Part shown: positions 1 through 38,928 of the stretch, one piece after another
How positions within the stretch are numbered: position 1 is the first letter of the stretch
Layout of the letters: each line of letters starts with the position of its first letter
DNA from: an uncultured archaeon
Lineage (GTDB): Archaea > Asgardarchaeota > Thorarchaeia > Thorarchaeales > Thorarchaeaceae
Reading direction: 5' to 3'
NCBI GenBank assembly: GCA_964590575.1
Contig: CAZPWM010000022.1
Location: forward strand, 911-39,838
DNA: 38,928 bases
The notes under the pieces: model-generated
Told to the model about the DNA's origin: nothing
The model's input: the letters and a program-made list of their open reading frames with translations, nothing else
Database searches by the model: none
Program-made: the position numbers and the translations under genes

Positions 1-1480
1 TAGCAAATAGACAGAGGACCAGTGAATTTAGTACTGTTCGCCAGGTATCCTCTTCAGCAATCAGCTCGCCTATCTGTTCACTTGTCATGGATTTCGACAA
101 GGTTTTTTGGTCTATACTATACCCGGCATTATCCAAGTGACTGTGACGTATCCCGATCATATGTCCGACTATATTAGCAGGTCCTGTATGGTACCCAGAC
201 GCTTCATTCCCCTCAAAGTGGACTGCTAATTCCTTGCCCCCATATTTTTCACTAAGAGCGGCTACTCCATGCCCAGCAATGGTATAGAAAGCGTTTGGAG
301 GCGAAGCAATGTGATCAAGCATCTTCAGATACACATCCACCTCACCCCAACGAGGAGCGAGCCCTCCCAAATCATCCATTGTCACAAACCCTTTGGTATA
401 CGCCTCAGTCAGCCAGCCGAGCACAACACCTGCACTCATGGCATCCAGACCTCTAAGGTCAACCCGTTCTATTAGCTGGAGAACACCTTCTGTTGAACCG
501 ACACCAAGATTGGAGCCTAATGCGAAGATTGGCTCATAGTCATAGGGAACATATATCGTACCGTAGTCACGCTGTTTTTTGTTAAACTGGATGCGCACCT
601 CTGCAATGTGAATACAACCTATCGGACAAGGAACACATGAACTCTTTCCAACAAGAACGTCATCTGCAAATTGTTCACCTGAAATTTCTTCAGCCCCCTC
701 GAATGCGAAAGAACTGAAATTACGTGTGGGGAGTGCTTGCATCTCATTAAGCGGCAGTACATTCACAGCTGTTCCAAGAATGTCATATTTATCCATCCGG
801 CCAGAACGAAGCACTAGCTCATGGACCTTCTTATACTCGGTTTTGTAATCTTTGACTGAAGGAACTCTGTGACTCTGCGTCCCTGCAACAACGATTCCCT
901 TGAGCTTCTTGGCACCCATTACACATCCTAGACCGAGTCTGCCAAAATGGCGGATTGTGTCTACAACAACCATTGCGTATCGAACCTGATTCTCTCCAGC
1001 AACTCCAATCCGGAGTATTGAACGTCTTCCCTCCCCAGGGACTTTTTCTTTCAGTATCCGTCCTGTGGCTCTAGTAGACAATCCCCACAATGCATGAGCA
1101 TTCCGAAATTCTACAGTATCATCTTGAATTAGAAGATAATGTGGTTTGTCTAGTTTTCCGGTGATTAAGATAGCATCATGGCCTGCGACTCGCATTGCCA
1201 TACTTAGCTTCCCACCAGCATAACTCTCTCCAAGATTCCCTGTCAGGGGTGATTTGAAGAGAGCAACCGTCTTTGCACAACAAGGATAATACAAATTGAG
1301 TGGACCAATAGCAAAGATAATGGGTGAATCTTCGTATGGTGTGTTTGGAGGACAGTTTTCAAGGAGCAGTTTCGACGCAACCCCAACACCTCCGATATAT
1401 TTGTCGAAGAGATCTTGTCTTTCAATTGTTTCAGAGGTCTTAGTTGACAAATCAATGTGAAGCAGTTGACCTCGTTTCAT
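1..1480 (-). CDS. Aldehyde:ferredoxin oxidoreductase family protein (runs off the window edge, 3' partial)
   Basis: Not in the ORF track (no stop in window). Manual translation from ATG 1480 gives MKRGQLLHIDLSTKTSETIERQDLFDKYIGGVGVA...FKSPLTGNLGESYAGG...RHFGRLGLGCVMGAKKLKG, typical AOR N-terminal motifs. ATGA overlap with the upstream ferredoxin gene. Confidence 0.88.
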   Translation of the reverse strand, partial: MKRGQLLHIDLSTKTSETIERQDLFDKYIGGVGVASKLLLENCPPNTPYEDSPIIFAIGPLNLYYPCCAKTVALFKSPLTGNLGESYAGGKLSMAMRVAGHDAILITGKLDKPHYLLIQDDTVEFRNAHALWGLSTRATGRILKEKVPGEGRRSILRIGVAGENQVRYAMVVVDTIRHFGRLGLGCVMGAKKLKGIVVAGTQSHRVPSVKDYKTEYKKVHELVLRSGRMDKYDILGTAVNVLPLNEMQALPTRNFSSFAFEGAEEISGEQFADDVLVGKSSCVPCPIGCIHIAEVRIQFNKKQRDYGTIYVPYDYEPIFALGSNLGVGSTEGVLQLIERVDLRGLDAMSAGVVLGWLTEAYTKGFVTMDDLGGLAPRWGEVDVYLKMLDHIASPPNAFYTIAGHGVAALSEKYGGKELAVHFEGNEASGYHTGPANIVGHMIGIRHSHLDNAGYSIDQKTLSKSMTSEQIGELIAEEDTWRTVLNSLVLCLFA

Positions 1481-1896
1481 TCTTCTACCTCCGTCTTTAT
1501 CAGAATATCATGAGGGCACCACTCAATGCATTCGCCACAATGAATGCAAACAACAGCTTTCTTCCGAAGGGGATCTACGAAAATAGCACTCAGTGGGCAA
1601 GCTTCTGTACAATCGCCGCAGCCCACACACTTTTCCTGACTGATGATTATTCCCCCTCCACGTCTGTATTTTATCGCGTCATACTGACACGCTTCAAGAC
1701 ACACGGGCTCTTTGCATGCTCTACACATAATGACTACATAGTTCCCTCCAGACCCTCCTGCGGTCGGTGGTGGTGTTGACTTGATTCGAAGAGCCGCATA
1801 ACCAAGACCGACATGACCTGTTCTTCGACTGCAGGCAAAAACACAAGAAAAGCATGAAATGCAACGTTCCACATTTACAGGTCTGACTATATGCAA
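1477..1896 (-). CDS. 4Fe-4S dicluster electron-transfer protein (AOR partner)
   Basis: Motifs CISCFSCVFAC, CRACKEPVCLEAC, CVGCGDCTEACP, CIHCGECIEWCP. Start reassigned to TTG 1896 after GAGGAG (ORF track starts at 1998). Confidence 0.88.
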   Translation of the reverse strand: MHIVRPVNVERCISCFSCVFACSRRTGHVGLGYAALRIKSTPPPTAGGSGGNYVVIMCRACKEPVCLEACQYDAIKYRRGGGIIISQEKCVGCGDCTEACPLSAIFVDPLRKKAVVCIHCGECIEWCPHDILIKTEVEE

Positions 1897-2034
1897 ATTT
1901 TCAGTCCACTCCTCAGCAATCTCTTGATTTCCCTTAGTTAAATGTCTGATGTGAAATGAGCTTGATATAGATTTCATAGGGATTGAAGAGATACACACGA
2001 CTTCTTTTTCACCAGAATATGGGTCACATTAGTT

Positions 2035-2694
2035 CTATGGATAACATAGGTCCCAAGTTGGTTGATAGGTATAAACAAGTTCCATCATCTCGGTATATGC
2101 AGTATCTGAAAAGAATGGTCTCGGACAGGTTGCTTCATTATCATAAACAGCAAAGTGTATGTGTGCACCACCACCTATCTGTAGGAATTCACCGATTATA
2201 TCTCCCTTAGCGACCCAGTCACCTACTTCAATGTCCAACATTGAAATTTGACGGTCCACATCAGACGAATTCGTTGTCCAAGGTTCAAAGACATAGCCGA
2301 TTTGTATGGTTTCATTGAATCTGATTGAGAGATGAATCATGTATATGTTGTCAGCGGGACCAGTGTCAGTCCATGAGATTTCCTCAACATATCCTGGTGC
2401 CGCAGCTATTACAGTTGATTCGTTTTTGAAAGCGAAATCAAGCCCATTATGCACCGCACCCCATGGACAGGCTGTGGATTCACTATAGCCTCCGTTCCAA
2501 TTGAGAATATCAGACCGGTTTGTGTATATCACACCCATGTAGTTTAGATTTGAGGAGTCGTAGCGACCTTCATTATCGAAGGACCCGTTCTCTCCATTTG
2601 TGTTGTTAGGGTTGTTCCCAAATTGAATATACAAGACAACAGCGGCAACAACGATAATCATAATGATTAGCGTGGTGATGGTTCTTTTCTGCAT
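2035..2694 (-). CDS. Membrane-anchored/secreted M23 family metallopeptidase
   Basis: N-terminal hydrophobic anchor after MQKRT. HNGLD (HxxxD), VIAAAPGYV, VGDWVAKGDIIG and HIHF (HxH) motifs. Confidence 0.8.
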   Translation of the reverse strand: MQKRTITTLIIMIIVVAAVVLYIQFGNNPNNTNGENGSFDNEGRYDSSNLNYMGVIYTNRSDILNWNGGYSESTACPWGAVHNGLDFAFKNESTVIAAAPGYVEEISWTDTGPADNIYMIHLSIRFNETIQIGYVFEPWTTNSSDVDRQISMLDIEVGDWVAKGDIIGEFLQIGGGAHIHFAVYDNEATCPRPFFSDTAYTEMMELVYTYQPTWDLCYP

Positions 2695-2798
2695 AGTCTT
2701 CTCTGTCTGGATAACAAGCTCAAATATCTGCCCTTTTTTGCTTAGAAGTGGTTTCACCCAAAACAAACTAGGTCGCTAATATTGGACATCTATCGAAT

Positions 2799-2984
2799 TC
2801 AGTCATTCGCCATTTTCTTAACTGATTTCACAACCCGCTCTTTCGTGGTGGTATTAGGAGGGACAGCAATTCCAAGCATTTTACGCCAAGCTCTCTTTCC
2901 ATCCTCATCAAGGTCTTCTGTGATTGCTTGCATGATTGCGACAACCTTGAGAGAGGTTTCAAGTTCAGCCTCATCCTTTTCCAT
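2799..2984 (-). CDS. Small hypothetical protein (61 aa)
   Basis: GGTGA RBS-like sequence before the ATG, protein-like composition, fills an intergenic gap. Confidence 0.55.
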   Translation of the reverse strand: MEKDEAELETSLKVVAIMQAITEDLDEDGKRAWRKMLGIAVPPNTTTKERVVKSVKKMAND

Positions 2985-3145
2985 TGGTCACACCTTGAGA
3001 TAGTTATTTGGAATTGAGCGGTTGTGCTAAAGTAGCCAAAGGACTTAGAGATTGTGTATGTCATTGTATTTGTAGTTGATAAGGATGAGAACACTGTAAC
3101 TCATCGAAAGCTATCAAAACGAAGTCCTGAATGATATCTATAGTA

Positions 3146-3775
3146 TCAGTTCTCCAGCAGAGCCTTAATTCGCTTTACTCCATCAATTGCATCTGGACTA
3201 TAGTCGTCTGCGCCTAGCTCTTTAGCCAGCTCCATGCTGAGGGGGGCACCACCCACAATTATTTTGACACTGTCTCGAAGACCTGCATCTTGGAGAGCTT
3301 TATCAACTGTGGAGATTTCCCTCATAGTCATCGTCAGTAAGGCGCTGAGTGCAACAATTTTAGCTCCAGTTTTTTTCACAGCCTCAACAATTTTTTCTGT
3401 AGGACAATCCATACCTAGGTCAACTACCTCGAACCCAGCTGACACGAGCATGGCAAGCAGGATATTTTTTCCGATATCGTGATTGTCACCTTTCACTGTG
3501 GCTGCAACAATAGGAGTTGTATCACCAGCTTCACCCGACTTCAGATGCGGTTTGAGAACTTCAAACGCGGCTTTCATTGTATCTCCTGCAAGGACAAGTT
3601 CAGCAAGGAAATACTCATCGGTTTCATACCTTCGACCGACCTCGTCCATTCCTGCTGTGAGGGCTTTCAGAATGTCTTGTGGGTTGACTCCAGCATCAAT
3701 CTGTTGTTGAACAGCAGTTGCGACATTGTCAATATCAAGGTCAATTATCATATCTGTAACATTTGTGAGGTCCAT
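3146..3775 (-). CDS. Corrinoid (B12-binding) protein, MtaC/MttC-like
   Basis: Cap domain GMDEVGRRYETDEYFLAELV, cobalamin motif GDNHDIGKN, then LSALLT and IIVGGAP. Confidence 0.92.
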   Translation of the reverse strand: MDLTNVTDMIIDLDIDNVATAVQQQIDAGVNPQDILKALTAGMDEVGRRYETDEYFLAELVLAGDTMKAAFEVLKPHLKSGEAGDTTPIVAATVKGDNHDIGKNILLAMLVSAGFEVVDLGMDCPTEKIVEAVKKTGAKIVALSALLTMTMREISTVDKALQDAGLRDSVKIIVGGAPLSMELAKELGADDYSPDAIDGVKRIKALLEN

Positions 3776-3884
3776 TGTTTTTCTGCTCCGTGCTCATCAG
3801 GGTTGACTGCGAAACGGTGTAATATTCCTTTTTTTCCGACAGTTTTCCAGACTCTTCATAAGTGTGAAGCGTGCCCCAAGCCTT

Positions 3885-4514
3885 ATGGAAAGTTCAATTC
3901 GAGAAACCTTGGCGAAAGAACTCGAGGAAACTGGAAAAGATCCTAGAAACCCTGAAGTATGGTATGAACTGGGTGAAAAACTCTATGATGAGGGATATAT
4001 AGAAAGTGCAGAGGTTGCATTTCAGGTTGCACTAGACCTAGACCCTGGATTTGTTGAAGCTTGGCGTGACTTGGGTGCAGCACTGTTTGTCCAGAATCGC
4101 TTTGACGAGGCTGAAAAGGCACTGAAAGGAGCGTTGGAGCATGGTTCTGAAGAGTCAGATGTGTGGTATAATCTTGGATGTGTTTACATGGCCACAGACC
4201 AGCTTGACGATGCGGAAATCTCGTTTCGAAGGGCAAATGAATTGGATCCAGAAGATGCAGATACATTGTGCAATCTTGGTGTAGTTCTTTCCAACATAGG
4301 AGAACCGGAAGAAGCAGAACGTGTCCTAAAGAAAGTAATAGAGATTCGGCCAGATCATTTTGTGGGATGGCTCAATCTGATGAGCTATTACGAGGGAGAA
4401 GGACGGAGCAAAGATGCTGAGGATACTCATGAAAGAGCACTTGAGCGCATTCCTGATTTTGATCTTTTCCTTGAAGATTTGAATGATTTTGTTGAAGATA
4501 ACGAGGAAGAATAG
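3885..4514 (+). CDS. Tetratricopeptide repeat protein
   Basis: Repeated W/Y..LG......A...F..A..LDP TPR units. ATG 3885 preferred as start. Confidence 0.88.
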   Translation: MESSIRETLAKELEETGKDPRNPEVWYELGEKLYDEGYIESAEVAFQVALDLDPGFVEAWRDLGAALFVQNRFDEAEKALKGALEHGSEESDVWYNLGCVYMATDQLDDAEISFRRANELDPEDADTLCNLGVVLSNIGEPEEAERVLKKVIEIRPDHFVGWLNLMSYYEGEGRSKDAEDTHERALERIPDFDLFLEDLNDFVEDNEEE

Positions 4515-4516
4515 AG

Positions 4517-5089
4517 ATGGCAGAATCTCAAGCCTATATGGAAACGCAGGTTCAGAAGATAGATCTGCAAGAATTCAGTGGAAAAGGTCTGATTTTAGAC
4601 ATTGGTGGTGGTGGAGAAGGATTAGTTTCGAGAATCGAGGGCGACAGGGTTTGTGCATTAGACATCAGAATGAGTGAGATTAAAGAAGCACAGATTCACG
4701 GACACTCATCAAACTGGTTTGTTGCAGATGGCGCAAACCTCTGTTTCAAAGACGAGGTTTTCGATATTGTGACTTTATGGTTCTCTTTAGGATACATGAG
4801 TGACTGGAACATAAAACGTTCAGTCCTCGAAGCGGCTTATCGAGTTCTCAAGAAGAATGGTCGATTATCAATTATGGCTTGTCGCATACCAGAGTCGAAT
4901 GAGCGGTTAGTTTTCTGGGCTTCCTTTTCCCTGCCTGATGGAACCCTCTCGAAGACAGGATATGGTGTGAAAGGAGGGCAAAATCAGACATGCACGAAAA
5001 TATTGCAGATAATAACAAAAGTGGGATTCAAAAAGCATCTTCATGAGGACCACGATGAATGGTTCAAAATAGAGTCACGTAAGATGTAG
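4517..5089 (+). CDS. Class I SAM-dependent methyltransferase
   Basis: ILDIGGGGEG motif I, ADG..L.F.DEVFDIV, RVLKKNG. Confidence 0.88.
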   Translation: MAESQAYMETQVQKIDLQEFSGKGLILDIGGGGEGLVSRIEGDRVCALDIRMSEIKEAQIHGHSSNWFVADGANLCFKDEVFDIVTLWFSLGYMSDWNIKRSVLEAAYRVLKKNGRLSIMACRIPESNERLVFWASFSLPDGTLSKTGYGVKGGQNQTCTKILQIITKVGFKKHLHEDHDEWFKIESRKM

Positions 5090-5148
5090 TTTCTTGTTCC
5101 AAAACCTTAAAGTACAGACTCAAATCAGAGCGGACAGTCACAAGCTAG

Positions 5149-5676
5149 GTGAAAATGATGAGCCTTGCAGTATGGTGGAGACGCGGTAGTAAACCCGGAC
5201 TTATCCTAATGTTTCTAGGAATTGCGGGTTTTGTTCAGATTCCTATTATCTGGCATGCACAGGTCTACGTGAACGTTCTGAGTGCTGAGCTGCAACTTCT
5301 TGTTTCCATTGGAGTTATGGTTGTGCTTGGGGGTTCATACGTACTGATAGCTGAAGCAATGTACCGCTGGGCTCACATTGTGTCTAAGAGAAAGACACGT
5401 CGACGTCAGAGAGGACAGGCAAACTGGATTGGTAGACTATCAGAATTTGCTAGATCCTACACAGACATGCCTGCTTTTGTTGGGGTTGGTCTATTGACTT
5501 GTGTATTCTTCCTGTTCTACTTTGTTCCATTCGGCTTTGCAGATGCTGGAAGTCTTCCATCTTGGATTGCCACACTTGCATTTCTAGACCCTCTCTTTGT
5601 CTATATTCTTGGAGTTAACATTGCAGCTATTGCATCGGCCTTTGTCGCTAGTTACTTGAATTATAAGATCAAGTAA
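5149..5676 (+). CDS. Hypothetical membrane protein (~4 TM)
   Basis: Four hydrophobic stretches with a basic loop. Confidence 0.7.
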   Translation: MKMMSLAVWWRRGSKPGLILMFLGIAGFVQIPIIWHAQVYVNVLSAELQLLVSIGVMVVLGGSYVLIAEAMYRWAHIVSKRKTRRRQRGQANWIGRLSEFARSYTDMPAFVGVGLLTCVFFLFYFVPFGFADAGSLPSWIATLAFLDPLFVYILGVNIAAIASAFVASYLNYKIK

Positions 5677-5742
5677 AGAGAAGCTGGTAGCATCTCAAAT
5701 CTTAATAGTCCAATCTAGAGTTGGAAACAGTGAGGTGCTTTT

Positions 5743-6216
5743 TTGTCAGGATTAGAAGTAGGTGACGAAGCTCCAGATTTTACACTCCTAGAAGCTCCAG
5801 GAAATAGCGTCACTTTGAGTGACGAACTCCGGAAAGGACCAGTTGTACTTGTATTCTATCCAGCAGACTTTACTTCAACATGCCAGGAGGAGCTCTGCAG
5901 GTTCAGGGATGTTTTAACAGACTACAACAACATGGGTGCCAATGTACTAGGGATTTCAGTGGATGGAATTTTCAGTCATAAGGCATTCAAGGAAGCCAAC
6001 GATATCGAATACCCCTTACTTTCCGACTGGGAGAAGACAACGATTAGAAATTATAACATAGTTCATGAGAATTTTGTGGGAATGAAAGAGGTCGCAAAGA
6101 GATCCGTCTTCGTTATTGATATAGACCAGACGGTTGTTTATGCCTGGGTGAGTGAAGACCCAGGAAAATTACCTCCGTTTGATGAGGTAACGATGGCAGT
6201 GACAAAACTGGCATAG
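5743..6216 (+). CDS. Peroxiredoxin (AhpC/TSA family, AhpE/BCP-like)
   Basis: LEVGDEAPDFTL, FYPADFTSTCQEELC, LLSD, RSVFVID. Confidence 0.92.
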   Translation: MSGLEVGDEAPDFTLLEAPGNSVTLSDELRKGPVVLVFYPADFTSTCQEELCRFRDVLTDYNNMGANVLGISVDGIFSHKAFKEANDIEYPLLSDWEKTTIRNYNIVHENFVGMKEVAKRSVFVIDIDQTVVYAWVSEDPGKLPPFDEVTMAVTKLA

Positions 6217-6274
6217 CTACGCAATGGCGCTATCTTTATATCACAAAACCAGTGGAGGACAAATTACTGGCTCT

Positions 6275-6383
6275 GCCGCGGTAGATCAGCCAGGGAGATC
6301 GCACGGCTGAAGACCGTGTTGTCTTCGGGTTACTCCCGTCGACACGGGACTTGTCGCCGGTTCAAATCCGGCCCGCGGCACCA
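6275..6383 (+). tRNA. tRNA-Phe(GAA) with a 32-nt non-canonical intron (6319-6350, position 43/44)
   Basis: GCCGCGG/CCGCGGC acceptor, CACGG-CTGAAGA-CCGTG anticodon arm, GCCGG-TTCAAAT-CCGGC T arm, encoded CCA. Extra 32 nt follow the anticodon stem. TTTATAT lies ~35 nt upstream. Confidence 0.92.
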
Positions 6384-6478
6384 TTTCTTCTACACAGATA
6401 TTTCAGGTCTTGAGTGATAAGATTCAATACAAAGGTCAGAGATAGTTTGATTCGGCGTGAGTTGGGAGGTAATCGAAT

Positions 6479-6724
6479 TTGAAGCAATCAGGACAATGTC
6501 CGAAGTGCAGTAGTAGGAATATTTGGAATAATTCTCATATTCAAATCGGTGGTATACGACCTTCGAAAGGATGGGTTCTTGTACGAAAAGCTAGTCGTTG
6601 GAATTACAAATATGTGTTCAAAGACGATTATGTTTGCATTGATTGTGGATACTCTGAAACGTTCATTGATGATGATGGAATAAAGACCATCAGAGAATAC
6701 GGAGTTACTGAGCTGGGGCAGTAA
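6479..6724 (+). CDS. Small zinc-ribbon protein
   Basis: CPKCSS ... YVCIDCGYSETF. GGAGGT RBS before the TTG. Confidence 0.75.
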   Translation: MKQSGQCPKCSSRNIWNNSHIQIGGIRPSKGWVLVRKASRWNYKYVFKDDYVCIDCGYSETFIDDDGIKTIREYGVTELGQ

Positions 6725-7592
6725 CAAGAGGAGTCTTAGTCGTTTTCTCTGACAGTGCTGGATTCGCTCCCTTTTGCTTCATCCAGAGATATGTGAAAGC
6801 TATGCCCAAATAGGCAACATAAGCAACGATCTCAAAGGCTGATGGATTGCCATTATATCCGAATAACGACTTTGCTAACCCACCAATCAGACCGTCTTCA
6901 TGGAGCAGGGGATATCCACCATCAGGCAAGAGGGGGGGATTGATGTTCCAGACCTCAATAGGTCCAATAAGGAGCAAGCCAGCCTCTTGAAGTTCATGAA
7001 TACCATATGCGATCATTCCTGCGGCAAATAAGATAAGAAAAATCGAGGTCCACTTGAAGAGTGTCTTTATGTTTATTCTGAGTGACCCTTTGTATAATCC
7101 TAGACCCACAATCACAGCAATTGATACACCAAGAGCTACTCCAATATAACTCTCAATTCCTTCTTGAATGACTAATGCCATGCTGAATAGTGATAGTTCC
7201 ACGCCTTCTCTCACAACGAGCGAGAAGCTAAGTAGTGCAAGACCAATTCCACTCTGTTGAACGACGGACATCTGCATCGATTCCTCAATTTCCTGAGTTA
7301 TCTTGGCACCTGCATTCCACATCCATACTATCATGGTTGTGAGTAACACAGCAGCGATGAGAACAACCGAACCTTCAAAGACATTCAACATAGGGCCTTC
7401 GAATATTCCCCATAGCAATCCAACAATGGTAGCTATACCAAGACTAGTAAGTATTGCAACAACTGTCCCTGAGATTACATATTTTCTGAGATCGGTCTGA
7501 TTCGTCTTCCTCAAGTAGGATAGCATTATGGCAATTATCAGGGCTGCCTCTATGCCTTCTCTTAGTGAAATGATGGTCGGGGAGATTATCAT
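6705..7592 (-). CDS. FTR1 family iron permease
   Basis: Two RExxE motifs (LREGIE, VREGVE), multiple TMs, AYGIHELQEAG, LFGY. Confidence 0.92.
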   Translation of the reverse strand: MIISPTIISLREGIEAALIIAIMLSYLRKTNQTDLRKYVISGTVVAILTSLGIATIVGLLWGIFEGPMLNVFEGSVVLIAAVLLTTMIVWMWNAGAKITQEIEESMQMSVVQQSGIGLALLSFSLVVREGVELSLFSMALVIQEGIESYIGVALGVSIAVIVGLGLYKGSLRINIKTLFKWTSIFLILFAAGMIAYGIHELQEAGLLLIGPIEVWNINPPLLPDGGYPLLHEDGLIGGLAKSLFGYNGNPSAFEIVAYVAYLGIAFTYLWMKQKGANPALSEKTTKTPLVTAPAQ

Positions 7593-7603
7593 GCTCGTTC
7601 ATT

Positions 7604-7634
7604 TAATATTCATTAACTATTGTTAATAATATTA
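7604..7634. promoter_or_regulatory. AT-rich imperfect palindrome upstream of FTR1, candidate metal-responsive operator
   Basis: TAATATT-C-ATTAAC-TATT-GTTAAT-AATATTA directly upstream of the FTR1 start. Confidence 0.45.
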
Positions 7635-7733
7635 CTATGCGACCAAAGGAAAATTTTACTGATTTTTTAAAGGACCATATCACCAGTTCATTATTATCAA
7701 TCTGTGATAGTCCAACACACACGGAGTTTCAAC

Positions 7734-7946
7734 ATGAGCGCTGAATGGGGACTACTTCCAGCTGGAATTGATGAAACAGACCTAGTGATGATGCTCCTCG
7801 CGTTGTTCATTCTTTCACTGCTTGTGATAGCAATGTTTATTGTATTCCCTTGGTTCTATGCTATTCTTGGTACAGTAGTAATTATTCTAGGCATTCTCTA
7901 TGGTGTCAGAGAATTAAAACAGAAAGAAGACTCAGATGGTGAATGA
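7734..7946 (+). CDS. Small 2-TM membrane protein
   Basis: Two hydrophobic helices and a charged tail. ATG 7734 preferred. Confidence 0.65.
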   Translation: MSAEWGLLPAGIDETDLVMMLLALFILSLLVIAMFIVFPWFYAILGTVVIILGILYGVRELKQKEDSDGE

Positions 7947-7956
7947 AAAATAGGAG

Positions 7957-7979
7957 CGTGGGGGAATTGCACCCCCACG
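7957..7979. terminator. 8-bp hairpin between convergent genes
   Basis: CGTGGGGG-AATTGCA-CCCCCACG, followed by a T-run on the minus strand. Confidence 0.5.
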
Positions 7980-7989
7980 AATTCATTAT

Positions 7990-9108
7990 CTATTGTGACT
8001 CGTCAGATTCTCGGTATCCATCTTGATATGTTGTACCAGTCTGGACTGAGTTCTGGTCTCCAATGACCCTCTTCCAGAAGGGCTTCTTCAAACGACGCCT
8101 CTCACCCCAGTTACCTTGCCACCAGATTCCTCTTCCTGCTCGAAGGTGCATGGTGATCTTCATGCTGGAAACTATGATTCTCCAAATGGCGATAGCCACT
8201 GTGACAAACATGATGAATGCCCATATCCAGTCAAAGGGTACAAAGGGAATCTCGTGAGTCTGGAAGAAATCGAGAAGATCGAACTTATACCAGATACCAT
8301 TAGTATTGGCGTAAACATATTGAACCGGCCAACCTACTCCAATGAGAATTATTGCTAAACCAATCCAAACTACGCTTAGGATTGCTTCCACGGTTAGGTT
8401 GAAGTTATTTTCACCCCCGATGTAGAAGAGAGCACCCCTAATTGCTCCTAAGAACAGGAAAATTGCTACAGCCACATAATATTCTGTGAAAGCTTCAGTA
8501 TATAGGTCCACTACAGCTGGTAGGAGCAGAACGGACCCAAAAATGAGGCCCATCACGAAGTCACCAGCAGCATCCAAACGACCCTTAGGCTTGAAGCCTT
8601 CCACACCGATTCCAAAGAAGCTCTCCAGTGTAGTCTTCTCGGTCAATGGTTTACTCCGGTCAAGCATCGAGATTCCACCAATGATGACGAAGATTATGGC
8701 TAGATTGATCAGTATCACCACAGGGATACTGAAAGGCCAGTTCTGAATATCAGCGCCGAATAATTGTGTTAATGAAACTCCAATTATTGAAGCCCCAACA
8801 ATTAGTGCAAGTGCAACTCCCAGAATAACCACAAGCATGCGGCTCAGTGGGTTAACGTATTCAGCTGGAACAGGTCCAACTTTCTTTCCAGAGCCTGCGT
8901 ATTCATTCGCAACACTCTTTGGATCTCCCATCCTCTCAATGGCCATCATGGCAGAGCCAGCAGTCATCTTGCCCTCGCCAATTCTCTCAGCCTCCTCAAT
9001 AAGGTGAGTCTGAAGTTCGACGATAGCATCTTCGCTGTCTAAAGGAAGATACACTCTAACACGATCAAGATATTGATCAATAAGTTCTAACGGATCATTA
9101 CTACTCAT
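7990..9108 (-). CDS. PadR-associated membrane protein with N-terminal HAAS-like helical domain
   Basis: IDQYLDRVRVYLP...ELQTHL...AIERMGDPKSVANEY followed by multiple TMs, directly downstream of padR. Confidence 0.78.
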   Translation of the reverse strand: MSSNDPLELIDQYLDRVRVYLPLDSEDAIVELQTHLIEEAERIGEGKMTAGSAMMAIERMGDPKSVANEYAGSGKKVGPVPAEYVNPLSRMLVVILGVALALIVGASIIGVSLTQLFGADIQNWPFSIPVVILINLAIIFVIIGGISMLDRSKPLTEKTTLESFFGIGVEGFKPKGRLDAAGDFVMGLIFGSVLLLPAVVDLYTEAFTEYYVAVAIFLFLGAIRGALFYIGGENNFNLTVEAILSVVWIGLAIILIGVGWPVQYVYANTNGIWYKFDLLDFFQTHEIPFVPFDWIWAFIMFVTVAIAIWRIIVSSMKITMHLRAGRGIWWQGNWGERRRLKKPFWKRVIGDQNSVQTGTTYQDGYRESDESQ

Positions 9109-9110
9109 TA

Positions 9111-9473
9111 TTATTCAACCTCCATTATGACATCGCGCATTTCACGCGAGAGAACGGACCAGGTCTGCGACATTGCCCCTAGAGCTTTCAAGCCCTCTTC
9201 AGTAACTGCATAGTACTTCTTGGGTTTGGTTGGGTCTTCATAGTCCCACTCGGATCTAAGAATCTCGCGCTTCTCAAGTCTTCTCAGCAAAGGATAGACT
9301 GTGCCCTGCTCAAGAGCCAAGAAGGACATCTTCTCGTCGAGTAGCTTGACAGCCTCATATCCATATGCCCTTCTTTTACTCAGAAGAGCGAGGATAGCAA
9401 GCGTCACAGCACCTCGCTTTACTTCCTTGGACCATCGGTCCAATTCCTCTTGCGTCTTTTTTGACATTGACAC
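9111..9473 (-). CDS. PadR family transcriptional regulator
   Basis: ILALL...YGYE...GTVYPLLRRLE...KKYYAVTEEG. Confidence 0.93.
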   Translation of the reverse strand: MSMSKKTQEELDRWSKEVKRGAVTLAILALLSKRRAYGYEAVKLLDEKMSFLALEQGTVYPLLRRLEKREILRSEWDYEDPTKPKKYYAVTEEGLKALGAMSQTWSVLSREMRDVIMEVE

Positions 9474-9524
9474 GTAGTTTACCTCTGTATTATCATTGTA
9501 CTCGCAAGCATTGTGTGTAACAAT

Positions 9525-9545
9525 GTACTGTACGATATATAGTAC
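9525..9545. promoter_or_regulatory. Candidate PadR operator
   Basis: GTACT-N11-AGTAC inverted repeat ~50 nt upstream of padR. Confidence 0.5.
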
Positions 9546-9611
9546 TGTGCACTATTTGTATATAAATGTTATCAACTAGGCGATATTATCACCCACATGT
9601 ATATCTGACCG

Positions 9612-10076
9612 ATGGATGCGTTCAAAGCAGAGGCATCTACAGTGACTGTGAAAGTACGTGTCAAACGACTCTCTCCAGATGCAAAGATTCCCACAGCTGC
9701 GAAAGTAGGAGACGTAGCCTTTGACCTCTATTCCATGATAGACTATGAACTCAGGCCAGGAGAGCGTTTCGCAGTACCCACAGGGATTGCAGTTGAGATA
9801 CCACCGGGATACGAGGGGCAGGTTCGGCCAAGGAGCGGCCTTGCTCTGAAAGAGGGCGTCACAGTACTAAATACACCAGGCACCATTGACAGCGGGTATC
9901 GTGGTGAGGTGAAGACCATCATGATGAACCATAATGGAGAACCCTTCAAGATAACTAAGGGGATGCGTATCAGTCAATTGGCTATCCGACCTGTTCCCGA
10001 TGTCGAGTTCATTGAAGTAGATGAGCTCTCAGACACGGAGCGGGGAGTAGGTGGATTCGGAAGCACAGGTAAATAA
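9612..10076 (+). CDS. dut: dUTP diphosphatase (trimeric)
   Basis: Motifs AFDL, RPRSGLA, GTIDSGYRGE, RISQL, RGVGGFGSTG. Confidence 0.95.
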   Translation: MDAFKAEASTVTVKVRVKRLSPDAKIPTAAKVGDVAFDLYSMIDYELRPGERFAVPTGIAVEIPPGYEGQVRPRSGLALKEGVTVLNTPGTIDSGYRGEVKTIMMNHNGEPFKITKGMRISQLAIRPVPDVEFIEVDELSDTERGVGGFGSTGK

Positions 10077-10095
10077 TCAGGTCTGTGTCGCAACG

Positions 10096-10103
10096 TTTTT
10101 AAT
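10096..10103 (+). promoter_or_regulatory. TATA-like box positioned for the relic tRNA start at 10130
   Basis: TTTTTAAT ~27-34 nt upstream of GGGCCGG. No equivalent box at that spacing before the intact tRNA at 10240. Confidence 0.55.
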
Positions 10104-10129
10104 CGCCAGCAATGGAGAAAGACCTCACT

Positions 10130-10235
10130 GGGCCGGTGGTCTAGCCCGGCTAATCTGTCATCTAGGATGGCAAAGTCGAGTGATACCATTCTTAGGAATG
10201 GAATAGCTCAAAAGGGGTTGACCAAAAGGTATCGG
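10130..10235 (+). pseudogene. 5' portion (positions ~1-50) of a degenerate tRNA-Val-like gene with a D-loop BHB intron (10153-10180)
   Basis: GGGCCGG-TG-GTCTAGCCCGGCTA|intron|TGAT-A-CCATT-CTTAGG-AATGG. The intron has a CGGC/GTCG central helix with TAA and AGT bulges. The anticodon loop is only 6 nt. A second hairpin insert and then AGGT(AT)CGG follow. Confidence 0.7.
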
Positions 10236-10239
10236 TAAA

Positions 10240-10346
10240 GGGTCGGTGGTCTAGATGGCAATGATACTGCATTGACATCTATTCTTGGTTTCCAAGAATA
10301 ATCAAATGTGCAGTGGTCGGGAGTTCAAGTCTCCCCCGACCCACCA
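10240..10346 (+). tRNA. tRNA-Val(GAC) with canonical 37/38 intron (10278-10307, 30 nt)
   Basis: GGGTCGG/CCGACCC acceptor, CTGCA/TGCAG anticodon stem, BHB with TTGA/TCAA helix and CAT/ATG bulges, GGGAG-TTCAAGT-CTCCC T arm, CCA. Confidence 0.95.
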
Positions 10347-13166
10347 TTATTCCTTGCTCACACTTTTGGATAATTCAAGCCACTCAATTCCTAACTTGTC
10401 CAGCGCCCACTGAGCAATATTGTGACAGTCACCACAAACATATGCCCACTCTGTAGGGTCTAATTTCTGCAAATACTTCTTCTTTTGAGTCATTGATGGA
10501 TGATGGGTGTTGCCATCTCTTCTGTGTAGAATTAAGGATGCTTTCTCATTTTCACAACCACATAGGGAACACGTTTCTCCAAAAAGTGCATTCTTCAAAT
10601 CCCTTGTTTTTCCCTTAAAACCAGCGCCCAGTTTTTTGAATTCATCTGATGATGGTACATCATCATCTGGAAGTTCGAGAGTAACTTTAGATTTGTCAGA
10701 GATTCTCCTCTTTGAGAGAAATGACTCTATTCTTTTCCAATCATAACCGAAGACTTTCATGAGCAGATGGATTCCAAGATGACATCTGTCACACAAAGGA
10801 GCCCATTCGTTTGGTTTTAGTGATTGAAGACGTTTCAACGATCTAAACAGATAACGATCATGCTCTGTTCCATCCTTTCTATGCAAGTGAAGGTTCTTCG
10901 CGGATTTTTTCTCACTTCGACATGCGTAACATGTAGTCCCAAACATCTTCACACGGGTGTCTTTTAGGTTCTGTCTTCTTTTTCGTTGATATTCTCTTCT
11001 CTTCAAATCAACGTTAACTTTTGTTTGGGACTCTTTCCCGTCACGTGGCATCCACCCTTGCTCCAAAAACGCCTTCTGAATTGTTCCAGCAGTAACATTC
11101 AAGATGCTTCCAATTTCCCTCTGTGTAAATCCCTCGACAAAGTAGAGATGATGAATCCAATCATAATCTAAATGCTTCGTAGTTGTAGCAACACGAGGGC
11201 TCCATTTCATTTTTCGGAATGCTCGCCGAATGGTTTTCCTGCTAATGCCCATTATCTTGGAGATTTGCTCAAAAGAAAGACCTTCCTGAAAATACAACCT
11301 GCCAATTTCCTCTATAGTATCTTTTCCTTTTTTTGTTCCTATAGCCTTTCGAATGGTTTCTAGGTTCATCCCTGTACGTTCAGATATTTGGATGAATGTC
11401 AAGCCGTTTTCATAGTGAAGTTTCTTTAGTTCTGACAGGCTCAGCTTTCTCCGATTTGATTGAATTTGTATCTTCCATCCATATCTTCTGAAAACACCAC
11501 GTAGGCTTCTTATTGTCATGTTCATATCATCAGCGATATCTTTGACGGCTTGCCTCTCAACATTGTATCGGTGATAAATATTAAAGTCACGTAGAGCATT
11601 TCGTACTTGGTTCCGAGAAATTCTGAGTCTTCTAGCTATTTCTCTCTGAGTTAATCTTCTTTTGAAGTATAATGCATAAATTGTATAGCAAGTCCGGTTC
11701 ATTCCAGGCGGTGTAACATCAAGGTCTTTTCCAATTCTACTAACCAAATGATCTCTGTTCCGTTCAGCTTGCTCCACAATTAAAATCCATGCTCTTTCAA
11801 CAGCCTTGGCTGAGCGTTCTTTCTCGGTTTCAGCACTCGCTCTTACAATTCTCTTGAACTTCTCCCGTTCCTCCTCTGAGAACTCAGCAAATAGATTTCT
11901 GAGTCTCCGTCGATACCTCTCCTCCTCACTCTCATACTCAACGAGAATTTTCGGTACTCGTTGCATCTCACCAGTCAGGGGGTCCTGGACATAGTCGTAG
12001 TCATCGTCAGCGTCCATCTTCTCTTCCAGTATGTCTTGGACACGCCTCACAAAGTCCTCTAGGTCTTCGGTGAGTGACTCATCCTCTGCGCAGACCTCGT
12101 TCTCTTGTGCATCAGTCTGAACCTCTGGGTTCTCAGTGATCTCTTGCTCATGTTCTTCAGGCTCAATGACCTCTTCCTCAACCTCGCCCTCCTCATGGGT
12201 CACTGGTTCAGACTCTGGTTCTTCATAGGACTCAAGAGTGTCCTGTTCGAAGTCTTCAGGTCCTCCATCTGGTTCAGGAGTTTCCTTGATTGATGCCTCA
12301 GACTGCTCTACCTCATCCTCTATGATTTCTGAGAGTTCACCGGTCTCGTACTGATCCTCTTTGGACCCTGTTGGTTCAGGTTCCGAGTGTACCTCACTGA
12401 CCTCTTGCGTTTCCTCCTCTATCTCTGACTCCTCAGGACTCGTGCTTGAGGTCTTGGCATCAGGAGCCTCCTTAATCTCAGATTTAGTGGTCGTTTCTCC
12501 CACTTCAGACTCCTGACGGATTATTCGATTAGTGCCTTTCTCATTTACAGGTTCTTGGACTGGTTCTGATTCAGCTTGTTGTTCAGTGGACTCCTGAGCC
12601 TCTGGTTCGGAGACTTCTTGTTTTTCATTCTCAGTCTCGGTTTCAGCCGCCTCTGCTGACCCACCCTTAGTTTCCATAGCATAAGCCATTCCCCCACCTG
12701 CATCATGATACGACTCTGTTGACTCAGTCATCTCTGAGGATGCACTATCATCACTTCCTGCTTCTACTTCACAGTCCTTTCTCGAAGCCCCCTCCAGCTG
12801 GCGATTCATGTCATTTACATATTCATCATGGAGTTCCTCCCTGACCTCGTCAAGGTCATTCTCCAAACCATCCTCAAGGGACTCCTTGCCGTCCACATCT
12901 TTCTCCCGTTGAAGTTCATCAAACTCCTTTGCAGCTGCCTCAGCAATGTCTTCGATCTCCTTGAGCTTTGTTTCGTACTCATCGAACTCCTTGGCTGCCT
13001 CATTGGCTATTCGCTCAATTTCCTGCTGACGATCAAAGTCTTCTGCGGCCTCCTTTGCGGCTCTCTCGACCTCGTCAGGAACCTCTCTATTTTCAAGCTC
13101 GTCGGGGGTCTCCTCATACTCTCTCTCTGAATACCAATCTGCATCATCTTTCCGTTCATGCTGCAA
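10347..13166 (-). CDS. Large acidic protein with C-terminal tandem HTH repeats and two HNH-like zinc-binding domains
   Basis: Glu-rich N-terminal half and about five LY..GLT..EI HTH units. Two FG.TC..C...L.LHR.DG..H...W...C..CH repeats follow. TTG 13166 is preferred as start because it is conserved with the paralog (ORF track 13193). The stop abuts the tRNA CCA. Confidence 0.8.
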   Translation of the reverse strand: MQHERKDDADWYSEREYEETPDELENREVPDEVERAAKEAAEDFDRQQEIERIANEAAKEFDEYETKLKEIEDIAEAAAKEFDELQREKDVDGKESLEDGLENDLDEVREELHDEYVNDMNRQLEGASRKDCEVEAGSDDSASSEMTESTESYHDAGGGMAYAMETKGGSAEAAETETENEKQEVSEPEAQESTEQQAESEPVQEPVNEKGTNRIIRQESEVGETTTKSEIKEAPDAKTSSTSPEESEIEEETQEVSEVHSEPEPTGSKEDQYETGELSEIIEDEVEQSEASIKETPEPDGGPEDFEQDTLESYEEPESEPVTHEEGEVEEEVIEPEEHEQEITENPEVQTDAQENEVCAEDESLTEDLEDFVRRVQDILEEKMDADDDYDYVQDPLTGEMQRVPKILVEYESEEERYRRRLRNLFAEFSEEEREKFKRIVRASAETEKERSAKAVERAWILIVEQAERNRDHLVSRIGKDLDVTPPGMNRTCYTIYALYFKRRLTQREIARRLRISRNQVRNALRDFNIYHRYNVERQAVKDIADDMNMTIRSLRGVFRRYGWKIQIQSNRRKLSLSELKKLHYENGLTFIQISERTGMNLETIRKAIGTKKGKDTIEEIGRLYFQEGLSFEQISKIMGISRKTIRRAFRKMKWSPRVATTTKHLDYDWIHHLYFVEGFTQREIGSILNVTAGTIQKAFLEQGWMPRDGKESQTKVNVDLKRREYQRKRRQNLKDTRVKMFGTTCYACRSEKKSAKNLHLHRKDGTEHDRYLFRSLKRLQSLKPNEWAPLCDRCHLGIHLLMKVFGYDWKRIESFLSKRRISDKSKVTLELPDDDVPSSDEFKKLGAGFKGKTRDLKNALFGETCSLCGCENEKASLILHRRDGNTHHPSMTQKKKYLQKLDPTEWAYVCGDCHNIAQWALDKLGIEWLELSKSVSKE
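12805..13007 (+). repeat. 203-bp near-identical block, copy 1 (copy 2 at 25528-25730)
   Basis: Ungapped manual alignment, about 12 mismatches in 203 bp. Confidence 0.9.
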
Positions 13167-13490
13167 CTTCAGGCACCCAAATCGAGAGTTCAATTATCGC
13201 AGGTTAGGAGGTGTATAGAAAGGACCTAAGTCTTCACTTGGACATACATGCATAATCATAGACGGTCTTACCAAATTTTGGATGATGAAAACATCTCCTG
13301 TCAGTAAATAAAGACTATATTGTGTTTATTACCGAAAAGGGAATCTCATATCGGATATTGAGCATTCCATATGGTCAAAAATGCAATTCGAGAATGGATT
13401 TTAGTATAGGTTCACCCTGCCGATGATTGTGAAGTAGAACTAGACAATTGTTGCTCTGACAGTTCTTCGCATTTGTGATATTCATTAAAA

Positions 13491-13516
13491 GAGTTCAAAT
13501 CACGTCCGGCCCACCA
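13491..13516 (+). pseudogene. Degenerate tRNA 3' fragment (positions 51-76), partner of the 10130 fragment
   Basis: GAG-TTCAAAT-CACGT-CCGGCCC-A-CCA followed by a pyrimidine tract. The acceptor strand pairs 7/7 with GGGCCGG at 10130. Confidence 0.75.
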
Positions 13517-13596
13517 CTTCTTTTCTGTTTGTAATTTTCAGATTGTTCTTAAAAAAGAGAGAGGAAATGAGTGCTTTCACACTCATATTCCATAGA

Positions 13597-15087
13597 TTAT
13601 GATCTTTTTCGCAGTACTACTACTGCCCCGAGAACGACTACTACAGCTACACCTATTCCGATATAGAGAAGGTTGTCCATGATTATATCTGGAAGTCCTC
13701 CTCCAGGAGAGGTCACAGTGACTACAACTGAGTCTATGGCATTATTGCTACCAATATCATAGACAGTGATAGTACAGTCGTATACTCCAGCTTCGAAGTC
13801 ATCCAATTCCAATACAATTGAGTTACCGGAAGTCCAAGAACCTGAGTCTACAACGGTACCATTCACCGAGATCTCGTATGTGGTAGGATAGTCATCAGTC
13901 GGAATCCAAGTAATGTTCTGGTTCTCTGTGCCTTCAACGAACCCCACATCACTAGGATGATTGATTGCAGGTGGAGTACGGTCAGTATATGGCTCCAGAT
14001 TTAGACGTTCAATATAGATTGTTCCAACTTCAGAGCTAGTAGTGTTAGTAATTGAAAGTGTATGGCGAGCTAGGAATCCATCTACCTTGAGATAATCCGT
14101 GTGAACTTCGTAGAGAATCTCTCCACTTGTATCATTCCAAGAATAGCCCCAGAACCAGGGATCTGGGTCATCAAGCGTGACATTCACTACCGAGCTTTTT
14201 TCTTCTATGAAAGTATCAAGTAGCGACCAGTTTCCAATAGGTACTGCAAGTCGCCACGAATATGAGAAAAATGGGTCAAATGTTATAGTATCGTTTGCCC
14301 AGTACAGATCTCCAGTAAAGAATGGAATATCATCAAATTCCGTCATTAAATATGGAATGAGCTGTAGACCATCATCATCAACTTTGACATAGAGTAGCTC
14401 ATCCAAGTCTGAGAATCCCATGGCATCTCCAGTCATGACTAGGCGAAAATCAAATCTGTCCCCATCATTGAATCCCCATCTCAAATTGTGGTAAGAGTAC
14501 CTGCTTACCGTATATACTAAGAGTAGTTCTTGGGTTGTAGTATTTCGACGCTCCAGATTATAGTAGGAAAGCATTCCATCAAATATTGAGTAATTTGCCC
14601 AGACTTTTACTTCATCATCTGCTGTGCTATTTGACTTGTATGAGTAACCCCAATAGTTGTCGTCATAGGATATTGAAAGATCACGTGCCTCAAGGAGAAA
14701 TAATCCTTCAAGGTCTGTTGCAGCTAGAGTGTTTATCAGATCCCAGTTTCCAACTGGATATTCAATCTCGGAGAGAAAGATGAATATGAGCGATAAAAAC
14801 CCCATACTCGTATCATTCTCAAAATAGGCTCCTCTATCCAGGTAATCGAGATCGCCCAAGCTAGTAAGAGGATCTGGTATCGGTTTACTGGCATTCTCTA
14901 TTTCAAAATAGATGATTTCAGTTGGTTGGTTATCTCCTTCGAAATAGACATCCATCGTGAAATAGAACCTATCACCATCATGCATTCTGTAGAATAGTCC
15001 TTGACTTGTTGCTGCCAATGACTGTGGAATAATCATCGCTATGACAATCAATGCAACAAAAGCGATTGTAGCGGTTTTCTTCATCAA
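13597..15087 (-). CDS. Secreted, C-terminally anchored surface protein with a duplicated domain and an Ig-like module
   Basis: Signal peptide, internal duplication (DGDRFYF / DGDRFDF; YPVGNWDL / VPIGNWSL; WGYSY / WGYSW), D.TPP.I..P Ig-like domain, TM plus RKRS tail. Confidence 0.8.
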   Translation of the reverse strand: MMKKTATIAFVALIVIAMIIPQSLAATSQGLFYRMHDGDRFYFTMDVYFEGDNQPTEIIYFEIENASKPIPDPLTSLGDLDYLDRGAYFENDTSMGFLSLIFIFLSEIEYPVGNWDLINTLAATDLEGLFLLEARDLSISYDDNYWGYSYKSNSTADDEVKVWANYSIFDGMLSYYNLERRNTTTQELLLVYTVSRYSYHNLRWGFNDGDRFDFRLVMTGDAMGFSDLDELLYVKVDDDGLQLIPYLMTEFDDIPFFTGDLYWANDTITFDPFFSYSWRLAVPIGNWSLLDTFIEEKSSVVNVTLDDPDPWFWGYSWNDTSGEILYEVHTDYLKVDGFLARHTLSITNTTSSEVGTIYIERLNLEPYTDRTPPAINHPSDVGFVEGTENQNITWIPTDDYPTTYEISVNGTVVDSGSWTSGNSIVLELDDFEAGVYDCTITVYDIGSNNAIDSVVVTVTSPGGGLPDIIMDNLLYIGIGVAVVVVLGAVVVLRKRS

Positions 15088-15185
15088 TCAATCTCCTACA
15101 AGATATATCATCTTTTAATATAAAAGATAATAAATCCTATGTGTTAGTTGAACCAAAAGAAATCTACATCTTTTCCTCTGTTAAT

Positions 15186-16832
15186 CTATTTTCTTGTACT
15201 GTGTCGTAGCACTTGGCCAGCAAGAACGCCAGTATGTTCGCCCTTAGTCACAACAATCTGTCCATTTACAAGGACATGCTCAATCCCTTCGGGGTACCTG
15301 TGGGGATAATTGGGCAGAGGAAATTCGTAGGGAAACCGACATGTCGCTCGGTCCCTGATGTTCTCGAAATCAAAGACTACAATGTCCGCGCACATACCCT
15401 CCCGTATCTGTCCTCTATCACGTAACCCAAGCTTCTGGGCTGGAAAAGAGGTCATTTTACGAATTGCCTCTTGGAGGGTCAGAACACCCTCCTCTCGAAC
15501 ATATCTCTGTATAATATAGGGATACTCTCCATAGGAACATGGCCAATAGCCCTGTATCTTGCCAAGAACTCCATATGGAGCCACTGCGTTCCCATCGCTA
15601 CACACCATCATCAGAGGATGTCTGAGCAGAGCTTTGATGTCCTCCTCGTCAATATAGTTGAAGAGCGCGCTTGCATTGCCATCCTCCTCAACAAGTAAGT
15701 CAAGGTAGGCATCTATGGGTGATTGACCTCTGAGCGCTGCTATCTCCTCAAAGCTCTTACCGATTAGAGATTTGTTCTTGACAGCATGAAGGAGAAAGAT
15801 TCTGTCCCATCTTCCATGCTTCACTAGACCAGCATAACCCGGCCCAGGAAGCTTGTCATCGAGAGTTTCTTGCTTGATGAGTTCGCGTAAATCAGGATCT
15901 CTCAGTCTTTCTGCTGCAGCTTGGTCGCCACCAGCCTGTGTCCATTGTGGAAGCACCTGACTCAGAGTGGGGTTAAAGTCTGTGTGGGCATCATTGTCAA
16001 TAGTGAGGTCGATACCTCTCTTTCTAGCTTCATCATAAATCCTTGACATTTCCTCAAATTTTCCATGGGCACCATATTTGGGACAGTTGTGTGAAACTTG
16101 CAGGCGGACTCCGGACCTTTCTGCAATCTCAATGGCTTCTTTAAGCGCATCCACAATGGTTTCGCGTTCTCCGCGGATATGAGAGGTATAGAGGCCTCCA
16201 AATTTGGCAACAACTGTGCAGAGTTCTATGAGTTCATCCGTTGTAGCGAATGAACCGGGTAGATAGACAAGACCAGAGGACATACCAAAAGCCCCTTCTT
16301 GCATTGACCTTGCGACCAGCTCCTTCATCTCTGTTAATTCCGGACCTGAAGGCACTCGGTTGTCAACTCCCATCACTGCGATTCTTATTGTCCCATGTCC
16401 AACAAGACCAACGACGTTGACTGCGGTCCCCTGCTGTTCGATTTTCCCCAGATAATCGCCAAACGAATTCCACGTCCAATCAACTTCATCAGCCTCAGAG
16501 CCCCATGTCTTCTTCAACAGCTCGAGGGTCGATTTGCTTGTTGGTGCTGGGCTAGTTCCGCAATTACCCAAGACCTCAGTCGTCACCCCTTGCCTCACTT
16601 TACTCTCTGCTTTTGAGTTTATGAGAAGTGTGAGGTCTGAATGTGTATGAATATCAATGAAGCCAGGAGCCACTATTCGGTCACTAGCATCAATGATAAG
16701 TTCTGCTTGAGAGGTATCTAGCTCACCCATAGATACGATTTTTCCATCCAAAACTCCTACATCTGATTTCACCCAGGGATTACCTGTACCATCAATTACT
16801 CGTCCGTTGTTGATGATGATGTCAAAATCCAT
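15186..16832 (-). CDS. N-acyl-D-amino-acid deacylase family amidohydrolase
   Basis: VIDGTG, APGFIDIHTHSD, QGVTTEVLGNCG, SHIRGE, AIRKMTSFPA. Confidence 0.9.
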   Translation of the reverse strand: MDFDIIINNGRVIDGTGNPWVKSDVGVLDGKIVSMGELDTSQAELIIDASDRIVAPGFIDIHTHSDLTLLINSKAESKVRQGVTTEVLGNCGTSPAPTSKSTLELLKKTWGSEADEVDWTWNSFGDYLGKIEQQGTAVNVVGLVGHGTIRIAVMGVDNRVPSGPELTEMKELVARSMQEGAFGMSSGLVYLPGSFATTDELIELCTVVAKFGGLYTSHIRGERETIVDALKEAIEIAERSGVRLQVSHNCPKYGAHGKFEEMSRIYDEARKRGIDLTIDNDAHTDFNPTLSQVLPQWTQAGGDQAAAERLRDPDLRELIKQETLDDKLPGPGYAGLVKHGRWDRIFLLHAVKNKSLIGKSFEEIAALRGQSPIDAYLDLLVEEDGNASALFNYIDEEDIKALLRHPLMMVCSDGNAVAPYGVLGKIQGYWPCSYGEYPYIIQRYVREEGVLTLQEAIRKMTSFPAQKLGLRDRGQIREGMCADIVVFDFENIRDRATCRFPYEFPLPNYPHRYPEGIEHVLVNGQIVVTKGEHTGVLAGQVLRHSTRK

Positions 16833-16931
16833 GATTTCATATTTCCTGTCACTGATTACTTCTAATAATCACCAAAGCGCTTGATAAGCCAGATGGTCAT
16901 TATCATTGTGTTAGCATCTACGAGTTCCATA

Positions 16932-17423
16932 CTACGATTCATACTGTGAATCAAGTTCGTTGGTCATCTCTCGCAGTGGTAGACTTTTTTCACTGTTGGG
17001 ACAATCCTTGCACTCTGCATACTTCCCACAGTTGATTTTGAGAATTCCCTGGTCCACCAAGAACTTAGGAAATTCCTGATAGACAAGAGTATCTATCTCA
17101 TCTTCTATACCAAAAGAAAAAGAGTCGTAGATATCAGCAAAAAGGTCAATGATTTCAATCAAAGTTTCTTTGTATGCCTCAACATTGTCATCATCCGCGG
17201 AGATTGAAAAAATGAGTTGCTCCTTTGGCATTATTAGAAAACTCAAGCCGCTGAGTGATATTTCATTCAGTGAATCAGCAGATAGTGCCCTACCAAAGGC
17301 GCTCAGAGCACTAATGAAACCACTGATTTCCTCGGTGTTGTCACAGAGGGAATGACACTCACCGAAGTTCGAACAGAGTAGTGCTCGATCATTCTTATCA
17401 AGAATGAGAAGGTTCCGGATCAT
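16932..17423 (-). CDS. Longin/roadblock-like domain protein with a C-terminal Cys cluster
   Basis: MIRNLLILDKNDRALL beta-hairpin start, ISGFISALSAFG helix and beta strands, then CGKYAECKDC. Fold judged by pattern only. Confidence 0.55.
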   Translation of the reverse strand: MIRNLLILDKNDRALLCSNFGECHSLCDNTEEISGFISALSAFGRALSADSLNEISLSGLSFLIMPKEQLIFSISADDDNVEAYKETLIEIIDLFADIYDSFSFGIEDEIDTLVYQEFPKFLVDQGILKINCGKYAECKDCPNSEKSLPLREMTNELDSQYES

Positions 17424-17481
17424 GTAAATCGTATAGAAATTCGATTGAAATGATTAATGAAGGCTTTTTTTTGTGCACAGC

Positions 17482-18003
17482 CTAGAAATACATCCCGGCA
17501 CGCTCAGGGAAACGCTTTCTGAACGTCTGTTCTGCTGATCGGTCTAGGGATATCTGCCTCTTAAAAATCTCTGGACTCAATGAACCTAGATCAGGTCTCA
17601 TGAGGACGGGACCACGAAGAATAGGAGAAGGGGTATCAATAGAGATGTCCTCGATGGACCGAGGCGTGCGTCTCATGATGTCATCAAGACTTAGTTTTGG
17701 ACCATCTTCACCAGTGATAGAATTCAGGATACCATGAAGATCAGGTTCGCTGAGAGGGCGAAGTCCAAACTCAGGAGAAGAGCGAATTGTATCGACGATG
17801 TCACAGGACTCAGGCAATTCCACTCCGGCACCGGTAAATTCGTAGGGATTGAGAGGTATGAGTTTCAGTTGGAAAGCAGAGTCTGAACTGAGGACCAGCA
17901 TCTCATTACGAGGCGTGCTCATGATGTGCCAACCTCTAGGACGCTCTGAATACTGCTTGACAATGCGAGGGACTATTTTGTCTGCTGGCTCTGGTTTCGT
18001 CAC
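17482..18003 (-). CDS. Hypothetical protein
   Basis: 173-aa ORF filling the gap, co-oriented with its neighbours. Confidence 0.7.
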   Translation of the reverse strand: MTKPEPADKIVPRIVKQYSERPRGWHIMSTPRNEMLVLSSDSAFQLKLIPLNPYEFTGAGVELPESCDIVDTIRSSPEFGLRPLSEPDLHGILNSITGEDGPKLSLDDIMRRTPRSIEDISIDTPSPILRGPVLMRPDLGSLSPEIFKRQISLDRSAEQTFRKRFPERAGMYF

Positions 18004-18102
18004 TGTTCTTCACTTGTTTTTCAACACAAACATAAAAAGCAGTATCGGTAGTTACGAGATGGTCTCAGATAATTACCAATGTATGGTTTTCTTGCTTTTT
18101 CT

Positions 18103-18483
18103 TCATGGCCACGTAGCTAGTAATTCTCCAAGGGGATGAGATCTCTCCAAGGAACCTCGAACGACATTGCTACTAACCTCGAGATCTTCAAGTATTTCTG
18201 AAGCAACCCTATCAATGTCCCTGACATCGTCAAGTACATATCTGAAAGTAAGTGCCAGTCCGTTCTTCCTCACTCCAACCGCGGTCAGAGTAAGCCTTCG
18301 AAGTCTCTTGTTATCATCCATGAAAGGACCTTGAAAATACTCAGGGCTGTAAACGACCACTGCAGCTGAACAAGCAAGTTCCTTGAAATCAGATAGGTTA
18401 CTGAGTTGCACGGGGGGAATGTATACGTTTTGTTCGTTGTTCACCATTGCCATCTCGCTTTTGGACAACCCGACCGGGGACAT
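18103..18483 (-). CDS. Hypothetical protein
   Basis: 126-aa ORF, co-oriented, plausible composition. Confidence 0.65.
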   Translation of the reverse strand: MSPVGLSKSEMAMVNNEQNVYIPPVQLSNLSDFKELACSAAVVVYSPEYFQGPFMDDNKRLRRLTLTAVGVRKNGLALTFRYVLDDVRDIDRVASEILEDLEVSSNVVRGSLERSHPLGELLATWP

Positions 18484-18691
18484 ATCCCCTTTACTTCCTA
18501 TGGAGATTTCGACCTTATCTCTAGTCAGGATATCCTCTTGTTCGCGGCCTCCCGGCCACTATAATATAATAACATCAATTACATATAAGTATTTCTAATT
18601 ATCTATTTTTATAGATAATCATCAAAATATATAATTGGAACACGTGTTCTAATAATACTAAGTATCAATCTGCAAAAGAAAAGAAACTAAT

Positions 18692-19165
18692 TCAGAAGGT
18701 TGAACAGACCTTGCGGATTCTTAGAATCTGCTTGGATTTAATAGATGCAAAGTACTCGAAGAGGCGTTTAATTAGCACTGATTTCGCACGATTGCTGATT
18801 GATTTGTAAAATGTATACCCTTCAAATTCTTTCTCTAGAGCCCGATTACAAACATAGAGACGCGGATCTGTATCAGGGTTTGACGATGCAAAAGGAGTCC
18901 GGTCCATACCAAAAGGAGTTTGATCCGGTTCCTCGTATGAGAATGTTTCCTTGGCAACCTCTTCAATAGCATCTAAAATGCCAGTCGTCATCATGAGGCG
19001 AATTCTTTCAACAAGCTCACCTTCTGTATCAGCTAGAACCATGAGGAGTGCTTTCACCTGGGGCGTTTCAGCAGCGTTTGCGGCTTTCAGATAGAAATCA
19101 TAGTGATTAGCTGCGGTTGTTAAGGCAAGCTTAAGCAAATGTTGATAGGAAGTCGCTTCGCTCAT
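18692..19165 (-). CDS. Ferritin-like/rubrerythrin-like protein, paralog 2
   Basis: FYLKAA...VKALLMVLADTE and ALEKEFEGYTFY...LFEYFA four-helix pattern. Confidence 0.7.
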   Translation of the reverse strand: MSEATSYQHLLKLALTTAANHYDFYLKAANAAETPQVKALLMVLADTEGELVERIRLMMTTGILDAIEEVAKETFSYEEPDQTPFGMDRTPFASSNPDTDPRLYVCNRALEKEFEGYTFYKSISNRAKSVLIKRLFEYFASIKSKQILRIRKVCSTF

Positions 19166-19232
19166 TGAAAAAAAGGAATACACTACACAAAGAAAGCACT
19201 TTCGCTTGTAAACCCATCAACGCGCTTTTGTC

Positions 19233-19685
19233 TTAAAAAGTCGCACAGACCTGTCTTATTTGTTCAATCTGTTGTGATTTAATAAAGGCGAGATATTCAA
19301 ACAGACGGCTAGCGAGCTCAGTCTTCGCTCGAGCTGCGATAGATAGGTAGAAAGAATAACCCTTAATCTCCTGTTCTAATGCCTTGTTACAGACAAAAAT
19401 CCTCGGGTCCGTATCGGTTCTCTCAGGTGCGAAAGGTGAGTCGTCTGGTGGATCGCTACCGACCACAACTCGACCCATAGCCTCAATCTCATCAAGGACT
19501 CCAGTCACCATCATATGACGGATATGCGCAATCAAGTTTCTCTCAGTATCTGCAAGAACATTCAACAGAGCTTTTACTTTCGGAGTTTGAACCTGTTCAG
19601 CTGTTTCAATGTAATATTCGTAGTGTCTTGTGGACATAGCCATAGCCATGTTCAACAGCGGATCTAGGGGATTTTTGCGACTCAT
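19233..19685 (-). CDS. Ferritin-like/rubrerythrin-like protein, paralog 1
   Basis: Clearly homologous to the neighbouring ORF (DTDPR.(F/Y)VCN.ALE.E..GY.FY). Confidence 0.7.
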   Translation of the reverse strand: MSRKNPLDPLLNMAMAMSTRHYEYYIETAEQVQTPKVKALLNVLADTERNLIAHIRHMMVTGVLDEIEAMGRVVVGSDPPDDSPFAPERTDTDPRIFVCNKALEQEIKGYSFYLSIAARAKTELASRLFEYLAFIKSQQIEQIRQVCATF

Positions 19686-19734
19686 GGGAGTGCTGAGAGT
19701 GAACTTTGGCTTAGAAATGGGTTTCTATGGCGCA

Positions 19735-20448
19735 CTAAGATTTCTTGAAACCGATTGGATCAGCAAGATAGTCAGAGACCATGATGAACTCCTCGTCTGT
19801 CATCCTATCCTTAATCAAAATGAGACCTTCATCGACTAGATTGATGAGCGTATGAAGGTTGATTTTGAGCTCATCAGCACGCTTTCGAGCTCCCTGCTGG
19901 CGGTCTACAACAACAGCAATATCGTCAACTGTAAAGTCACTAACGCCACGTTTCTCCAATTCCGCTATGACCTGGCCACGAGCGACCAACTTACTTTCCA
20001 TTCCAGTAACAAGATCATCCACAAGACAAAGAGCATCACCATCTTTCACATCACCCTCGAGAAAGGCATGTTGGCCGTACCTCTTGATTTCCTCCTGAAG
20101 TTCTTGTTCAGTTCTGACACCAACTATCTTCCGAGTATGACATGCTGGGATACCGGTCGATAGTGACATTGCAGTAGCAATAGGAATTCCAGCAAACGCA
20201 ACACCGACGAGTCTATTGATGTGCGGTGCATCTTCCATCACGAGGGTTCCCAGAGCTTGACCTACTTTCTTGAGAGTTTCTGGGAAAGAAGATAGAATTC
20301 GTAATTGAATGTAGAATGGACTCCATAATCCAGAATGCAATGTCCAGCCCTCAGGGTTGTCACGCACGGATGTCAACAGCATCCTGTTCTCGTAGATGTC
20401 TTGCATGATGTTCCTCTTCAGGGCTGTGTCCACCAACCTCAACACCAA
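19735..20448 (-). CDS. pyrE: Orotate phosphoribosyltransferase-like protein
   Basis: WTLHSGLWSPFYIQLR, GVAFAGIPIA, PRPP loop LVDDLVTG, VVVDRQQG. Confidence 0.78.
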   Translation of the reverse strand: MVLRLVDTALKRNIMQDIYENRMLLTSVRDNPEGWTLHSGLWSPFYIQLRILSSFPETLKKVGQALGTLVMEDAPHINRLVGVAFAGIPIATAMSLSTGIPACHTRKIVGVRTEQELQEEIKRYGQHAFLEGDVKDGDALCLVDDLVTGMESKLVARGQVIAELEKRGVSDFTVDDIAVVVDRQQGARKRADELKINLHTLINLVDEGLILIKDRMTDEEFIMVSDYLADPIGFKKS

Positions 20449-20528
20449 GTTGGCAATGGGCGGTGAATGTTCTTAACTCTGCCCCCGTTACAGAGATTAC
20501 TTATGGAGAGGGCGCTGATTATTGAAAC

Positions 20529-21596
20529 ATGAACCACAAAAACCTGGCTTATTGGCTCATTGATAATGCAGGTCCAATCATTAGATTCAGGACTATTGTG
20601 GATATCTTTGAAGAGCAAGATGTTGGTGTTGTATCAAAGGCACTGAAGGATTTGACAGAAAGCCCTGAAGTTGTGAAGTGGTTTGGTTTTATTGAACATG
20701 GTCTTGCACTCAACGATGTACATTCTGGTCGGCAAAATGCCTTTGAGAATGTAATAGGTAAGCTGGTTCAACTTGGGTGGCGCGCTGGTTTGCAACCCTT
20801 TGACAACAAGACCTTGTTTTACAGAGTATGGTTGTCTGAGAATGTAGAGAAGGAACCTGTTGCAGCACACGATGTCTTCAAGAAATCTTTGATTGCTTCG
20901 GTTCTGGCACGCGCAGGATACCAGACTGTTGAGGCGGTTCAGAAGCAAATACTCTCACGGTTAAACACGATTCACAAGTTCGCGAAGGACCCAGATTTCT
21001 CGCAAATCTATGTTGACAAGTTAGAGTATCAAGGAATACCAAAGGGACTGGCAAGCCACGATCTAATCAACCCGCAGCTCTACCCAGGTCAGCAGTTTGC
21101 ACTCCCTTGGATTCATGATGTCTTTGCGTTCAGTCATCTCAATATAGTACACGAGAACGACCAGTATCATGACAAAGCGGAGCGGATTTTGGAGATGATT
21201 CTCACTCCTGAATACCAAAGCCTTCCGTGGAGTTATGGTATTGCCAGGTATGGAAAACGGTACTATGTGGTAGGCTGGGCTGCAAATCTCCCAGGTTATT
21301 CCAAGAATCCAGAGGGGAGGATGTTCGCGGGAATGCTTCTTGCACTAGATGCCTTAGCTCCCTTTGCTTGCATCAGGAAAAGTCATTGGTTCCAAAACTC
21401 GATGAGGTATCTAGATGAGTTTCGAACTGAAGCGGGTACATACTCATTCCCAAGGAGCTGGCTGCCTGAGAAGAAGAGGGGCTATTGGATTGGCGGTGAA
21501 TACATGGCTTTTGATAACCGAAAAGGGAGGAAGAATGCAATAGAGGTTGAATCAACCTTCCGGGTCCTTTCGATCAGAAGACGGGCTGGTTTGTGA
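20529..21596 (+). CDS. Hypothetical soluble protein (355 aa)
   Basis: Long ORF with no recognisable motif. Confidence 0.75.
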   Translation: MNHKNLAYWLIDNAGPIIRFRTIVDIFEEQDVGVVSKALKDLTESPEVVKWFGFIEHGLALNDVHSGRQNAFENVIGKLVQLGWRAGLQPFDNKTLFYRVWLSENVEKEPVAAHDVFKKSLIASVLARAGYQTVEAVQKQILSRLNTIHKFAKDPDFSQIYVDKLEYQGIPKGLASHDLINPQLYPGQQFALPWIHDVFAFSHLNIVHENDQYHDKAERILEMILTPEYQSLPWSYGIARYGKRYYVVGWAANLPGYSKNPEGRMFAGMLLALDALAPFACIRKSHWFQNSMRYLDEFRTEAGTYSFPRSWLPEKKRGYWIGGEYMAFDNRKGRKNAIEVESTFRVLSIRRRAGL

Positions 21597-22694
21597 GAGG
21601 TTGTTGTTGTTCGTGTTACTCTTGCCTGTAAAAATCAGAGAGAGAATCCTGTTTCTTAGGACAAGCGCTGCAAATGGAATTGACAATACAAACCCTAACA
21701 GAAATCGCAATGGCCAGAACAGAGTGATTGCGGCATCATAATCTGCTAAAGACCAACCCAGTGTAACCATCAATACTGGTACGAAATAGAAGAAGACAGG
21801 ATGGATCTCATAGATGACTTGAGAGTTCACTCCAAGAAATTCCACTCGTCTACTCTTGAAAAGACTTGACAACATGAAGACAAGTATTGTGCCAGAGGTA
21901 CCAGTTACTAGATAGAGCCAGGCATTTTCACCAAAACTATCTTCAACGAAATTAAAGAAGCCGTTGTACTGAGACGCAACGAATAGGATCACGGCAAGAA
22001 TCAGGAAAATAACGCCATCAAGTGTTTTCGACTTCGTACGCCACTCTTTCAACCCGTTGTATCTCTGCATCTCATGACCAATAATGCAGAATGAGGTGGC
22101 AATTAGAACACTATTGATGCGCCAAGGAACAAGCATTGGTGAAAACATGTCTGTTATCCAGAACGCGAGAACTGGCAGAAGAGCCACAAGTGGCCATCGT
22201 ACTCGTGGGTCGTATGAATGTGTCAGCGACTCGATCGCAACGAAGAGCATCAAGCCAAAGAAGAGGACTGGAAGGAACCATAGATGTGTGGCTTGCCCTG
22301 GAGGACCCGCCCCATAGAGAAACCAGAAGACGACATCAGCTGGTGTTAGATAGGTAGCAACTGAGTCAGCCAACGGGATAAAGAGAACCATCATTATGAT
22401 GTAGAGAGCAAAGTATGGTATCAATAACTGACGTCCACGAGAGATAGCATAATCTTTGAGATTGTTTCGATTCTTGTCACCGTTATACGTCATGCCAGCC
22501 ATGATGAAGAACAGAGCAATAGCAAACCCAGCCAAGAGCGCCACAGCGGCTTCTAGGTAGACATCATAATTCATTGGAATCATAGAATGGACCAAAATCA
22601 CAGTGAATATCCCGATTCCTCTTGCATTGTCGATCCAGCCAAGTCTGTTGTTAGTGACTGGTTCTGACAGTATAATACAGCTCCTTCTTAACAC
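21552..22694 (-). CDS. Acyltransferase family 3 membrane protein
   Basis: RLGWIDNARGIGIFTVILVH, LFFIMAG, LLIPY, LWFLPVLF. Start uncertain. Confidence 0.88.
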   Translation of the reverse strand: MLRRSCIILSEPVTNNRLGWIDNARGIGIFTVILVHSMIPMNYDVYLEAAVALLAGFAIALFFIMAGMTYNGDKNRNNLKDYAISRGRQLLIPYFALYIIMMVLFIPLADSVATYLTPADVVFWFLYGAGPPGQATHLWFLPVLFFGLMLFVAIESLTHSYDPRVRWPLVALLPVLAFWITDMFSPMLVPWRINSVLIATSFCIIGHEMQRYNGLKEWRTKSKTLDGVIFLILAVILFVASQYNGFFNFVEDSFGENAWLYLVTGTSGTILVFMLSSLFKSRRVEFLGVNSQVIYEIHPVFFYFVPVLMVTLGWSLADYDAAITLFWPLRFLLGFVLSIPFAALVLRNRILSLIFTGKSNTNNNNLSQTSPSSDRKDPEG

Positions 22695-22733
22695 GCATAA
22701 AAAAATGCGTTCTATTACCTACCCTTGGTAAGC

Positions 22734-22740
22734 TTTTTAA
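22734..22740 (+). promoter_or_regulatory. TATA-like box positioned for a tRNA start at 22766
   Basis: TTTTTAA ~26-32 nt upstream of GCGCTCGTTGTC. Confidence 0.5.
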
Positions 22741-22765
22741 CGCTCACCATTGCGATGGATTCGAA

Positions 22766-22777
22766 GCGCTCGTTGTC
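22766..22777 (+). pseudogene. 12-nt tRNA-Gly 5' stub (positions 1-12)
   Basis: GCGCTCGTTGTC is identical to the first 12 nt of the intact tRNA-Gly(GCC). It pairs with CGAGCGC of the 28310 fragment. Confidence 0.6.
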
Positions 22778-22793
22778 AGTGCTTCAAACACAT

Positions 22794-22898
22794 GCGTCCG
22801 TTGTCTATAGGACTTCAACTTCTGATGTCCTGACTAAGGGGCTATGATGGATCCCTGCCACTGTGCGGGGGCTCATCCCTCGGAACCGTAGAACGGAT
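22794..22898 (+). pseudogene. 5' portion (positions 1-42) of tRNA-Gly(GCC) with two BHB introns (22808-22837 at 14/15; 22861-22893 at 37/38)
   Basis: Removing the introns gives GCGTCCG-TT-GTCTAGGGGCTATGAT-G-GATCC-CTGCCAC-GGAT. The 37/38 intron has a CTGC/GTAG helix. No T arm follows. Confidence 0.85.
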
Positions 22899-25889
22899 TT
22901 CATACCCTTCATCTTTCAGACTGTTCCTCACTGATTCAATATCTTCGAGAGTTTGTTTTGACAACCACTCATCCATTATCTGCTCTTTTGTGCTATCATT
23001 TGGTTTCATTAAGAAAGCGCATTTCATCTTAGAATCATCATCACGAATCCTTGCTTGCCATCTTACACTAACCCTTCCTGATCGTCTGTAGTAAGAAACT
23101 TGCATGGGGTCGACTGAAACATTGATTCCGAACCCTCTGACTATTGTTGCCTCGTCATCAATCAGTTGATTTCTGTAATCATAGACGACCTTCAGAATCT
23201 CTTTTGCTGCGTTGGCTTTGAATTCATCTTGGTCATTTTGGAGATTTTCGAGTTGACCTATTGTCAAATATATCTCACCAGCATTCCCTGTTTCATACTC
23301 TCTGTTTGCTTCTTTTGAGGTCTTCAAGAACTCAACTGCTTCCTGCGATAACTTCGATTGAAAGTCGTATTTTTCGGATTTATTCCCTGCACATAGTGCA
23401 TGTCGCCGGTTCCAGCTAATTTCGCCATTTTCAGAAACACAACCTTCCTGCGAGAACATGTCTTGAATTAAAGCGCGTTGAGCGTCTTTAGACCAATTAT
23501 GAACATCAGATGGGAGTCCATAATTCAAGATGGTCCGGTCACCCTCGGGTATCCCCCAGAAAATGGCTGCTTCAGACATTGCTGAATTGATATAGATTTC
23601 ATATACACCTCTACTTTTCCTGAATTTCCTTTTCAGGTGTATATCTCCGAAATTACGTAAGGTGTTTTCAAAACGATTTATTCGATCCTCAGTTGATTCA
23701 TAATACATGAGACCTTTACTACCACGGACTTGACCATCACTGACAACTGTTCCTATAACACGTGCACGCAGTATTTCTAGCTCCTCACCTTTTGGAAAAT
23801 CAGGATTTTCAAGACCACCTTGACCTTTGATTCCGGTGATTTTCTCCACTCTTTTTTCAAGTAATTCTGTGTCATGTCCCATTGCATCTAATAGGAACTT
23901 GAGTGTTTCACCATGAATTCTATTTTCTTTCAAATGTCGAGATTTTCTGAGTGTTTCATTGTCGGTGTTCTGAAGTATTTCATCCATTATCTTGTTAAAA
24001 TGAATCTTGGATTCGGGTAATCTTGGATTCAATCCAAGATTGCTTAACGCACTTTCTTGAAGTCGCTCTAACATCTCATTCTCTTTGAAGTAGTAATACT
24101 GTTTAGACCATGCATTAAGCATGTTATTCCTGGATGTATCCGAAATCCAAAGATATACCCGATCATCCACAACACCAATTCTGACCTCAGTTTCTTCTAT
24201 CTTCAACCGCTTCTGGATTTCTTTACCCAACGTATCTTTACTTTTTTCTAGAGATTCTGATAGCCTGTGAGTGTCTTTCTGATCGTTTTCATCTAAATCA
24301 AGTTCTAGATACGACACGTGTTTCTCGCTTTCTGATATCCTAACTAGGAGTTCATCTACAAGCTCCTTAGTTTCCTGGATGCAACCACTCTCTTTCATAG
24401 TGACTTTGAAACGAGCATCGGATTGGTTTTCACTGTTCAGCATTGCTGTTTTCACAATTTGACTCCATGCTTTCTCTACAGCTTCAGCTGGATGTTCATC
24501 CTCGCTCTCTGCATTCTCCCGAACAATCTTCTTGAACTGCTCACGTTCTTCCTCTGAAAGTTCAGCAAAGAGGTTACGGAGCCTACGACGATGTTTCTGA
24601 TCCTCAGTTTCGTACTCAGCGAGTATATTCGGAACTCGCTGCATCTCACCAGTCAATGGATCTTGGACATAATCGTAGTTATCATCCATTCCCATTTTCA
24701 AATCTAACATGTCCTTAACGCGCTTAACAAAGGCCTCGAAGTCTTCAGGGAGGTCTTCTTCCTCGACGATTTCATTCTGCAAATCATTCTCGATCTCGCG
24801 TTCTTCGTTCTCTACCATCTCTGATGCTGCAGATTCCGCAACCTTCTGTTCTTCATCACTCACTTCTTGTGACTCTGTCCCATTCTGTGATTCCACATTA
24901 GAACCTTCAATTGGTACATCTACATGTTCTAACTCATCCAATTTAGGTTCATCATGCACTTCCGTCGCATTATGTGACTCTTCTATCTCAAGGGTATCCT
25001 CTAAATCAGATTTCACCTCACTCTCTTCCGGTTCTTCTGCGGGGTACAGACTATCATCAGCTATATACTCTCTTGTTTCCTCATGTTCAAATTCAGACTG
25101 ATTCTCTTGGGGAGTTTCACCCTTGGAAACCTCGGGTTCAGTTACTCCAGACGGTTCGCTGGATTCGGGTTGTTTAATTCCTTGTTTCTCCACAGATTCT
25201 GTAGTTCCAGAGGACGAGTATTCCTCCTGTTCTGTTTCTGCAGATTCAGGTCGAGTGATTCGGTTTCTAAATTCTTCATCAGGTTGCTCCTTAACATCAT
25301 CCATTGGTTTACTGCGTTCACTGTGTTCCTGCTTCTCATACTCAACCTCACTCTCGACCTCAGAATTTTTATCATACTCAGATTCATTCTTGGTTTCCAT
25401 TGTATAGACCATACCGGATCCTGCTTCTTCGTATGACTCACTGGACTCAGTCATCTCAGAGGACGAGCCCTCCTCACCTCCCTCCTCTATGTCAATATCT
25501 TTTCGCGAGACCCCTTCAATCTGATGGTTCATGTCATTGACATATTCATCATGGAGTTCCACTCTGACCTCGTCAAGGTCATTCTCCAACTCATCCTCGA
25601 AGGACTCCTTGCCGTCCATATCTTTCTCCCGTTGAAGTTCATCAAACTCCTTTGCAGCTGCCTCAGCAAGGTCTTCGATCTCCTTGAGCATTGTTTCATA
25701 CTCATCGAACTCCTTCGCTGCCTCATTGGCGATTTGCTCGATTGCCTTCTGTCGTTCAATGTCTTCAGCGGTCTCCGCCGTCGTTTTCTCGACTTCATCA
25801 GGAATCTCCCCTCCTTCTGGAGTGTCTGGCTGTTCATCATACTCTGTTTCTGAATATCGCTCTGCATCAGAGGTTCTATCATACGGCAA
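22842..25889 (-). CDS. Large acidic protein with a C-terminal LAGLIDADG-like endonuclease region (paralog of 10347-13166)
   Basis: Shared N-terminal and central blocks with the paralog, and two LAGLIDADG-like helices (RVIGTVVSDGQV, ALIQDMFSQEGCV). TTG 25889 preferred (ORF track 25946). The last ~18 codons read antisense through the tRNA relic. Confidence 0.78.
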   Translation of the reverse strand: MPYDRTSDAERYSETEYDEQPDTPEGGEIPDEVEKTTAETAEDIERQKAIEQIANEAAKEFDEYETMLKEIEDLAEAAAKEFDELQREKDMDGKESFEDELENDLDEVRVELHDEYVNDMNHQIEGVSRKDIDIEEGGEEGSSSEMTESSESYEEAGSGMVYTMETKNESEYDKNSEVESEVEYEKQEHSERSKPMDDVKEQPDEEFRNRITRPESAETEQEEYSSSGTTESVEKQGIKQPESSEPSGVTEPEVSKGETPQENQSEFEHEETREYIADDSLYPAEEPEESEVKSDLEDTLEIEESHNATEVHDEPKLDELEHVDVPIEGSNVESQNGTESQEVSDEEQKVAESAASEMVENEEREIENDLQNEIVEEEDLPEDFEAFVKRVKDMLDLKMGMDDNYDYVQDPLTGEMQRVPNILAEYETEDQKHRRRLRNLFAELSEEEREQFKKIVRENAESEDEHPAEAVEKAWSQIVKTAMLNSENQSDARFKVTMKESGCIQETKELVDELLVRISESEKHVSYLELDLDENDQKDTHRLSESLEKSKDTLGKEIQKRLKIEETEVRIGVVDDRVYLWISDTSRNNMLNAWSKQYYYFKENEMLERLQESALSNLGLNPRLPESKIHFNKIMDEILQNTDNETLRKSRHLKENRIHGETLKFLLDAMGHDTELLEKRVEKITGIKGQGGLENPDFPKGEELEILRARVIGTVVSDGQVRGSKGLMYYESTEDRINRFENTLRNFGDIHLKRKFRKSRGVYEIYINSAMSEAAIFWGIPEGDRTILNYGLPSDVHNWSKDAQRALIQDMFSQEGCVSENGEISWNRRHALCAGNKSEKYDFQSKLSQEAVEFLKTSKEANREYETGNAGEIYLTIGQLENLQNDQDEFKANAAKEILKVVYDYRNQLIDDEATIVRGFGINVSVDPMQVSYYRRSGRVSVRWQARIRDDDSKMKCAFLMKPNDSTKEQIMDEWLSKQTLEDIESVRNSLKDEGYEIRSTVPRDEPPHSGRDPS
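25528..25730 (+). repeat. 203-bp near-identical block, copy 2
   Basis: See 12805-13007. Confidence 0.9.
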
Positions 25890-26209
25890 TTTCAGACCCC
25901 GATTCATAGATTTCTGAATAGACCATTTTCTCACTTCAAGATTCAATATAGAAGATTAATCAGTTTTCAGTGGAGTATAATTAAGGGTGATTAGAAGTCG
26001 GTTTCAGCCTTATTGTGTGTTAGAGTCCTTCCGCTTGTTAGATAATGGTTCTTAGAATTTTTTTAACGATTTCTGGCATCCATTTCTCTTTTTGTCATAC
26101 TATTTTGGTCAAAAGTGCAATTCATTTTTCGAAACCTAAGCACATCTGAAGAGTTTAATGATTCAATGCAATTCGTGAGAATTATGCATGATATTAAACA
26201 ATGGAGAGA

Positions 26210-26345
26210 TGGTGCGCTCGCCGGGACTCGAATTCCCGACCACGTTCGAAACTGAACGCAGTTCCCGGCTCCCGACCACATCCGAAACGGATGCGATTGC
26301 CGGATCCGTGGCAGGGATCCATCATAGCCCCTAGACAACGAGCGC
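26210..26345 (-). tRNA. tRNA-Gly(GCC) with two non-canonical introns (26269-26298 at 48/49; 26233-26263 at 53/54)
   Basis: GCGCTCG/CGAGCGC acceptor, GATCC-CTGCCAC-GGATC, CCGGG-TTCGAGT-CCCGG after splicing, CCA. Both introns form hairpins with 4-bp central helices. TTTAAA lies upstream on the minus strand. Confidence 0.92.
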
Positions 26346-26606
26346 TGCAACGATTGTCGAGTGTATGATGGTTTTAAAGTTTGCCAAATATCTACAATAG
26401 AAAAGGGATCTATGTAGTTATTGAGATTGCATTTGACCTTACAAGATGCGTTACGTTTCCAGGAGGCGAACAGATACTAACTCAGTTTCAGGGACTAGTT
26501 TGCACAGAAGCTCCAATGCCCGTATCTACAACATACAAAACTTCATGGGTCATAGGAAAAGCAAATCTCATAGATCCATATGCTGTAAGATTATTACCGC
26601 CCTAAG

Positions 26607-26639
26607 CTAACCCGGGTTCGAATCCCGGCGGATGCACCA
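26607..26639 (+). repeat. tRNA-Gly 3' fragment 1 (positions 43-76)
   Basis: C-TAAC-CCGGG-TTCGAAT-CCCGG-CGGATGC-A-CCA plus a T-rich tract. Confidence 0.9.
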
Positions 26640-26716
26640 CTCTTTTCTATGTATTGACTAGTACAAAAGTCAGTTGATGGCAAAGCATTTCTCTTCTCAC
26701 TGCTATGTCTTAAAGC

Positions 26717-27208
26717 ATGGGAGTTTTTCAGAAGCAGTATAGTAATGTAAGTCTGCTTCTAGCCATCTATACAATGTTCTCTCCAAGCATGATAGAGAGT
26801 GAAACTTGGGGTAGTGGGGAGCATATGGTTCTTGATGCAGTTACAGTGCGTACAATGACGTCAAGCAGCTTTTGGGCCTTTGAATCGATTAATTACTACA
26901 CACTAGGTGGACCTCCAAATTCCAGCCAATTTCTATTTCCCTACTCCGCCTCAATGCCTGTAAACATTGCGTGGCTCATAGGATGTCTATCAATGGTTAT
27001 TGCCCTACTCGTTCTGAATGGAAAGATTTCTCGCAACTTGGGATTCCTTATACTGATAATAGCTACACTACTTCCATTCTTTTTGCCCGGCATAAACAGT
27101 TATTCTGTGGAGTCGTTTTACACTTATAGCAGAATGGCGCTACCGATTCCTCAGATTATCGGAATCATTATTCTTGTGTTCACTCGAAAATGGAATCTCA
27201 TCAAATGA
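26717..27208 (+). CDS. Hypothetical membrane protein (cassette 1)
   Basis: 163 aa with several TMs, the sole ORF between tRNA fragments 1 and 2. Confidence 0.7.
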   Translation: MGVFQKQYSNVSLLLAIYTMFSPSMIESETWGSGEHMVLDAVTVRTMTSSSFWAFESINYYTLGGPPNSSQFLFPYSASMPVNIAWLIGCLSMVIALLVLNGKISRNLGFLILIIATLLPFFLPGINSYSVESFYTYSRMALPIPQIIGIIILVFTRKWNLIK

Positions 27209-27226
27209 TTTCAGACCTAGATGAAC

Positions 27227-27255
27227 CCCGGGTTCGAATCCCGGCGGACGCACCA
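27227..27255 (+). repeat. tRNA-Gly 3' fragment 2 (positions 48-76)
   Basis: C-CCGGG-TTCGAAT-CCCGG-CGGACGC-A-CCA. Confidence 0.9.
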
Positions 27256-27271
27256 TTCTCATTCTTCTCAC

Positions 27272-28210
27272 TCAAACCTCCACACACTCAATCATTTTTC
27301 CCCATTGGTTCATCGTCACGTTTCGAATGAAGCCTGCAGATTCAAGCATCTGATTCAGAGGGTCTGACACATCAATCTCAACCGCACATATCAGGTTCGG
27401 TTGATGCATCATCACGCGCCTTAAACCCTCTGAGAGGAGAGCTTCTTCTAGTCCAAGGTTTCTGAAATCAGGATGAGTCCCAAGTGCTTCCATTTCTGCG
27501 ATACCTGTCAGCGGATCCAATCGATACATGCAGAATCCGACGAACCTATCGGAATCATCAACCATGGCTAGATTAAGGTCTTGATGATAGAACTCTGCTT
27601 GTGTCATAAATCTCATTTTTTCTAAAGTCATATGCTGACGACAGTGATCGTAGACTGATCCAATCACTTCGATAAAATTGACATAGTCCTGTTCGTTTCT
27701 TAGACCTCTTATTGTGTATCCCTCTGGTAACGGGTTGTCAGGTATCGAAGCGTCCTGAGGGAATCCATAATTGTATTCGTGAAGACCATAATCTTCATAG
27801 CCCATTTCTGTTAGGACTTGGGCTCTCCTAGAATCAGGTCCTACTGTGTACATATACATTCGAGACCTTCCTTCACCAACAATGGTTCTCTCAAGCTTCT
27901 CAATCTCTTGAAACAAATCTTTCTCCATGAGTTTATAGTCTGGGTGAACCTCTATGTGGTAATTTGCTGCTGAGCCTCGATGAGACACAGCAATAATATC
28001 AGAATCGTCTTTGTTTGATACTCTCCAAATTTTAAATGCCTCATCATCCTTAAGAGAATAATTCGGACCGCACGGACCAAATTTCTGGTTCTCAACCTTT
28101 GTAGGAATCAGGTAATGGAGTGTGCCAGTTTGTTTGTAGATCTCTAGCAGAAACAAACGGACCTGATCCAAGTTTCTATCAAAACTGAATGGTCTTCGGA
28201 CTATCTTCAC
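27272..28210 (-). CDS. GNAT family acetyltransferase, tandem domains (cassette 2)
   Basis: EVHPDY and LGTHPDFRNLGL motif-A-like segments, ESAGF. GTG 28210 after GAGGT preferred. Confidence 0.8.
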   Translation of the reverse strand: MKIVRRPFSFDRNLDQVRLFLLEIYKQTGTLHYLIPTKVENQKFGPCGPNYSLKDDEAFKIWRVSNKDDSDIIAVSHRGSAANYHIEVHPDYKLMEKDLFQEIEKLERTIVGEGRSRMYMYTVGPDSRRAQVLTEMGYEDYGLHEYNYGFPQDASIPDNPLPEGYTIRGLRNEQDYVNFIEVIGSVYDHCRQHMTLEKMRFMTQAEFYHQDLNLAMVDDSDRFVGFCMYRLDPLTGIAEMEALGTHPDFRNLGLEEALLSEGLRRVMMHQPNLICAVEIDVSDPLNQMLESAGFIRNVTMNQWGKMIECVEV

Positions 28211-28309
28211 ATCTCTACCTCTTGAATTGACCTCTGTGTAGCTGATAAATAACACTGGAATTACGCAATATTATGATAGTACCCTAACAACGAGGTTGGG
28301 AAAAATAGA

Positions 28310-28337
28310 CCGGGTTCGAATCCCGGCGAGCGCACCA
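28310..28337 (+). repeat. tRNA-Gly 3' fragment 3 (positions 49-76)
   Basis: CCGGG-TTCGAAT-CCCGG-CGAGCGC-A-CCA. Confidence 0.9.
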
Positions 28338-28472
28338 CCTTCTGTTTCGCAATGATAGCGAAAATCTCAGTAGCCAGACTTCCAGTGCAAGATTGAAAAG
28401 GAAGGTGAGACCTAGTACTCTTTTGGCGAGTTGAGTTAGATGCAAAAGGGCACTCAAGAGTCATGTTTTAAG

Positions 28473-29558
28473 ATGCACCCAATATTGGTTGCACTTTCAG
28501 GGATACCAATGAAACTCACCTATGCGATGATATTCGTTGGCGTAATGACATATGCTGGATTCGTTCTGCTTACTCTGTTTACAGGACAGGTGGCGCAAGT
28601 CCTATTCTCTTTCATGCATCTGGTTCAATTGGACTTCTCGCTGCTTATTACAGTCGGACTCTTTTTCTTGCGTAGTTACTATACAATGCTTGACAAAACC
28701 CTCAGAGAGATTCGTTATGTGTTCGTGATTGATGACGATGAGTATGAGAGGTATCTTGAAAATTTGAACAAGAAGATGAGCGACACGCGAGGTTTTCTCT
28801 TAGGCCTTCCTTTTGTTATTCTTGCAGTGGTCTCAATTCTTCTCTTTGTAATGCCCAATATGCCCAATCCTCTGTTCCCTGTTGACCCGCTGTCACCCGT
28901 TTGGCTCTACATCTCTATGATTGAATTTAGTCTTATTATGCTTCCACTATTTGGAGTAGCAATCTGGCTTGGTGTTGTAGTAATGTCCGTTTCCAAAGAC
29001 ATTGGACGAAGACTGAAAATTTCCGTAGAACCAATCTCACCTGACCGGGCTGGAGGGCTCGTTTCTTTCTCCGAGGTGCTCTTGAGAGGTGTTTTCATGT
29101 ATTCCCTATTGCTCGTTCTTTTAATTCCCCTACTCGCCTATCTTGTTCACAATCTTAGTTTCATTAGTCCACTACTATCTCTAATCCCAACGACGGGGTT
29201 GACCTTAGCAATTGTGACCATTTGTATATTCTTTCTAGTGCCTCAGTATTACGTTCATAAGATTTTAGAAGAGGAGAAGAAAAAACACTTGTCTCAAGTC
29301 AGCAGAGAAGTCAATGCAGTGCTCTCTAACATGCGGAGTATACTCACTGCCTCTCCTCAGAAGTCTGATATTCCATCTCAACAACTTACGCTGGTAAGCC
29401 TTCAACTCACCACTTTCTTTGAACAGGTAGAAAAAATGAAGACATGGCCATCGACCCTTTGGATAGCCGCTAAGGCAATCAGCTCTCTGCTTATCATATT
29501 GCTCACGTTCTTTGTCAATCAATTCTTGTTCCAATACTTGGAGGCGGTCTTTGGTTAA
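28473..29558 (+). CDS. Multi-pass membrane protein (cassette 3)
   Basis: About 7 TMs, with PDRAGGL, FFLVPQYYVH and TWP motifs. Confidence 0.78.
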   Translation: MHPILVALSGIPMKLTYAMIFVGVMTYAGFVLLTLFTGQVAQVLFSFMHLVQLDFSLLITVGLFFLRSYYTMLDKTLREIRYVFVIDDDEYERYLENLNKKMSDTRGFLLGLPFVILAVVSILLFVMPNMPNPLFPVDPLSPVWLYISMIEFSLIMLPLFGVAIWLGVVVMSVSKDIGRRLKISVEPISPDRAGGLVSFSEVLLRGVFMYSLLLVLLIPLLAYLVHNLSFISPLLSLIPTTGLTLAIVTICIFFLVPQYYVHKILEEEKKKHLSQVSREVNAVLSNMRSILTASPQKSDIPSQQLTLVSLQLTTFFEQVEKMKTWPSTLWIAAKAISSLLIILLTFFVNQFLFQYLEAVFG

Positions 29559-29633
29559 CCATTCAATCTATTCGACCTTCAGCATTCTAATGGAGAGCAT
29601 CAGAGAGCAGTTGTTCGGACACTCTCAGCTAGA

Positions 29634-29657
29634 GTTCGAATCCCGGCGAGCACACTA
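29634..29657 (+). repeat. tRNA-Gly 3' fragment 4 (positions 53-76, degenerate)
   Basis: G-TTCGAAT-CCCGG-CGAGCAC-A-CTA plus a T tract, with two substitutions relative to fragment 3. Confidence 0.82.
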
Positions 29658-29663
29658 TTTCTT

Positions 29664-30605
29664 CTATCTTGGTTTACCATAGACTCGGATAGCGTTCTCC
29701 CAGTATAGTTTTTGAAGGACTGAGAGGGGTAGGTCAAGTCCGTTAATGAAGGTCCCACCTGAGTCTTTGGTGTCGGCATCCTCGAATGGCAAAGGTTCTC
29801 CTCGGACATCGATCTCCCATAGATATCTCTGAGCTAGGTATCTTGGACCAAAGTACTCCATGTTTCCACGGTTTGCTGACAGATCTGTGCCAAAGAGAAT
29901 TCTATTAGAGTACTTTACCAAAAATTCTCGCGCCCTCTTCACATCTTTACTAAGTTCTCGAGCCATCCATCGTGAAGATGCTGTATCTAGAATGACATTT
30001 GGAAATCGGTCCAACCAACCAGCAAGATTAGGAAGTCTATGTATCTCAGGCTGTGCTCCAAAATGTGGAATTTGAATTTTCACCCTAGGATGCCGCTCCA
30101 TCACAGCCTCCAGCTGGCTCAGATTATCCTCCTTTGTACCGTACTTGGATTCATCCTGATAGTGCAGATGAAAGTATGTGTCCGGGTCTGCTACATGAAT
30201 AATGATTGGAAGATTGTTATCTTCCAGTGCCTGAAATACAGGGTCGAGTTTGGGACTGTCAATCCTGAAGCCAGCAGGAACATCCTCAATATAGTCCCGC
30301 CATCGAGGACCAAACCAACACTTCGCAAGTGAATATCCCTCATCTTTTGTTCGAGAGATGTCATCGATGACTGGTTCAACATTATAGTGGGCGATATCTC
30401 TGAGCGACAGATACTTAGCAAATACAAACCTCTCAGGATATTTCTCTCTAGCATATTGGAATCCTTCCTTCGAGTGGACTATCCCAATCTGCGCAGTCAC
30501 ACCAAACTCATCTTCAATCTGGAGCATCTTGTCGAGCGTGTCAGGTTCTCCAATATGCGTGTGTGCATCAAAGAAAGGACCTTGATACTTCCAGTTGTCT
30601 GTCAA
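29664..30605 (-). CDS. Amidohydrolase family 2 protein
   Basis: FDAHTH, IIIHVAD, IPHFG, LDTAS, RILFGTD, WENA. Confidence 0.88.
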   Translation of the reverse strand: MTDNWKYQGPFFDAHTHIGEPDTLDKMLQIEDEFGVTAQIGIVHSKEGFQYAREKYPERFVFAKYLSLRDIAHYNVEPVIDDISRTKDEGYSLAKCWFGPRWRDYIEDVPAGFRIDSPKLDPVFQALEDNNLPIIIHVADPDTYFHLHYQDESKYGTKEDNLSQLEAVMERHPRVKIQIPHFGAQPEIHRLPNLAGWLDRFPNVILDTASSRWMARELSKDVKRAREFLVKYSNRILFGTDLSANRGNMEYFGPRYLAQRYLWEIDVRGEPLPFEDADTKDSGGTFINGLDLPLSVLQKLYWENAIRVYGKPR

Positions 30606-30742
30606 ATTGATCCAGTCTTTTCATTCTAGGTCCTATTGAAAAGGTGTTCTGTACCTGCCAACTTAGAACGGTAGAAAAATACTAAATTCCCATGTAATCC
30701 TATATTAGGAAATAGTATTCTAGGTCATTAAGAGGTTTAAAG

Positions 30743-31564
30743 ATGGATCAAGCCAGAAAGAAATTACTTCTACAGATTGGAAATTTGATAACTCCAATAG
30801 CATGTTTCCTAGTCATCGGATTATCAAATTTGGACTTCAGTACAGTCTTCAACAGCAGCTCGTATCCAAACCTTATCAATCCAGCACCAATCACTTTTGC
30901 AATATGGGGACCCATTTTCATCTTCCAAGGACTCTTCTACGTATATCAGGCTAGAGACCTCTTCAAATCATCAGAGAACAAGATTGACATGCCATATGTC
31001 CATGAGGTCAGCATCTTCTTTATGCTATCATGGATATCAACTACCATCTGGTATATTCTATGGGCTTCAGGTTTTGTATGGCCAGCAATCGCTGCAATGT
31101 ATGCATATCTTCTCTCTTCGCTTGGAGCATATCTGCGTCTAGGAATTAACAAGCGAGAGAGGCCTCTAAGAGAACATCTTTTCGTCACAGTAGCTTGGAG
31201 TATGCTTGCAGGATGGGTCACTGTTGCAACAATTGTGAACACTACGACAGGATTTGTATCACTGGGATTCAACCCTGCACCGATTGGAGAAGTAGGATGG
31301 ACAATTCTTCTACTGGCTGTGGTTCTGATAGTCTATCTCACTGTACTTCTTACTAGGAATGACTACGTCTTCACAAGTGTGGGACTTTGGGCTGTTTTAG
31401 GAGTATTGATTGAGAGTATGGATCCACTCAATACACCTCAACCATGGATAGCTCTCGTCTGTGCTTTTGGCATGACTATTCTTGTAACTGCCATGGGTAT
31501 CAAGAGTTTCTTACAGCAGGAAGCTAGAGAGCCGCAGCCTCTTAAGCAGAGTGAGAAGACTTGA
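30743..31564 (+). CDS. Tryptophan-rich (TspO-like) membrane protein
   Basis: INPAPITFAIWGPIF, GWVTVATIVN, multiple TMs. Confidence 0.7.
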   Translation: MDQARKKLLLQIGNLITPIACFLVIGLSNLDFSTVFNSSSYPNLINPAPITFAIWGPIFIFQGLFYVYQARDLFKSSENKIDMPYVHEVSIFFMLSWISTTIWYILWASGFVWPAIAAMYAYLLSSLGAYLRLGINKRERPLREHLFVTVAWSMLAGWVTVATIVNTTTGFVSLGFNPAPIGEVGWTILLLAVVLIVYLTVLLTRNDYVFTSVGLWAVLGVLIESMDPLNTPQPWIALVCAFGMTILVTAMGIKSFLQQEAREPQPLKQSEKT

Positions 31565-31639
31565 TTGTTGGAAAGCTGCTCTGATGAATACTTTATTTTG
31601 ACTCAAGCATGTTGAAACTCTCCCGCTTGGTGATAGTAT

Positions 31640-32206
31640 ATGAGAGCCATTGTACTCCATGGAAGTCCGCGGAGAGGAGGTAACTCGGACACTCTGGTGG
31701 ACTACTTCCTTCAGGGTCTAAAATCGACTGGTGAGGTCGAGGTGTTTAATTTCATACTGAATGATATGAGCATCAGACCATGTCAAGGATGTGAGTCATG
31801 TATGACATCGGAGGGACACAAGTGCGTCATTGACGATGACATGCATCAGATCTACTCTGTCTTTGCTGATGCAGACATCATTGTCTGGGCAACTCCAATG
31901 TATTGGGGATATATGACGGCTCAGATGAAGATAGCATTGGACAGAATGGAGGCCTTAGCTATGGATCCTGAGAAATACTGGGTTGACAAGGAGTTTGTTG
32001 CAATCCTCACATATCGTCATCACTACCAGTCAACCATTGGTTTCTTTGAACGGGTTCAGGACTACTTTAGGTTCAATTTTAACTCGGTGTTGTATTGTTC
32101 AAAAAATGAAACTGGTCCAGAGGACTTTCATGTATCCTCGAATAAAGAGAAATTAGATGAAGCATATATCCTTGGAAAGCGACTCGGAATCAAGACCATT
32201 GCATGA
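31640..32206 (+). CDS. Flavodoxin-fold iron-sulfur flavoprotein
   Basis: GSPRRGGNSD, PCQGCESC...C..DDDM, ATPMYW. Confidence 0.9.
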   Translation: MRAIVLHGSPRRGGNSDTLVDYFLQGLKSTGEVEVFNFILNDMSIRPCQGCESCMTSEGHKCVIDDDMHQIYSVFADADIIVWATPMYWGYMTAQMKIALDRMEALAMDPEKYWVDKEFVAILTYRHHYQSTIGFFERVQDYFRFNFNSVLYCSKNETGPEDFHVSSNKEKLDEAYILGKRLGIKTIA

Positions 32207-32237
32207 ACAGTTTTTAGGTTGATTACCGAACTAATTT

Positions 32238-33086
32238 GTGAAGAGGTCCTCAGCGATGAATACAGTTGCACTGCTGAAATACAAAGACGGTGTCAATAAA
32301 ACACTACAAGAGGGCCTTGTATATATTGGTGGTTTTGGCGTTCTAGAGTCACCTGTTCTTGTAAAACCGAATATTTGTACAATATCTGACGACACCGGAT
32401 ACTCAGTCACGCGTATTGAAACTGTTAGAGCGTTGATTGAGTTACTGATGAAGACTAACAAGAATCTGTCAATCAAAATCATAGAGTCTGACAGCGAGAG
32501 TAAGTTTGTACAGGAGGCTTTCCAGAAATTTGGATACACTCAACTCTGTGAAGATATGCAAGGTTCTGGATTCGATGTCAGCACAGTGGATCTGAGTAAG
32601 GCATCATTGATGGCAGTGGAATTTAATGGTGATTACTTTGAGAATCCAGAGCTACCGGAGATACTTCTCAATGCAGGTTACTTCATCTCAGTGGCTGTTG
32701 CTAAAACACACTATCTATCGTTCATCACAGGCGTGTTGAAGAATCTCTTTGGAGTTCTCCCGAGGAAGAACCAAGCCTTCTACCATTCTAAGATAGATGA
32801 AGTGATTGCAGATTTGGCGAGAATCATTAGACCAAACCTTAACATTGTGGATGCAAGAGTGGGTATTGAGGGATGGAACGGTCCTAATACAAGGAAACTT
32901 GATGCGTTCATAATAGGTCATGGAGCAGTATCAGTGGATGCAACTATGGCACGGATTATGGGTTTTGAACCTGAACAAATCCGTCATGTCATGGAGGCGT
33001 ACAAATATGACCTTGGGAGTATTGTTCCCATAGTTCTTGGTGAAACTATCGATTCAGTGGCTGTAAAGTTCAAACCTCCAAAATGA
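32238..33086 (+). CDS. DUF362 domain protein
   Basis: VLVKPN, AKTH...TGVLKNLFG, H...P.LNIVDA, VSVDA. Confidence 0.85.
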   Translation: MKRSSAMNTVALLKYKDGVNKTLQEGLVYIGGFGVLESPVLVKPNICTISDDTGYSVTRIETVRALIELLMKTNKNLSIKIIESDSESKFVQEAFQKFGYTQLCEDMQGSGFDVSTVDLSKASLMAVEFNGDYFENPELPEILLNAGYFISVAVAKTHYLSFITGVLKNLFGVLPRKNQAFYHSKIDEVIADLARIIRPNLNIVDARVGIEGWNGPNTRKLDAFIIGHGAVSVDATMARIMGFEPEQIRHVMEAYKYDLGSIVPIVLGETIDSVAVKFKPPK

Positions 33087-33108
33087 AGCGAAGATTTGTA
33101 TGTGACAG

Positions 33109-35121
33109 TTATGTGTCTATCCAACCCTCGAACTTCCTCTGAAGTGTCGGGGTGTATACTTTTCTCCAATCATAGTCAACTCGGTCACACCACTTGTAGA
33201 CGATTTTTGGGTGAATATACGACTTGAGTGAGGTGCCCAGATTCCAGGTGCGACAGTCCTTTGCAAGAGCAAAATCAACCTCAATCTTTCTCTTAGCGAG
33301 CTCTGCCTTCTTCACGCGCTCCTTCGCGGTCTCAACAGCTCTCTCTCCTACGACTAATCGTTTTGCTGATTGTTCCTTCCACTCATTGAATGTTTCCTGT
33401 TGTTTTTCCAAGGAAATCTTGCTCTTTTGGTGTCGTTCTCGAGCACTCATGAGACCAGCTTCAGCTTTGTCCAAACGTTCTCGAGTACGATCAATTCGCT
33501 CCTGAGCATCGTCCAATCGTTGTTTCTTGGTAGACTTTCCTTTTCGACTACTTGTTCTGGTACGACTCTTTTGGGACCGCGCATTATCCCAAGTCACTTT
33601 AGCTTTGCCACGTTTCTCCCGCCATAACCGGACTGATGCCATATTGTTCTCAACAGACGTCTTCTGCTTCGTGATTCGTTCTTGTTTTCCTTTTCTTGCC
33701 TCATCTTCTTTTTTCTTGATCTTGCGAAATCGTGCCTGTGCCTCTTTGAGCTGAGTTGTGGCTTTCACAATCCTGACTTCGGATTTCTTGATGCGTTCTT
33801 TGTATCTCTCAGCACTACGATTCCATCCCGGTGGAGCTTGTTTGGTATGGTTCATCACACGTGCAACTTCGAGATTAGCGCGTCTGAAAGCCTCCTTCTT
33901 GACAAATTCAGGGTCCACTTTCCGTGCCTTGCTAGTCTTGAGCTCTTCACGCATGGTCACAGATGCATGATAAGTCCTGAACACCTTGGCAGAGAGCTCG
34001 GGGTAGACCTCACTAAGGAATCGGTTTACATGAGTACTTCTGATAGTTGGGAAAATCTGAGCGATCTTTTTTGGATCCCCTCGAGTCTTCTTACTCTTCC
34101 TGCTTTCGAAGGAGGCAACTCGCTCTGTTGCGTTGTCGTATAGTTCCTTCAACACATCATATACTTCCGAGGGCATCTCAAGTTCCTTATGCCACTGAAC
34201 GCTATCCTTACCAAGAAAATCAAAGACCACAGATGAGTCATGGAATGTCAGATGCTCAACCCTGAGAGTTGTGGCTCCAACTGTATCAGCTTCCTCGGGG
34301 TCTTTCTCATCACCCACTCGTAGACTGAGGTTGTCAATCAGATAGCATGCAGCTGCGACCATTCTTCTCTGAAGCTCATCTGACCGTAGACCGTCCATGA
34401 TGTGTTCACGGATTTCTTCGATTCTTCGTTCCACTTTCAGTGCCTTATCGAACTTTGCTGCTTCACGTTCTTGTTTTATCGGAGTGCTATCATGCAGCCA
34501 AATGTACTTCACTTTACTAGTCAGTTCATCTGTCCACTTTGCAATCCACATGGTGTCAGGAGCCCAGACAAGTTCTCCCCATTCACCCTCTAAGTTTGAT
34601 ACACCCTCTGGGCTTATGTTTAGCGTGATGTCCTTCTTTGTAGCACCCTGCTTCCAGCGCCCTCTCAGGGGATGTTCACCACGTCCCATGAAGATACCCG
34701 ATGGTTCAGTCTGGTAGTTTCCAAGCTCCATTCTCTCACCATCAACAAGTGCATGACCATAGTGCTCTTTCAGTTGCTCTCGAATCGTTTTTCGTTCTTC
34801 ACTTTCAACCTTCTTTTGTTCTGAGGTCATGCTTTCCTTTACTTCACGCTCTTCCTGAACTACACGAATCACTTCACTGAAATCGACCTCATCCACTTCC
34901 AAATCCAGACTTATTCCAAGAGCTTTACTGAAATCAGTCATGAAGTTCTTTGCAAAGACCGGATCATCAACGTAGGAAGTGCCTAGTTTTTTGACCCATG
35001 CAACAGCCATCTCTTCTTGAAGCTGTGAAAGTGTTATCTCTTCCTCTCGTGCTTTGATGGAAAGTCCACGAGGTGGAGGTGGGTCGATAACAAGAATGCC
35101 GTTGTGTATCAATGATTCCAT
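33109..35121 (-). CDS. DNA topoisomerase IB, eukaryote-like, with a very long linker
   Basis: EPSGIFMGRGEHPLRG, LRVGDEKD, DTVGATTLR, FLGKDS, AKVFRTY, NH, and LGTSLKSYI (catalytic Tyr). ATG 35121 preferred. Confidence 0.93.
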   Translation of the reverse strand: MESLIHNGILVIDPPPPRGLSIKAREEEITLSQLQEEMAVAWVKKLGTSYVDDPVFAKNFMTDFSKALGISLDLEVDEVDFSEVIRVVQEEREVKESMTSEQKKVESEERKTIREQLKEHYGHALVDGERMELGNYQTEPSGIFMGRGEHPLRGRWKQGATKKDITLNISPEGVSNLEGEWGELVWAPDTMWIAKWTDELTSKVKYIWLHDSTPIKQEREAAKFDKALKVERRIEEIREHIMDGLRSDELQRRMVAAACYLIDNLSLRVGDEKDPEEADTVGATTLRVEHLTFHDSSVVFDFLGKDSVQWHKELEMPSEVYDVLKELYDNATERVASFESRKSKKTRGDPKKIAQIFPTIRSTHVNRFLSEVYPELSAKVFRTYHASVTMREELKTSKARKVDPEFVKKEAFRRANLEVARVMNHTKQAPPGWNRSAERYKERIKKSEVRIVKATTQLKEAQARFRKIKKKEDEARKGKQERITKQKTSVENNMASVRLWREKRGKAKVTWDNARSQKSRTRTSSRKGKSTKKQRLDDAQERIDRTRERLDKAEAGLMSARERHQKSKISLEKQQETFNEWKEQSAKRLVVGERAVETAKERVKKAELAKRKIEVDFALAKDCRTWNLGTSLKSYIHPKIVYKWCDRVDYDWRKVYTPTLQRKFEGWIDT

Positions 35122-35294
35122 GTAGAAGCCTCGTCTTCTGTCGTCAGCAACCAGTGTTAACAAAAGTATTGCGCTATCGACTCCTACCAAAAGCGTGAAT
35201 CAGACACAGCACTGAATATCTCAGAGTGAACCCCGAAGATGAAGAGGCACTTCAACTTCAAGCATGTGTTTCTCTATTCTAGTGGAAAAAGAAA

Positions 35295-35371
35295 TGGTGC
35301 GGCCACCGGGATTCGAACCCGGGTTACGAGCTTGGAAGGCTCGGATCATAACCAGGCTAGACTATGGCCGC
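35295..35371 (-). tRNA. tRNA-Gly(TCC), intronless
   Basis: GCGGCCA/TGGCCGC, CGAGC-CTTCCAA-GCTCG, CCGGG-TTCGAAT-CCCGG, CCA. Confidence 0.96.
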
Positions 35372-35506
35372 AGTCATCGGAAGACGGGTGTCAGTGGTTA
35401 CGATTTAAGAGTTATGATAGAGTGGACCAAACTAGACAGATTAGTGATATCTGAAAAAGCATATTACCACTATTGCTCATACGCATATCTAAGGAGTGGA
35501 GTAATC

Positions 35507-35920
35507 GTGCAAACAAGTGGCTTCGACCCTATTTTATTCATTCTAGCGGTTTTTGGTTTCGTGATTGTTTTCGGGGTATATGGATATTTTAAAGGATTAT
35601 TATGGTTCCAGCAAGATAGTGCAAAGAGATCTGAGAGTTTGCTTGCCTCATTTAACGCGAGAGACGAAGCGAGCGGAGGGTGGTTCCGTAGGTTTGGGAG
35701 GGTACTCGTCGTCCTGCTTTTTATAACCCTGATATCCTACCCGGTTGTAACGAATCTGATTGTGCTTTCACCATTCCAATTATTCATCTTTATTTTTGTG
35801 TTTCACTTTCCCTCTGAACTAATTCTGCTCATCATTTTAACAGTAATATACTGGAGAATCCGTAAGCAGCCTGTACCTGAAAAAGGTAGTCCAGACCAGA
35901 CAGATGAGCCGGCCCATTAG
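35507..35920 (+). CDS. Hypothetical membrane protein
   Basis: Three TMs. GTG 35507 after GGAG avoids the tRNA overlap. Confidence 0.65.
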   Translation: MQTSGFDPILFILAVFGFVIVFGVYGYFKGLLWFQQDSAKRSESLLASFNARDEASGGWFRRFGRVLVVLLFITLISYPVVTNLIVLSPFQLFIFIFVFHFPSELILLIILTVIYWRIRKQPVPEKGSPDQTDEPAH

Positions 35921-36051
35921 CGCAGAGCATATCTAGACTATGGCCGCTGGAGAGCAAATCACTCAGGGCGCCGATTTAAGGATATTGTTCAGGTGGTGCG
36001 GAAATCTTACAAACTCACGAGTGAATAGTCAATATGTAGCCTGTGACCTTT

Positions 36052-36285
36052 ATGAATCGATTTCGTTATACGGTGCCCGCACTTCTAATACTGGGTATAA
36101 CTGCAGTCGTAATAGCAGGCTTTAACGACGGAGTAGGAAATAACCCATCCTCAAATATCCCTACTATCATTGTCGGTGTGTCTATGATACTTCTAGCAAT
36201 CATTCTATCAGTTGTATCTAAACGAGAATATCTTGATAGGATTGAATCAGAAACCCAGCCATTCGCAAATCAGCTTCTCAAGTAG
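36052..36285 (+). CDS. Small 2-TM membrane protein
   Basis: Two hydrophobic helices. Confidence 0.55.
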   Translation: MNRFRYTVPALLILGITAVVIAGFNDGVGNNPSSNIPTIIVGVSMILLAIILSVVSKREYLDRIESETQPFANQLLK

Positions 36286-36994
36286 TGGAATATCGGGTCT
36301 TGATAACACCTATACGCAGGGAATATGTCCAAAGCAACTCAGCACACACATGCCAAGCCATCATGACCTCCCTGTCTAATTCCAAATGTGTGTCAAACAG
36401 GGTGACAATCTCTTCTGATAGGTCTCCATGAGGATATGCTCCTATACCTGCAATCACAGGAATTGACTGATCGTTGGGAAGCATGGTTCTGAGAGTTTCG
36501 CTTGATGTTTTTTGTCCCCCCTCAATCGCTAAGAGTGTCAGCGCTTTGGTTGACCTAGTTTTCAATTTTAAAAGTAAATCCTCAAGCGACATCTCAACAA
36601 AATGTAGGAAAGAGTCACCCTGTGGGGGAACTCGGCCCATGAGAAGAAGTTGTTCCATCAATCCAACAAATCTATCATAGTTTCGAGGTAGTCTGACATC
36701 TGGTTGTATCTCAATCATTTGTCCATCCTGAAGATGTAAATGCACGCTGAGAAGACCTTCCTTGCAGAGAGGTGTTTCTAATATTGACATCAGACTGAGA
36801 TAGGTTATGTCTGGTCGCCCGCGACGTTCACTGTCAGAAAGTTTGGTCATCGATTGACCATGGTAGGTCTGATCTAGGAGTAACTCGTTAGGTTTTTTTC
36901 CACGACGAGCCGCATGTTTCTGAATCTGCTTAAGACTAGTTAGTTCTCGAGGCATTAATTCAAGTGCACAATCAAGGAGAATGATATGTAACAT
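36278..36994 (-). CDS. nep1: rRNA small subunit pseudouridine methyltransferase Nep1/Emg1
   Basis: RGRPDI, RLPRNYDRFVGLMEQLL, IGAYPHG. Confidence 0.93.
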   Translation of the reverse strand: MLHIILLDCALELMPRELTSLKQIQKHAARRGKKPNELLLDQTYHGQSMTKLSDSERRGRPDITYLSLMSILETPLCKEGLLSVHLHLQDGQMIEIQPDVRLPRNYDRFVGLMEQLLLMGRVPPQGDSFLHFVEMSLEDLLLKLKTRSTKALTLLAIEGGQKTSSETLRTMLPNDQSIPVIAGIGAYPHGDLSEEIVTLFDTHLELDREVMMAWHVCAELLWTYSLRIGVIKTRYSTT

Positions 36995-37073
36995 TGAAGG
37001 ACTCCACTTGAAATGTTCATCACGAACGATTTAAGCAGTTTGACCTATGATTTGAAGGGACGGAAGCCTGTTT

Positions 37074-37397
37074 ATGAGTCGAAGAAGAGCCCCAAGGGTA
37101 AACGCAAAGCACCTTACCCAAGCAAGGGTGGATATTCTATGGGAACAGGCTCAAAAAGATGTAAGATCAGGGAAACCAGATATTGCTCGAAGAAAGATGC
37201 TTAGTGCGCGAAAAATAGCGCAAAAGACACGAACCAAGATGCCGCTTCATATCAGCAGGAGAATATGTAAGACGTGTGGAACAATTCTAGTACCCGGAAA
37301 CACGTGCAGAGTGAGGATTAGACACAACAGGTCGAAACATATCGCTGTGACCTGTCTTAGTTGTGGAACAGTAAAAAGATACTATATCCATTGTTAA
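37074..37397 (+). CDS. rnp4: Ribonuclease P protein component 4 (Rpp21)
   Basis: RRICKTCGTILVPG..CRVRI...TCLSCG.VKRY, plus gene context. Confidence 0.92.
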   Translation: MSRRRAPRVNAKHLTQARVDILWEQAQKDVRSGKPDIARRKMLSARKIAQKTRTKMPLHISRRICKTCGTILVPGNTCRVRIRHNRSKHIAVTCLSCGTVKRYYIHC

Positions 37398-37448
37398 GGT
37401 CAAACGCATAGGTTAATCAATAACTCCGAAGCAGCAAAACTGATTTTC

Positions 37449-37730
37449 ATGAAAACAGGTGGGGACCCAATCAGGATACAGACCACATGGCAAGAACCGG
37501 CAATGATGCAAGTTGGCAAAGCCGGAATCACAGATAGTGTTGTCGAGGAGGCTAAGAGACTTCTCAAGAAGCACCACTACATCAAGGTCCGATTACTACG
37601 GAGTGCAATCGGAGAAAGCAGCAAGCTTGACATCATAAACATGCTTTGTGAGCGGTCGGGAGCTGCTTTTGCTGGAGTCCGAGGGAACACCGCTGTGATA
37701 TATAGGACTAGAGGCTCAAGAAGTGCTTGA
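37449..37730 (+). CDS. YhbY/CRM-domain RNA-binding protein
   Basis: QVGKAGI...IKVRLL...RGNTAVIYR. Confidence 0.88.
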   Translation: MKTGGDPIRIQTTWQEPAMMQVGKAGITDSVVEEAKRLLKKHHYIKVRLLRSAIGESSKLDIINMLCERSGAAFAGVRGNTAVIYRTRGSRSA

Positions 37731-37863
37731 CGAACCTTAGTTTGCGGAAACACAACGACAACCTTTTATGCGGACTCTAGACGGTGACTCCAGCCTTTTG
37801 AGGTAGGTCATCAGCCGAACTTGGATGAGGTGACCTGTTCTCAATGAGATTGGTGACTGACAA

Positions 37864-38316
37864 ATGCCCACAGTCTATGATATTCCCGCAAATATTCTCA
37901 TACGACGACTCGCTCAGGACTTGAAGTCTAGAGAGGAGATTACTGCTCCAGATTGGATGCTGTTTGTGAAAAGCGGTTCCCATAAGGAGCGAGCACCTGA
38001 GGACCCAGATTTCTGGTATGTCAGATGTGCAAGCATTCTCCGTAAGGTGTATCTGAATGGACCAATTGGTACTGAGAAGTTACGTATCGATTATGGAGGC
38101 AGGAAGAGACGGGGAGTAAAGCCAAACAAGTTCCAGAAAGGCGGTGGATCTATTGTGAGAACCGCTCTCCAACAGCTCGAACGAGCTGGTTTCGTAAAGA
38201 AACAGGGAACTAAGGGTCGGGAAATGACCGACATTGGTAGGTCCTACATGGACAAACTGTCATCAGCTCTGAAGCAAGAACTCTCACAGGCGATTCCAGA
38301 ACTGGAGAAGTACTAA
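37864..38316 (+). CDS. rps19e: 30S ribosomal protein S19e
   Basis: TVYDIPA, VKSGSHKERAP, WYVRCASILRKVY, YGGRKRRG. Confidence 0.97.
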   Translation: MPTVYDIPANILIRRLAQDLKSREEITAPDWMLFVKSGSHKERAPEDPDFWYVRCASILRKVYLNGPIGTEKLRIDYGGRKRRGVKPNKFQKGGGSIVRTALQQLERAGFVKKQGTKGREMTDIGRSYMDKLSSALKQELSQAIPELEKY

Positions 38317-38334
38317 GCCAGGTGACAATGCACG

Positions 38335-38664
38335 ATGAGTGATGATGAGCTCGAAGCAATCCGTCAAAGAAAAGAGGCGCAACTTCGAGATCAGGCACTT
38401 AGGGAACAGGCCAATGAACAGCAAATGGCTGAAGCCCAAGCACAGAAAGAGGCTCTGTTAAGACAGATTCTCACTCCTGAGGCACGTGCTCGTCTCACAA
38501 ATGTCAGATTGGTAAAACCTCAGTTCGCTGAGCAGATCGAGATGCAACTCATCCAACTGGCAAGCTCAGGAAGACTTAGAGCACAGGTGACTGATGAACA
38601 ACTGAAAGGACTTCTGCAACAACTCCAGGGAAAGGAACGGGAACGGAAAATATCGTTCAGATAA
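38335..38664 (+). CDS. PDCD5-like DNA-binding protein
   Basis: ELEAIRQRK...[21 protein letters not shown]. Confidence 0.93.
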
Positions 38665-38686
38665 ATGGCTGCAAATGGTGATCATA

Positions 38687-38842
38687 ATGGCACGGAACAA
38701 ACCACTAGCAAAGAAGCTGAGGATGGCAAAAGCAATGAGAAGTAACTCCTCGGTACCTACATGGGTCGTTGTCAAGACCGGAGGTAAATTGAGAAGAACA
38801 CCAGCGCAGCGAAATTGGCGTCAGACCAAGTTAAAGCCATAG
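38687..38842 (+). CDS. rpl39e: 50S ribosomal protein L39e
   Basis: Below the ORF-track cutoff: [51 protein letters not shown]. Confidence 0.95.
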
Positions 38843-38856
38843 TCAGGTGGGCATAG

Positions 38857-38928
38857 ATGTCTAAGAAGAAGAAAGAAGCAAAAACCAAGGTCTCTGAAGA
38901 GGAGCCTGAAATCGAGGAGATTGAAGAA
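38857..38928 (+). CDS. Partial CDS, probably L31e with a charged N-terminal extension
   Basis: MSKKKKEAKTKVSEEEPEIEEIEE... Identity rests on the conserved rpl39e-rpl31e order only. Confidence 0.45.
   Translation, partial: MSKKKKEAKTKVSEEEPEIEEIEE

Follow-up and report, generated by a model that had tools for sequence, protein, structure and literature searches.

The 38,928-nt stretch of DNA analysed here (hereafter, the window) comes from a Thorarchaeota-like archaeon and contains a tRNA-Gly(GCC) gene that holds foreign DNA. We consider this region to be probably a reduced mobile island within the resident tRNA-Gly(GCC) gene ('type A'), the resident gene being dead and the island bearing both an endonuclease and a spare tRNA. 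The ~3.7 kb of foreign DNA interrupting type A (22899 to ~26610) has two minus-strand genes: one for a predicted LAGLIDADG homing endonuclease and one for a complete tRNA-Gly(GCC) ('type B'). An assembly artefact is ruled out, as X2 and X3 run contigs span both junctions with 0 differences. The locus is relevant to how archaeal tRNA genes become split and how they acquire introns.

Two plus-strand pieces of type A are present, as the first-pass annotation of this DNA had described. The 5' relic (22794..22898; tRNA positions 1–42) holds a D-loop intron (22808-22837; BHB check: H2 3/4, H3 5/6) and a canonical 37/38 intron (22861-22893; H1 5/5, H2 4/4), and the 3' relic (26607..26639) comprises the T arm, the 3' strand of the acceptor stem (CGGATGC), an A, and CCA. 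With the pieces joined and the two introns taken out by script, ARAGORN calls a tRNA-Gly(GCC), and the joined pieces are not a chance match because the same gene is contiguous in relatives. These unbroken genes also provide the empty site expected of a ~3.7-kb insert: of 12 aligned genes, 11 run from GGAT to CCGGC and the T arm, and the remaining one is interrupted by an additional intron at the GGAT/CCGGC point. The left flank is native, matching the surroundings of the intact tRNA in three genomes (G005, G006, and G002), and the right flank with the next gene (26657-27216) is orthologous to the DNA that follows the intact tRNA in G007. A promoter-like box, AAGCTTTTTAACG (22730..22742, plus strand), stands upstream of the broken gene and likewise upstream of intact orthologs in relatives; as it is similar to boxes located ~30–40 nt upstream of this genome's other tRNA genes, it is the putative promoter of type A. 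Compared by BLAST with the contiguous G006 and G005 genes, the 5' relic is 93–94% identical, with every difference intronic (exons 42/42 identical), a pattern that a young break or continued use could also explain.

The locus had earlier been read as a single recent and precise insertion of 3.7 kb at 42/43, made without duplication, which cut off the stop codon of the open reading frame (ORF) and left the two halves undecayed. We regard this reading as unlikely, even though the native flanks, the exon identity, and an ORF end shortened by merely 1–3 residues are all in its favour. The cloverleaf it proposed stands, insofar as ARAGORN accepts the joined pieces; the clean split without a gap does not, as tRNA positions 43–47 are not preserved. 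Here the relatives' CCGGC between GGAT and the T stem is replaced by CTAAC (2/5 bases agree), BLAST homology of the 3' piece to intact genes starts at 26611 and not at 26607, and the joined pieces would make a cloverleaf with any 4-nt variable loop, provided that 26607 is a C. The acceptor strand of the 3' relic, moreover, gives a G3:U70 pair with the 5' relic, whereas a second tRNA 3' copy ~620 nt downstream (27227-27257; acceptor CGGACGC) matches perfectly. Finally, a cassette end inside the element's own ORF is unlike the terminus of a precise element.

Neither junction shows repeated sequence, and the resident gene is not reconstituted. Integration of the SSV/pNOB8 type, by comparison, reconstitutes the tRNA, duplicates the att core as a direct repeat, and places an integrase gene at the element border. 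We think it quite improbable that the region is what remains of such an integrase-type plasmid or virus, the tRNA fragments being att repeats and the LAGLIDADG gene either a passenger or a domesticated DNA-binding protein unrelated to the break. The tRNA 3' fragments downstream (at 27227, 28310, and 29634) do look like repeats left by an integrase; together with the copy at 26611 they make up a series of direct repeats of the tRNA 3' end, separated by segments of one gene each, and in G002 the tRNA leads directly into a homolog of 29662 onward. A related island (on the metagenome contig L066, described below) encodes a P-loop ATPase (TraG/HerA-like) of a kind typical for conjugative elements, and archaeal att sites are usually tRNA genes, as stated in the relevant part of Sugahara et al. 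(2012, PMC3293823). Nonetheless, no integrase family appears among the Pfam-scanned ORFs of the window or of the L066 island; the lack of duplication and of reconstitution at the tRNA also argues against integration of this kind, as does the retention of both catalytic acids in 30/30 members of the endonuclease family.

Nothing known would splice the two relic pieces together. A BHB is absent across the big junction (H2 2/4, H3 1/6), no other register within -3..+3 / -3..+7 of it has a 4-bp central helix, and the two small introns of type A pass the same BHB test that the junction fails. The duplex energy of leader and trailer is no better than that of 300 shuffles, which preserved base composition only and not dinucleotides (z +0.15 to +0.45). 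Covariance models matched no group I/II intron, whether at gathering score across the window or at E<=5 within 22700-26750, and a by-eye look at the 90 nt upstream of the 3' piece found no clear box of the kind seen at 29 other tRNA genes. A working split tRNA or giant intron, joined in cis or in trans by the splicing endonuclease as in Nanoarchaeum, Staphylothermus, and Aeropyrum, is consequently hard to credit, for all that the exons are undecayed, the 5' piece retains its putative promoter and two good BHB introns, and the arrangement resembles that of known split tRNAs (Nanoarchaeum; Staphylothermus tRNA-Lys, with halves 4.8 kb apart) in having two pieces on one strand, kilobases from each other (Chan et al. 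2011, PMC3218864, in part). The split tRNAs described in that part of the paper have a BHB at the joint and a G+C-rich leader/trailer helix of 12–14 bp, neither of which was found here, as well as a promoter for the 3' half, of which no clear sign was seen here by eye. The joined acceptor stem would also contain G3:U70, and the intact type B makes joining needless, as the pieces are not the sole source of the tRNA. Because the big junction offers no splicing signal, the cell's tRNA-Gly(GCC) probably comes from type B.

ARAGORN calls type B (26210..26345, minus strand) as an intact tRNA-Gly(GCC) after script removal of two introns, one (26269-26298) at the variable-loop/T-stem boundary and the other (26233-26263) between T stem and T loop at 53/54, each with a canonical BHB (H2 4/4, H3 8/8). 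Across six relatives, both the intron hairpins and the acceptor stem show compensatory changes. GCC anticodon arms occur only twice in the genome, in the relic and in type B, and ARAGORN, with introns allowed, finds no further tRNA-Gly(GCC) among the 33 tRNAs of the genome; type B is its sole intact GCC gene. Its putative promoter is the box CTTTAAAA (26372..26379, minus strand), ~27 nt upstream, which is conserved together with its surroundings upstream of type B in G108. The type B introns interrupt the variable loop, T stem, and T loop, the very stretch that is broken in the resident gene of related islands. These introns need not be island-derived, since 11 genomes with type B have no close endonuclease and G003 has type B at its native locus. 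The first-pass annotation had overlooked this gene.

The other island gene is an ORF of 1034 aa from a TTG start (22842..25946, minus strand; 1021 aa in the database version, P0002), with an acidic N-terminal module, common to it and the ORF at 10347-13193, and a C-terminal double-motif LAGLIDADG domain. Membership of the LAGLIDADG class was judged by two alpha-beta-beta-alpha-beta-beta-alpha half-domains with central LAGLIDADG helices and by an acidic residue ending each helix. An AlphaFold2 model of the C-terminal 456 residues (22899..24266, minus strand; mean pLDDT 92.5, pTM 0.90) has the LAGLIDADG homing-endonuclease fold, and at E<=0.001 all 14 Foldseek matches in the PDB are LAGLIDADG proteins, including I-DmoI, I-Tsp061I, PI-PfuI, PI-SceI, and WhiA (TM-score normalised to I-DmoI: 0.52–0.61). 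Motif 1 (23733-23771) ends in SDG and motif 2 (23442-23474) in QEG, both on the minus strand; the predicted helices 160-177 and 260-274 terminate at D177 and E/D274, and each of these acids is kept in 30/30 sequences. The product is thus predicted to be a double-motif LAGLIDADG homing endonuclease. Searches by sequence gave less: Pfam LAGLIDADG_3 scored 18.3 bits (E 0.0029), under its cut-off of 22.5, the whole protein matched no family at E<=0.01, and a sequence-profile search of the PDB returned nothing relevant.

In its antisense reading the ORF crosses GGAT, then the 37/38 intron, anticodon arm, and D stem, and it stops at the D-loop CTA (22842-22844), a course that the earlier annotation had traced correctly. 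It had also noticed that the stop codon comes from the tRNA relic, and the homologs agree: four close ones (P0004, P0005, L054, and L055) terminate 1–3 residues past the ...EGYE position, and therefore the last 18 codons and stop (22842-22898) are read-through into the antisense relic. Conservation of this tail among homologs had been named as evidence that would count against a borrowed stop; it is seen in 1 of 11 sequences aligned with P0001, evidently owing to the same junction. P0003, 65% identical to the endonuclease overall and 86% over the C-terminal domain, bears the same read-through tail with three residue changes and evidently has the same junction, to judge from the sequence. The junction would therefore be common to a clearly diverged organism, so that 'recent', as part of the 42/43 insertion, does not hold up.

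Nor did the insertion itself, as had been claimed, seem to remove the stop, for two related islands point instead to a later deletion. In G083, the 5' tRNA fragment ends ...GGATCCGGC, the position of type B intron 1, and is followed by an extra gene and the endonuclease gene. The L066 order is gene X, a decayed 5' tRNA fragment, the same extra gene (Schlafen/AlbA_2), the endonuclease gene, the gene for the ATPase mentioned above, intact type B, an ORF, and a tRNA 3' fragment; the acceptor of this far-side fragment, TGGTCGC, mismatches the 5' fragment, and further rearrangement therefore happened at L066. In both islands the 5' tRNA fragment appears to be followed by the extra gene, the endonuclease gene, and the spare tRNA, in that order, and both break the tRNA 5 nt further on than here, at the variable-loop/T-stem boundary, which is at odds with a primary insertion at 42/43. 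We suggest that this boundary was the primary insertion point. Because the G083 and L066 islands keep the extra gene and break the tRNA there, the present left junction is better read as a later, secondary deletion, a reading drawn from comparison with these two islands and not from an intermediate of this lineage. The deletion would have taken the intervening gene, tRNA positions 43–47, and the last codon(s) and stop of the endonuclease gene, and loss of the gene's own end would be why the ORF now reads 18 codons into the relic.

What drove the island into this tRNA gene may be sought in the endonuclease. It would cut uninterrupted tRNA-Gly(GCC) genes near the variable-loop/T-stem boundary and so allow island entry, whereas the interrupted type B would escape cutting and keep the host viable. 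The resident type A would be left as a dead relic, its 5' piece with two BHB introns and a putative promoter and its 3' piece extending from the T arm to CCA. The link between endonuclease and break point is purely positional. An uninterrupted target stretch is found in 0/4 genomes with the close endonuclease clade versus 52/82 others, a weak count given that two of the four belong to one genus, that kin are not independent, and that in G083, at 80% completeness, type B is unassembled. In G107 and G108, the order and strand of type B and the endonuclease gene match those of the window. G015 represents the reciprocal outcome, with type A intact, type B decayed, and a distant family member between them. 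More widely, at 11/18 assessable homolog loci the ORF of this endonuclease family stops 0–50 nt from the CCA end of a convergent tRNA gene; the tRNAs so abutted are intron-rich genes of at least five tRNA species, and L035 and L037 also have, on the far side of the ORF, a 3' piece of the tRNA concerned. The tRNA association may belong to the shared N-terminal module or to another mechanism, because a second, non-LAGLIDADG family with that module likewise adjoins tRNA 3' ends.

Several known systems resemble this locus in part. Foldseek places the domain in the same fold as the LAGLIDADG endonucleases of archaeal rRNA BHB introns (I-DmoI, I-Tsp061I), and those introns also split a conserved RNA gene without target duplication, with the interrupted site making the carrier immune. 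They are excised at a BHB motif, however, and have their ORF in sense. At the present locus the big junction lacks a BHB, the endonuclease ORF lies antisense to the broken gene, and rescue comes from a second gene copy. In synthetic 'cleave and rescue' gene drives, engineered in animals with Cas9, a recoded, uncuttable copy of an essential gene is linked to the nuclease that destroys the original; gene order and intron position, taken alone, suggest a likeness to such drives. As reported in part of Sugahara et al. (2012, PMC3293823), the tRNA-Thr(GGU) locus of Caldiarchaeum subterraneum likewise has a tRNA fragment beside a full copy with an extra intron and mobile DNA between them, and its authors saw a mobile element as the proposed carrier of the intron and the cause of the scattered fragment, with the intron then protecting the site. 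There, a putative recombinase is encoded by the mobile DNA, the fragment and the full copy repeat in direct orientation, and reconstitution of the tRNA is seen (PMC3293823), unlike here, where a LAGLIDADG endonuclease gene lies between, the spare tRNA and the relic point in opposite directions, and there is neither reconstitution nor duplication. Mobile elements have also been suggested as a cause of split tRNAs (Chan et al. 2011, PMC3218864, in part). Within Asgard archaea, HeimM2 of Heimdallarchaeum, a mobile element with a homolog of rRNA-intron homing endonucleases, is located exactly next to a tRNA gene, and the enzyme was suggested to have been co-opted for site-specific integration (Wu et al. 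2022, PMC8813620). HeimM2 is one isolated example, located between the 16S rRNA gene and tRNA-Arg(TCT), and the sections of that paper dealing with it report no broken tRNA, spare copy, or family-wide pattern. SegB of phage T4, as presented in part of its description (PMC2330249), is encoded by a free-standing endonuclease gene among tRNA genes and promotes inheritance of its own tRNA region; it differs in being of the GIY-YIG family, in residing in a phage genome, and in neither destroying nor replacing a tRNA gene.

Two minor features flank the genes described above. The right end of the insert (26347..26606) has nothing recognisable in it and in its own genome has only a BLAST self-match; homology to the G108 island ends at ~26387, and L064 matches up to 26387. 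Between the box AAGCTTTTTAACG and the broken gene, a 12-nt relic of the 5' end of another tRNA-Gly (acceptor and D stem, GCGCTCG type; 22766..22777, plus strand) is present, and the same relic precedes intact type A genes of L004, L013, L016, and L008.

A resident tRNA-Gly(GCC) gene (hereafter type A) lies in two pieces on either side of an insert that spans 22899 to about 26610 of the window and carries a large LAGLIDADG endonuclease ORF and a spare tRNA-Gly(GCC) gene (type B). The first-pass annotation, which described a clean and recent insertion at tRNA positions 42/43, is partly right in observation, and its interpretation needs changing: the resident gene was killed by an endonuclease-bearing island with its own intron-interrupted replacement, and a deletion probably then fused the ORF to the relic. 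We further infer that the break is the work of the endonuclease and that its immunity lies in the introns of the replacement.

The 5' piece of the type A gene (22794–22898, forward strand) holds two small introns, located by comparing it with the genome's own tRNA-Gly(CCC) and tRNA-Gly(UCC). One is in the D loop (22808–22837, with a one-A ambiguity in placement; bulge-helix-bulge [BHB]-like, helices H2 3/4 and H3 5/6) and the other at the canonical position 37/38 (22861–22893; BHB-like, H1 5/5 and H2 4/4). The 3' piece (26607–26639, forward strand) has the acceptor strand CGGATGC. ARAGORN with introns allowed finds 33 tRNAs, 17 of them intron-bearing, in the whole host assembly (3.40 Mb, 43.5% G+C, 194 contigs) and no tRNA-Gly(GCC); the type A relic and type B are both invisible to standard tRNA finders (default ARAGORN and Rfam). 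When the pieces are joined by script from their coordinates and the two small introns removed, ARAGORN calls tRNA-Gly(GCC). The plain joined pieces, introns left in, give no call, and 1320 single-deletion versions of them gave implausible Ser, His and Leu calls only.

The identity of the pieces thus stands, and the clean 42/43 join does not. Relatives have a contiguous gene, which reads GGAT, CCGGC and T arm in 11 of the 12 aligned genes. In the window, the end of the ORF comes directly after GGAT and CTAAC directly before the T arm. Since CTAAC agrees with the relatives' CCGGC at two of five bases and BLAST homology to intact genes restarts at 26611, the apparent cloverleaf requires no more than a single fortuitous C plus a variable loop of any four nucleotides. 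The CGGATGC of the 3' piece would create a G3:U70 pair, while a second tRNA 3' copy, at 27227–27257, reads CGGACGC, a perfect acceptor match; more copies are found at 28310 and 29634. Both flanks are native, the left being collinear with relatives G005, G006 and G002 and the right, next gene included, with G007. An assembly artefact is excluded by contigs from sequencing runs X2 and X3, which span both junctions without a single difference. As for the empty allele that the first-pass annotation suggested seeking, no contig of runs X2–X5 joins 22898 to 26607 or 26611, which carries little weight as contigs lose rare variants.

Two observations concern intact type A genes. The twelfth aligned gene (locus L023, genome G030) has an extra intron in the 3' strand of the anticodon stem, adjoining the window's break point; here, too, that short stretch is interrupted. 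A 12-nt relic of the 5' end of a GCGCTCG-type tRNA-Gly lies at 22766–22777, between promoter and type A gene, and recurs upstream of intact type A genes in G005, G006, G015 and G020, which would give these genes an unusually long 5' leader.

Could the two pieces still yield a tRNA by splicing? A giant BHB intron, trans-splicing and a group I or group II intron were each tested, and each failed. The BHB test fails at the big junction (H2 2/4, H3 1/6), no nearby register offers a 4-bp central helix, shuffled sequences pair as well as the trailer and leader do (z +0.15 to +0.45), the 3' piece has no clear promoter box upstream, and no group I or group II intron was detected; splicing of the big junction is unlikely. 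Inversion between inverted tRNA-Gly genes, through a shared 25-nt arm (22837–22861 and 26308–26332), was rejected because recombination would leave a pair of whole chimeric genes in place of fragments, and type B is no chimera. We also rejected a partitioned SSV-type integrase: the insert ends, joined by hand in the ORF frame, add only 12 codons and then a stop. Run X5 has one contig, at a depth of 12.8, in which 26210 is fused to 26609 on the opposite strand; the T arm being nearly palindromic, we attribute this joint, probably, to the tRNA of a related organism.

The type B gene (26210–26345, reverse strand) has the acceptor stem GCGCTCG/CGAGCGC, and its D and anticodon arms are the same as those of the relic. 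It contains two introns, one at the variable-loop/T-stem boundary (intron 1, 26269–26298, reverse strand) and one between T stem and T loop (intron 2, 26233–26263, reverse strand), each with a canonical BHB (H2 4/4, H3 8/8). Without both introns it is called by ARAGORN as tRNA-Gly(GCC). About 27 nt upstream is a promoter-like box, and six relatives show compensatory changes in the intron hairpins and the acceptor stem. Because the gene is intact, has BHB introns and compensatory changes, and because the only other GCC anticodon arm of the genome's two is that of the relic, type B is the working gene. The two introns (within 26233–26298, reverse strand) are alike, both being long hairpins that end in GTGGTCGGGA plus one base, a likeness that suggests that one may have been copied from the other.

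Related islands occur elsewhere. The endonuclease genes nearest to that of the window, at about 75% DNA identity, belong to genomes G083, G107 and G108 and to metagenome contig L066. In window orientation, L066 carries from the left a homolog of window gene 19735–20448, a promoter with a decayed tRNA-Gly(GCC) 5' fragment, a Schlafen/AlbA_2 gene, the endonuclease (antisense), a TraG/HerA-like ATPase gene, an intact type B (antisense), an ORF and a tRNA 3' fragment. The 5' fragment of G083 has a clean end after GGATCCGGC, which is the variable-loop/T-stem boundary, and the extra gene seen in L066 comes next, then the endonuclease; in G107 and G108, endonuclease and type B have the order and strand of the window. 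The comparison gives a common order of 5' fragment, endonuclease, type B and 3' fragment. The break in the better-preserved islands coincides exactly with the position of type B intron 1. Compared with these islands, the window has no extra gene, its relic is 5 nt shorter, and its endonuclease is without the last codon(s) and stop; a single deletion would explain all three differences. The reciprocal state is found in G015 (locus L016, contig G015:C10), in which type A is intact, type B is decayed (5' part gone, anticodon loop altered) and a distant member of the endonuclease family, 30% identical, lies between them.

The endonuclease ORF (22842–25946, reverse strand; 1034 aa) does run antisense through the relic, as first described, and stops inside its D loop. 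Close homologs (P0004, P0005, L054 and L055) end 1–3 residues beyond the ...EGYE position, the outcome of the C-terminus check that the first-pass annotation suggested, and the 18-codon tail of the window ORF is therefore read-through. The same tail, with three changes, occurs in database protein P0003 (identity 65% overall, 86% in the C-terminal domain); the junction is thus common to a diverged organism, which argues against a recent cut.

Searched whole, the protein has no Pfam match, and a PDB sequence-profile search returned a designed helical protein only (E 3.5); its C-terminal 456 residues match Pfam LAGLIDADG_3 below threshold. An AlphaFold2 model of this C-terminal part, built from 30 family members (pLDDT 92.5, pTM 0.90), has 14 significant PDB matches. 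All are LAGLIDADG proteins, and the archaeal intron enzymes I-Tsp061I and I-DmoI are among them. The acidic residue ending each of the two LAGLIDADG helices is conserved in 30 of 30 sequences, for which reason the ORF likely encodes an active nuclease. The N-terminal ~500 residues form an acidic module (62% identity over 222 residues with ORF 10347–13193). Inside the ORF, Rfam matches a segment (23134–23186, reverse strand) to archaeal C/D box RNA sR14 below the gathering score (25.7 bits, where 38 are required; E 0.00056), probably by chance.

Counts of the presumed target site bear on the role of the enzyme. Of 86 family genomes, 52 have the uninterrupted stretch GGATCCGGCCCGGGTTC (at most one mismatch). 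Another 15 have the exact type B signature, and none of these has the uninterrupted stretch. The stretch is also absent from all four genomes with the close endonuclease clade and from all seven of genus g4, to which two of those four belong. These counts are suggestive only, given that kin are non-independent, several genomes are incomplete, and 11 genomes have type B without the close endonuclease.

The endonuclease family was found in 26 of 61 genomes searched, with up to eight copies per genome; the only genome-collection match of the window's endonuclease is titled as a Thorarchaeota MAG, and the source names of a second family, the homologs of ORF 10347–13193, also read Thorarchaeota. 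Nineteen homolog loci were inspected, 18 of them assessable (L051 runs off its contig end). At 11 of the 18, the ORF converges on an intron-rich tRNA gene and stops 0–50 nt from that gene's CCA end, the tRNA being of one of at least five species: Phe(GAA) at four, Lys(UUU) at three (identity read by eye), Ala(GGC) at two, and Asp(GUC) and Gly(GCC) at one each. Such adjacency would be expected by chance at well under 1% on our rough estimate, with orthologs in kin non-independent. It was judged by eye, since the Rfam tRNA model found only three tRNAs at 16 homolog loci, the genes being intron-rich. At L035 and L037, the far side of the ORF is flanked by a 3' fragment of that same tRNA; at the remaining seven of the 18 loci and at the genome's second copy (contig C10), protein genes adjoin instead. 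Among tRNA-Phe(GAA) genes, four have an endonuclease family member adjoining the 3' end, those of the window (6275–6383) and L035 have an intron at the variable-loop/T-stem boundary, and in the set from the window and L034–L037 some have T-loop or D-loop introns too, the complement of introns varying by genome.

The second-family ORF of the window (10347–13193, reverse strand) has the N-terminal acidic module in common with the endonuclease and abuts, with no gap, the CCA end of tRNA-Val(GAC) (10240–10346). It contains three sigma-70 region 4-like helix-turn-helix units and, by eye, two CxxC...H.H...CxxCH units. The top Foldseek matches of its model (pLDDT 83.7) are HNH domains (best E 0.28), and Pfam gives no HNH match; the model gives a weak hint that the two Cys/His units may be HNH nuclease domains. 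Homologs also abut or overlap tRNA 3' ends. Four of them (L076, L078, L090 and L086) extend antisense into complete tRNA genes: three end at the antisense T loop, and one crosses the 3' part of a tRNA-Leu as far as the anticodon stem. Stops borrowed from tRNAs are therefore a by-product that recurs in this neighbourhood. At about 13490–13521 of the window there is a truncated 3' fragment of a different tRNA.

A fuller mechanism can be formulated, which we regard as improbable in its entirety: that the island is a natural 'cleave-and-rescue' element and that the two families together are the missing agent of tRNA intron gain and fragmentation. The LAGLIDADG enzyme would cut between variable loop and T stem wherever a tRNA-Gly(GCC) gene is uninterrupted; the island would land at the cut and the resident gene would die; type B would survive because its two BHB introns break the recognition sequence in the DNA and leave the mature tRNA unchanged. 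This nuclease family and its sister, which shares the N-terminal module and is possibly HNH, would act together and drive repeated non-canonical intron gain and tRNA fragmentation in Thorarchaeota, perhaps also in other Asgard archaea.

The frequent interruption and splitting of archaeal tRNA genes, and the route by which the interruptions come, have long lacked an explanation. For Asgard archaea, a preprint of October 2026 (doi 10.64898/2026.10.13.758758) reports many gains of tRNA introns, notes that 'how they arrive remains open', and describes mobile-element tests that gave no general route; neither 'homing' nor 'LAGLIDADG' occurs in its text. We did not find the nuclease link in print, and the preprint's supplementary mobile-element tables could bear on it. 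The closest published model is that for the Caldiarchaeum tRNA-Thr locus (Sugahara et al. 2012, PMC3293823), the look of a real split tRNA is defined by Chan et al. (2011, PMC3218864), and Wu et al. (2022, PMC8813620) describe a single element, in Heimdallarchaeum, that carries a homolog of homing endonucleases and sits next to a tRNA gene. The present locus unites a broken tRNA gene, a predicted and probably active site-specific nuclease gene, and a spare tRNA with introns at the break point. As the nuclease family recurs at tRNA genes across the archaeal family, the idea that introns protect tRNA genes from invaders becomes testable at the bench. Even if the enzyme should fail to cut the uninterrupted gene, or should cut the interrupted one too, the locus is a clear, datable replacement of a tRNA by a mobile-element copy, and it is a warning that standard tRNA finders overlooked relic and working gene alike.

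Downstream of the island, four direct copies of the tRNA-Gly 3' end, from T arm to CCA, are progressively decayed (26611–26639, 27227–27257, 28310–28343 and 29634–29664). The segments between them hold a single gene each, namely ORF163, a GNAT acetyltransferase (27272–28255) and ORF372. To judge from their layout, the copies look like a stack of small insertions at the 3' part of the tRNA; in G002, the tRNA runs straight to the homolog of 29662 onward.

What the first reader, a model, noticed from the sequence alone, without database searches (positions are those of the whole stretch)
26607..29657. Integron-like array of single-gene cassettes delimited by four tRNA-Gly 3' ends
Seen: four co-oriented T-arm/acceptor/CCA fragments (26607, 27227, 28310, 29634), each followed by a pyrimidine tract. 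Each interval contains exactly one ORF (membrane protein +, GNAT -, membrane protein +). The fragments shorten with distance from the tRNA (33, 29, 28, 24 nt), and the last has lost its CCA (CTA). The intervals of 0.6-1.3 kb are too small to be self-mobile. Inference: genes were captured one at a time at the tRNA-proximal end, leaving a chronological record much like integron attC arrays.
Basis: partly seen in the sequence, partly recalled or inferred. Interest (0 to 1): 0.85.

Follow-up and report, generated by a model that had tools for sequence, protein, structure and literature searches.

The report
tRNA-end repeats bounding single-gene cassettes
In this Thorarchaeota genome, copies of the last ~28 bases of a glycine tRNA gene separate three single genes at a spot whose gene content differs between related species, and similar arrays sit beside other tRNA genes, suggesting a gene-capture site whose enzyme is still unknown.

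Summary
The four co-oriented tRNA-Gly 3'-end copies are real and far beyond chance. Each of the three intervals holds one ORF. They derive from tRNA-Gly(GCC), not from the tRNA-Gly(TCC) that ARAGORN calls.

No intact co-oriented tRNA heads the array. One copy is truncated at position 42, beside a gene with a LAGLIDADG homing-endonuclease fold. The working copy, with two T-arm introns, lies inverted 260 nt upstream.

In 18 relatives the slot between tRNA-Gly(GCC) and a conserved amidohydrolase holds 0 to 5 or more small genes. Content and order differ, and the genes are partly separated by the same repeats. Cassette homology starts exactly at a repeat. One metagenome contig lacks two cassettes, with its junction inside the repeats.

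No integrase was found in any cassette or in the MAG. Similar arrays follow tRNA-Thr, Leu and Glu genes here. The Leu repeat clusters in other genomes of the family.

Best reading: serial insertion of non-autonomous one-gene modules into tRNA 3' ends, plus loss between repeats, by an unidentified trans-acting enzyme. It resembles an integron but fails integron membership. I rate it a new variant of tRNA-targeted integration.

The parts
21552..22694 (-). Acyltransferase-3 gene, the conserved left flank of the variable slot
   Evidence: Pfam PF01757, E 3.9e-26. It is syntenic next to tRNA-Gly(GCC) in G002, G005, G012, G016, G020 and G022.
22766..22777 (+). 12-nt relic of a tRNA-Gly(GCC) 5' end of acceptor type A (GCGCTCGTTGTC)
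   Evidence: Read. The same relic sits upstream of the intact copy in G015:C10.
22794..22898 (+). Truncated tRNA-Gly(GCC) copy 1. It has a type B 5' acceptor (GCGTCCG), a roughly 30-nt D-loop insert and a canonical 37/38 intron, and it ends at tRNA position 42 (CGGAT).
   Evidence: 81% identical to the intact gene of G015 over 175 nt. Metagenome contigs with intact genes join 22898 to a 3' fragment through CCGG(C).
22842..25946 (-). 1034-aa ORF: an acidic low-complexity N-terminal half and a C-terminal 474 aa with a double-motif LAGLIDADG homing-endonuclease fold. Its 3' end runs into the truncated tRNA copy.
   Evidence: No Pfam or PDB sequence hit. AF2 model pLDDT 85.8, pTM 0.83. The Foldseek PDB top hits are all LAGLIDADG proteins, E 5e-7 to 1e-3. 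D177 and G275, in the SDG and (E/D)G motifs, are invariant.
26210..26345 (-). Complete tRNA-Gly(GCC) copy 2 (type A acceptor GCGCTCG/CGAGCGC). It has no 37/38 intron but two similar inserts of about 30 nt, at about 48/49 and 53/54 in the T arm. It is inverted relative to the array.
   Evidence: Removing two segments of about 30 nt gives sequences that ARAGORN calls tRNA-Gly(gcc), for 233 of 1232 trial cuts. The same form occurs in G003 and G013, with a compensatory acceptor GCGCCTG/CAGGCGC in G013.
26611..26639 (+). Fragment f1: T arm, CGGATGC, ACCA, then a pyrimidine tract
26717..27208 (+). Cassette gene 1: 163-aa hydrophobic protein with no family hit
   Evidence: Homologues stand directly after the tRNA or a fragment in G005, G007, G012 and G020, and homology starts at ACCA plus the tract.
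27227..27255 (+). Fragment f2: T arm, CGGACGC, ACCA
27272..28255 (-). Cassette gene 2: 327-aa protein with a weak GNAT acetyltransferase domain
   Evidence: PF00583, E 4.6e-5. A homologue follows a fragment in G011. A 72%-identical copy in G006:C5 has no fragment nearby.
28310..28337 (+). Fragment f3: T arm, CGAGCGC, ACCA
   Evidence: It is 27 of 28 identical to the fragment upstream of the same cassette in G010, while the sequence further upstream is unrelated.
28440..29558 (+). Cassette gene 3: 372-aa multi-hydrophobic protein with no family hit
   Evidence: Homologues occur in G005 and G010 in different contexts.
29632..29657 (+). Fragment f4, decayed: AGTTCGAATCCCGG, CGAGCAC, ACTA
   Evidence: It is absent from G005 at the same junction.
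29664..30605 (-). Amidohydrolase gene, the conserved right flank of the variable slot
   Evidence: PF04909, E 2.2e-19. It is found in the same position in relatives.

Best explanation
The four repeats are copies of the 3' end of the tRNA-Gly(GCC) gene, covering the T arm, the 3' acceptor strand and CCA, each with a short terminator-like pyrimidine tract. They border three one-gene DNA modules that were inserted, at different times, into the 3' part of that tRNA gene. This site is an insertion hot spot used throughout the genus.

Each module has the form: tRNA 3'-end copy, pyrimidine tract, one gene. Insertion restores a working tRNA end and pushes the former end downstream, so repeats pile up in one orientation. 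The repeats also allow modules to be lost or reshuffled by recombination between them.

The modules encode no recombinase, so they must be moved in trans. My committed guess is site-specific recombination within the tRNA 3'-end core, by an enzyme encoded elsewhere and not recovered in this MAG.

In this genome the head of the array was later wrecked. The old tRNA copy lost its 3' part next to a LAGLIDADG endonuclease gene, and a second, intron-split tRNA-Gly(GCC) copy in inverted orientation does the work.

Shown: the repeats, their tRNA origin, the modularity, the variation between relatives, and the absence of recognisable integrases. Inferred: the order of events, mobility in trans and the kind of enzyme.
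For: - **Repeats are real and tRNA-derived**.
- **Ancestral layout.** In relatives the same repeat is the 3' exon of an intact, co-oriented tRNA-Gly(GCC) at the head of the slot.
- **Variable slot.** The slot between the tRNA and the amidohydrolase differs among 18 relatives (20 loci). It is empty in G002 and holds two genes in G016 and G022, in opposite order. It holds five genes with three repeats in G005. G015 has arrays on two contigs.
- **Order conflicts.** c29 versus ORF1, c22 versus c43, and c29 versus c44 rule out pure deletion from one ancestral array.
- **Module borders.** Homology of cassette 1 in 5 genomes starts at ACCA plus the tract. Homology of cassette 3 in 3 genomes starts at the repeat and ends about 30 nt after the stop codon, with unrelated DNA outside. 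A Leu-array cassette is conserved from one 22-mer to the next in 3 genomes, again with unrelated DNA outside.
- **Strain-level difference.** A 705-nt contig of run X6, about 90% identical, joins 27246 to 29660. It lacks GNAT and ORF3, and its junction lies inside the repeats.
- **No recombinase family** in any of the 50 proteins scanned with Pfam, about 35 of them from these variable regions and arrays. PF00589 and PF16795 gave 0 hits in the MAG.
- **Generality.** Orphan 3' ends follow tRNA-Thr(TGT), Leu(GAG) (four orphans plus the gene end, all 22 of 22 identical), Leu(CAG), Leu(TAG) and Glu(TTC) in this genome. The Leu 22-mer occurs in 72 of 81 family genomes, with 0 hits for the reversed control. 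It forms same-strand clusters on about 20 contigs from three genera.
- **Repeats stay tRNA-like.** In five other genomes, 10 of 11 orphan repeats carry the T-loop variant of the resident tRNA.
Against: - No excised circle, empty-site/filled-site pair at strain level with raw reads, or recombinase has been seen. Only Logan contigs could be laid, and these drop rare forms.
- Cassette divergence between species (66-83% nt) is like that of the flanking core gene (70-84%). Most cassettes therefore look old and vertically inherited rather than recently moved.
- A GNAT homologue sits outside any array in G006.
- In the window itself the four repeats have T loop TTCGAAT while the working tRNA copy has TTCGAGT (0 of 4 match).
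- About half of the relatives' contigs end inside or beside the slot, so larger elements could be hidden by assembly breaks.
- The MAG is 91% complete, and mobile elements are often left out of bins.
Confidence: 0.55

Rival explanations
1. The intervals are eroded remains of ordinary, larger tRNA-integrating elements (proviruses or plasmids with SSV- or pNOB8-type integrases). Each has been cut down by deletion to one gene. The repeats are neutral att scars.
For: - tRNA 3' ends are the classical archaeal att sites, and tyrosine-recombinase elements form arrays by re-using a site. I read passages of PMC6563490, the discussion of PMC3293823 and passages of PMC9897764.
- PF00589 hits exist in 9 of 28 genus genomes. 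One (G018:C202) lies about 480 nt from a tRNA-like 3' end.
- Many contigs break at the slot.
Against: - None of the 8 loci that span the whole slot, nor any cassette scanned, holds an integrase or a fragment of one.
- Intervals are tight: 16-100 nt of non-coding DNA around one intact ORF. The same holds in the Leu array, with spacings of 627, 475, 510 and 422 nt. Random erosion should not give this.
- Repeats at orthologous cassette borders are 27 of 28 and 22 of 22 identical between species whose cassettes are about 80-87% identical. The DNA just outside is unalignable, so they are not neutral scars.
- The smallest integrated element in the Thaumarchaeota survey was 2.6 kb and had an integrase.
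Confidence: 0.15
2. Cassettes are copied into tRNA 3' ends by double-strand-break repair rather than by an integrase. Members of the multicopy LAGLIDADG endonuclease family cut the tRNA 3'-end core. Repair from a cassette-bearing template, with annealing at the 22-30-nt repeat, then copies one or more modules. The T-arm introns of the working tRNA copy would make it immune.
For: - The 1034-aa ORF next to the array has a LAGLIDADG fold with both acidic motif residues conserved.
- Homologues occur in 46 of 81 family genomes, with up to 8 matches per genome, some with in-frame stops. This is typical of selfish genes.
- In G015 a homologue together with a whole tRNA-Gly(GCC) copy is inserted in the D arm of another copy.
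- In G001:C18 and G005:C69 homologues end about 12-21 nt from the 3' end of other tRNA genes.
- The repeat length of 22-29 nt is the size of a LAGLIDADG target (recalled, not from a call).
- No integrase was found.
- Breakpoints coincide with tRNA intron positions: 53/54 in Leu(GAG), and about 48/49 and the D loop in Gly(GCC).
- Passages of PMC8813620 propose a homing-endonuclease-like gene co-opted for site-specific integration in Heimdallarchaeum.
Against: - Only 3 of 19 other loci of the family have a tRNA 3' end within 1.5 kb.
- The target of the enzyme is unknown, and activity is inferred from the fold alone. WhiA, a non-cutting relative, is also among the hits.
- Copy numbers of the family and of the repeats show no obvious link across genomes. 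For example G014 has 0 homologues but 5 Leu repeats, and G001 has 6 and 2. I ran no formal test.
- Most arrays have no such gene nearby.
Confidence: 0.17
3. The repeats are working RNA parts: 3' halves of a split tRNA-Gly joined in trans to the 5' remnant, or tRNA-like processing or termination signals for the cassette mRNAs.
For: - A 5' part ending at position 42 and 3' parts starting near position 48 both exist on the + strand.
- The repeats are better conserved than neutral DNA.
- Split and tri-split tRNA-Gly genes are known in other archaea (recalled, not from a call).
Against: - There is no leader/trailer complementarity between the 60 nt after the 5' remnant and the 60 nt before each repeat. 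Duplex z scores were -0.30, -1.84, +0.95 and -1.79 against 300 shuffles each.
- A complete tRNA-Gly(GCC) exists nearby.
- The four acceptor strands differ, so they cannot all pair with one 5' strand.
- The Leu repeat lacks the 5' T-stem strand and cannot form a hairpin.
- Cassette genes lie on either strand, so the repeats are not consistent 3' signals.
- The terminator-like scan found 2 sites against 3.0 expected.
Confidence: 0.03

Closest known systems
Serial integration of archaeal mobile elements into tRNA genes by SSV-type or pNOB8-type tyrosine integrases, leaving att direct repeats
   Same: The repeat is the 3' part of a tRNA gene. The gene is restored at one end. Repeats are co-oriented, and re-use of the site builds arrays. 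I read passages of PMC6563490 and PMC9897764 and the discussion of PMC3293823.
   Different: The units here are 0.4-1.3 kb with one gene and no integrase, whole or partitioned. No tyrosine recombinase was detected in the MAG. The repeats stay nearly exact between species. The elements described in those papers are 2.6-23 kb and carry an integrase.
Integron cassette arrays (IntI, attI, attC)
   Same: One-gene modules are bounded by a short recombination-site-like repeat. Content and order vary between relatives. The genes are accessory-type: membrane proteins and small enzymes. The modules have no mobility gene of their own.
   Different: There is no intI next to the array. The repeats are tRNA ends, not attC hairpins. 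Cassettes lie on either strand and carry their own upstream regions. The anchor is an essential tRNA gene.
Model of tRNA gene disruption in Caldiarchaeum (Sugahara et al. 2012, PMC3293823; abstract and discussion read)
   Same: A 5' fragment of a tRNA gene lies upstream of an insertion. Behind the insertion stands a complete copy of the same tRNA with a different intron set. Introns are thought to come in with, or protect against, inserting elements.
   Different: There the 1.8-kb insert encodes a putative DNA recombinase and there is one event. Here the neighbour is a LAGLIDADG-fold gene, the working copy is inverted, and a four-repeat cassette array follows.
Integrase-less elements flanked by att sites (cis-mobilizable elements) and tandem accretion in Streptococcus; tandem ssrA islands in Dehalococcoides
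   Same: Non-autonomous units are bounded by att repeats and arranged in tandem at one site, presumably moved in trans. I saw only search listings and abstract openings of PMC5704250, PMC7563491 and PMC3146451. The concept itself is partly recalled.
   Different: Those are bacterial, usually several kb, and demonstrably derived from integrase-bearing elements found at the same site. No parent element was found here.
LAGLIDADG homing endonucleases of archaeal introns and inteins (I-DmoI, I-Tsp061I, PI-SceI)
   Same: The C-terminal 474 aa of the neighbouring ORF share the fold (TM normalised to target 0.54-0.64 for I-Tsp061I and I-DmoI) and both acidic motif positions.
   Different: The gene is free-standing and 1034 aa long with an acidic N-terminal half. 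It lies next to or inside tRNA genes rather than within an intron or intein. It has no sequence-level family hit.

Membership tests
Integron | intI tyrosine recombinase gene beside the array | tested here: not met
   No recombinase family in the flanking or cassette ORFs. PF00589 gave 0 hits in the whole MAG.
Integron | attC sites: imperfect inverted repeats folding into hairpins at each cassette end | tested here: not met
   The repeats are tRNA 3' ends. The Gly repeat holds only the T-arm hairpin. The Leu 22-mer holds no hairpin at all.
Integron | Mostly promoterless cassettes in one orientation behind a common promoter | tested here: not met
   GNAT is on the opposite strand. Two of four Leu-array ORFs are on the opposite strand. 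Cassettes carry conserved upstream regions.
Integron | Single-ORF modules bounded by the repeat, differing in content and order between relatives | tested here: met
tRNA-targeting integrative element (tyrosine integrase) | Direct repeat identical to the 3' part of a tRNA gene, with the intact gene at one end in the same orientation | tested here: inconclusive
   Met in relatives G005, G012, G015 and G020. In the window the co-oriented copy is truncated and the intact copy is inverted.
tRNA-targeting integrative element (tyrosine integrase) | Integrase gene inside the element, intact or split by the att site | tested here: not met
   50 proteins were scanned with Pfam, about 35 of them from these variable regions and arrays, and none was a recombinase. 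No long ORF reads through the repeats.
Cis-mobilizable (integrase-less) element | Bounded by att sites and lacking a recombinase | tested here: met
Cis-mobilizable (integrase-less) element | Excised and integrated by the integrase of a related autonomous element | not testable with these tools
   No autonomous relative was found. Only assembled contigs of public runs could be laid.
Split tRNA gene | Complementary trailer and leader that bring the halves together in a bulge-helix-bulge | tested here: not met
   Duplex energies were within shuffles, z from -1.84 to +0.95.
LAGLIDADG homing endonuclease (for ORF 22842-25946) | Two-fold alpha-beta-beta-alpha-beta-beta-alpha core with two LAGLIDADG helices | tested here: met
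   AF2 pLDDT 85.8. The Foldseek PDB hits with E <= 0.001 are LAGLIDADG proteins.
LAGLIDADG homing endonuclease (for ORF 22842-25946) | Acidic residue at the end of each motif helix | tested here: met
   D177 is invariant. E or D precedes the invariant G275 in 10 of 10 aligned sequences.
LAGLIDADG homing endonuclease (for ORF 22842-25946) | Cuts a defined long target site and promotes its own copying | not testable with these tools
   No target is known. Support is indirect only: multicopy, patchy distribution.

The most novel reading that the evidence does not exclude
tRNA genes of Thorarchaeia act as integron-like gene-capture platforms. One-gene cassettes bounded by exact copies of a tRNA 3'-end core are inserted, lost and reshuffled at several tRNA genes without any tyrosine recombinase. 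They would be moved in trans, possibly by a diversified family of free-standing LAGLIDADG endonucleases that target tRNA 3' ends. tRNA introns in the T arm and D loop would be by-products of, or shields against, this traffic.
Probability: 0.3. Interest if true: 0.9.

Novelty: new variant of a known kind. Interest (0 to 1): 0.72.

Why it matters
Asgard archaea have large, flexible genomes, and how they take up genes bears on models of eukaryote origins. If one-gene cassettes are routinely captured at tRNA 3' ends without a resident integrase, this would be a compact route of gene flow not yet described in archaea. It would parallel bacterial integrons in function.

It would also give direct material for two old questions. 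One is why archaeal tRNA genes are so often interrupted by introns at odd positions. The other is whether such interruptions arise from, or protect against, insertion of foreign DNA.

The arrays may in addition preserve successive states of a tRNA acceptor stem: CGAGCGC, CGAACGC, CGGACGC. That would be a rare fossil series of compensatory evolution.

Tried and rejected
- **Split tRNA.** Rejected for lack of leader/trailer pairing.
- **Viral or plasmid attP.** Two scans of viral contigs with degenerate forms of the repeat gave 0 hits, then 1 hit. The one hit is a complete tRNA-Gly in a phage tRNA cluster and is unrelated.
- **Integrases of the genus as movers.** I inspected 12 loci around PF00589 hits. 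None lies beside a tRNA-Gly repeat. One lies near another tRNA-like end.
- **Other recombinases.** The archaeal XerA model gave one weak match (16.6 bits against a cut-off of 220). One serine resolvase sits on a small contig. Neither is linked to the arrays.
- **Defence function of cassettes.** 0 PADLOC hits for 9 proteins. NCBIfam gave only weak acetyltransferase hits for the GNAT.
- **Terminator-like scan.** 2 sites against 3.0 expected, so uninformative.
- **Reads.** Only Logan contigs were on offer. Most joints are intact tRNA genes of other strains with short sides. Parts without cover are not evidence.
- **History of the array head.** I could not reconstruct the exact order of events that inverted tRNA copy 2 and truncated copy 1.
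- **Link between endonuclease and repeat copy numbers.** This was eyeballed, not tested.
- **Leu arrays of 17 further loci (L073-L089).** A planned clustering of their genes was lost with the script machine. I used instead.
- **Closed resources.** Supplementary files of papers were closed. The supplements of PMC8813620 and PMC11529989 may list integrated elements that bear on novelty.
- **Not found in print.** Searches listed no paper describing integrase-less one-gene arrays bounded by tRNA 3' ends in Asgard archaea. I read passages of four papers only.

Full report
**What is in the window.**
The four repeats are real. The core GGTTCGAATCCCGGC occurs exactly at 26615, 27231 and 28313, and with one mismatch at 29633, all on the + strand. 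In total there are 7 matches at up to 3 mismatches. The mean in 100 shuffles was 0.56, and no shuffle reached 7. The repeat finder groups them as one family of four 33-nt copies with 100, 94, 82 and 67% identity to the first.

Each repeat runs from the T stem through the 3' acceptor strand to CCA (CTA in the last) and is followed by a pyrimidine-rich tract. The acceptor strands differ: CGGATGC, CGGACGC, CGAGCGC, CGAGCAC. The three intervals hold one ORF each:
- 163 aa, hydrophobic, + strand
- 327 aa with a weak GNAT domain, - strand
- 372 aa, multi-hydrophobic, + strand

Only 16-100 nt of spacer surround each ORF.

**Where the tRNA is.**
ARAGORN finds a single tRNA in the window, tRNA-Gly(TCC) at 35295-35371 on the minus strand. 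Rfam adds two intron-bearing tRNAs far away and nothing at the repeats.

Reading the minus strand shows a complete tRNA-Gly(GCC) at 26345-26210. Its acceptor is GCGCTCG/CGAGCGC. It has no 37/38 intron but two similar inserts of about 30 nt in the T-arm region. Cutting out two such segments gives sequences that ARAGORN calls tRNA-Gly(gcc), for 233 of 1232 trial cuts. The same gene form exists in G003 and G013. G013 has the compensatory acceptor pair GCGCCTG/CAGGCGC, which argues that this form is functional.

On the + strand, at 22794-22898, lies the 5' part of a second tRNA-Gly(GCC) copy. It has acceptor GCGTCCG, a D-loop insert and a canonical intron, and it stops at position 42. It is preceded by a 12-nt relic of the other acceptor type. 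So the array has no intact head in this genome.

**Comparison with relatives.**
Record titles of two related contigs name Candidatus Thorarchaeota MAGs. A DNA search of 41 genomes found parts of the region in 32. I fetched 20 loci from 18 genus genomes and mapped repeats and ORF clusters.

The flanks are syntenic: acyltransferase, then tRNA-Gly(GCC) (+), then a variable slot, then amidohydrolase (-), FMN reductase, DUF362, topoisomerase IB and tRNA-Gly(TCC). In relatives the repeat is the 3' exon of an intact co-oriented tRNA-Gly(GCC) with a canonical intron.

The slot contents differ:

| Genome | Slot content, from the tRNA towards the amidohydrolase |
|---|---|
| G002 | empty |
| G016 | c22, c43 |
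| G022 | c43, c22 |
| G012 | ORF1, c29, repeat |
| G020 | ORF1, repeat, c43 |
| G005 | c29, repeat, a 228-aa gene, repeat, a 480-aa gene, repeat, ORF1, ORF3 |
| G011 | repeat, GNAT, c55 |
| G010 | c43, a NosD-like gene, repeat, ORF3, an epimerase-like gene |
| G015 | arrays on two contigs |

Three order conflicts exclude pure deletion from one ancestral array. Eight loci, including the window, span the whole slot. None holds an integrase.

**Modularity.**
Cassette 1 aligns in five genomes from the ACCA and pyrimidine tract onward. In G005 it is preceded by a repeat, with three further cassettes upstream.

Cassette 3 aligns in G000, G005 and G010 from the repeat to about 30 nt past the stop codon. 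Beyond that, the three genomes are unrelated. The repeat itself is 27 of 28 identical between G000 and G010. G005 lacks the last repeat and about 73 nt at the amidohydrolase junction.

In run X6, a 705-nt contig about 90% identical to the window joins 27246 to 29660. That is cassette 1, one repeat, then the amidohydrolase, without GNAT and ORF3. The other joints are intact tRNA genes of other strains. Only contigs could be laid.

**Other arrays.**
A scan of the MAG for T arm plus CCA found 37 sites. These include two orphan tRNA-Thr(TGT) ends 1.2 and 4.3 kb downstream of that gene on C6. The intervals there hold a DUF3800 gene, then an octopine-dehydrogenase-like gene plus a B12-binding gene, before TFIIB.

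A wider scan and inspection found more:
- On C19, a tRNA-Leu(GAG) with a 30-nt intron at 53/54 is followed by four orphan copies of its last 22 nt, all 22 of 22 identical. Spacings are 627, 475, 510 and 422 nt, with one small ORF per interval on either strand.
- A truncated 5' copy (positions 1-53) lies 135 nt upstream of that gene.
- Single orphans follow Leu(CAG), Leu(TAG) and Glu(TTC).

The Leu 22-mer occurs in 72 of 81 family genomes, with no hit for the reversed control. It forms same-strand clusters on about 20 contigs in three genera.

The 162-aa Leu-array cassette has homologues in 16 of 27 other genus genomes. Several lie between or just behind Leu 22-mers. In G000, G011 and G024 the alignment runs from 22-mer to 22-mer at 87% mean identity, with unrelated DNA outside.

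The Gly repeat, at up to 1 mismatch, is present in 27 of 28 genus genomes. About 10 of these have two or more GCC-type copies.

**The repeats are not neutral scars.**
Repeats at orthologous borders are almost exact between species whose cassettes differ by 13-20%. In five other genomes, 10 of 11 orphan Gly repeats carry the T-loop variant of the resident gene. The window is the exception (0 of 4 against copy 2). These genomes are kin, so this is not a statistical test.

Some repeats do decay: f4 here, one copy in G007 and one in G005. The acceptor type changes in order along arrays, from B-like near the tRNA to A-like far from it here, and through CGAACGC in G015. This fits the idea that each repeat was once the live end of the gene.

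**The missing enzyme.**
PF00589 and PF16795 give no hit in the MAG, which is 91% complete. The XerA model gives one match far below its cut-off, and one resolvase sits on a small contig. In the genus, 9 of 28 genomes have PF00589 hits, mostly on short contigs and none beside a Gly repeat. Viral contig scans found no attP.

**The neighbouring large ORF.**
ORF 22842-25946 has no family or PDB sequence hit. With 9 homologues aligned, its last 474 aa fold with pLDDT 85.8. They match LAGLIDADG endonucleases throughout the top of the Foldseek list: the TliVMA intein endonuclease, I-Tsp061I, PI-SceI, I-DmoI and also WhiA. Both acidic motif positions are conserved.

The family is multicopy and patchy. 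It occurs in 46 of 81 genomes, with up to 8 matches per genome, some with in-frame stops. In G015 a homologue plus an intact tRNA-Gly(GCC) copy is inserted after position 12 of another copy, whose remainder has a mutated anticodon. In G001:C18 and G005:C69 homologues end about 12-21 nt from other tRNA 3' ends. That is 2 of 19 other loci, with a third tRNA about 1 kb away. This makes an endonuclease-driven route conceivable, but it is not shown.

**Comparison with the literature.**
The nearest published picture is tRNA-targeted integration by tyrosine-integrase elements and their arrays, together with the Caldiarchaeum model of tRNA gene disruption. I read passages of PMC6563490 and PMC9897764 and the abstract and discussion of PMC3293823. 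Passages of PMC8813620 mention a homing-endonuclease-like gene possibly co-opted for integration in Heimdallarchaeum.

The differences here are the one-gene size, the lack of any integrase, the near-exact repeats across species and the number of tRNA genes affected. My four literature searches listed no description of such arrays.

**Verdict.**
The integron analogy is apt as a description of behaviour but fails as membership. The mechanism remains open between a trans-acting site-specific recombinase (my choice), endonuclease-driven repair, and decay of larger elements.

Noticed in passing
window 26210-26345 (-); also G003:C7 and G013:C40 (L012, L019): This tRNA-Gly(GCC) has two similar inserts of about 30 nt in the T-arm region, at about 48/49 and 53/54, and no canonical intron. 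Relatives add a D-loop insert. G013 shows a compensatory acceptor change. The two inserts look like duplicated introns.
   Followed up: partly
G000 contig C19, about 22487-25079 (L090): tRNA-Leu(GAG) has a 53/54 intron and is followed by four orphan copies of its last 22 nt, all exact. Each interval holds one small ORF. A truncated 5' copy (positions 1-53) with a different intron lies 135 nt upstream. Breakpoints coincide with the intron position.
   Followed up: partly
G000 contig C6, 25816-30295 (L043 5817-10295): tRNA-Thr(TGT) is followed by two orphan 3' ends. The cassettes are a DUF3800 gene, then an octopine-dehydrogenase-like gene plus a B12-binding mutase-like gene, and then TFIIB.
   Followed up: partly
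window about 13489-13516 (+): An orphan T-arm/acceptor/CCA-like 28-mer (3 mismatches to the tRNA-Pro end of contig C8) lies between a 948-aa multi-HTH ORF (10347-13193, -) and a 496-aa ORF. tRNA-Val(GAC) stands at 10240-10343.
   Followed up: no
window 22842-25946 (-) and 46 of 81 family genomes: This is a multicopy, patchy family of large proteins with a LAGLIDADG-fold C-terminal domain and variable acidic N-terminal parts. A second copy in this MAG lies at C10:26696-27967.
   Followed up: partly
window 33109-35190 (-): A eukaryote-type DNA topoisomerase IB (three Pfam domains, best E 3.6e-61) is syntenic next to tRNA-Gly(TCC) across the genus.
   Followed up: no
L018 14210-15924 and L021 (G012, G015): Two tRNA-Gly(TCC) gene variants flank a Ycf48/BNR-repeat surface protein gene (c32). 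The same gene family sits next to Gly(GCC)-type repeats in G006 and G014.
   Followed up: no
L011 4913-8440 (G002:C20): In G002 the insertion lies on the 5' side of tRNA-Gly(GCC). About 4 kb holds a FUR-like HTH gene, a CAAX-protease-like gene and a 540-aa gene, while the 3' slot is empty.
   Followed up: no
window 23134-23186 (-) and 12176-12230 (-): Weak Rfam matches to C/D-box sRNA sR14 (E 0.0054 and 0.1, below the gathering score) lie inside long ORFs. They are probably chance.
   Followed up: no
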